A stretch of DNA of 49,031 bases, from NCBI GenBank assembly GCA_005804885.1, contig SYOX01000371.1, positions 1-49,031 on the forward strand, read 5' to 3'. Shown piece by piece: positions 1-49,031 of this stretch. This DNA comes from Pseudomonadota bacterium. Lineage in GTDB: Bacteria; Myxococcota_A; Bradymonadia; Bradymonadales; GCA-2716585. How positions within the stretch are numbered: the first letter of the stretch is position 1; every line of letters begins with the position of its first letter. The notes under the pieces are model-generated. The model saw nothing but the letters and a program-made list of their open reading frames with translations, was not told the origin of the DNA and searched no databases. Made by a program: the position numbers and the translations under genes.

Positions 1-8602: not shown

Positions 8603-10234
8603 ATGAGACACCTCCTTGCACTTGCGGCCCTCGGCGCCCTCGCCCTGTCCTCCTCCCCGGCGCTGGCCTGCGGCGGCCTCTTCTGCGCCGTGGCCCAGAC
8701 CCAGCAACCCCCCGCGCCCGTCGACCAGAACGCCGAGCGCATCCTCTTCGAAGTCGACGACAAGGCCGGCACGATCTCCGCCCACGTCCAGATCTCCTAC
8801 ACCGGCGCCCCCGACTCCTTCGCCTGGATCGTCCCCCTCCCCGCCGTCCCCGCCGTCGAAGAATCCTCCATGGATCTCCTGCGCGACCTGGACGCCGCCA
8901 CCCAGCTCCGGATCGCCGCGCCGCCCGACGCCCCCTGCCAGTTCGACGACTTCGGCTTCGAAGACGACGACGACTTCGGCTGCGGCGACAACTTCGGGGA
9001 ATCCCTCGAAGGCGACTTCCTCCCCGTCGGTCGCCCCGACGCGCCGGACAAGGGCGAACCCGTCATCGTCTACGCCCAGGACGTGACCAACAACTACGAG
9101 TACGCCGTCCTCAGCGCCGAAGACCCGCTCGATCTCGTCGGCTGGCTCCAGGACTCCGGCTACAACGTCTCGGACAACATGCTGCCCGTCATCTCGCCCT
9201 ACAGCGCCGCCGGCATGAAGTTCCTGGCCGTCAAGCTGCGCGAGGGCAAGCTGGCCCAGGACATCGTCCCCCTGAAGATGACCTGGGTCTCCCCCGACGG
9301 GAAGCTCGACCCCGTCATCCCCCTCAAGCTCACCGCCGTGGCCGCCCAGCCCCTGATGGGCATCCTGGTCTTCGTCGCCGCCGACCGACCCTACCGGCCA
9401 TCCAACTTCCAGAGCTTCGAACCCAACCCCCGCGACATCCTCCTCGGCGACGCTCTCGACACCAACTACTTCGAGGCCGTCGCCCGCAAGGTCGACTTCG
9501 CCCAGGGCCGCGCCTTCATCACCGAGTACGTCGGAGACAACCCGCTCATCGACCTCACCATCGGCGGACACCGCATAGAAAGCGCCATGATCTCGCGCTT
9601 CTACACGCGCCTGAGCCCCCACCACATGACCCTCGACCCCATCTTCAGCCCGCACCCCGATCTGGCCTACCGCAAGAACACCACCCTCGACCTCTCCAGC
9701 CGACCCCCCCTGAGTGAGTGCGGCGCCCCCATCCCCGGGCGCGCCCTGTCGCCCTGCGCGGACAACTTCTGCGGCTCCGGCTCCCGCTGCGCCGAGCTCT
9801 CCAACAAGGCCGGCTGCTTCTGCCGAAACGGCCAGATCGCCCAGCGCGTCCAGGGCCCCGATCAGGGCATCAGGGTCACCTGCGCCCCGGCCACCAACCC
9901 CTTCGCCGTCACCGACGAAGCCGTCGGCGTCGGCACCGACCTCGATCCCTGCCTGGAACACCCCTGCGGCTCCGGCCAGTGCGTCGTCAAGGGCGGCTTC
10001 CCCGCCTGCCGCTGCGATCCGGGCGCGCTGGCCGTCCTGGACGGCCTCGGCCTCACCTGCACCCCCGCCCCCTCCGACATCCCCACCTTCGGCCCCGGCG
10101 CAGGCCCCGAGTCGGACACCGCCACCGCCGCCCTCACCCCGACCCACAACCCGCAAACCTCCCGCGCCTTCTCCTTCCTCCTCCCCTTCCTGCTCGCCCT
10201 CGCCTTCCCCATCGTCTGGCGCCGCCGCCTGTGA
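8603..10234 (+). CDS. secreted Cys-rich protein with EGF-like modules and a C-terminal TM + RRRL tail (sorting-signal-like)
   Basis: Signal peptide MRHLLALAALGALALSSSPALA followed by CGGLFC. Cys-rich repeats near the C-terminus (CADNFCGSGSRCAELSNKAGCFCRNGQ; CLEHPCGSGQCVVKGGFPACRCDPG). It ends FSFLLPFLLALAFPIVWRRRL, a hydrophobic helix plus a basic tail. Confidence 0.7.
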   Translation: MRHLLALAALGALALSSSPALACGGLFCAVAQTQQPPAPVDQNAERILFEVDDKAGTISAHVQISYTGAPDSFAWIVPLPAVPAVEESSMDLLRDLDAATQLRIAAPPDAPCQFDDFGFEDDDDFGCGDNFGESLEGDFLPVGRPDAPDKGEPVIVYAQDVTNNYEYAVLSAEDPLDLVGWLQDSGYNVSDNMLPVISPYSAAGMKFLAVKLREGKLAQDIVPLKMTWVSPDGKLDPVIPLKLTAVAAQPLMGILVFVAADRPYRPSNFQSFEPNPRDILLGDALDTNYFEAVARKVDFAQGRAFITEYVGDNPLIDLTIGGHRIESAMISRFYTRLSPHHMTLDPIFSPHPDLAYRKNTTLDLSSRPPLSECGAPIPGRALSPCADNFCGSGSRCAELSNKAGCFCRNGQIAQRVQGPDQGIRVTCAPATNPFAVTDEAVGVGTDLDPCLEHPCGSGQCVVKGGFPACRCDPGALAVLDGLGLTCTPAPSDIPTFGPGAGPESDTATAALTPTHNPQTSRAFSFLLPFLLALAFPIVWRRRL

Positions 10235-10305
10235 CCCAGGGGCGCCTCCACCGTCCTGTTGAAAAAAAACACGACATCGAAGATCCTCTGCGAGCGCGCG
10301 GCGTT

Positions 10306-10373
10306 TCGAAGCCGTCGGCGACTCGAAGCCGTCAACGACTCGAAGCCATCGGCGACTCCAAGCCGTCGGCGAC
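10306..10373. repeat. 4 x 17-bp imperfect tandem direct repeat (TCGAAGCCGTCGGCGAC) in the intergenic region upstream of the 10485 gene
   Basis: Units read directly: tcgaagccgtcggcgac / tcgaagccgtcaacgac / tcgaagccatcggcgac / tccaagccgtcggcgac. The 17-nt period is not a multiple of 3, and the array lies between two genes. Confidence 0.8.
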
Positions 10374-10484
10374 CTTCCTTTGAACGACGGCCACGGACCG
10401 TCCATAAAATTCCGGAACAAACACGCGCGGCTGGACACCCACAGAGAGCGGCGAACCACCCCACGGGCTTGAGGAGAGCGAGAC

Positions 10485-11306
10485 ATGAGCATCAAGAACA
10501 ACAAGGGCGAGAGCGCGACCAACCTCCTGTCCGACATCCTCGAAGAGACCCGAGATCCCGCCCTTGAGGAGAGGCGCCGCCTCGAAGCCGCCCGCCAGGC
10601 CCGAGAGGCCGAAGAGATCGCCCGCGAAGACCGCAAGAGAGCCGAGCTCCAGGCCCGCGCCCAGGCCCAGATCCTCGCCGAGCGCGACCGGCGCCACCAG
10701 GCCGCCCAGCGCCGCTCCGATCTGATGCGCGTCATCGAAGGACCCAGCCAGGAAGAGCTCGACGCCATCGCGCGCGCCGAGCTGGAGACCCGCAAGCGGG
10801 CCGAGATCCAGGCCCGCCTCGAAGCCGCCGAGATCGCCCGCGCCGAGGCCGAGCGCAAGGCCGAGGCCGCCGAGCGCCTCGCCCGCCAGCGAGAAGCCCA
10901 GCGCCTCGACGCCCTGGCCAACGCCCCCGCGCCGGCCCCCCAGGGCCGCAGCCGGCTCGCGCTGGGGATCGCCGCTGCCGCGATGTCCTTCGCCGCGCTG
11001 CTGCTCGTCGGCGGCCTGGCCACCGGGATCATCCTCCACCAGCAGCGCGCCCCCGAGGCGATGACCTTCAGCAAGGCCACCCCGCTGCCCCTCCTGGTCC
11101 AGAGCGAGGGCGCCATCGCCGGCTTCGTCGAGATCCCCGCCCCCCAGGACGACCCCGCGCCCAACAACCGCAACCGCACCAACCGCAACAACCGCAACAA
11201 CGCCAACCGCAACAACGGCGCCAACAACGGCAACCGCGGCAACACGCCCACCTTCAACATCGGCAACATCGACGGCGACGACGTCTTCCGCGGCGGCAAG
11301 GAGTAA
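10485..11306 (+). CDS. hypothetical coiled-coil membrane protein with an Asn/Arg-rich low-complexity C-terminal tail
   Basis: ATG at 10485. Charged E/R/A-rich coiled-coil N-terminal half. One TM helix (LALGIAAAAMSFAALLLVGGLATGIIL). Tail NNRNRTNRNNRNNANRNNGANNGNRGN. Confidence 0.6.
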   Translation: MSIKNNKGESATNLLSDILEETRDPALEERRRLEAARQAREAEEIAREDRKRAELQARAQAQILAERDRRHQAAQRRSDLMRVIEGPSQEELDAIARAELETRKRAEIQARLEAAEIARAEAERKAEAAERLARQREAQRLDALANAPAPAPQGRSRLALGIAAAAMSFAALLLVGGLATGIILHQQRAPEAMTFSKATPLPLLVQSEGAIAGFVEIPAPQDDPAPNNRNRTNRNNRNNANRNNGANNGNRGNTPTFNIGNIDGDDVFRGGKE

Positions 11307-11402
11307 GCCCAGGCCCCCTCGTCGCCTTGGATTGACTCCCTCCTCCTTTTCCCCGACAGTACGCGGTCGAGAGCGGGATCCAACCCCCTCAGGAGGGAAA
11401 AA

Positions 11403-11999
11403 ATGAAGAAAGTCATCGCCATCGCCTTCATCGCGGCCGCGCTCGCGGCCTGCCAGAGCAGCCAGACGACCGCAGACGCCCCCCCCGCGGCGGCCACCGA
11501 CCCGGCGCCCCTGGGCGCCGTCGAGGCAGCCCCCGAGAAGGCCGAGGCCCCGGCTGAGGCGCCCGCGTCGGCCCCCTCGACCGCCGCCACGGAGCAGCCC
11601 ACCGAGTCGACCGGCCACTTCGGCGGCCCCTTCACCCTGCAGGAGGCCACGCCCGTCTCTGCCGTGATCGAGAAGCACGCCGATCACATCGGCAAGACCA
11701 TCAAGGTCACCGGGACGGTCAACAGCGTGTGCAAGAAGAAGGGCTGCTGGATGGTCCTCCAGAGCGAGCAGGAGGGCCAGCAGATGGTCCGCATCACCAT
11801 GAAGGACTACGGCTTCTTCGTCCCGAAGGACTGCGACGGCAAGAAGGCCGTCGTCGAGGGCGTCCTGGAGAGCAAGGAGGTCTCCGAGGAGATGCGCAAG
11901 CACCTGGCCGAGGACAAGGGCGAGGATCCCTCGGGCATCAAGGGCTCCGAGGTGGAGCTGCGCATCGTCGCCACCGGCATCGACATCGCCGGGGGCTGA
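11403..11999 (+). CDS. DUF4920-family lipoprotein
   Basis: Strong SD (AGGAGGGAAAAAATG). Lipoprotein signal MKKVIAIAFIAAALAAC. Conserved VCKKKGCWMVL (the CxxxGCW signature of DUF4920). Ala/Pro-rich linker. Confidence 0.75.
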   Translation: MKKVIAIAFIAAALAACQSSQTTADAPPAAATDPAPLGAVEAAPEKAEAPAEAPASAPSTAATEQPTESTGHFGGPFTLQEATPVSAVIEKHADHIGKTIKVTGTVNSVCKKKGCWMVLQSEQEGQQMVRITMKDYGFFVPKDCDGKKAVVEGVLESKEVSEEMRKHLAEDKGEDPSGIKGSEVELRIVATGIDIAGG

Positions 12000-12126
12000 G
12001 CCGCGCCCAGCGCCCATCCAGGCCGGGTGGAAGGGTCCTGGGGCAGACGGGCGCCCAGGCTTCGCCGCGAGGCTTGCGAAGACGGGTCGGTGTGCTAACC
12101 TTGACGAGTCAACAGGAGGACAGACC

Positions 12127-12279
12127 ATGAGCGCAGCCCAGGACAAGAAGATCATCCCCCTCAAGCCCCTGATCGAGCCCACCCCCGCCGAGAAGGCGCT
12201 GGCGGAGATCAAGGCCGACGCCCGCAAGGACGCCGAAAAATACCTGCGCGAGACCGTCGTCCCCGAAGGCGGCGAGTAG
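12127..12279 (+). CDS. small hypothetical protein (50 aa), not in the supplied ORF track
   Basis: ATG at 12127 preceded by AGGAGGA at 6-nt spacing. Encodes MSAAQDKKIIPLKPLIEPTPAEKALAEIKADARKDAEKYLRETVVPEGGE and ends in TAG. High GC3. Confidence 0.35.
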   Translation: MSAAQDKKIIPLKPLIEPTPAEKALAEIKADARKDAEKYLRETVVPEGGE

Positions 12280-12377
12280 CGTCCCCAGACCCCGCCTCAC
12301 ATTTGCCCGCGGCCTCGCCTCCTGCTATGACCAGAGCATCACCGACGTGACTGGCTGGTCACTGTGCAGGGCGCTGC

Positions 12378-13052
12378 ATGTCAACCTCACCATCGACCTC
12401 GCCTGGTGGCTTCAAGGCGTGGCTGGGCCGCTTCACCCTCAAGGTGCTGGGCTGGAAGTCCGAGGGCTCCCCGCCCGAGGCGCCCGGCTACGTCATCATC
12501 GCCGCGCCCCACACGAGCAACTGGGATCTGATCTTCCTGCTGGCCTTCGCCTTCCGCTTCGGCATCAAGATCTCGTGGATGGGCAAGCAGAGCCTCTTCA
12601 GGCCGCCCTTCGGGGGCTTCATGCGGTGGCTCGGCGGCGTCCCCGTCGACCGGAGCGCGCGCCACGACATGGTCCAGCAGATGATCGCGGCCTTCGGCCT
12701 CGACCCCACGCTCAAGCTGGCCGTCCCCCCCTCGGGCACGCGCGGCTTCCAACCCTTCTGGAAGACCGGCTTCTACCACATCGCCCGCGGCGCGCAGGTC
12801 CCCGTCGCCACGGGCTTCCTCGATTACCAGCGCAAGGCCGGCGGCTTCGGCCCGCCCCTGATCCCTTCCGGCGACATCGAGGCCGACATGGCGATCCTGC
12901 GGGCCTTCTACGGCCCCATCCAGGGCAAATATCCAAGGAATACCAACACGATACAGATCAGGCCCGGCGATCCGGCGGCGGCGGCGCCTGAAGGGGCGAA
13001 GGCCGACCAGACCCAGAGCGCAGAGCGCGAGGATCAAGCCCCGAAGGCTTGA
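12378..13052 (+). CDS. lysophospholipid (1-acyl-sn-glycerol-3-phosphate) acyltransferase-like protein (PlsC/LPLAT family)
   Basis: HxxxxD acyltransferase motif (APHTSNWD) plus the downstream FPEGTR-like region (PPSGTRGF). A GTGAC-N6-GTCAC inverted repeat lies just upstream. Confidence 0.7.
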   Translation: MSTSPSTSPGGFKAWLGRFTLKVLGWKSEGSPPEAPGYVIIAAPHTSNWDLIFLLAFAFRFGIKISWMGKQSLFRPPFGGFMRWLGGVPVDRSARHDMVQQMIAAFGLDPTLKLAVPPSGTRGFQPFWKTGFYHIARGAQVPVATGFLDYQRKAGGFGPPLIPSGDIEADMAILRAFYGPIQGKYPRNTNTIQIRPGDPAAAAPEGAKADQTQSAEREDQAPKA

Positions 13053-13102
13053 GGGGCGTCGTGGTCAGGGCGCCGACACCGTGGTCGGGGCGCCCGAGGC
13101 CC

Positions 13103-14878
13103 TCAGTAGACCTTGACCGAGGTCGGGTCGATCTTCTCCAGCGCGTCGAGGAACTCGTCGGCGCTGGCGAAGCGCTCTCGATAGTCCCGCGCCAGCGCCT
13201 TGGTGAGCACCGGGCCGAGCGGGCCTGCCATCAGCGCGGGGGGCAGATCGAGCTGGCCGGACAGGTGGCGGCGCAGGCACTTCATGACCGTATCCTCGTC
13301 GACGACGGGAGCGCCGGTGAGCATCTCCACGAGGACGAGCCCGATCTGGTAGATGTCCAGCTGCGGCTTGACGATCAGCTCCAGGACGTACTCCGGGGCC
13401 GCGTAGGTCGGGGTGCAGACGGGCCGCCCGGTGAGCGTCAGGCGCCCGACGGTGTCCTCCACCCCCGCGATGCCGAAGTCCGTGATCTTGATGATCTCCC
13501 GGCCTCGGCGATCCTCGACCAGGAAGAGGTTGGAGGGCTTGAGATCCTTGTGGATGATCCCCTTGCGGTGGACCTCGGACAGCGCGTCCAGGCAACCCCT
13601 GATCAGCCCAAACGCCCGCGTGGGCATCATCCCGCCCTGCTCCGCCAGCACATGCTCCAGATCGTCGCCGACCAGCCGCTCCATGACCATGAAGGGCTGC
13701 CGGGTCCGCTTGATGAGCCCATAATGGTGGACGACCACGACGTTGGGGTGATCGATCTGGGCCGCCGAGCGCGCCTCGCGCATGAAGCGGGCCTCGAACT
13801 CGGCGCGGTTGGCCCTCTTGGGGTTGTCGGTCATCACCTTGATCGCCACAGGGCGATCGATGCCGTGCTGCACGCCCTCGTAGACGATCGCGAAGCCGCC
13901 CCGCCCTATCTCCGACCGGATCTCGTAGACGTCGGCCAGCACCGTCCCCAGCGGCAAGCTCCCCCGCAAGGCGCCATCGTCCGCGGGCTCGGCGGTCGTC
14001 GAAACCCCTTCGATGCGCTCAAGCTCAAGGAGGAATTGACCGGCGTCGGTCAGCCTGTTGCGGGGATCCGGCGCCAGGGCGCGCTCCAGCAGCTCGCCCA
14101 GCTCGCCCAGGTGCAGCGCCTGCGACAGGGTCATGTTGTCCCCGACCATCGCGCTCCTGAGCCGGTCGATCTCGTCCTCCCCCGACAGCGGCCGCTCGCC
14201 GTTGAGCATCTCGATGAGGATCAGCCCCATCTGGTACACGTCCATCGACGGGCCCACCTCGCCATCGAGCTTGTACTCCGGCGGCAGGTGGGCCGGCAGC
14301 CGCTTGAGCCGACCGCCGTCGACGAGCTGGGCGATGAGCCGCTCCTCAACCCCCCCCAGGCCAAAGCCCGTCAGCTGGAGCGACTCGTTGGCCTCGCCGG
14401 GCTTCAACAGGCGGATCGACGAGGGCTTGATCCCCCGATGGACGAGGCCCTCCTTGTGCGCCAGCGCAAGCCCCTGGAGCAACTCAAGGAAGAGCCGCAT
14501 CGCGCGGGTCCGCTGCATGCGCCCGTAGCGGCGCAGCTGATCGCGCAGGGTCAGATCCGGGGGCATGTCTGTCACGATGTAGGGCAGCGGCCCCGAGGGG
14601 CGGTTCTCGACCCCGGAGGCCAGCACCCGCAGGATGCCAGGGTGATCGATGCGGGCCGCGCGCCGGGCGTCCGCGAGCATCTCCTGGGTGAGCCGCTCGC
14701 GCAGCCCGACGTCCTGCGGCATCGACGGACAGAAGATCGCCACCGTCCGACCCATCGCCCGCGAGTGCGCGCTCCAGATCGACACGTGGCTGCCCATGCT
14801 GCTCGGCAAGGACACACCAAGCTCGTAGCGCCCGTCCACCAAAGCGCCCGAGGAGAGCTTCGTCAAGGTCCACTTCAA
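13103..14878 (-). CDS. tandem pseudokinase-kinase Ser/Thr protein kinase (two Hanks-type domains)
   Basis: C-terminal domain is canonical: GRGGFAIVYEG, VAIKV, HKDLKPSNLF, DFGIA, APE. N-terminal domain is degenerate: HRGIKPSS, TGFGLG, no Gly-loop consensus. The first in-frame start is TTG at 14878, so the exact start is uncertain. Confidence 0.85.
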   Translation of the reverse strand: MKWTLTKLSSGALVDGRYELGVSLPSSMGSHVSIWSAHSRAMGRTVAIFCPSMPQDVGLRERLTQEMLADARRAARIDHPGILRVLASGVENRPSGPLPYIVTDMPPDLTLRDQLRRYGRMQRTRAMRLFLELLQGLALAHKEGLVHRGIKPSSIRLLKPGEANESLQLTGFGLGGVEERLIAQLVDGGRLKRLPAHLPPEYKLDGEVGPSMDVYQMGLILIEMLNGERPLSGEDEIDRLRSAMVGDNMTLSQALHLGELGELLERALAPDPRNRLTDAGQFLLELERIEGVSTTAEPADDGALRGSLPLGTVLADVYEIRSEIGRGGFAIVYEGVQHGIDRPVAIKVMTDNPKRANRAEFEARFMREARSAAQIDHPNVVVVHHYGLIKRTRQPFMVMERLVGDDLEHVLAEQGGMMPTRAFGLIRGCLDALSEVHRKGIIHKDLKPSNLFLVEDRRGREIIKITDFGIAGVEDTVGRLTLTGRPVCTPTYAAPEYVLELIVKPQLDIYQIGLVLVEMLTGAPVVDEDTVMKCLRRHLSGQLDLPPALMAGPLGPVLTKALARDYRERFASADEFLDALEKIDPTSVKVY

Positions 14879-15045
14879 AGCAAGTTCAACCTGTCTTCAC
14901 ATAAAGGGATTGAAGGCGCTCCTTGCGACATTGTCCTACATGCCATGAGGATGCGCAAGCCCCGCGCCCTCTTCCATTCGGGTTCTTGACCGCGCGGTTG
15001 ACATCAACAACCCGCTTCGCTCCGATCCAGGGCGAGGTGAAGACC

Positions 15046-15318
15046 GTGAAGGAGCTGTCCAAGGACATCGTCGAGGCGCTGCTGACCCACCAGCGGCCCA
15101 TGAGCCGCATGGAGCTGGTCGGGGCGCTCCAGACCACCATCCGGCGCCTCGCCCCGGCGCTCGACGCCCTGGTCGAGGAGGGCCACCTCCTTCGCCTCGT
15201 CGAGCGCGTCGGCACCCTCGACGTGGGCCTCCGGATCGGCGTCGAGCAGACCACCTACTGGATCGCGCCGCCGCGCCTGCTGACCCCGCCTGCCCGCGAC
15301 CCGGACGAGGGCGCATGA
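15046..15318 (+). CDS. possible small winged-helix-like protein (about 90 aa), divergent from the kinase gene
   Basis: GTG start preceded by GAGGTGA. Sequence KELSKDIVEALLTHQRPMSRMELVGALQTTIRRLAPALDALVEEGHLLRLVER resembles a wHTH. Very high GC3. The start is ambiguous (GTG at 15037 or 15046). Confidence 0.4.
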   Translation: MKELSKDIVEALLTHQRPMSRMELVGALQTTIRRLAPALDALVEEGHLLRLVERVGTLDVGLRIGVEQTTYWIAPPRLLTPPARDPDEGA

Positions 15319-15378
15319 GCCGCGGGCGCGCCACCCCAGCGGGGGCAAGGCCCCACGCGGCCAGACAATCCGCGGCGC

Positions 15379-16410
15379 TCAACGCTCCTCGACCTCGCGC
15401 TTCTTGTGCGAGCCCTCAAACCAGTCCGAGCGCAGGCGGCGCTTGAAGCCCGAGGCGAAGAGGCAGTCGCGCAGCGCGTTGTGCTCGCGCGTGACGGCGC
15501 TGTGGCCCAGCCGGGTGCGGATGAAGATCGCGCGGCCCTCGGTGAGCTGGGCGCGCGTGAGCTGACCCTCGCTCTCCTCGTGGAGCGTCTCGATGCCATC
15601 CTCCTGAAGCTGCTTCATCAGGCGCAGGCTCTGCTGACGGACGCTGGCGCCGGCGTAGAAGCAGACGAGCTTGTGGCCCTTGTCGCCCTTGAGCTTCTTC
15701 GTCGCCACCACCCAGTCCCGGAAGTAGCTCGTGTCCCCATAGAGCGAGTCGAAGAGGTAGACCTCCTTGACGTCGAAGCCGCCGTGGCGAAGGCATTGCG
15801 CCGCGACGTGGTAGCCGCCCGAGTGGGACGAGAGCGCCACGCGCCCGATCCGGGCGCGCCCCCGCAAGGCCGCCCGACCCAGCCCTCGGTTGACCTCCCT
15901 GAGCTGGAGGGTCTTGCGCAGATCGGTCAGGAAGCGCAGCAGCCCGTCGGGCTGGCCGAGCTTGCCCCCGCTGCCGTCCGAGGCGTTCATCGGGCCCTGG
16001 GGCATGATCAGGATCGCGTTCTGCTTGCTCTCGAAGAACTGCTCGCGCAGCTGGTGATCGCCCATCGCCTGGCGGGCGCTGGTCCCGTGGCCGTGGAAGT
16101 GGATCACGAGGTCGACCAGGCCCGAGCCCGGCATCCTGTAATGGTGGGGCACGAAGGCGATCGTCGTCGAGTCCTTGTAGGGCTTGCCGGGGTAGGGGAA
16201 GGGCGCCTGCTCAAGCTCCATGAAGATCGTCGTGCCGTTCTTGCCCTTCTTGATCTCCACCACCTTCGAGCCGCCTTCGGCCGCTTGCGCGCTCCACGGC
16301 ACGCCCGCGACACACGCCCCGAAGCCCGCCCCCAACAGACCCAACACCGATCGCCTCGTCAACACCTTTGTCAACACCATCAACCCCAAGTTGTTTGAAT
16401 CTAAAGACAT
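15379..16410 (-). CDS. Tat-secreted putative alpha/beta-fold hydrolase
   Basis: Twin-arginine signal (LTRRSVLGLLGAGFGACVAGVPWSAQAAEG). HFHGHG and SHSGG (GxSxG-like) motifs. Start chosen at the internal ATG with a GAGG SD. An alternative ATG lies 30 nt downstream. Confidence 0.6.
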   Translation of the reverse strand: MSLDSNNLGLMVLTKVLTRRSVLGLLGAGFGACVAGVPWSAQAAEGGSKVVEIKKGKNGTTIFMELEQAPFPYPGKPYKDSTTIAFVPHHYRMPGSGLVDLVIHFHGHGTSARQAMGDHQLREQFFESKQNAILIMPQGPMNASDGSGGKLGQPDGLLRFLTDLRKTLQLREVNRGLGRAALRGRARIGRVALSSHSGGYHVAAQCLRHGGFDVKEVYLFDSLYGDTSYFRDWVVATKKLKGDKGHKLVCFYAGASVRQQSLRLMKQLQEDGIETLHEESEGQLTRAQLTEGRAIFIRTRLGHSAVTREHNALRDCLFASGFKRRLRSDWFEGSHKKREVEER

Positions 16411-16553
16411 TCGCCTCACAAGGGCGCCCTGGCCACCCCACTGTCGCACAATCGGCGCGGGCGCTTCAAGTTGCACCCCGCGTGGACTCATGCACAATGG
16501 GCCTGCCGTCCGCCCTGGGCCCGCGGCCCATCAACACCACGCACAGGCCCAGA

Positions 16554-17465
16554 ATGCCCCGCCCGCTCCCTTCGGCGACCTCCCCTCCCCCTGCCCTCGC
16601 CCGGCTGGCCGCGCTGGCGGCCCTGGCGGCGCTGGTCGCGGCGGCCCAGGGCTGCCCCGGACCCGGCGCCTCCGCGGGGCGCTCGGGCTCCTCCAACAGC
16701 GCCCGCCCTGCCGACCTCAAGGTCCGCCCCGAGCGACCCGTGGGGAGACACCCTGGCCCTTGCGCGCGCACACGCCAAGGCTCGGGCGCGGCCGAGGTCG
16801 TCCGCTACGGCTACAGCGCGCAGGGGGATCTCGTCGAGGAGTCGTGGGACATGGGGGGGGACGGGCGCGCGGACTATCGGGTGCGCTACCGGCGCGGGGA
16901 CTGGGGCCAGGCCCTGGAGCGCCGCAGGGACGAGGGCGGCGACGACACCACCTATCAGGTCACGACCTACACCTACGACAGCCGGGGGCGCGAGATCGAG
17001 CGCCTGACGGACGAGGGCGGCGCCCGTCGCCTGCTCCGCACGACCTGGGACGATCAGGACAGGCCCGCGCGCATCGATCTCTTCGCCCCCGATGAGGCCC
17101 GCACGCTGCAAAGGACGGCCATCGACCGCGCCAAGGGCCGCACCGTCCACCTCATCGACCTCGACGGCGACGGCGACGACGACGAGGTCATCGAGGCGAT
17201 CCTCGACGAGCAGGGCCTGGAGCTGTCCCGCCGCCACGTGCGCGCCGACAAGGGCGAGGTCATCCTCGTGGAGAGGTCCACCTACGACGCGCGGGGGCGT
17301 CGGAGCCGCCTGGAGATCGACGCGGGCGGGGACGGCACCGTGGAGCGCGACGAGAGATTCGTCCACGACGACCTGGGCAACCTGCTGACCCACGCCGTCG
17401 ACGACAACCAGGATCGCATCCCCGACTTCCGCTACGAGTACGATTACGGCTGCTGGTCGCGCTGA
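16554..17465 (+). CDS. hypothetical lipoprotein with YD/RHS-like repeats
   Basis: Internal ATG giving MPRPLPSATSPPPALARLAALAALAALVAAAQGC (lipobox-like). Repeats of the form YQVTTYTYDSRGREIERLTDEGG and DLDGDGDDDEV. Confidence 0.5.
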   Translation: MPRPLPSATSPPPALARLAALAALAALVAAAQGCPGPGASAGRSGSSNSARPADLKVRPERPVGRHPGPCARTRQGSGAAEVVRYGYSAQGDLVEESWDMGGDGRADYRVRYRRGDWGQALERRRDEGGDDTTYQVTTYTYDSRGREIERLTDEGGARRLLRTTWDDQDRPARIDLFAPDEARTLQRTAIDRAKGRTVHLIDLDGDGDDDEVIEAILDEQGLELSRRHVRADKGEVILVERSTYDARGRRSRLEIDAGGDGTVERDERFVHDDLGNLLTHAVDDNQDRIPDFRYEYDYGCWSR

Positions 17466-17477
17466 CTTGCGGCGCGC

Positions 17478-18515
17478 TCACTCGGCCTCCAGGCCGCCCA
17501 CCTCGACCCCCGCAAGCTCCATCAGGATGCACATGCCCAGCGCATTGCAGGCCGGCTCGCCCTCGGGCTGGCAGGGATAGGGGAAGCCCTCCTCAAGGCG
17601 GACGTCGTAGCCGCCGACGAAGGAGACCACGGTGTCGACGGACTCCTCCGGGGGCTTGTCCAGCGGGAAGACGTTGGAGATGGCGCCACAGATCGCGGGC
17701 GCGTCCTCGCCGCTGCAGCCGCTCTGGATGTCCCGCAGCAGCCCTATGACGCCGTCCTCGTCGATGTAGCCGGTCAGGACGCCGCTGACCATCCCCGCCC
17801 CTGGCCCGTCCGCGAAGACCTGGCCGGTGATCAGGGTGTGGATCAGGTGCAGGTTGACCAGGAAGCCGAGGAAGGGCACCGTCACGAAGAACTCGCCCTC
17901 CGGCGTCTCAAGCCAGCCCCCGTCCACGGCGGTCGCCGGGTAGTCCATGCGGAGCGCGCCCTCAGGGTCGCCGTCGACGAAGGAGCTTCTCTTGACGAGC
18001 AGCTCTCCCTGGGCGCCGACCCGCCCCTCGTAGAAGCGCAGGTCCACCGACTCAAGCGCGCCGCTACCCTGCCCCGCCTCCCAGCCCTTCATCTGGGCCA
18101 TGAGCAGCAGCGGGATCTGGCCGTCCGGCCCCGGCTTCAAGAACTGCTCCAGCCCGCCCGCCAGCTGGATCAGGCTGTTGAGCCCCGTCCCGACCTTCGC
18201 GCCGTGGACGATGCACCCTGAGCTGCGGGCCTCGCGGGCCGTCTCGGGCATGATCATCGTCACCACGCGACCCGCCGGGCCAAAGTCGTTCTGCGGCGAG
18301 AGCGGCGCAGAAATATCAACGATCACCTCGGGTTGCGCCTCAGGCTCCGGCTCGACGACCTCCGGCTCAGGCTCCGGCTCCGGACGCGGGACGGGCTCTG
18401 GCTCCGGGTTCGGTTCGCAGGCTTGCCCCGGACACTCCTGCTCCGCCGGCTCGGCCGACTCCTCGCCGCCACACCCCGACAGCGCGACAAGCGCGCACAA
18501 CACCCACCTCGACAT
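17478..18515 (-). CDS. hypothetical lipoprotein
   Basis: Internal ATG giving MSRWVLCALVALSGCGG (lipobox LSGC). PEPEP-rich linker, then a globular domain. Convergent with the upstream plus-strand gene. Confidence 0.6.
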   Translation of the reverse strand: MSRWVLCALVALSGCGGEESAEPAEQECPGQACEPNPEPEPVPRPEPEPEPEVVEPEPEAQPEVIVDISAPLSPQNDFGPAGRVVTMIMPETAREARSSGCIVHGAKVGTGLNSLIQLAGGLEQFLKPGPDGQIPLLLMAQMKGWEAGQGSGALESVDLRFYEGRVGAQGELLVKRSSFVDGDPEGALRMDYPATAVDGGWLETPEGEFFVTVPFLGFLVNLHLIHTLITGQVFADGPGAGMVSGVLTGYIDEDGVIGLLRDIQSGCSGEDAPAICGAISNVFPLDKPPEESVDTVVSFVGGYDVRLEEGFPYPCQPEGEPACNALGMCILMELAGVEVGGLEAE

Positions 18516-18680
18516 CTTCAAAGCGCCACCTTCGATTGCGCCCGGCCTCGAACACCTCCAGGCATCATAGCGAGGGCACGCCGAGATTTCACCCCGAAGC
18601 CGCACCAGAGCGACGATCCCTGCCACCTCCGGGCTTGAGGCGAGGATCCGACGCCGAAGTCGGGCGACCCGCGGCGGGGC

Positions 18681-18864
18681 GGCTCGTCGCCGTCATCGCG
18701 CCGCGGGCGTAGGAGCGGCGGGACGGCTCGTCGCCGTCATCGCGCTGCGGGCGTAGGAGCGGTGGGACAGTTCGCCGCCGTCATCGCGCCGAGGGCGGAA
18801 GATCGCGCGGCGGGGTGGCTCGTCGCCGTCATCGCGCCGCGGGCGGAGGATCGCGCGGCGGCGG
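18681..18864. repeat. 4 x ~44-48-bp GC-rich tandem repeat (core GGCTCGTCGCCGTCATCGCGCCGCGGGCG + 15-19 nt)
   Basis: Cores at about 18681, 18725, 18769 (degenerate) and 18817. Periods are 44, 44 and 48 nt, so mostly not multiples of 3. The inter-core segments are also mutually similar (taggagcggcgggac / taggagcggtgggac / gaagatcgcgcggcgggg / gaggatcgcgcggcggcgg). Confidence 0.75.
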
Positions 18865-19155
18865 CCGCAGGATGAGGCCCGACTTGCGGGCGCGATCAAA
18901 GACGCCGCGGGCGTAATCGCCGCCAGACGCCGCCGCGTCGCCGACCGGCGGCCCCGCCTCGACGCCCTCCCCCGCCGCGCACAGGTCGCGGGCCTCGTCG
19001 CTGATGATCACCCTGTCGGTCCCATCGCCCCCGCAGGGCGGCCCCTGACCCTCCCCGCCCTCGGAGTGGTGCTCGAGATCGGGATCGGGGTCGATGTCTT
19101 GAAGGCGCTGGACGCGCTCCTCGGTGATCCTGCCGCTGGAGATGCGAGTGATCAT
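18829..19155 (-). CDS. possible small hypothetical protein (108 aa); its 3' end runs into the tandem repeat
   Basis: ATG start, high GC3, MITRISSGRITEERVQRLQDIDPDPD... The SD is weak and the C-terminus overlaps the repeat array, so it may be non-coding. Confidence 0.3.
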   Translation of the reverse strand: MITRISSGRITEERVQRLQDIDPDPDLEHHSEGGEGQGPPCGGDGTDRVIISDEARDLCAAGEGVEAGPPVGDAAASGGDYARGVFDRARKSGLILRPPPRDPPPAAR

Positions 19156-19294
19156 GGGTCAGCCCTTGTCTTCGAGGTCCACCCTGGTCTTATCGGCCAG
19201 TCGGCGACGAAACTTGAGCCAGGGCGAGGAGCGGGCGTCGGGGCGTGGCGCAGCCCGACGGCGCCCTGAAAGGTCGACAGGCTGGCGCCGAGCG

Positions 19295-20671
19295 TCAGCG
19301 CCCGAAGCGCGGGGCCGGCCCGAGCCGCATCTTGAGCCCGGTGGCGGGCCTGAGGGTCACGTGGGCCTCGGGCACGATGGTCTGGCCGACGGCCAGATCC
19401 AGCTCGACCTGCTGGAGCAGCGTCGCCAGGACCAGCCTCGCCTCCATCATGGCGAAGTTATCGCCGATGCACTTGCGCTGGCCGGCGCTGAAGGGCGAGT
19501 AGGCCAGCTTCGGCACCGCGTCGAAGCGCTCGGGCAGGAAGCGATCGGGATCAAAGCCCTCGGGGTTGTCCCAATACTCGGGGCTGCGGTGGGTCGCCCA
19601 GGTGTTGATGACGACGTAATGGTCCTTGTTCAGCCGCCACCCGTCGATCTCGTCTTCGTCCACGACGGTGCGCGCGACCATGGGGACGGGCGGGTAGAGC
19701 CGCATCGACTCCTTGATCACCCGCTCAAGGAATGGCAGCTGGCCCAGGTCGTCGATGGTCGGCGCTCGGCCTTCGAGCACCTCGGCCAGCTCCGCCACCA
19801 CGCGGCGGCGCTCGGCGGGGTGCTGCGACAGCAGCATCAAGGTCCAGGTCAGCGTCATCGCCGTGGTCTCGTGCCCGGCCAGGAACATCGTCATGACCTC
19901 GTCGTGGAGTTGCCCGTCGGTCATCCGCTCGCCTGTCTCCTCATCCTGGACGGCCATGAACATGCTCAAGAGATCGCCCCGATCCCTGTCGTCGGCCCGC
20001 CGCTCGTCGATGATCCCCTGGACGACCTGATCGAGCACCGCCTTGGAGCGCCGAAAGCGCATCTTGGACGGCGTGGGCAGAGCGTCGGTCAAGGGCAGCG
20101 AGCGCGTCTGCACCGCGACAAACTCAAGCACCTCCTCGACCGCGTCGCCGACCTGCGACGAGGCCCCCGTCACGTCGACGCCCAGCAGCGCCTCGCCGAC
20201 GATCCGCAGCGTCAACCCCATCATCGCCTCGTTGACCTCGACGACCTCCCGCCTGGCCACCGCCTCCCCCCACCCCTCCCCCATCTCCTGGGTCGCCTTG
20301 ACCATCCCCTCGCCGAGCATCGCGAGGCGCTTGCGGTGGAAGGCCGGCTGCGCGATCCGGCGCTGCCGCATCCAGAAGTCGCCCTCGCTCGTGACCAGCC
20401 CATTGCCCAGCACCTTGCGGATCATCTGATAGCCGCGGGTCTGCTTGGTGTAGTTGCGGGCATTCTTGATCAGGATGTGCTGGACGTGCTCGGGCTGGTG
20501 GACCACCACCAGCCTGCGCCGCCCGAGCCTGACCTCCACGATGGGGTAGCGCATCGACAGCGACATCAACCAGGAGAGCGGATTGCGCTTGAGCGCGAGG
20601 AAGGAGCGGTAGGAGCTCTCGTCGTGCTGAGGCAAGGGGCGAGCGGGCTGAATCGCGGCGGGCACGAGCAT
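19295..20671 (-). CDS. cytochrome P450 monooxygenase
   Basis: Heme-binding loop FSAGQRKCIGDNFA (FxxGxRxCxG). K-helix ESMRLYPPVP (ExxR). I-helix AGHETT. Internal ATG (MLVPAAIQ...) chosen as the start. Confidence 0.9.
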   Translation of the reverse strand: MLVPAAIQPARPLPQHDESSYRSFLALKRNPLSWLMSLSMRYPIVEVRLGRRRLVVVHQPEHVQHILIKNARNYTKQTRGYQMIRKVLGNGLVTSEGDFWMRQRRIAQPAFHRKRLAMLGEGMVKATQEMGEGWGEAVARREVVEVNEAMMGLTLRIVGEALLGVDVTGASSQVGDAVEEVLEFVAVQTRSLPLTDALPTPSKMRFRRSKAVLDQVVQGIIDERRADDRDRGDLLSMFMAVQDEETGERMTDGQLHDEVMTMFLAGHETTAMTLTWTLMLLSQHPAERRRVVAELAEVLEGRAPTIDDLGQLPFLERVIKESMRLYPPVPMVARTVVDEDEIDGWRLNKDHYVVINTWATHRSPEYWDNPEGFDPDRFLPERFDAVPKLAYSPFSAGQRKCIGDNFAMMEARLVLATLLQQVELDLAVGQTIVPEAHVTLRPATGLKMRLGPAPRFGR

Positions 20672-20703
20672 GGCGGCCTCCCAGGGCTTCTGGCTTGAAA
20701 AGT

Positions 20704-20750
20704 TGAGCAATCGCTCATATCCTGCCCTTGAAAATATGAGCCTTTGCTCA
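20704..20750. promoter_or_regulatory. two TetR-type operator candidates (TGAGCAATCGCTCA and TGAGCCTTTGCTCA), each preceded by CTTGAAAA, in the divergent P450/TetR intergenic region
   Basis: Inverted repeats TGAGC-N4-GCTCA at about 20704-20717 and 20737-20750. The TTGAAAA-N-TGAGC unit occurs twice. The region is locally AT-rich. Confidence 0.5.
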
Positions 20751-20784
20751 GTTCTTCAACTCGTGTTTGTCAAGGAGCCCGAAG

Positions 20785-21414
20785 ATGGCCGCAAGACGCC
20801 CCGTCGATCCCCGCCGCAAGCCCGTCCAGCAGCGCGCCCAGGAGACCGTCGACGTCATCCTGAAGGCGACGGCTCAGGTTCTGGTCAAGGAGGGCTACGA
20901 CAAGGCGACGACCAACCGCATCGCCGCCGCCGCCGGGGTGAGCATCGGCACGCTCTACCAGTACTTCCCCAACAAGGAGTCGCTGGTGGTGGCGCTCTCG
21001 CGGCGCCACACCGACGAGATGATGAAGCTCCTCTCAGGCATGATCGTCGACCTGCGCGACGCCCCGCCCAGGCAGGCCACCCGCGCGCTGATCAAGGCCA
21101 TGTGCGACGCCCACGCCGTCGACCCGGCCCTGCACAAGGTCCTCGTCGAGCACCTCCCCCAGGCGACCTTCTTTGAGCGGATCCACGACGTCGGCCACAA
21201 GGCCCACCAGATCGTCCGCCATTACCTGGAGGCCCACCGAGAGCGGATCATCCCCCAGGATCTCGACATGGCCGCCTTCCTCGTCGTCACCACCGTCGAG
21301 GCCACCACCCACGCCGCCGTCCTCCAACGCCAGGACATGCTCCTCAACGACGACCTCGTCGATCAGATCACAAGGCTTGTCCACCAGTACCTCTTCGTCG
21401 CCGATCCCAGCTGA
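20785..21414 (+). CDS. TetR/AcrR-family transcriptional regulator
   Basis: N-terminal HTH (ATTNRIAAAAGVSIGTLYQYFPNKESL). AAGGAG SD 7 nt upstream of the ATG. Divergent from the P450 gene. Confidence 0.85.
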   Translation: MAARRPVDPRRKPVQQRAQETVDVILKATAQVLVKEGYDKATTNRIAAAAGVSIGTLYQYFPNKESLVVALSRRHTDEMMKLLSGMIVDLRDAPPRQATRALIKAMCDAHAVDPALHKVLVEHLPQATFFERIHDVGHKAHQIVRHYLEAHRERIIPQDLDMAAFLVVTTVEATTHAAVLQRQDMLLNDDLVDQITRLVHQYLFVADPS

Positions 21415-21484
21415 TCGGGCAGCCCAGACCGACTGCCGAAGGCCCGATCCACGCCCAAATTACACTCACGATAAATTTTTACTG

Positions 21485-21513
21485 TTGACATGTAACTTGT
21501 CGGGCCCTAGATA
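21485..21513 (+). promoter_or_regulatory. sigma70-like promoter (TTGACA-17 nt-TAGATA) driving the long fhs leader
   Basis: Consensus -35 TTGACA, a 17-nt spacer and a -10 TAGATA in an AT-rich island. About 250 nt upstream of the fhs ATG. Confidence 0.45.
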
Positions 21514-21519
21514 AGGGGT

Positions 21520-21765
21520 ATCTCGGGTCTTGGCTGCGCGGCTGCCCCCCTGAGGTTACAGGGGGTTGCCCTGGATCTGATCAATGGCCCAAACCATACA
21601 GCCACCCCACGGGCCACGGATTCAAGGCGGTAAGACCCCATGTAGTCTCAGGCGGACAGCCGCGCAGCCGCGCAGGCCGCCCCACGGCGGCCTCCTGCGC
21701 GAGGGTCTTGAATCCCGCGCGGCGCTGACGCACACTCCGGGTCCACCCTGACCGGAGTTCCCGAC
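21520..21765 (+). ncRNA. structured 5' leader of fhs; candidate cis-regulatory RNA / riboswitch, class unassigned
   Basis: Long-range helix GGATTCAAG(gcggt)AAGACCC ... GGGTCTTGAATCC encloses nested GC hairpins (GGCCGCC-ccac-GGCGGCC; CGCGCAGG...CCTGCGCG). Terminal hairpin ACTCCGG-N11-CCGGAGT contains the GGAG SD 9 nt before the ATG. Confidence 0.35.
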
Positions 21766-23418
<1,653 letters not shown>

Positions 23419-23462
23419 GGCCGCCGCCCCCTCGCCGTGACAAGAAAAACCTGTTTAAACAA

Positions 23463-25190
23463 ATGTTTACACGAGAACAAAGGCCAACATCACCCCGCGA
23501 GGACATAAAGAGGTGGGCGTCGCTTGCGTCGCTGGCGGCGCTGATCGGGCTCGTCGGGGCTTGCGGCGAGCCCCCTGGCGAGCCCGCGGCGCCCGCCGAG
23601 CCCGAGGCGGCGCCGATGGACGCGGGGGTGGAGGGCGAGGACGCGGGAGCGGAAGGCGGGGACGCGGAGGTGGAGGGCGGGGACGCCGACGCGCCGCTCT
23701 GCGAGGGCTCGGATCGGCCGCCGCCCTGCCCGCCGGCCCCGCGCCCCGCCTTCGAGGCGCGCTCCATCGTGGCCGCCGAGGTGCCGTCGGTCTTCTCGCT
23801 GGCGGGCTCCGAGGCCGGTGAGGGCGAGATCGTCGCCGCGTCCGTCGACTTCGGAGACGGGAGCGCGTTGGTGGTCGTCGAGGACGTCGCCGCCGAGATC
23901 GAGCACACCTTCGCGGCGGCCGGCGAGGTGCTGGTGACCGTCTCGATGACCAACAGCGCAGGGGCGCGAGGGGTGCTTGAGGCGCCCCTGAGGGTCGAGG
24001 AGCCCGCCCGCGACATCCTGATCGTCTACAACGCCGCCCTGCCCCAGAGCGAGGCGCTCGCCCTGGCCTACGCCTCGCCGCGAACAGGGCGCGCCGTCGC
24101 CGTCGACGACGGCCTCCTGCTCGGGCTGGAGCTGCCCGAGGGGCCGGCGGTGGACCGCGACACCTACCGGGCGCTGATCCGCGCGCCGATCCTGGAGAGG
24201 CTCGACGCGATGGGGCTGCGCCGCCAGGTGCGCACCATCCTGCTGATCAAGGGCGTGCCGCACCAGATCCGGGGCGAGCGCGAGTTCGAGACCAGCTCGA
24301 CCTTCTCGTCGGTCGACAGCGAGCTGTGCCTGCTGACCTCCGACGGGGACTATCCCCTGGAGGGCTGGCTGTGGAACGGCCCGCGCTATCAGGACTTTTC
24401 GGGCGGCGGGCTCTACCTGGCCGAGGATCGAGGCTTCGCCCACCAGCGCTTCACGGCCAGCTCCCGGCAAGGCCGGCTCTTCAACATCGACTACCTCGTC
24501 GGCCGCCTCGACGGGTACACCTTCGAGGACGCGCGGGCCATCCTCGACCGCGCGCTCAGGGCCGACGCCAGCGCCGAGGGCTGGGTGATCCTCGACAGCA
24601 GCCCCGAGCGGCGCGGCCTGGACACGATGGTCGACCCCGTCTTCCCGGAGGTCGAGGGCGACGCTCAGGAGAGCGCCGAGGAGGTCTTGCTCCGGTCAGG
24701 GATCAAGGTCTTCGCCGACGCCGGCCCCGAGCGCCTCTTCGCGGCGAACCCGGCCGTGGTCTTCCCCGAGGGCGCCGCCGAGCGGGTCATCGCCTACGCG
24801 GGATGGGGCGTCAACCACGTCAGCGGCGCGTGGCCCTCCGGCCCGCGCTACATCCTCGACGACCTGGGCCTGGGGTGGTTGCCCGGCGCCGCCTTCATCA
24901 GCTACGAGAGCTTCAACGGGACGGCGCTCGACGGCGCGGCCCTGGAGGCCGACGTCGGGCTTCGGCGCGGACAGGGGCAGATCGCGGACTTCTTGCGCGC
25001 CGGCGGCACCGTGGCCATCGGCAATGCCTGGGAGCCCTTCAGCGTCGGGGTCGGGGACGAGCGCCACATCTTCAAGCGCTACCTCGTCGACGGCGATCCC
25101 TGGATCGAGGCGGCCTACAAGGGCCTCAGGATGCTCAGCTGGCAGCAGATCGTGATCGGCGATCCGCTCTGCCGGGCCCGCCGCCCATGA
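23463..25190 (+). CDS. hypothetical lipoprotein with a PKD-like domain and a large conserved C-terminal domain
   Basis: Lipoprotein signal (LASLAALIGLVGAC). Acidic linker. PKD-like segment (ASVDFGDGSALVVVEDVAAEIEHTF). About 400 aa of globular sequence. Confidence 0.7.
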   Translation: MFTREQRPTSPREDIKRWASLASLAALIGLVGACGEPPGEPAAPAEPEAAPMDAGVEGEDAGAEGGDAEVEGGDADAPLCEGSDRPPPCPPAPRPAFEARSIVAAEVPSVFSLAGSEAGEGEIVAASVDFGDGSALVVVEDVAAEIEHTFAAAGEVLVTVSMTNSAGARGVLEAPLRVEEPARDILIVYNAALPQSEALALAYASPRTGRAVAVDDGLLLGLELPEGPAVDRDTYRALIRAPILERLDAMGLRRQVRTILLIKGVPHQIRGEREFETSSTFSSVDSELCLLTSDGDYPLEGWLWNGPRYQDFSGGGLYLAEDRGFAHQRFTASSRQGRLFNIDYLVGRLDGYTFEDARAILDRALRADASAEGWVILDSSPERRGLDTMVDPVFPEVEGDAQESAEEVLLRSGIKVFADAGPERLFAANPAVVFPEGAAERVIAYAGWGVNHVSGAWPSGPRYILDDLGLGWLPGAAFISYESFNGTALDGAALEADVGLRRGQGQIADFLRAGGTVAIGNAWEPFSVGVGDERHIFKRYLVDGDPWIEAAYKGLRMLSWQQIVIGDPLCRARRP

Positions 25191-25329
25191 GGGGACAGTT
25201 CAGATGGCGTCGGGCCGAGGCGGCACGCGATGCGCCGCGCCGCAGGCGGCGGCTCAAGGGGCCGGGGCGTCTGGTGATGGACAGGAGAGGCGGCGGGCCT
25301 TGCGGGCGAGCCACCTCGGAGGAGCGCAG

Positions 25330-27891
25330 ATGAAGGTGACCTTTCTTGGGGGGGCCGACGAGGTCGGCGCCTCGTGCACGGTGGTGGAGATCTCGGGGCG
25401 GCGGATCCTGGTGGATTGCGGCATTCGAATGTCAGCGCCGGGCGAAGGGTCGCTCCCGGATCTGAAGATGTTGAATGATCTCGGGGAGATCGAGGCGGTC
25501 ATCTTGACCCACGCCCACCTCGATCACGTCGGCGGGATGCCGGCCTTCTACGGCGCGTCGAGGACGGCGCCGATCTACATGACCCCGGCGACGCTCCAGA
25601 TCAGCGCGATCATGCTGGCCGACGCGCTCAAGATCATGGAGTTGCAGCAGAAGGAGCTTGGGATCGCGCCGATCTACCCGCCCGAGGCCGTCGAGCGGGT
25701 CATCCAGGCGGCCCGCTGCGTGCCCTTCGGGCACACGGTCGAGCTCTTCGAGGGTTCGGTCAGGATGCAGTTCCTGCCGGCGGGGCACATCCTGGGCGCG
25801 GCCTCGGTGATCCTGGAGGGGGAGGACGGGACGATCTACATGACGGGCGACGTCTCGGTGACCGACCAGATCGCGATCCCGGGCATGATCGTGCCCGAGC
25901 GGCTCAGGCCGGATCTGGTGGTGATCGAGTCGACCTACGGGGGGCGAGCGCACGCGGGGCGGGCGAGCGAGGAGGCGCGGATCATCGAGCAGGTCGCGGA
26001 GGTGATCGGCCAGGGAGGCGCGGTGCTCTTCCCGGCCTTCGCGGTGGGGAGGGCGCAGGAGGTGATCCTGATCCTGTCCAGGGCCATCGAGGAGGGTCGT
26101 CTGCCCAGGGGGGTGCCGATCTACGTCGACGGGCTGGTGCGGCAGATCTGCAAGGTGTACTCGTCGCAGGCCAGCATCCTGACGCCGTGGCTGCGCAAGC
26201 GCGTCGAGCGGGTGGGCAACCCCTTCTTCTACGAGGGCGCGCCGACGCTGCCGGTGTGGGACCCCGGCGATCGGAACAAGGTGACGTCGGTCAGGCCGGC
26301 GATCATCGTGGCCTCGTCGGGGATGTTGACGGGGGGGCCGAGCCAGCTCTACGCCCGAGGGCTGGCCGACGATCCGCGCAGCCTGATTGCGATCACCGGA
26401 TATCAAGACGAGGAGTCACCTGGGCGCAAGCTTCAGGAGGTGGCGGCGGCCGGCGGAGGGACGCTGAAGCTGGGCGACGGCGAGGTGACGCTCAAGTGCC
26501 GGGTGGGGACCTATGGGTTGAGCGCGCACGCGGACACGCGGGAGCTCGTCGAGGTGCTCGCGGCGCTCAAGCCGCGCAAGGTGGCGCTGGTGCACGGCGA
26601 CAGCGGGGCGCGCAAGGCCCTGGAGGAGGCCATCGAGTCGGCCAGGGCCGGCGCGGTGATCCGACCGAAGGCCGGGGACACGATCGAGATCGAGGGTGCG
26701 GCGGGTCGGACGCTGGCGCGAAGGTCGGCGGCGGTCGTTGACGCGGCCGTGTCGGTCGAGGCGCTTCCGGAGGTGGCCAGCGCGCTGCTCCTGCGCGACG
26801 GCGCGAACCAGGAGTATACGCTCCAGGAGATCTTGTGGGGGCTGGGCGGCGCGGAGGCGACGCTGGATGAGGGGATGATCGACGCGATGGGGGCGGCGCT
26901 GGGTCAGAAGGGATCGCCCTTCAAGCGGGACAAGAAGAGGCCCTTCATCTATCGGGTGCGGGTGCTTGACGGTGGGGGGGGCGGGCTTCACCTGAGCGGC
27001 GAGTCTCGCAAGGCGCAGCGCAAGAAGGTGCAGGTGGAGGTGACGCGCCTGCTGGAGCGGGTCGCGGAGGTCTTTCCGCCCGAGACGGGCGTCTACAAGC
27101 GCAAGGTCAGGCGAGTCAACCATGTGATCGTGCTCTTCTTCCCCTTCCCCGCCATCGCCAGGGAGCTCCACCGGGAGCGGATGGAGGCGCTGGCCGAGGA
27201 GACGGGCTGGTCCTTCGTCGTCCGAGATACGCCGCACCAGGGGGCGCTGGTGGAGGCGGCGCGCGAGGCGCTGCCGACGTCCTGGGCGATCAAGGGCAGC
27301 CCCGCGCTGCACGTCGAGGCGGGCCGGGTGGCGGTGAAGGTCGAGGGGGATGGCGTCGACGAGTCCGCGCTGGCGGAGGTCAAGGCGGCCTTCAAGGCCC
27401 GCACGGCCTTCACCCTCGACGTCGAGCTTGTCGGGGGGCCAGGGTTGAGCGCCGCCCCGGTCGCGGAGGTCGGAGGAGTGGGATCGGCGCAGCGGCCGAG
27501 GTTGGAGATCAACAAGACCTATGAGATCATCCGCGAGGGCTTCGAGGGGCAGGCGCACGCGCCGTTCAAGGTGAGCCTCAAGGGCGATCACGTCGAGGTG
27601 GCCTTCATCAGCCCCGTGATCGGGGAGCGCTACAGGGAGCGGCTCGACGCGCTGGAGGGGGTCACGGGCTGGCCGCTGCAGGTGCGCCCCCAGGCGGATC
27701 AACATCGGATCAAGGAGCTGGCCAAGGCGCTCGTGCCGGAGGGCTGGCGGTCGATCAAGGAGCCGGGCTTTCGCCAGGAGGACGAGAGCGTCACGCTGAG
27801 GATCGACCGCCCCTTGCCGCCCGACGAGCGGCGTCACATGGAGGCCGACTTCTGGGAGGCGTGCGGCTACAAGTTGATCGTCAAGAATTGA
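25330..27891 (+). CDS. beta-CASP family MBL-fold ribonuclease (RNase J/CPSF-like) with a ~400-aa C-terminal extension
   Basis: MKVTFLGGADEVGASCTVVE...ILVDCG...VILTHAHLDHVGG (HxHxDH). beta-CASP motifs (D...H...H). ATG with a GGAGGAG SD. The extension holds two related modules (HVIVLFFPFPAIARELHRERMEALAEETGWSFVV / HVEVAFISPVIGERYRERLDALEGVTGWPLQV). Confidence 0.8.
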   Translation: MKVTFLGGADEVGASCTVVEISGRRILVDCGIRMSAPGEGSLPDLKMLNDLGEIEAVILTHAHLDHVGGMPAFYGASRTAPIYMTPATLQISAIMLADALKIMELQQKELGIAPIYPPEAVERVIQAARCVPFGHTVELFEGSVRMQFLPAGHILGAASVILEGEDGTIYMTGDVSVTDQIAIPGMIVPERLRPDLVVIESTYGGRAHAGRASEEARIIEQVAEVIGQGGAVLFPAFAVGRAQEVILILSRAIEEGRLPRGVPIYVDGLVRQICKVYSSQASILTPWLRKRVERVGNPFFYEGAPTLPVWDPGDRNKVTSVRPAIIVASSGMLTGGPSQLYARGLADDPRSLIAITGYQDEESPGRKLQEVAAAGGGTLKLGDGEVTLKCRVGTYGLSAHADTRELVEVLAALKPRKVALVHGDSGARKALEEAIESARAGAVIRPKAGDTIEIEGAAGRTLARRSAAVVDAAVSVEALPEVASALLLRDGANQEYTLQEILWGLGGAEATLDEGMIDAMGAALGQKGSPFKRDKKRPFIYRVRVLDGGGGGLHLSGESRKAQRKKVQVEVTRLLERVAEVFPPETGVYKRKVRRVNHVIVLFFPFPAIARELHRERMEALAEETGWSFVVRDTPHQGALVEAAREALPTSWAIKGSPALHVEAGRVAVKVEGDGVDESALAEVKAAFKARTAFTLDVELVGGPGLSAAPVAEVGGVGSAQRPRLEINKTYEIIREGFEGQAHAPFKVSLKGDHVEVAFISPVIGERYRERLDALEGVTGWPLQVRPQADQHRIKELAKALVPEGWRSIKEPGFRQEDESVTLRIDRPLPPDERRHMEADFWEACGYKLIVKN

Positions 27892-27932
27892 CCCAGGAGG
27901 GCCGCGCGGCCCACAGCAACAAGGAAGAAGCA

Positions 27933-28328
27933 TTGAAGACCATCCCCGAGTCCTACCGAGACATCCTGTCCGGGAAGTCCTTCGCGCACCTGAGCACGAT
28001 CATGGAGGACGGCTCGCCGCAGGCCAGCCCGGTCTGGATCGACATGCAGGGCGACAATCTGCTGGTGAACTCGGCTGCGGGCCGGCTCAAGGACCGCAAC
28101 ATGCGGCGCGATCCCAACGTCGCGCTCTCGATCACCGATCCGGACAACCCCTATCGGTGCCTGATGATCCGGGGTCGTGTGGTCGAGGTGACGACGGAAG
28201 GCGCCGACGCGCACATCGACGCGATGGCCAGGAAGTACATGGGTGTGGAGGCCTACCCCTTTCGAAAGCCGGGGGAGGAGCGTGTGCTGTACGTGATCGA
28301 GACGGTAAGCGTCAGCACGATGGGGTGA
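27933..28328 (+). CDS. pyridoxamine 5'-phosphate oxidase (PPOX)-family / F420-type small protein
   Basis: TTG start with an AAGGAAG SD (the first ORF-track ATG would overlap the RNase gene). Sequence IPESYRDILSGKSFAHLSTIMEDGSPQASPVWIDMQGDNLLVNSAAGRLKDRNMRRDPNVALSITDPDNPY is typical of the PPOX-like split-barrel. Confidence 0.65.
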   Translation: MKTIPESYRDILSGKSFAHLSTIMEDGSPQASPVWIDMQGDNLLVNSAAGRLKDRNMRRDPNVALSITDPDNPYRCLMIRGRVVEVTTEGADAHIDAMARKYMGVEAYPFRKPGEERVLYVIETVSVSTMG

Positions 28329-28352
28329 GGGTTTCGCCCCACCGTGCGACGC

Positions 28353-29417
28353 TCACCACTTTTCGCGCCGCTGCTTGACGACGGCCTTGATCTGGCGGCC
28401 GAAGTTCTTGTTGCGGCGGCGCTCTGCGGCCTTGTCCTGCCGTCGCTCCTGCCAGGCCAGCTCGCGGCCGAGCTTGTCGTAGTTGCTCAGGCGGGCCTCG
28501 GCCAGCGCTCCGGCCTCGATGGCCTCGCGCACGGCGCACCCGGGTTCGTCCTGGTGGGCGCAGTCGCGGTATCTGCAGTCCCTGCCGAGGTTTTCGATGT
28601 CCTCGAAGGCGGTGTCCAGTTCGGCGCCGCCCCAGAGCTGGAGCTCCCGGATGCCTGGGGTGTCCATCAGGAGGCCGCGGTCGTCGGGCAGGAGGATGAG
28701 CTGCCGGTGGGTGGTGGTGTGTCGGCCCTCGTCGTCGTCAGATCGGATGGCCTTGACGAGCTGGCGCTGGCGGCCCAGGAGGCTGTTGATCAGGGTGGAC
28801 TTGCCCACGCCCGAGGAGCCGACGAAGGCCGCCGTCACGCCGGGGCCGAGGTAGCGGTCGAGCTCCTCGATCCCGCGGCCCTGGAGGGCGCTGACGATCT
28901 CGACGGGCGCGCCTGCGGCGGCCCGAAGGACGCGCTGGCTGACCCGGTCCGGGTCGTCGACCAGATCGGCCTTGCTCAAGATCAGGACGGGGGTGGCGCC
29001 GGACTCGTGGATCGAGACAAGGTAGCGCTCGATCCGTGAGAGGGACAGCTCCCGGTTGAGGGAGGTGACGACGAAGACGACGTCGAGGTTGGCGCCGAGG
29101 ATCTGGGCCTGGAGCTTTCCGCCGGCGGCCTGCCTGATGAGGCGCGAGCGCCTGTCGAGGCGCCCGACGACGACGCCGGAGCCGGCGCCGTCGGTCTTGA
29201 CGAGCACCCAGTCGCCCACGACGGGCAGGTCCTCGTCCAGGCTCTCGTGCCTGAGCCGACCGGAGAGGGTTGCGCTGAGGGGGCCGGAGGCCGTCAGCAG
29301 CTCGAGGGTGCCTCGGTGATCGGCCGCGACGCGGGCCGGCAGGAGGTCAGTGTTCTTCAGAAGATCGTACTGGGACTGAAAAAACCCGGTCCAACCGAGT
29401 TGATGTAAAGCGTTCAA
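28353..29417 (-). CDS. rsgA: ribosome small-subunit-dependent GTPase A
   Basis: Circularly permuted GTPase motifs (LILSKADL G4, then GSSGVGKSTLINSL G1, DTPG G3). C-terminal zinc finger (CRYRDCAHQDEPGC). TTG start with an AAGGAGA SD at 5-nt spacing. The ORF-track start further upstream is an unlikely Pro/Ser-rich extension. Confidence 0.85.
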   Translation of the reverse strand: MNALHQLGWTGFFQSQYDLLKNTDLLPARVAADHRGTLELLTASGPLSATLSGRLRHESLDEDLPVVGDWVLVKTDGAGSGVVVGRLDRRSRLIRQAAGGKLQAQILGANLDVVFVVTSLNRELSLSRIERYLVSIHESGATPVLILSKADLVDDPDRVSQRVLRAAAGAPVEIVSALQGRGIEELDRYLGPGVTAAFVGSSGVGKSTLINSLLGRQRQLVKAIRSDDDEGRHTTTHRQLILLPDDRGLLMDTPGIRELQLWGGAELDTAFEDIENLGRDCRYRDCAHQDEPGCAVREAIEAGALAEARLSNYDKLGRELAWQERRQDKAAERRRNKNFGRQIKAVVKQRREKW

Positions 29418-30016
29418 CGCTTTCTCCTTCAGGGCGTCACGGTCGGGTGACGCGGACTCACAGGCGCGGTGCGCAAGGCGCCGCGCGGCTGATGTGCGGG
29501 GTGACCGCGCAAGAGGTGTCTGGAGTCTCAGGCTGAAGCCGGAAGGAGAGAGAGGACCGTCAGGCGCGCCCAGAGACCCCGGAGAGGTTTTGGACAATGG
29601 CGTTTGTGTTCATGTCGACCTCCTTGGTGGGGTGTTGGGGGAATGGCGAGGGCGTGACCCATCGCGACGGAACGGGGGGAGAGTAGATCGTCGATGGTTG
29701 ATGTCAACCCTGAAAAGTGTGGCGTGGATCGAGAGGGCGCGGAGACGGGCTTGCGGAAAGGTGATCGAGGGGGGGCGCAGGGCCGGGATCAGGGGTCGAG
29801 AGCGTCCGGAGCGAGGAAGGCGTCAAGGTCAGCGTCGAACAAGCCGTCGGGGTTTCTGGCGCGAGGGGCCCTGGGCTGGACGTGAAGGTCAAAGTCGACG
29901 TTGAGCGAGCTGAAGGAGGAGTCTGCCTGGAGTTCGGCGGGGTCGGGTTGTTCGAGCAGCAGGGTGGAGTCACGAAGATCCTGGGAGCAGGAGCGCGGGG
30001 GTACTTGAGGTCGCAT

Positions 30017-30562
30017 TCACGGTCGCTGGCGCGGAGGGAGGTTCGCGGCCTTGCCGAGCAGGGGTTGATCGATCAGGACAGACAGGAGGATGGCGTGGGC
30101 GTCCTCGGGATCAAAGCCCTTGGACCATCGGGTCCTGGCGTCGTAGCGGGCCTGCTTGAAGGAGGCCCCGTCGATCTTGGCGCCGCTGAGGTTGGCGCCG
30201 CGCAGGTCAGCGCCGCACAGGTTGGCGCAGCGCAGGTCAGCGCCGCACAGGTTGGCGTGGCGCAGGTCCGCGCCGCTGAAGTCCACGCAGTTCAGGAGCG
30301 CCTTGCGGAAGTTCGACCGCTTGAGGTTCGCGCCCGTGAAGTCGCTGCTCTCCATGGACGACTCCGAGAGGTTGATCCCTTCCAACTTCACCCCCTCCAT
30401 CGAGAGGCGATGAAACCAGCGCTGGCCGTCCTGATAGCGGGCGCGGAGTTGACCCTCCGAGACCGGGTTGGCGACGTCGGTCAAGTGCCCCTGCGGGCCA
30501 TGTGGGGGTTCATTGGCGCCCCCGGGCGTCTCCTCGTCGCGATCGAGTAGATAATTGATCAT
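30017..30562 (-). CDS. pentapeptide-repeat protein
   Basis: Tandem A(D/N)LxxA-type pentapeptides (ANLCGADLRCANLCGADLRGANLSGAKIDGASF). Internal ATG chosen. An AT-rich promoter-like island lies at 30640-30700. Confidence 0.7.
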   Translation of the reverse strand: MINYLLDRDEETPGGANEPPHGPQGHLTDVANPVSEGQLRARYQDGQRWFHRLSMEGVKLEGINLSESSMESSDFTGANLKRSNFRKALLNCVDFSGADLRHANLCGADLRCANLCGADLRGANLSGAKIDGASFKQARYDARTRWSKGFDPEDAHAILLSVLIDQPLLGKAANLPPRQRP

Positions 30563-30955
30563 GTATTCATCGATGTTCTGGTTGACCAAGGTGACACCTT
30601 GAGTGGAGGGCCAGGAGAGGTCGGTCAGGATGTCCACACGGCAGAGTGCTGTTTGATATATATGTAATTTTACAACATAAAGCAAGGCCTGTCGTCAAGA
30701 CTTGAGACTTCGATCCCGCGGGCGTGGCGCGGAGACCTCATGTGGCAAGGCGGCGACGCCCAGGCGCGCCACCTTGTCACGACCTGCCGGCCATCTGGGG
30801 TTGGACGCCGTGGGCGTGAAGTCCCGCGCGCCTGCGGCCTGTCGAGCCCGTGGCGGCGATCCATCGATATCTCGCGACCTTGGCACGCGCGCTGCTCCCT
30901 TGTCCCTGCTGGCGAGAGCCTCACGCTGAACTCCAGCCCGCGATCAAGGCCCACG

Positions 30956-32413
30956 ATGACCCTGTCTTGCTCTCTGCGCCCTCGATCCTTCTGGCTCTCG
31001 ATGCTCCTCGTCGCCTTGCTCCCTGTGCTGTCCTGCTCGGAAGACGAGGACTTCGACGAGGATCTGGCCCGCTTCACCCCGGACGAGGCCCCGGATCCGC
31101 CGGTGGTTCAGGTGCGCTTCGACGACCTGCCCGATGGCACGCTCAAGTTCGACGCCTCAGGACGGCGCTGGACCCGCAACGACCTGACGTGGTGCTTGAA
31201 GGACACGACGCCGGACCTGAGCCGGGCGCAGATCATCGGGGCGCTGGAGGCCGCCGCCGCCGAGTGGTCCCGCGTCACCCCCTTGACCCTGCGGCGCGTC
31301 GACGACTGCCAGGGCGCCAACCTGGAGGTGCGCTTTGGCATCCAGGAGCACGGCGACAACAGCCCCTTCGACGGCCCAGGCCAGACTCTGGCCCACGCCT
31401 ACTTTCCGCAGGACGGCCGAGTCCACTTCGACGACGACGAGACCTGGACCCTCACGCAGCGATCCTCGGGCAGCAACCCCATCGACCTGCAGACCGTCGC
31501 CCTCCATGAGCTGGGGCACGCGCTGGGCCTGCGACACTCCAGCGTCCAGGGCGCCGTCATGCACGCCCTCTACGGCGGCTCGCGGCGCCGCCTGACCCAG
31601 GATGACGTCGACGGCATCCAGAGCATCTACGGGGCCTCCAGCGTCAACCCCGATCCCAATCCCCTCCCGCCCGGCGACGACCACGGCGACTCCCCCGCGA
31701 CCGCCACCCTCGTGGCGACGCCCTCATCCACGCCAGGGAACATCGCCCTGGCCAACGACGTCGACGTCTTCCGCTTCGAGGCCCCCCGAGGCGGCGAGGC
31801 CGTCATCCAGAGCCAAGGCGAGATCGACACGCTGTGCGAGCTTCGCGATCGCGCCAACGCGCTCATCAAGAAGGACGACGACGGCGGAGGAGGCCGAAAC
31901 TGCCGCATCGCCGCAACCCTGACGCCCGGCGAGCACTTCGTCCAGGTCCGCCACTACAGCGCCACCGGCATCGGCCCCTATATCCTCGACCTGGCCCTCA
32001 CCGCCCCCCCTGAGCCCGATCCTCAACCAGACCCTCAGCCCGAGCCCGAACCCCAACCCGACGCCCAGCCAGACCCTCAGCCCGAACCGGAGCAGGAGCC
32101 GGACCCCCAACCAGACCCCCAACCCGATCCGCAGCCTGAGCCCGCGCCCGATCGCGACGGCGACGGCGTCCCCAACACCCAGGACAGGTGCAGGGAGACG
32201 CCGCGCGGGGCCTCGGCCTGGCAAGAGGGGCAATGGCGCGGCTGCTCCGGCGGGCAGCGGGTCAACCCCGAGCCCGAGTACGACACCGACGGCGACGGCG
32301 TCCCCGACACCGAGGATCAGTGCAGCGGCACGGCCCCCGGCGCCACCGTATGGCGCGAGGGCGTCTACAAGGGCTGCGCCGGCGGTCAGATCCGCGACAG
32401 AGATCGACGGTAG
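30956..32413 (+). CDS. secreted matrixin-family (M10) zinc metalloprotease lipoprotein with a P/Q/E/D-rich linker and thrombospondin type-3-like Ca-binding repeats
   Basis: Lipoprotein signal (LLVALLPVLSC). HELGHALGLRHS zincin motif plus Met-turn (AVMHALY). Linker (PEPDPQPDPQPEPEPQPD)n. DRDGDGVPNTQDRC and DTDGDGVPDTEDQC repeats. Confidence 0.8.
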   Translation: MTLSCSLRPRSFWLSMLLVALLPVLSCSEDEDFDEDLARFTPDEAPDPPVVQVRFDDLPDGTLKFDASGRRWTRNDLTWCLKDTTPDLSRAQIIGALEAAAAEWSRVTPLTLRRVDDCQGANLEVRFGIQEHGDNSPFDGPGQTLAHAYFPQDGRVHFDDDETWTLTQRSSGSNPIDLQTVALHELGHALGLRHSSVQGAVMHALYGGSRRRLTQDDVDGIQSIYGASSVNPDPNPLPPGDDHGDSPATATLVATPSSTPGNIALANDVDVFRFEAPRGGEAVIQSQGEIDTLCELRDRANALIKKDDDGGGGRNCRIAATLTPGEHFVQVRHYSATGIGPYILDLALTAPPEPDPQPDPQPEPEPQPDAQPDPQPEPEQEPDPQPDPQPDPQPEPAPDRDGDGVPNTQDRCRETPRGASAWQEGQWRGCSGGQRVNPEPEYDTDGDGVPDTEDQCSGTAPGATVWREGVYKGCAGGQIRDRDRR

Positions 32414-32497
32414 CTCCTCACCTCATCTCAGGTCGCGCCGCGACCGACAACCTCGCCACCAAAAAATTACTCAATGATATAAGCCACTTAAGGGCGC

Positions 32498-35400
32498 TCA
32501 GGGTTGGAGCCTGATGAGGCCGAGCCAGGTGGCGCCCATCTCGCCGCGCTCGGGGCCGGGCTGCTCGCTGAAGGGGGCGCCGATGAAGAGGCCTGGCAGG
32601 CCGGGGCTGTCGAGGCCGATCTCGCCGCCCGCGACGGCGGCGCCGAAGCGGCCGTCGGGGAAGTTGCGCTCGCCGGCGATGATCACGTCGGCCTGGGAGA
32701 GCAGGTCGAGGTCGTCGCTGCCGAGGAAGACGAAGGCGGCGCCGGTGGGCAGATCGACGCCCGGGCGAGAGAGCTGTGCGCCGACGATGAGATCCTCGAA
32801 GCCGTCTTGATCGATGTCCCCGAGGGAGTTCATCGCCACGCCGAAGTTCTGGTTGACGTTGCCGGTGGGGTCCAGGAGCGCGCCGAGCAGGAGCGAGGTG
32901 TTGAGGTCGAGGGTCGTGTCGGAGCGCAGGCCCGAGAGCGCGTCGCGCAGGCGCTGGCCGCTGTAGACCATCACGGCGGCGAGGTTGGTCGGGCCGACGC
33001 CGGTCGAGCCGACCGCGAGATCCTTGATGCCGTCGCCGTCCACGTCGGCCATCGCGAGGCTGTAGCCCAGGTTGTCGTTGGCCAGCTCGCCCAGCAGCGT
33101 GATCTTGACGGGCGACACGGGGCAGCCGGGCCCCCCCCAGCCCAGCCACGCGAAGACCGCGCCGACGTTGTCTCGGCCAGGGACGTCGTGGTTGTAGGCG
33201 CCCGAGAGCATGTCGTCGCAGCCGTCGTCGTTGAGATCGCCGACGGCCTGGGAGAGCCCCAGGAAGTCCGAGCCGACGACGCCCTCTCCGAGCAGGTTGA
33301 CGTCGTGGTTGACGCAGACGCGCGCGATGCTGCCCGCCGAGGGCACGCCCAGCGCGTAATAGAGGCGCCCCCGGTTCCCGTTCCAGTTCCAGTCGGCCAT
33401 CATGAGGTCGCCGAAGCCGTCGCCGTTGAGGTCGAAGCCGCCCTCGATGGTCCGGGCGGCGCGGGCGTTGACGACGGAGGGGCCGCAGACGATGGCGTCG
33501 GGCTCGCCCATGCGGGGGATCTCGGAGAGGGGGCCGAGGTGTCGGGCGCCGAAGTCGGCGCCGCCGAAGTAGACGAAGACCGCGCCGACGTCGTTGACGT
33601 TCGCGTTGTTGATCCGACAGGGGGTGCAAAGGCCGCCGAGGTCTTCGAAGGGGGCGCCGACGGCCACGTCGTCGATGCCGTCGCCGTTGAAGTCGCCGGC
33701 GTTGGAGACGCCGAAGCCGAAGAAGTCGGAGCCGTTGTGGTTGGTGTGGTCGGCCAGGAGCAGATCGGGGGTGGCGCGCAGGCCGTCGGGGCCGCCGAAG
33801 TGGATGAAGGCGGCGCCAGCGTTCTGGTGCATCAGCGCGCCCCATTGCTGTGGCTCGTCGCGATCCCAGTCGGGTGCGCCGACGATGAAGTCGAGGAAGC
33901 CGTCGGCGTTGAGGTCGCCGGCGGCGTCGACGGACGAGCCGATGAGCTCGTCGTTTTCGGCGACGGGGGCGTCGAGGGGGCGAAGCTCGGCGAAGGAGAA
34001 GTCGGGCGAGGCGCTGGGCCACCAGTAGAGCCTCCCGAGGTGCTCGCGGGTGTCCGTGATGTCGCGGGCGGGGCCGCGGGGGGCGTGGACGAGGAGATCG
34101 CGGCGCTGGTCGCCGTCCAGGTCGCCGACGAGGGCGAGGGTGGCGCCGAAGAAGTCGCCATTGCGGTAGACCTCGTTGGGCATGATCCGGGCCTGGGACA
34201 GGTGGGCCTCGGCGCCTTGATCGCCGAGGCAGCCCTGGGGCGAGATCAGTCCGCGGAAGAGGCGGACCTCGCCGACGTCGGCGACGGTGCCCTCGTGCTC
34301 TGCGACGCGGGCGCCTGAGATCAGGTCGTCGATCCCGTCGCCGTCGATGTCCCCGGCGGAGACGTCCCATCCGAAGTTGTCGGAGTTCTCGCCGTAGAGG
34401 ACGAGGTCGGCGTCCAGGCGCTCAAGGCGCGCGGCTCGGTCGGGGTGCCAGTCGGGGTCGCCGAAGAAGACGTTGACGGAGCCGGCGGCGGTGTTGGAGC
34501 CGCCTGCGACGGCGCCGGTGCTCTGAGAGACGACCAGATCGGGGACGCAGTCGCCGTTGAAGTCGCCGACGGTCGTGTCCCAGCCCAGCAAGCCAGCGCG
34601 GACTCTGTCTTGGGGCGATGGGGCGAGGGCGAGGGCGGGCCGAGGGTCAAGGACGCAGCCGGAGGGGTGGTTCGCGCTGGCGGTCGAGACGTAGAGGTTG
34701 GCGAAGCCGTGGGAGGCGTCTGCGCGCGGGGTTCCGACGAGGAGGTCGTCGCAGCCGTCGCCGTTGAGGTCGGCGGAGGTCATGGCGTAGCCGAATTCGC
34801 TGTTGGGGCTGGCCTGCGGGGTCAGGTCCTGGGCGAGCGTCGCGCCGTCGATGATGAGGAAGGGCGCGTCGTCGAGGCCGCGCTCGGCGCGGTTGAGGAA
34901 GACGAGGATCTGGCCGATGTTGACCATCGGCGCGCCGGTCTGAGGGTCGATGAAGGCGGGGGACTCGGCCATGGGGGCGGCGACGGCGAGGTCGTCGTTG
35001 CCGTCGCCGTCGAAGTCGCCGGTGGCCAGTTCGAAGCCGAAGCGGTCGCCGCCGGCGCGCCCGGCGAGGCGCTTGAGCGGGCGCGTGGGGGCTGCCTCGG
35101 GCGCTTCGCCGAGGTTGTCCGTGAGCCTTTCGTACCAGGGCTCGCGCTCGGGGCTGGACTGGGCGCATCCGGCGTGGATCTGGACCTCGCCCTGGCTGAA
35201 GGCGGGGGTGTACGCGCCGAAGACGCCGATGGCGATGTCCTGGCAGCCGTCGCGGTCGAAGTCGCCTGCGGCGAGGCCGCGGCCCATGAAGGCCGAGCGC
35301 AGCGCGCCGATGAAGGTCTGGGCGGGCTGGACGCCGAGGCCCGGTCCCTGGGGCGTGTCCTGGCCGCCGAGGTAGAGGAAGGCCGCGCCGGCGTTCTGGC

Positions 35401-36670
35401 CGTTGAGGCCGCTGGCGCGGACGCCCACGAGCACGTCGGGGTGGCCGTCGCCGTTGACGTCGCCCGCGTCGATGATCTTGTTGTCGTCGCTGTGCTGGCC
35501 GTAGCGGTTGTGGAGGTAGTCGCCGCGGGCGATCACCGTGACGGCGGCGTCGGCGATGAAGCCGTCGAGCAGCTCGTCGACCACCCGCAAGGTCACCACG
35601 CCGCTGCGCGCCCCGGCGCGCACGAGGCGCTCGCGCGGCCCCGAGCCCTCCTCGACCGTGGCGCCGATCCCGTCTGGATCGACGATCCCGACGCGGAAGT
35701 GGCCCGATCCTCCCTCCAGGCGCATCGGAAAGGACTCCCCGGCGGGCAGCACCAGCGCGCTGGTGCTCAGGACGATGGGCCTGGCCTGCGCCACGACCCT
35801 CACCTCCGCCCTGACCCGCTGCCCCGTCGCCTGATCCACCGCCCTGACGACGTCCTCGCCGGGCAGCACGCCGGCCGTGTAGCAGCCGCGCGCGTCCACC
35901 TCGGCCTGATCGCCCGATCCGGCCTGGAGCATGTCCCAGGTGAAGGGAGATGGCTCGGCGCGCGGGTCGCCGCTGCCGCCGTCGACGCGAAAGCAGACGA
36001 TGGTGCCGGGGGTGACCTCCGCCTCGGCGGGCGTCAGCGTGAAGGGCCTGAAGACCGAGATGGTGACCTTGAGCGTGCGCTCGCAGGCCACGTCGGTGAC
36101 GTTGATCTCGTCGGCGACGTCGAAGACCTGACCCGAGAGGTAGAAGCCGCTGTCCGAATCGAGGATGCCGCCGCTGCGGTTCTGGACCCAGTCCCACTGG
36201 CGCTGGCCGCTGCCGCCGCGCGCCGCGATCTCCACCGAGGTCAGCGGCAGCACCGCCATGCGCTCGACCTCCAGTTCGAAGGTGTCGCAGCCGTCGTCGA
36301 TCTCCGGCTCCTCATCCTCTGGATCGGCGTCCGGGGGGACGTCTTCGACGGGGCCAGCGTCCTGACCCTCGGGCTGCGCCTCGGGCTGCTGATCGGGATC
36401 GCCCGAGTCAGGATCGCCCAAGTCGGGATCGCCCGAGTCGGGATCGCCCGAGTCGGGGTCGGCTGGCCCCGCGTCCGGCGCCGAGGGAGGCGGGGTCTCG
36501 GCGGGGGGATCTCCGCAGGCCGCCAGGGCGCAGAGCGCCGCCAGGGCGGCGAGCGTCGCCGACGCCCGGGCCACGAGGGCGAAGCGCCCGACCCCGGCGG
36601 GCTGACCCGGATCGCGAAACATGGCACCAATATTTAATGATTTCATCGTGTTACACGCCATGGCGGCCAT
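32498..36670 (-). CDS. giant FG-GAP/integrin-alpha-repeat lipoprotein (paralog 1, about 1390 aa)
   Basis: Signal/lipobox (LAALAALCALAAC). Acidic Pro-rich low-complexity N-terminus. Ig-like region. Many FG-GAP Ca-binding repeats (GDFDGDGNDDLAV, DLNGDGCDDLLVG, GDFNGDGIDDVAVGAP). The ATG overlaps the upstream paralog's stop (TGATG). Confidence 0.8.
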   Translation of the reverse strand: MAAMACNTMKSLNIGAMFRDPGQPAGVGRFALVARASATLAALAALCALAACGDPPAETPPPSAPDAGPADPDSGDPDSGDPDLGDPDSGDPDQQPEAQPEGQDAGPVEDVPPDADPEDEEPEIDDGCDTFELEVERMAVLPLTSVEIAARGGSGQRQWDWVQNRSGGILDSDSGFYLSGQVFDVADEINVTDVACERTLKVTISVFRPFTLTPAEAEVTPGTIVCFRVDGGSGDPRAEPSPFTWDMLQAGSGDQAEVDARGCYTAGVLPGEDVVRAVDQATGQRVRAEVRVVAQARPIVLSTSALVLPAGESFPMRLEGGSGHFRVGIVDPDGIGATVEEGSGPRERLVRAGARSGVVTLRVVDELLDGFIADAAVTVIARGDYLHNRYGQHSDDNKIIDAGDVNGDGHPDVLVGVRASGLNGQNAGAAFLYLGGQDTPQGPGLGVQPAQTFIGALRSAFMGRGLAAGDFDRDGCQDIAIGVFGAYTPAFSQGEVQIHAGCAQSSPEREPWYERLTDNLGEAPEAAPTRPLKRLAGRAGGDRFGFELATGDFDGDGNDDLAVAAPMAESPAFIDPQTGAPMVNIGQILVFLNRAERGLDDAPFLIIDGATLAQDLTPQASPNSEFGYAMTSADLNGDGCDDLLVGTPRADASHGFANLYVSTASANHPSGCVLDPRPALALAPSPQDRVRAGLLGWDTTVGDFNGDCVPDLVVSQSTGAVAGGSNTAAGSVNVFFGDPDWHPDRAARLERLDADLVLYGENSDNFGWDVSAGDIDGDGIDDLISGARVAEHEGTVADVGEVRLFRGLISPQGCLGDQGAEAHLSQARIMPNEVYRNGDFFGATLALVGDLDGDQRRDLLVHAPRGPARDITDTREHLGRLYWWPSASPDFSFAELRPLDAPVAENDELIGSSVDAAGDLNADGFLDFIVGAPDWDRDEPQQWGALMHQNAGAAFIHFGGPDGLRATPDLLLADHTNHNGSDFFGFGVSNAGDFNGDGIDDVAVGAPFEDLGGLCTPCRINNANVNDVGAVFVYFGGADFGARHLGPLSEIPRMGEPDAIVCGPSVVNARAARTIEGGFDLNGDGFGDLMMADWNWNGNRGRLYYALGVPSAGSIARVCVNHDVNLLGEGVVGSDFLGLSQAVGDLNDDGCDDMLSGAYNHDVPGRDNVGAVFAWLGWGGPGCPVSPVKITLLGELANDNLGYSLAMADVDGDGIKDLAVGSTGVGPTNLAAVMVYSGQRLRDALSGLRSDTTLDLNTSLLLGALLDPTGNVNQNFGVAMNSLGDIDQDGFEDLIVGAQLSRPGVDLPTGAAFVFLGSDDLDLLSQADVIIAGERNFPDGRFGAAVAGGEIGLDSPGLPGLFIGAPFSEQPGPERGEMGATWLGLIRLQP

Positions 36671-39600
36671 CAATCAAGGTCGGGGTTGGCGATGAACACG
36701 GCGCCGACCTCGCCGAAGGCCGCGCCGTCGCGCTCGGCGAAGGGGGCGCCGATGAGCAGGACGGCTGCGCCCCCTGATCGATCGGCGCGCAGCGCCCCTC
36801 CGGCGACGGAGTTGGCGAAGTTGCTGTCGGAGAAGAGCCGCTGGCCGGCGATGACGAGGTCAGGGCGCGAGAGGGCGTCGGGCTCCCGACTGCCGAGGTA
36901 GAGGTAGGCCGCCCCGCTGCGGAGCGTGCCCGAGAGGCTCGACAGCCGCGAGCCTACGAGCAGGTCTGGCAGGCCGTCGCCGTTGACGTCGCCGATGGAC
37001 TCCAGGGCGTAGCCGAAGTTGGTGTTGGCCACGCCCTCGGGATCGATGATCCGGCCGATGACGTGGGCCGGGTCCAGCGACATCGTGGCGTTGGAGGTGA
37101 GGCCGGCCAGATCGCCTTGGAGCTCCGCGCCGCCGAGGATCAAGACGACGCCCTCGTTGGTGGTCCCGAAGCCGGAGGAGGAGACGGCCAGATCGCCGAC
37201 GCCGTCGCCGTTCATGTCGCCGATGGCCGCGACCCGGAAGCCGATGTTGTCGCCCGCCCGCTCGCCGTAGATGTCGATGATGACGGGGTCGACGGGGCAC
37301 CCGACGCCGCCTCGGCCGAGCCGGACGCGCAGCACCCCGGAGTTGGCGGCGGCGGGATCGTCGCTGTTGTAGCCCGAGGCGATCAGATCGTCGCAGCCGT
37401 CGCCGTTGAGGTCTGCGCCCGCGACCCCGTGCCCGACCAGATCCGAGACATTGCTGCCCTCCCCCACAAGGTCGGCCTCGGCCACGCAGATCACCGCCGC
37501 CTGTCCGGGGAAGGCGCGCCCGCGCCCCGACCACGCGATGCCGCGCTGGCCGTTGTAGTTCCAGTTGGAGAAGATCAGGTCGTCAAAGCCGTCGTCGTCG
37601 ATGTCGAAGCCCCCGGCGAGCTCTCGGCCGGCCTGGACGCTGGCGATCTGGGGTCCGCAGAGGGTGAAGTCGGGCGCGTTGAGCTCGATGAGGCCGCTCG
37701 GATCGCGCTGGCCCCTGTCGAAGGCCGGGCCGCCGCGGTAGACGAAGATCGCGCCGGTGTCGCTCAGGAAGGGCCCGCCCGCTCGGCAGGCCGCGCAGGG
37801 GCCGGCGTTGTCCTCGAAGGGCGCCGCGATGGCGATGTCGCCGAAGCCGTCGCCGTCGTAGTCCCCGGCGCCGACCAGAGTGAAGCCGAACTGATCGCTG
37901 CCCGAATGCAGCGCGTGGCGCGCGAAGATCGCGTCCGGCTCGGCGCCGACCCCTTCTGGCCCGCCGAGGTAGAGGAAGACGGCCCCGGCGCTGCCGTTGG
38001 GCTGGACGTAGGTGCCCAGATCGCGGGTCATGTCGTAGAGCGGGGCGGCGGCGGCGAAGTCGTTGAAGCCGTCGGCGTTGAGGTCGCCGACGGCGGCGAC
38101 GCGGGCGCCGTATTGATCGTCGTTCTGGTTGACGACGTGCTCGACGGTCTGGAGCGTGTCGAAGGAGGGGGCGGGCTCCGCGCCAGACTGCCAGTAGAGG
38201 CGCCCGAGGTGGTCGTCGACGTCGTCGGGGTTGAGCGCCCCCCGGGAGGCCAGGACAGCCCAGTCGCCGACGCCGTCGTCGTCGACGTCGCCCAGGACCG
38301 CGACGCGCTGGCCGAAGAAGTCGCCGTTCCCGGCCGGCTCGTTGACGACGAGGGTGGGCGCAGAGAGGAAGGGCCCCTGCTCCACCCCGCCGCACCCCTC
38401 CGGGCTCACGAGGCCCTTGTAGACGCGCACCTCGCCGACGTCGGCGACGGTGCTGGGCTGCTCGCCGAGGCGCACGCCCACGATGATGTCGTCGATCCCG
38501 TCGCCGTCGACGTCGCCGACGCCGAAGGAGGAGCCAAGCTGATCGTTGGCTTCGCCCTCGATGACGAGGTCGGCGCCGGTCTTGAGGAGGGCGATGGGCG
38601 TCAGCGGGCTCCAGGAGGGGTCGCCGAAGAAGACGTTGAGCGCGCCCGCCGCGGTGTTGCCGCCAGCCAGCTCGGCGGCGGTGAACTGGGCGACGACCAG
38701 ATCGGGGACGCAGTCGCCGTTGAAGTCCCCGAAGCCGACCTCATTGCCCATGCGGCTGGCGCGCCTGCGCTCCTCGGTCGCCGGCCAGACGGTGAGCGCG
38801 GGGCTCGTGGACAGGACGCAGCCGCCGGGCCGGCCGCCGTCCTGGATCGAGGTGTAGAGGGAGGCGAAGCCGTGGTTGGCCTGGGCGAACTCCGCGCCGA
38901 CGAGGAGGTCGTCGCAGCCGTCGCCGTTGACGTCGGCGGCGGCGATCCGGGCTCCGAAGTTGAAGGTATTCTCAGTAAACACGCGTCCATCCTCGCCGAT
39001 AGCGACACCATCGATGAAGAGGTCGGGCTGCTCGGGCAGGCCGGCGCCCTGTCGGTTGAGGTAGATGTAGACGCGGCCGATGTCGGTGAAGGGGGTCCCG
39101 GTCTGGGGGTTGACCCTGGCGGTGGCCTCGGCCCTGTAGGCGGAGACGGCCAGGTCGTCGAGGCCGTCGTTGTCGAAGTCCCCGGCGGCCATGGCCCAGC
39201 CGAAGAAGTCGTTGTTGCTCTGGCCGGGCAGGCGCCGCCAGAGGTTCATGGGGACGGTCTGTCGGGGGGGCAGGGGGTTGTCGAGCAGGCGGCCGTTGAA
39301 GTCGATCTGCGCGGCGTCGGGGCCATCGTGGCAGCCCTTGAAGACGCGCACCTCGCCGACGTTGGTCAGGCCGAGGCGCTCGCCGTAGACGCCGATGGCG
39401 ACGTCGCGGCAGCCGTCGTTGTCGAAGTCGCCCGAGGCGATGGAGCGGCCGAGGCTGTTGAAGCGCTGGTTGCCGACGAGGATCTGGGCGGGCTCGGCGC
39501 CGAGGCCGAGGCCCTGGGCGGTGGGCTGGCCGCCGAGGTAGAGGAAGGCCGAGCCGGAGAACTGGCCGTTGATCCCGCCGTTGCGCAGCGCCAGGACGGC

Positions 39601-40833
39601 GTCGGGAAATCCGTCGCCGTTGACGTCGCCGACCCCGGCCAGGTCGGAGTCGTCGGTGTGGGCGCCGTAAGCGGTGGCCGGGTGGAAGCTCGACGCCATG
39701 ACCTCGAAGGGGATCAGGGTGACCACGTCGGCCAGGAAGGCGTCCCGCACCGCGATCTGCCCCTTGCCGGCGCGCGGCCCCGCCACGAAGGCGGCCCCCT
39801 GCTCGTCGGGGTCGACGTCCAGGGCGCTGCCGGTGCCGTTGGGGGCCAGAATCTCGAACAAGAACGCGCCTGTACCGCCCGAGACGCCAAAGGAGAAGGA
39901 CTCTCCGACGGGGATGGCCAGGGCCGGCAAGGTGGCGCTGATCTCGACGGGGCCGTCCGTGACGATGACGGCCACCTGGAGGATCTGCCCGGTGCGGGTG
40001 TCGGTGATCTGGAGGATGTCGACGCCCGCGCGGCGGCCGGACAGGTAGCAGCCGTCGTCGCTGATCGAGGCCGAGTCGCCCTCATTGCCGCGGACGATCT
40101 CCCACAGGAAGGGGGAGTCTGCGCCGTCCTGCGGGCCGCTGCCGCCCTCGACGCTGAAGCACAGCAGCTGCCCGGTGGGGATGGTGGGCTGCGAGGGGGC
40201 GACGGTGGCGCGGCGGACCACGCGGACGCTGGCGGTCAGGCTCAAGGCGCAGCCGGTGTCGATGACCTCCACGGCGTAGTCGCGGTCTTCGGCGGCGCCG
40301 GCCAGGAAGATGCCGGTGTCGGGGTTGACGCTGGCGCCGTCGGGGTTGTCGGCCAGGGCGAAGGTGTAGAGGCCGCTGCCCCCGTTGGCCTCGATGCGGA
40401 CGGTCCGCAGCGGGAGGCTGAAGTGCTCGACCTCGCTCAAGGCGAAGGAGTCGCAGTCGTAGATCGGGGCCTCGGGCTCCGGCGGCGCAGGCTCGGGCTC
40501 GGGGGGCTCGGGTTCGGGCTGGCCTTCGAGGGCGTCGGGCTCATCGGCGACGTCGGGCTGATCGGCGGCGTCGGGCTCATCGGCGGCGTCTTGATCATCG
40601 AGGGCGTCGGGCTGATCGGCGGCGTCGGGCTCACCGGCGTCGTCGGTCGCGTTGCCGTCGGGCTCATCGGCGGCGTCGGGGTCGTCGATGGGATCGACGG
40701 CGGGCGAGCGCAGGTCCTCGGCGCAGGCCAGCAGCGCGAGCAGCGGGAGCAGCGCGGCGGCCCTGAGGATCGCGGCGATCGCGACGGTGAGGGGGTCGTC
40801 GGCGGCAGATCGGGGCGCGGGGAGAGGGCGCAT
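36670..40833 (-). CDS. giant FG-GAP/integrin-alpha-repeat lipoprotein (paralog 2, about 1387 aa)
   Basis: Lipoprotein signal (LLPLLALLAC). Same architecture as its paralog, colinear with it: GDFDNDGCRDVAIG, GDFDNDGLDDLAVSA, DVNGDGCDDLLVGA, GDVDGDGIDDIIVG. Confidence 0.8.
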   Translation of the reverse strand: MRPLPAPRSAADDPLTVAIAAILRAAALLPLLALLACAEDLRSPAVDPIDDPDAADEPDGNATDDAGEPDAADQPDALDDQDAADEPDAADQPDVADEPDALEGQPEPEPPEPEPAPPEPEAPIYDCDSFALSEVEHFSLPLRTVRIEANGGSGLYTFALADNPDGASVNPDTGIFLAGAAEDRDYAVEVIDTGCALSLTASVRVVRRATVAPSQPTIPTGQLLCFSVEGGSGPQDGADSPFLWEIVRGNEGDSASISDDGCYLSGRRAGVDILQITDTRTGQILQVAVIVTDGPVEISATLPALAIPVGESFSFGVSGGTGAFLFEILAPNGTGSALDVDPDEQGAAFVAGPRAGKGQIAVRDAFLADVVTLIPFEVMASSFHPATAYGAHTDDSDLAGVGDVNGDGFPDAVLALRNGGINGQFSGSAFLYLGGQPTAQGLGLGAEPAQILVGNQRFNSLGRSIASGDFDNDGCRDVAIGVYGERLGLTNVGEVRVFKGCHDGPDAAQIDFNGRLLDNPLPPRQTVPMNLWRRLPGQSNNDFFGWAMAAGDFDNDGLDDLAVSAYRAEATARVNPQTGTPFTDIGRVYIYLNRQGAGLPEQPDLFIDGVAIGEDGRVFTENTFNFGARIAAADVNGDGCDDLLVGAEFAQANHGFASLYTSIQDGGRPGGCVLSTSPALTVWPATEERRRASRMGNEVGFGDFNGDCVPDLVVAQFTAAELAGGNTAAGALNVFFGDPSWSPLTPIALLKTGADLVIEGEANDQLGSSFGVGDVDGDGIDDIIVGVRLGEQPSTVADVGEVRVYKGLVSPEGCGGVEQGPFLSAPTLVVNEPAGNGDFFGQRVAVLGDVDDDGVGDWAVLASRGALNPDDVDDHLGRLYWQSGAEPAPSFDTLQTVEHVVNQNDDQYGARVAAVGDLNADGFNDFAAAAPLYDMTRDLGTYVQPNGSAGAVFLYLGGPEGVGAEPDAIFARHALHSGSDQFGFTLVGAGDYDGDGFGDIAIAAPFEDNAGPCAACRAGGPFLSDTGAIFVYRGGPAFDRGQRDPSGLIELNAPDFTLCGPQIASVQAGRELAGGFDIDDDGFDDLIFSNWNYNGQRGIAWSGRGRAFPGQAAVICVAEADLVGEGSNVSDLVGHGVAGADLNGDGCDDLIASGYNSDDPAAANSGVLRVRLGRGGVGCPVDPVIIDIYGERAGDNIGFRVAAIGDMNGDGVGDLAVSSSGFGTTNEGVVLILGGAELQGDLAGLTSNATMSLDPAHVIGRIIDPEGVANTNFGYALESIGDVNGDGLPDLLVGSRLSSLSGTLRSGAAYLYLGSREPDALSRPDLVIAGQRLFSDSNFANSVAGGALRADRSGGAAVLLIGAPFAERDGAAFGEVGAVFIANPDLD

Positions 40834-40858
40834 GGGCTTGTCCTGGGCGAGCTTTCCG

Positions 40859-42235
40859 TCAGGTGGCGAGGGCGGGGATGTAGCGGACGTCGCGGCCGAG
40901 GACGGAGCCGTCGAGGCCGGCGTTGGCCATGATCGAGCCGAGGATGTCCTCGGGGCGGATCTCCTGGCCGAGCGGATCGACGAGGCCGGTGCGGAGGTTG
41001 ACGGCCTGCGCGAGCATGCCCTGGTCGGAGGAGGCGCCGACGACCTTGCCGTGGGGGACGCCGGCGCCCCAGAGCAGGACGGTGCCGACGGGGTGGTGGT
41101 CGCGGCCGTCGCGGGAGTTGAGCAGGGGGGTGCGGGAGAACTCGCTGAAGGCCACGACGGTGGTGTGGTCGAGCCAGCTCTTGCCGGAGCCGTCGGGGTA
41201 GGGGCTGTCCTTGAGGGACTGGATGATGAGGTCGACGACCTCGAAGCCGGACTGCTGGATGGCGGGCTGATTGACGGCCCAGTCGTCGAAGTGGGTGTCG
41301 AGGCCGCCGGTGACGCGCAGCGAGACGCAGGTGCTGATCTGCTCGGTGATGGCCTGGACGGCGAGCATCCCGATGGCCTGGGGGGAGTTGAGGTTGAGGC
41401 CCTGGGGGAAGGTCAGGCGCTGGTCGAGGCGAGCGGCCAGTACGGCCTCGGCCTGGATCTCGCTGGCGCGGGCGCGGCGCAGGGCGTCGGGCATGCGATC
41501 GAGGGTCAGGCCGAAGTCATCGGGGCGGTGGAGGTAATCGGCGATGAGGCGGTCTTCGACCTCGGAGTAGCCCAGGTCGGGGCGTCGCAGAGTGTCGAGC
41601 AGGTCGGTGACGCTGGAGATCTTCAGCCCGGAGGCGGCCGAGGGGTGCCGGTCGTTGTAGGACTCGACGGCGTAGGCCAGGTTGGGCACGAAGGGCATCT
41701 GCTCGGGGGCGCCCTCGGCGTGGAGCTGCGCGGCGATCTCGGTGGGGACCGAGGCGCCGCGGGCCAGCAGGCCGCTGGGCATGCGCCCGGTGAGCAGGTA
41801 CCTGCGGCCGACCTCGTGGGTGACGGTGTTCATGTTGACGCCGCGGACCGCGCACAGCTCGCGGCGGTGGCGCCAGACGGGGGCGGCGGCGGGGCCGAGG
41901 GCGAGGTTGAGGGTGGGGTCAAAGTGGAGGCCGTTGCCCTCGGTGCCGCCGCGGGACCAGGCGGCCGGCAGGCGGCCGTAGGCGGGCTGGATGAGGGTCT
42001 GGCCGCGGGCCTCGTCGGTGAAGATCGCCGGGTCGCGGGGATCGGCGCCCAGCAGCGCGTCCCAGCCGCCGTCGAAGTAGCAGAAGATGAAGCGGCGGCG
42101 GTGATCGGGGGCGCCCGGTTGCAGCGGGGAGGCGGCCAGCAGGTGCCCGAGGTGACCCATGGAGAGGCCGCCGACGGCGGCGGCGCCGGAGGTCATCAGC
42201 ATCGCCTGCAGGAAGTCGCGTCGTGTCCAGCGCAT
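40859..42235 (-). CDS. Tat-secreted DUF1501-domain (sulfatase-like) protein
   Basis: Twin-arginine signal MRWTRRDFLQAMLMTSGAAAVG. DUF1501 core (FIFCYFDGGWD..., GRDHH). This family is typically partnered with PSCyt/DUF1549/DUF1553 or DUF1800 proteins. Confidence 0.85.
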   Translation of the reverse strand: MRWTRRDFLQAMLMTSGAAAVGGLSMGHLGHLLAASPLQPGAPDHRRRFIFCYFDGGWDALLGADPRDPAIFTDEARGQTLIQPAYGRLPAAWSRGGTEGNGLHFDPTLNLALGPAAAPVWRHRRELCAVRGVNMNTVTHEVGRRYLLTGRMPSGLLARGASVPTEIAAQLHAEGAPEQMPFVPNLAYAVESYNDRHPSAASGLKISSVTDLLDTLRRPDLGYSEVEDRLIADYLHRPDDFGLTLDRMPDALRRARASEIQAEAVLAARLDQRLTFPQGLNLNSPQAIGMLAVQAITEQISTCVSLRVTGGLDTHFDDWAVNQPAIQQSGFEVVDLIIQSLKDSPYPDGSGKSWLDHTTVVAFSEFSRTPLLNSRDGRDHHPVGTVLLWGAGVPHGKVVGASSDQGMLAQAVNLRTGLVDPLGQEIRPEDILGSIMANAGLDGSVLGRDVRYIPALAT

Positions 42236-42284
42236 GGCTCATAGCTCCTGCGCGGCCTCTGGGGTGGCCGCGTCGTCCTGAGGG

Positions 42285-43019
42285 TCAGTAGAGGTAGAAC
42301 TCCGGGGAGCTCATCAGGCCGACGCACACCGCCCTCCAGCCCTTGGCGGGGCTGCCGGTGGCGTGCGAGGCGGAGCGGAAGAGCCAGCGCAGACGCGAGA
42401 GGCCCTCAGGGTCATCGAGGTCGACGTTGTGGCCGGTGATGCGGAGCTTCATCGCCCGCAGGTTCCGGTCGATGGCCTGGCGCCCGGCCTCGTCGGCCGC
42501 CTCCCAGGTCAGCGTCGGGTCGACGTGGCGGATCATGATCCGGTCGTCGGGGTGCATGTCGAGGTCGTCCTGGATGGCCTCGTCGCAGACCGCGCGGACG
42601 CCGTCGCCGAGGAACTTCTGGAAGACCAGCGAGGCGTCCAGGTCCTCGTTGGTGGTGTCGATGTAGTTGGGCACGCCGAGGGTGGGGGCCAGCCTGTCGA
42701 GCTGATCGCGGCCCTGGGCGTCGTGCCAGGTCAGCCCGCCGGTCGCGACCCGGATGGCCGCCTGGAGCTGCGCGACGCTCATGCGGCGCAGGTTGCGGCT
42801 CGTCGCATTCGGGGTCGGGGTCAGGTCCACGTCCCCTGCCGAGGCCCGCTCGCCCTCCAGGGCGGTGTGGTCCGAGGGCGGCGCAAGCCCGGCCAGCGGC
42901 GCAAGCGTTGGTGATTGTTCAGGATCTTGAGGAAGAAGGGCCTCCTCGGTGCGATCCTCCGAGGCGCAGGCGACGAGCGCGCCGAGCGCCAGTGCAATGG
43001 TCCAGAGCCTCGCGCTCAT
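42285..43019 (-). CDS. hypothetical lipoprotein (244 aa)
   Basis: Internal ATG giving MSARLWTIALALGALVAC (lipobox). The start overlaps the upstream gene's stop by ATGA. Confidence 0.6.
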   Translation of the reverse strand: MSARLWTIALALGALVACASEDRTEEALLPQDPEQSPTLAPLAGLAPPSDHTALEGERASAGDVDLTPTPNATSRNLRRMSVAQLQAAIRVATGGLTWHDAQGRDQLDRLAPTLGVPNYIDTTNEDLDASLVFQKFLGDGVRAVCDEAIQDDLDMHPDDRIMIRHVDPTLTWEAADEAGRQAIDRNLRAMKLRITGHNVDLDDPEGLSRLRWLFRSASHATGSPAKGWRAVCVGLMSSPEFYLY

Positions 43020-44719
43020 CGGATCCTCCTGTAGGCCGGGTGGGTGACGATGGCCTTGACCAGCGCTTTGATGTTGTAGTCGCTCTGGACGAAGCGCCGG
43101 GTGAGATCCAGGCGCGCGTCGGTGTCGGCCTTGCTGGCCGTCAGGGGGCGGCGCATGAGGTGCTGCCACATCTTCGAGACGGTGGCGCTGGCCAGCGAGC
43201 CATCCTGAATGGAGCGCTCGACCCAGAGGCGAGGGCCGTAGGTGGCGTTGATCTGGTGCTGCTCGCCGAGGAACTCGTAGCCGCGCAGCACCCCGAGGTA
43301 GGGCTCGCGATCGGCGGGGACGATGGAGACGACGTACTCATTGCGGCAGTAGGCCGGGCAGGTGCCGATGCCGGAGCGGGCGCAGTCCTCGCACACCTCG
43401 TCGTAGATGGGGAAGGCGGACTCGGCCAGGTAGCCGCCGCCCTGCTGTCGCCAGCGCGCCCAGTGGGCGGCCCAGGGCTCGACGGCGTTGTGGCACTTCT
43501 GGCAGCCGCAGACCTTGGTCAGGTCGGCGCTGTCGGTCTTGCAGTCGGGGCTGTCGGTGCCCTGGGCGGCGTCGAAGTGGCTGTCCAGAAAGGCGTTGTA
43601 GAAGCGGTTGACGCGACCCCGGTTGGTCTGGAAGCGCAGCAGGAAGGCGTAGGACGTCAAGATCCCCGAGTGCTCCTCACCCTGAAGCACGGGCAGCCAG
43701 GTCTGGTCGTCGGTCCAGGCCAGGTCGGGCAGGAAGACCGGGTCGACGGGCGCCGGATCGAGGTTGACGTTGGTGGCCAGCGCCATCTGGTGCTTGTAGT
43801 AGTGGACCAGGGGGCCGTTGATGAAGCTCATCCGGGTGGTGAGGATCTCGTGGTAGGGCTTGTCGCCCTCGATGACCCACTCGATGAGCTTGATCATCTG
43901 CTCGCCGAGCGCGAGCCCCACCTGAAGCTGGACGTCGATCCCGTCACCGCGGAAGTCGCAGTAGCGCATGTTCGGCCCGCAGCCGCAGGTCGTCTCTCGC
44001 TGCGACGCCATCGTCCCGCAGCCGACGCCGCCGCTCTCGCTGCGCTCGGCCTCCTGGGCGTCAAAGGCGCACACCTTGATCTCGGTCTCGGGCGCCCAGA
44101 AGGGCTCGACCCAGACCCAGCCCTCCAGGCAGCGGCCCGTCTCCCGATCGCACTCGACCTCGATCCGCCCCTGGGCGTCGAAGGTCGCCGGGCGGTTGTG
44201 GCAGGGGATCGCGTCGTTCTCGTCGTCGCCGAGGCCGCCTCGGTAGTAGACCCCCTTGCGGCGCAGGTAGTGGACGGTGTGGCGGTCGTTGGGCGGCCCG
44301 ACCGCGACCCGCGTCAGATCCCATTGGAACTGGATGTACTGAATATTGCTGACGTTTGCCCAGAGCAGATCGCGGTGGTAGGTCCGCATCCCCTCCAGGA
44401 ACTCCTCCGAGGCGAGCATCGCGTCGATGGCCTCCTCGGGCACGTCGGGCAGGCCGTCGAGCGCCTCGTACTGCTCCAGGGTCGGCGGCGCGCCCGTCAG
44501 GTCGAGCGAGAGGCGCTTGAGGGTGGCGTACCTGTCCAGCGAGGACTCGCGGGCCATGTCCATCGCGGTCCCGGAGGCGTCCTGGGCTTCGGCGCGCGAG
44601 GGCAGCGGGGCCTGGAGGGCCGCCAGCGTCAAGAGGGCTGCGGTCAGCGCCAGCCCTGGCGCGGCGCGGCGCCCGGATCTGCGGCCTGCGGCATCGGCTC
44701 TTCTGGTCAGTCTCTCCAT
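43016..44719 (-). CDS. secreted Cys-rich protein with a CxxCH (c-type heme-binding-like) motif
   Basis: Signal peptide (AAPGLALTAALLTLAALQAPLPSRAEA). More than 20 Cys, including VCGCQKCHNAVEPW (CxxCH). Internal ATG (MERLTRR...) chosen over the Arg/Ser-rich ORF-track N-terminus. Confidence 0.65.
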   Translation of the reverse strand: MERLTRRADAAGRRSGRRAAPGLALTAALLTLAALQAPLPSRAEAQDASGTAMDMARESSLDRYATLKRLSLDLTGAPPTLEQYEALDGLPDVPEEAIDAMLASEEFLEGMRTYHRDLLWANVSNIQYIQFQWDLTRVAVGPPNDRHTVHYLRRKGVYYRGGLGDDENDAIPCHNRPATFDAQGRIEVECDRETGRCLEGWVWVEPFWAPETEIKVCAFDAQEAERSESGGVGCGTMASQRETTCGCGPNMRYCDFRGDGIDVQLQVGLALGEQMIKLIEWVIEGDKPYHEILTTRMSFINGPLVHYYKHQMALATNVNLDPAPVDPVFLPDLAWTDDQTWLPVLQGEEHSGILTSYAFLLRFQTNRGRVNRFYNAFLDSHFDAAQGTDSPDCKTDSADLTKVCGCQKCHNAVEPWAAHWARWRQQGGGYLAESAFPIYDEVCEDCARSGIGTCPAYCRNEYVVSIVPADREPYLGVLRGYEFLGEQHQINATYGPRLWVERSIQDGSLASATVSKMWQHLMRRPLTASKADTDARLDLTRRFVQSDYNIKALVKAIVTHPAYRRIR

Positions 44720-44756
44720 CTCACGCCCTCCTGGGTCGCCGAGGCGACCGCCCTGC

Positions 44757-46493
44757 TCATCTGAGTAAACCGTCTTCCCGCCACCACCGCAAGAGCAGCA
44801 GCTCGGCCTCGGAGGGCCTGGCCCCGTTGGGGGGCATCGTCCCTGGCTGTCCGGCCTCGATGGCCGTGCGGGTGATGATGTTGTCGATCTTCTCGACCCA
44901 GCTCTCATAGGTGTCTGGCTTGAAGCCGCCCACGTGACAGCTTGAACGGGCGCAGTAGCGCCCGTAGATCGGCTCGACGTGCTCGTCCCAGGTGATCGTC
45001 TCCGGCCTGGCCGTCCAATCAAAGGGGACATCGAGGCGCGTGTCGGGCAGCGGCTCGCGGTAATCCACCTCGATGCGAAGGGCGTGGGCGCCCGGCGAGA
45101 GGCAGTCGGACCAGAGCGCGCCGCCGCCGCCGACGAGGTAGGGCTCCTGGTCCATCGCGGCGGGCTGGCAGTCGTCGACCTGGACGCGGAGCTGCTCGAC
45201 CTGATCGGGGAGGGTCGGGAAGACCTGGAGATCTGGCATGGAGTCGAGGGCCTGGCCGGCCTCGAGGCCGACGAGCGTCACCGGGGGGGTCTCGAAGGCG
45301 TGCGAGAGGCTGCCGGCCCGCGTGATCCAGGCGCCGCCCTGGTTCGAGGGGGCGATGGCGACCACGTCGCTGACCGGGCCGACGAGGGCGGCCTCCCACT
45401 GCTGGCCGTCCAGGGTTCTGTAGAGGCCCTGGGTCGTGTGCAGCCAGACGGCGCCGTCGGCGGCGACGGTCACGCCGAGGGCCTCGCGGCCCTCGGGCAG
45501 GGCCCAGCGGGCCCAGCGCGCGCCGCCGAGGACGGGGCCTGGGCGTCGGGAGAAGAGGTGCTGGCGCGTGGCGGTCCAGACGACCCCGGCGCGATCGGCG
45601 CCCAGCGCGATCAGCGGCCCGCCGAAGTCGACGTCGATGGCGAAGGCCGCCACCGTCGCCCCCTCGGGCCGCAGGGCGAAGAGGCGCTGGCCGTAGGTGA
45701 CCCAGATCGACTGGCCGAGCGGATCCTCCAGATCCGGCCCCAGGGTCATGTGATCGACCGCGGCGTCGAGTTCGACGCCGCCGCCGGGGCCGACGCGGAA
45801 GACCTCCTGGCCCTGGATGACGAAGAGTCCCTTGTCGCTGGCGCACCACAGGCCGAGTCGGCCGTCGGGGTCAAAGACGCGCTCGACGAGCATGGCGTGG
45901 ACGAGGCCGTCGACGATCGAGGACAAGGGCGAGGGCCACAGGAAGCCCTCGCTGCGGTAGAGGAGGCCGAGGTCGGTGGAGATCAGCAGGCCCTCGTCGT
46001 CGTCGAGGGTCGCGGCGGCCAGCGCCGTGCCGAGGGGCGCGGTCGGGTCCCAGCCGGCCAGCAGGGGGCGCAGGAGGCCGTCGCGGCCGACGCCGAAGAT
46101 GGCGCCGCCGGCGCTGACGTGGCCGTGGATGGGGCTGGCGCCGAGGGTCAGGAGCGGCGAGTCGCCGTCGAGGCCCTCGGGCAGCGGCACGATCTCGCGC
46201 AGCAGCTCGACCCTCGAGCCGATCTCCAGCAGCCGGTCCTCGATCAAGGGCGGCGCGACCTCGAAGGGCTCGTCGGGGTCTGGCAGGATGTTGGAAGAAT
46301 CGGGCGTCTCGTCGTCCCCATTTCCGTCGGGGTCGGCGTCGGGGCCGGCGTCGGAGCCGGCGTCGGGGGGCTGGGCTGGAGGGTCGAGGCCGCCCTCGTC
46401 CCCGCACCCCGCCCCGAGGCCGCCCAGGAGCGCCGCGAGCAGGAGGGAGCAGGCTCGCCTCGCAAGAAGGGGGTTGTTCTGGGCCTCGCTCAT
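44757..46493 (-). CDS. beta-propeller-like lipoprotein with a C-terminal PSCyt-like (Planctomycete-type cytochrome c-like) domain
   Basis: Lipobox (LLLAALLGGLGAGC). Repeated G-hydrophobic blade-like segments. C-terminal YCARSSCHVGGFKPDTYESWV...GTMPPNGARPSEAELLLLRWWREDG matches the ...CH..GG...MPP...S..E..LL..W..G signature of PSCyt domains, here with a CX4CH variant. Confidence 0.6.
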   Translation of the reverse strand: MSEAQNNPLLARRACSLLLAALLGGLGAGCGDEGGLDPPAQPPDAGSDAGPDADPDGNGDDETPDSSNILPDPDEPFEVAPPLIEDRLLEIGSRVELLREIVPLPEGLDGDSPLLTLGASPIHGHVSAGGAIFGVGRDGLLRPLLAGWDPTAPLGTALAAATLDDDEGLLISTDLGLLYRSEGFLWPSPLSSIVDGLVHAMLVERVFDPDGRLGLWCASDKGLFVIQGQEVFRVGPGGGVELDAAVDHMTLGPDLEDPLGQSIWVTYGQRLFALRPEGATVAAFAIDVDFGGPLIALGADRAGVVWTATRQHLFSRRPGPVLGGARWARWALPEGREALGVTVAADGAVWLHTTQGLYRTLDGQQWEAALVGPVSDVVAIAPSNQGGAWITRAGSLSHAFETPPVTLVGLEAGQALDSMPDLQVFPTLPDQVEQLRVQVDDCQPAAMDQEPYLVGGGGALWSDCLSPGAHALRIEVDYREPLPDTRLDVPFDWTARPETITWDEHVEPIYGRYCARSSCHVGGFKPDTYESWVEKIDNIITRTAIEAGQPGTMPPNGARPSEAELLLLRWWREDGLLR

Positions 46494-46675
46494 TGCTTCA
46501 GGCGGGTCGATCCGTCTCCGATTAAGCACAAGGGCACTCCGACGCTCCAATCCTATTCCTTTCGGCCACTTCCGACAAGGATCATGGCGCGGGCGCATTA
46601 CAGTGGGTGAATAATTTTTCGCTTTGACAAGCGGGGCTTGTCGGGTGAGGCTCATGTGCAGGCGACGGAGGTGGC

Positions 46676-47686
46676 ATGAGGGATCATGGCGGGCATGGCG
46701 AGGGGGATCTGGCGATCAAGTATCGCGTGAGGGAGGCGGCGACGCGGCTCTCGGTGGACGCCTTCCTGCACGGGCTCAGCCGGGCGGGGTGGCACGCGCC
46801 GACGGGGAGGCGGCGGCGCGAGGGGATCGAGATCATCCGGGACGTGGCCTACCGCGAGACGGGGATGTCGGCGCACCGGATGGACGTCTTCCGGCGTGAG
46901 GGGCTCGAGGGGCCGGCGCCCGTGGTGATCTACATCCACGGCGGTGGCTTCGCGGTCTGCTCGAAGGACACGCACTGGTCGCTGGCGCTGCCCTTCGCGC
47001 GGCGGGGCTACGTGGTCTTCAACATCAATTATCGGCTGGCGCCGCACCACAAGCACCCGGCGGCCTTCCACGACGCCTGCGCGGCGCTGCTGTGGGTCCA
47101 GCGCCACGGCCACCGCTTCGGCGCCGATCCGAGCCGGATCGCGGTGGCCGGAGAGTCGGCGGGGGGCAACCTGGCTGCGGGGCTGGCGGTGGCCTCCAGC
47201 TACCGCTTCGAGGCCCAGCCCTGGGCCAGCGCCGTCTACGAGGCCGAGCACCGCATCCGGGCCGCGATCGTGGCCTGCGCGGTCCTCCAGGTCAGCGACA
47301 GCGCCCGCTTCCAGCGCCGACGGCCGCAGCGGCCGGACTGGCAGCGGCGCGTGCTCGGCGCCATGGAGCGGGCCTACATGCCCGCAGCTGCTCAAGGATC
47401 GACCCCCTTCGCTGACCCGCTGCTGGTCCTGGAAGGCCGCGCCCCTGATCGCCCCCTGCCGCCCTTCTTCACCTTCGTCGGCACGCGCGACTTCCTGCTC
47501 CACGACAGCCGCCGGCTCAAGGCGGCGCTGGACCGGCGCGGGGTCCCCTGCGACCTGCACATCTACCCGGACGAGATCCACGGCTTCCACGCCATGCCCT
47601 GGCGGCCGTCCGCCCACCGATGCTGGTCGCTCCAGCACGACTTCCTGCAGCGCCACATGCTTCCCGCCGCGCCCCCGGAGGTGTAA
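46676..47686 (+). CDS. alpha/beta hydrolase, HSL-family esterase/lipase
   Basis: Oxyanion-hole HGGGF. Nucleophile elbow GESAGG. Catalytic His near the C-terminus (EIHGFH). Confidence 0.8.
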   Translation: MRDHGGHGEGDLAIKYRVREAATRLSVDAFLHGLSRAGWHAPTGRRRREGIEIIRDVAYRETGMSAHRMDVFRREGLEGPAPVVIYIHGGGFAVCSKDTHWSLALPFARRGYVVFNINYRLAPHHKHPAAFHDACAALLWVQRHGHRFGADPSRIAVAGESAGGNLAAGLAVASSYRFEAQPWASAVYEAEHRIRAAIVACAVLQVSDSARFQRRRPQRPDWQRRVLGAMERAYMPAAAQGSTPFADPLLVLEGRAPDRPLPPFFTFVGTRDFLLHDSRRLKAALDRRGVPCDLHIYPDEIHGFHAMPWRPSAHRCWSLQHDFLQRHMLPAAPPEV

Positions 47687-47788
47687 GCTGGCCTGACCGC
47701 CTGCCCGCCGAGGCGCGCCCGTCGCCGCCGGCCTCGCCTGGATCGGCCCGCGCAGGTTGGCGCTGACCCACGACCCCTGAGGAGACCC

Positions 47789-48787
47789 ATGAAGGCTGCC
47801 CGAATCCACGGCTACGGAGGCCCCGAGGTCTTCCGCGTTGAAGAGGTCGAGCGCCCGGCCTGCGGCCCGCGCCAGGCGCTCGTCGAGGTCCACGCCACCT
47901 CCATCAACCCCGTGGACTGGAAGATCCGCAAGGGCTACCAGCGCTTCGTCAACCGCAAGGTCATGCCGGCCATCATCGGCATGGACCTCTCCGGCGTCGT
48001 CGTCGAGGTCGGCGCGCAGGTCACGCGCTTCTCCCCCGGCGACGCCGTCTACAGCTCCCCCAACCACCGCGCCGCTGGCTCCTACGCCGAGTTCGCCGCC
48101 GTCGACGAGGCCGAGCTCGCCCTCAAGCCCGCCAACATGACCCACGTCGAGGCCGCCACCATCCCCCTCGTCGGCCTGACCGCCTGGGACTGCCTCGTCC
48201 GGGGCGCCAAGGTCCAGAAGGGCGAGCGCGTCTTCATCGAGGCCGGCTCCGGCGGCGTCGGCACCTTCGCCATCCAGCTCGCGCGCCACCTCGGCGCGAC
48301 CGTCGCGACCTCCTGCAGCCCCCGCAACGAGGCCCTCTTGCGCGATCTGGGCGCCGACGTGATCGTCGATTATACCCAGGCCCGCTTTGATCAGGCCCTC
48401 GAACCCCAGGACGTCGTGCTGGAGGCCATGGGCGGCGATTCCAAGGCCATGGCCCTCAACGCCCTGGTCAAGGGCGGGCGCCTGGTCTCCATCAACAGCG
48501 ACATGCCCACCCTCGTCGGCCGCTACGGGCCCGTCCTGGGCATCGCCGCCGTCGGCCTGAGGCTGCTCACCTTCTCGATCTCTGCTCGCCTGCGGCGCGG
48601 CGTCAAGGTCCTGAGCGTCGTTCGCAAGCCTGACGGCGAGGCCCTCGGCGCGATCACTGGCCTGATCGAGCAGGGGGTGATCAAGGCCGTCGTGGACCGC
48701 GAGTTCACCCTCGACCAGATCGCCGAGGCCCACGCCTTCTCCGAGTCCGGCCGCGCCCGAGGCAAGATCGCCATCCGCGTCCGATGA
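47789..48787 (+). CDS. NADPH:quinone oxidoreductase / zinc-type alcohol dehydrogenase-like (MDR superfamily)
   Basis: GAGGAG SD before the ATG. MKAARIHGYGGPEVFRVEEVERP...HATSINPVDWKIRKG. Rossmann motif AGSGGVGTFAIQLA. Confidence 0.85.
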   Translation: MKAARIHGYGGPEVFRVEEVERPACGPRQALVEVHATSINPVDWKIRKGYQRFVNRKVMPAIIGMDLSGVVVEVGAQVTRFSPGDAVYSSPNHRAAGSYAEFAAVDEAELALKPANMTHVEAATIPLVGLTAWDCLVRGAKVQKGERVFIEAGSGGVGTFAIQLARHLGATVATSCSPRNEALLRDLGADVIVDYTQARFDQALEPQDVVLEAMGGDSKAMALNALVKGGRLVSINSDMPTLVGRYGPVLGIAAVGLRLLTFSISARLRRGVKVLSVVRKPDGEALGAITGLIEQGVIKAVVDREFTLDQIAEAHAFSESGRARGKIAIRVR

Positions 48788-48854
48788 CCCCGCACTCCAG
48801 CCCCACACTCCACCCATCCCGTCGGATCGAGGTCGCAACCGCCTGATCACATGT

Positions 48855-49031
48855 TCAGGGGTCCATGCAGCCGAGGCTCTCGGCGCTGGCGCCCGCCTGC
48901 CCCGGCGCCCCCGGCCCGCCGCCACCGACGCCGCCCTCGCCCGGCCCCACCTCCACGCCGCTCAGAGCCAGCGCCGTCCCGACGCAGAGCGCGCCTATGG
49001 AGTGGCCGCCGGCCCCGCCGCCGCCGTGACC
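48855..49031 (-). CDS. possible 3' end of a Gly-rich protein entering from the right edge
   Basis: Minus-strand frame open from the edge to a TGA at about 48855, encoding ...GALCVGTALALSGVEVGPGEGGVGGGGPGAPGQAGASAESLGCMDP*. High GC3. Other frames are also open, so this is weak. Confidence 0.2.
   Translation of the reverse strand, partial: GHGGGGAGGHSIGALCVGTALALSGVEVGPGEGGVGGGGPGAPGQAGASAESLGCMDP

Follow-up and report, generated by a model that had tools for sequence, protein, structure and literature searches.

Six consecutive genes for exported proteins lie on the minus strand of the stretch of DNA analysed here (the window, 49,031 nt), raising the question of whether they form one system and what such a system would do. 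On the first part, it is well supported that they belong to a cell-envelope module conserved in myxobacteria and built from five protein families: A, B, C, D and a giant FG-GAP protein (G), represented in the window by the paralogs E and F. With respect to function, the literature searched gave none for DUF1501, PSCyt or PSD, as the first-pass annotation had held. The features discussed below are collected in Table 1.

Table 1 Genes, domains and residues of the locus, in window positions.
Feature	Position	Strand	Description
Gene A	44757-46493	minus	578 aa; lipoprotein: acidic linker, predicted beta-propeller, Ig-like and C-terminal cytochrome c domains
Cytochrome c domain of A, residues 496-578	44760-45008	minus	predicted from family profile and conserved residues
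Heme motif of A, C514-ARSS-C519-H520 (CX4CH)	44934-44954	minus	coordinates verified
Gene B	43016-44719	minus	567 aa; Sec-exported, Cys-rich PSCyt2/PSD-type partner
CxxCH of B, C406-QK-C409-H410	43490-43504	minus	invariant; end of PSCyt3-like stretch
Gene C	42285-43019	minus	244 aa; small lipoprotein, disordered linker and ~170-aa domain without Pfam match
Gene D	40859-42235	minus	458 aa; Tat-exported DUF1501 protein, alkaline-phosphatase-superfamily fold
Twin-arginine motif of D, W-T-R-R-D-F-L (leader MRWTRRDFL)	42209-42229	minus	read from sequence
D59 of D	42059-42061	minus	invariant putative metal ligand, end of strand 48-56
T137-V-T139-H140 of D	41816-41827	minus	loop and helix start at superfamily nucleophile position
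D313/H315 of D	41291-41299	minus	invariant putative metal ligands, end of strand 301-312
D379/H380 of D	41096-41101	minus	invariant putative metal ligands, strand 378-381
Gene E	36670-40833	minus	1387 aa; giant FG-GAP lipoprotein
Gene F	32498-36670	minus	1390 aa; FG-GAP lipoprotein, paralog of E

The six open reading frames agreed with genes called independently on the public contig of identical sequence, confirming the genes first annotated here. The junctions were also as described: gaps of 37 nt (A/B), 49 nt (C/D) and 25 nt (D/E), an ATGA overlap of B and C (43016-43019), and a one-base overlap of E and F within TGATG at 36670. The start of F was the ATG at 36670, which shares one base with the stop of E, and not the TTG at 36673. 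Reading of the sequences bore out the claim that all six products carry an export leader, of Sec, lipoprotein or Tat type. A lipobox cysteine ended the signal peptide in A (LGAGC), C (LVAC), E (LLAC) and F (LAAC), and these four are predicted bacterial lipoproteins. With a crude regular expression, the lipobox was recovered in 38 of 62 relatives of A, 53 of 77 of C and 28 of 56 of G. The Sec-type signal of B ended in SRA/EAQ.

Synteny had been set beforehand as a refutation test, and it was strongly conserved over 82 unique loci. Nearly all of these were labelled Myxococcota or myxobacterial, with some metagenome-assembled genomes labelled differently. The gene set is found in hundreds of genomes of uncultured myxobacteria. 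The core order was B-C-D, with C following B in 76 of 77 loci and D coming next in all 68 of 68. Where the contigs had room, A was found immediately upstream of B in 54 of 69 loci and the orthologous FG-GAP giant adjoined in 47 of 60. A was thus missing from 15 of 69 loci and G from 13 of 60, and paralog loci with B-C-D only also exist, so that A and G are accessory members. Identity across loci was ~35-40% for B and D, 33-43% for C, ~20-26% for A and ~28% for G. No further gene family recurred in the flanks of more than 11 of the 82 loci.

The co-transcription proposed for the six genes stood in part. In its favor are the short gaps in the window, E joining by the 25-nt gap only, and no terminator-like site was found on the minus strand inside the cluster. 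Against it, G is usually transcribed divergently upstream of A, as its own transcription unit in most genomes, and its adjacency is kept despite this inversion relative to A-D. The FG-GAP gene is a conserved neighbor, not an obligatory operon member. In the window it moved downstream of D and was duplicated, so that here the six genes probably form one transcript.

Pfam scores and family profiles upheld the initial DUF1501, FG-GAP and PSCyt-type assignments. The clearest was D, the presumed catalytic subunit and a putative metalloenzyme, which matched DUF1501 (PF07394) with 60.6 bits over residues 115-410 (cut-off 27), its homologs reaching 74-93 bits. Its PSCyt/PSD-type partner, B, lies two genes upstream. 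R5 and R6 of the leader were invariant or nearly so and the RR motif was present in 73 of 75 relatives, with a weak TIGR01409 match in D itself (15.5 bits, cut-off 16.7).

D has the core alpha/beta fold of the alkaline phosphatase superfamily. By sequence it matched none of the solved structures, and identity to NPPs (Xac NPP, ENPP4/6/7) and S1 sulfatases was 9-16%. In the Foldseek search sulfatases ranked first; the structural matches also included the transferases LtaS, EptA/MCR-1 and BcsG, the lipid-binding PbgA/YejM domains and one uncharacterised protein. In superfamily enzymes a metal-binding Asp follows strand 1, Asp-His pairs follow later strands, and a Ser, Thr or formylglycine nucleophile begins the helix behind strand 2. 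In the structural model of D, the invariant D59, D313, H315, D379, H380, T137 and H140 lie at strand ends that seem to correspond to these sites, and are putative active-site residues. The T137-H140 motif sits between strand 127-134 and helix 140-149, in the region matched by the DUF1552 “HXXSHH” profile in D homologs. T137 and H140 were invariant, and T139 was kept in only 30-36 of 40 homologs.

From its spacing to the LLTG motif, H140 would occupy the nucleophile position. NPPs carry there a Thr nucleophile in a T-F-P-N-H context, next to a two-Zn site, and S1 sulfatases a formylglycine; D would differ from both by the invariant His at this position, and differs from them by always lying beside a PSCyt/PSD partner. 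D as a canonical S1 sulfatase was rejected despite the Foldseek ranking, because the formylglycine motif C/S-x-P-x-R is absent and the corresponding stretch, H140-E-V-G-R144, has neither Cys/Ser nor Pro. A His at this position would be unusual for a hydrolase of the superfamily, and a non-hydrolytic metal site would fit equally well.

The partner of DUF1501 is split between two proteins, as the first-pass annotation had it. A combines a predicted propeller with a predicted PSCyt1-like cytochrome c domain, and B combines PSCyt2/PSD-like parts with the invariant CxxCH. PSCyt2/DUF1549 (PF07583) scored 31.9 bits on B (cut-off 29.8), over profile positions 14-84 of 209 only, and was detected in 31 of 31 homologs, some under the cut-off; the membership is marginal and partial. 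For PSD1/DUF1553 (PF07587; 18.7 against 28.5) and PSD2/DUF1585 (PF07624; 17.8 against 25.8) the window protein stayed under the cut-offs, several homologs passing the latter with 27-29 bits. A relationship of B to PSD1/PSD2, without formal membership of the window protein, is plausible from these profiles. Weak matches followed along the protein in the order PSD4, PSCyt3, PSD2, and the C-terminal helical stretch of one homolog also weakly matched DUF1800. As a lead, this PSD2/PSD1/DUF1800-type helical module may be a protein-docking domain; both signals for the phycobilisome linker domain (ApcE/LCM, CpcC/G) were below significance, and we do not assign B to that family. B has 12 invariant cysteines. 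The CxxCH was found in all 31 aligned homologs and in all 79 full-length locus homologs, including those of the B-C-D-only paralog loci.

The window protein A had no Pfam match, and its propeller and cytochrome are predicted solely from its family. Among 45 family members we found Cytochrome_CBB3 in 36, Big_7 in 13, PccH in 11, Reg_prop in 4 and PSCyt1 in 1. The family profile matched class-I cytochromes c in the PDB, the propellers of the PknD sensor (3e-10) and HTCS Reg_prop sensors (6e-10 to 4e-6), and, over several stretches, designed propellers (down to 2e-20), suggesting a propeller of the Reg_prop/PknD-sensor type. Over 45 homologs, C514, C519, H520, P554 and W571 showed no variation, and M553 hardly any. 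Most homologs had a canonical CxxCH followed by GxMP, the CxxxxCH being restricted to the clade of the window protein.

C is well supported as a lineage-specific small tethered lipoprotein. It had no match in Pfam/NCBIfam even at E=10 and none in the PDB, no homology to B by hhalign, and a scan of 40 family members gave no significant family. The family comprises ~650 representative clusters at 50% identity, and the best 150 of these were all stand-alone proteins of 160-380 aa. Conserved motifs were RRRMDxDQL, TLGKPDY, LFQKFLxDAARxVC and WRAVCVGLxTHPDFYxY, with two invariant cysteines; the lipobox cysteine was 90% conserved.

E and F gave FG-GAP (PF01839) scores of 199 and 230 bits, in nine stretches each, and the two share 43% identity along 1344 residues. 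Each has 13 Ca-type DxDxDG motifs spaced by ~65-85 residues (403-1290 in E). In E, an acidic linker and a ~260-aa domain region (residues ~125-390) precede the blades, which probably form two seven-bladed Ca-binding propellers. G orthologs elsewhere aligned with E end to end, keeping this one architecture.

Taken together, we infer that the module is a metalloesterase complex of the envelope whose propellers capture the ligand, a reading that has about an even chance of being correct. The lipoproteins would keep the soluble B-D pair at a membrane, and the propellers of A and G would bind a ligand outside the cytoplasm, probably an anionic polymer. The metal centre of D, loaded before export, would then cleave or transfer a phospho- or sulfo-ester group, and the covalent hemes that the motifs predict for A and B might tune D to the redox state or relay electrons. 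From its leaders and motifs, the system may also be located at the cell surface and be redox- or Ca-dependent, as the first-pass annotation proposed. Against the metalloesterase reading speak T139, the Thr closest to the nucleophile position, which is Ala in 8 of 40 homologs, the lack of the sulfatase motif in D, the B model, which matched no cytochrome fold, and the loci without A or G. Chance juxtaposition of six unrelated exported proteins, for which there is only the prior belief that FG-GAP and uncharacterised exported proteins abound in large myxobacterial genomes, is extremely improbable. The conserved synteny effectively refutes it, the same five families recurring in the same order over the 82 loci with no other conserved family in their flanks.

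The metalloesterase also has to be weighed against a redox system, where electron transport has been proposed by earlier authors (PMC3542564). D would not be a hydrolase but would hold a redox-active metal centre, and electrons would pass between this centre and the c-type hemes of A and B, with the substrate on the propellers, or the proteins would run a Sox-like oxidise-then-hydrolyse cycle. The absolute conservation of both heme motifs (45 of 45 in A, 79 of 79 in B) favors this view, as do the invariant H140 beside a dispensable Thr and the Tat leader kept across the D family, the centre being loaded in the cytoplasm and hence exported by Tat. Cytochromes work with a Tat-exported binuclear hydrolase in the Sox system. 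We nevertheless consider the redox reading unlikely, as every characterised enzyme among the structural matches of D is a phospho-/sulfo-ester hydrolase, transferase or mutase, and redox enzymes were absent among the alkaline-phosphatase-superfamily matches found. Further, the B model gave no match to a cytochrome fold, and the B-C-D-only loci lack the A cytochrome. It is distinctly improbable that the FG-GAP giants are integrin-like surface adhesins and the clients which A-B-C-D modifies, tethers or regulates, e.g., by phospho-alcohol transfer of the kind that membrane-bound transferases of the superfamily carry out on other envelope polymers. G does stay adjacent after rearrangement and keeps a single architecture, and the periplasmic transferases LtaS, EptA/MCR-1 and BcsG are among the matches of D. 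However, B-C-D occurs without G in the 13 loci counted above, and the studies of the DUF1501/PSCyt modules of PVC bacteria or Proteobacteria that were read (PMC3542564, PMC5615132, PMC5122149) report no FG-GAP partner. D is also soluble and has no counterpart to the membrane domain seen in known transferases.

With their repeated FG-GAP blades and DxDxDG Ca-binding loops, E and F resemble the propellers of integrin alpha. They differ from these in being predicted bacterial lipoproteins without a transmembrane or beta-subunit partner. The ~260-aa region and acidic linker lie ahead of 13-14 blades, a number that fits two propellers.

Other bacteria have enzyme-plus-cytochrome modules of this kind, first recognised twenty years ago. 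DUF1501 proteins regularly occur with a partner of PSCyt/PSD or DUF1800 type (PMC3542564, PMC5615132, PMC5122149). A four-gene PVC cluster encodes a DUF1501 protein, a signal-peptide protein, a PSCyt1/Big_2/PSCyt2/PSD1 protein and a PSCyt1/WD40 protein (Kamneva et al. 2012, PMC3542564), and the kind of module is therefore not new. It is well supported that the window module is what myxobacteria have in place of the “DUF1501 + planctomycete cytochrome/PSD” module of PVC bacteria. Both have a Tat-exported DUF1501 protein and an exported PSCyt2/PSD-type protein with CxxCH; in the four-gene form, the PSCyt1 and WD40 propeller protein parallels A and the extra signal-peptide protein parallels C. 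In contrast to the PVC modules, B is compact (~520-570 aa in the family), with a Cys-rich insert and no PSCyt1, and its C-terminal half is PSD4-PSCyt3-PSD2-like instead of a full PSD1, most Pfam scores being below cut-off. C is not detectably related to any Pfam family, the FG-GAP giant is a conserved neighbor, and the hosts are labelled mostly Myxococcota.

The DUF1800 + DUF1501 operons of Proteobacteria, some of them linked to chitin-synthase genes, likewise pair a Tat DUF1501 protein with a helical partner, but have no CxxCH/cytochrome, propeller protein or FG-GAP partner (PMC5122149). In Planctomycetes and Verrucomicrobia, DUF1552 (HXXSHH) proteins are paired with DUF1585/1587/1588/1592/1595 (PSD2-5/PSCyt3) proteins (PMC5615132). 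The PSD4, PSCyt3, PSD2 order in B resembles these pairs, and many D homologs match HXXSHH over the putative active-site region. However, the D family is clearly DUF1501 (60-93 bits), with HXXSHH reaching only ~27-33 bits, and the PSCyt2-like N-terminus of B is a trait of the other pair type. From these traits of D and B, the system seems to fall between the two pair types of PVC bacteria.

Six long ORFs were recognized on the minus strand, from 32498 to 46655, and the same six genes are present in public gene calls for the identical contig (ENA ERZ27257034 k141_423356; NCBI GCA_005777485.1 and GCA_005800485.1). We refer to them as A to F, from the most 5′ to the most 3′ gene. ORF list and public calls agree in placing them where the first-pass annotation had proposed a cluster of exported proteins. 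The junctions it described were found as well: A and B lie 37 nt apart, B and C overlap in an ATGA at 43016-43019, C and D are separated by 49 nt and D and E by 25 nt, and E and F share one base in a TGATG at 36670. No minus-strand terminator-like hairpin was detected inside the cluster by a promoter/terminator scan of the window, which was otherwise uninformative, and Rfam gave no RNA families in the window. Each product has a signal, lipoprotein or Tat leader, as had been claimed, and from these leaders all six are predicted to be exported. The expected families were also recovered by Pfam, with DUF1501 on D, FG-GAP on E and F, and PSCyt2/DUF1549 on B.

Genes of the cluster, with the leaders of their products as read off the sequence
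Gene	Position	Strand	Length	Leader
A	44757-46493	-	578 aa	lipobox LGAGC
B	43016-44719	-	567 aa	Sec-type signal
C	42285-43019	-	244 aa	lipobox LVAC
D	40859-42235	-	458 aa	twin-arginine motif TRRDFL
E	36670-40833	-	1387 aa	lipobox LLAC
F	32498-36670	-	1390 aa	lipobox LAAC

Homologs of B number in the hundreds, are ~520 aa long and come in nearly all cases from Myxococcota MAGs. When 185,579 species, each represented by one genome, were scanned, 297 relatives came up; the 80 best of these loci were retrieved with 10-kb flanks. ORFs were called in 90 loci (82 unique) and queried with the six window proteins; A is weakly conserved, so an iterated profile was needed to find it in the relatives. Among loci with enough flanking sequence, C came next after B in 76/77, D next after C in 68/68, and B was directly preceded by A in 54/69. 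In 47/60 loci the module was adjoined by a giant FG-GAP gene, here called G and represented in the window by the two copies E and F. In 46 of these 47, G is upstream of A and divergent from it, the 5′ ends being typically 50-400 bp apart. Only in the window's clade (54-70% identity in B) does G follow D and share its strand, with one copy in locus L013 and two copies in the window and L012.

A and G occurred together in 42 loci and were both missing from 7, with A alone in 6 and G alone in 5. Loci reduced to B, C and D, from which A and the FG-GAP gene were absent (L068, L069, L076, L078, L087 and L089), accompany a full locus at another site of the MAG in several cases (e.g., JACKDP, CAUJDF, JBKAGE, CAZJHX). 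The copy number per genome was low, up to three loci in one MAG, and all carriers found were uncultured MAGs. All-against-all clustering of the flanking ORFs gave no further conserved neighbor. The recurrent flank families (Ser/Thr kinase, response regulator, histidine kinase, VWA and CotH by Pfam on representatives, several others without a match) are generic and abundant and were rejected as candidate module members. Because none of these families reached more than 11/82 loci, the unit comprises five families and no more: G, A, B, C and D. These five travel together, excluding a chance juxtaposition of the six genes. The first-pass annotation had held that a gene order conserved in no relative would count against it; the order is decisively kept in relatives.

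Gene F is convergent with a secreted matrixin-type metalloprotease (30740-32413, +; Peptidase_M10, 164.6 bits), which has an acidic PEPQ-repeat linker and one weak stretch of thrombospondin type-3 repeat (TSP_3). In the flanking-ORF clustering the matrixin was not conserved beside the module at other loci, and exact-sequence look-ups of the matrixin and of D returned no record. Divergent and upstream of A are an Abhydrolase_3/COesterase alpha/beta-hydrolase gene (46676-47686, +) and a Zn-dependent alcohol dehydrogenase-family gene (47789-48787, +). A similar dehydrogenase-family gene is upstream of A in locus L009; the two genes are otherwise not conserved. Further away, the window encodes a formate-tetrahydrofolate ligase (21766-23418, +; 772 bits) and a beta-CASP/metallo-beta-lactamase RNase-J-like protein (25204-27891, +). 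A 942-aa ORF (3554-6382, +) matched MVP_shoulder (73 bits, 2.3e-20) and Vault_3 (28.6 bits); to our knowledge, a vault-protein-like gene is unusual in a bacterial (Myxococcota) MAG. Between ~6000 and 12000, over ~6 kb, the GC skew is strongly negative (down to -0.30) and the AT skew positive, and the long ORFs at 3557-7954 (-) and 8045-11650 (-) had no Pfam match. With its housekeeping-type genes, the window looks like ordinary chromosome and not like a mobile element.

B matched PSCyt2/DUF1549 with 31.9 bits (cut-off 29.8), and PSD1, PSD2 and PSD4 more weakly. Pfam on family members, mostly with scores below gathering, assigned the N-terminus to a PSCyt2-like stretch, residues ~225-275 to the end of PSD4, ~310-405 to PSCyt3, ending at a CxxCH, and the C-terminus to PSD2, PSD1 and DUF1800-like matches. 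By these matches B is probably related to the PSCyt/PSD proteins of planctomycetes, as a compact and divergent member. In 31 aligned homologs 12 cysteines are invariant, including those of C406-x-x-C409-H410, and this CxxCH was kept in 79/79 full-length homologs, the paralogs from loci with only B, C and D included.

D scored 60.6 bits against DUF1501. Sequence and profile searches of the PDB with D gave only noise, with no solved structure detectable. An AlphaFold model built from 40 homologs was confident (pLDDT 87.4, pTM 0.86). Alignment and model together place the invariant residues at strand ends: D59 follows strand 48-56, the loop and helix start behind strand 127-134 carry T137 and H140, strand 301-312 is followed by D313 and H315, and D379 and H380 lie at strand 378-381. 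In the model, these residues appear to stand where the alkaline phosphatase superfamily puts its catalytic machinery. The C/S-x-P-x-R formylglycine motif was absent, and T139 as nucleophile was weakened by an Ala in 8/40 homologs. H140 follows a five-residue loop after the strand, and the stretch H-E-V-G-R-R-Y-L-L-T-G-R-M-P counts 11 residues between H140 and G150, in agreement with the spacing of sulfatases (C-x-P-x-R-x-x-L-L-T-G-R-x-P) and of NPP enzymes (T-F-P-N-H-Y-x-x-V-T-G). From loop length and spacing we infer that H140 may fall at the nucleophile position, which would be an unusual active site in a well-studied enzyme superfamily. In many D homologs the same stretch is covered by the DUF1552 'HXXSHH' profile. 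The Tat motif was present in 73/75 relatives. In fold and in its conserved ligand positions D thus probably resembles metal-dependent enzymes acting on phospho- or sulfo-esters, and it is probably exported folded.

Neither A nor C of the window matched Pfam or NCBIfam, even at E=10. In the family of A (45 members), Pfam found Cytochrome_CBB3 in 36, Big_7 in 13, PccH in 11, Reg_prop in 4 and PSCyt1 in 1. The family profile matched beta-propellers in the PDB, among them the PknD sensor (3e-10), Reg_prop sensors of hybrid two-component systems (6e-10) and designed propellers (down to 2e-20), and at the C-terminus class-I cytochromes c. The reading of A as a propeller with a putative cytochrome c domain thus comes from its family. 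C514, C519, H520 and P554 are invariant, and M553 is almost invariant. Homologs outside the window's clade have CxxCH, followed in most by GxMP. The rarer CX4CH was seen only in the window's clade (window, L011, L012 and L014), as CARSSCH in the window (44934-44954, -) and as CALNGCH, CARPGCH and CARQGCH. It is the same clade in which the FG-GAP gene has shifted downstream of D.

The lipoprotein C combines a disordered linker with a ~170-aa domain that has two invariant Cys and the motifs RRRMDxDQL, TLGKPDY, LFQKFLxDAARxVC and WRAVCVGLxTHPDFYxY. Pfam on the C family gave no significant family, and the C profile found no relative in the PDB. A profile search of 1.84 billion representatives returned 650 clusters, and the best 150 of the 650 were all stand-alone proteins of 160-380 aa. 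C is thus a protein family without Pfam match, ~650 clusters at 50% identity, defined by the module. An origin as a split-off PSD4/PSD5-like piece, considered for its SPEFYLY ending, was not supported: PSD5 matched in only 1/40 members, at E=0.16, and hhalign gave no homology between C and B.

E and F (FG-GAP, 199 and 230 bits) are paralogs, 43% identical. Each has a lipobox, an acidic Pro-rich linker, a domain region of ~260 aa and, from ~400 to 1290, 13 DxDxDG-type motifs 65-85 residues apart, consistent with two putative seven-bladed Ca-binding propellers per protein. G at the other loci aligned with E end to end at ~28% identity, including the N-terminal region before the propellers; the G proteins are orthologs of E and not random FG-GAP proteins.

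DUF1501/DUF1552 proteins are reported as paired with a PSD1-, PSD2- or DUF1800-like-module partner in PVC bacteria (the Planctomycetes/Verrucomicrobia group) and Proteobacteria (PMC3542564, PMC5615132, PMC5122149), the DUF1800-DUF1501 pairs in Proteobacteria (PMC5122149). In our working model, the soluble proteins B and D would form the catalytic core. The lipoproteins C and A would tether this pair at a membrane, and an extracytoplasmic ligand would be bound by the propellers, sensor-type in A and FG-GAP in G. D would cleave or transfer an ester group, its chemistry modulated, or supplied with electrons, by the putative hemes. We judge this working model as a whole, identity and mechanism together, to be evenly balanced between right and wrong, the identity part being much firmer than the mechanism.

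The main competing explanation makes D a redox metalloenzyme with the putative hemes at its service; it would account for the invariance of the His at the presumed nucleophile position, for a neighboring Thr that is dispensable, for export by Tat and for heme motifs that are absolutely conserved in both A and B. The characterized enzymes among the structural neighbors of D are, however, all hydrolases, transferases or mutases, and we consider this explanation unlikely. G could also be the client of a modifying system, but B, C and D occur at loci without G, making this improbable. Similarly improbable is a bolder reading, in which D has the alkaline phosphatase fold but an invariant His in place of the covalent nucleophile, works as a metalloenzyme redox-coupled to two c-type hemes, in B and A, and acts on a ligand that the Ca-binding FG-GAP propellers present. 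We know of no redox-dependent chemistry in the alkaline phosphatase superfamily; this reading, if true, would be the first, and would give a first function to the large DUF1501/PSCyt/PSD families of Planctomycetes, Verrucomicrobia and Myxococcota.

Few families of unknown function have expanded as much in Planctomycetes and Verrucomicrobia as DUF1501 and its PSCyt/PSD partners; the Rhodopirellula baltica genome has 41 copies each of PSCyt2 and PSD1 (PMC2754498). Among the papers searched and read, from 2009 to 2026, we found no functional study of DUF1501, DUF1549, DUF1553, DUF1552, DUF1800 or PSCyt, in line with the first-pass statement that the components have no known function. The myxobacterial version is simpler, with few copies per genome, a fixed gene order, the FG-GAP giant as a fixed extra partner, and cytochrome, PSD and enzyme parts on separate polypeptides. 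With few copies, fixed order and split parts, it offers a cleaner way into the function of the module, also through heterologous expression of four small proteins.

Among known systems, the PVC 'DUF1501 + PSCyt1/PSCyt2/PSD1' module comes closest; electron transport has been speculated for it (Kamneva et al. 2012, PMC3542564). Its four-gene form comprises a DUF1501 protein, a signal-peptide protein with weak PPC signals, a PSCyt1/Big_2/PSCyt2/PSD1 protein and a PSCyt1/WD40 protein (Kamneva et al. 2012, PMC3542564), which parallel D, C, B and A remarkably well. In contrast to that module, the unit described here belongs to a different phylum, has a compact hybrid partner B (PSCyt2-like head, PSD4-PSCyt3-PSD2-like body), a C family without Pfam match and a conserved FG-GAP giant as neighbor. 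The window's clade differs further in the CX4CH heme motif and in a G that was relocated and, in the window and L012, duplicated. The DUF1501/PSCyt module type is already known, but the fixed five-part architecture, the FG-GAP link, the family without Pfam match and the putative odd active site of this variant make a long-standing unknown more tractable.
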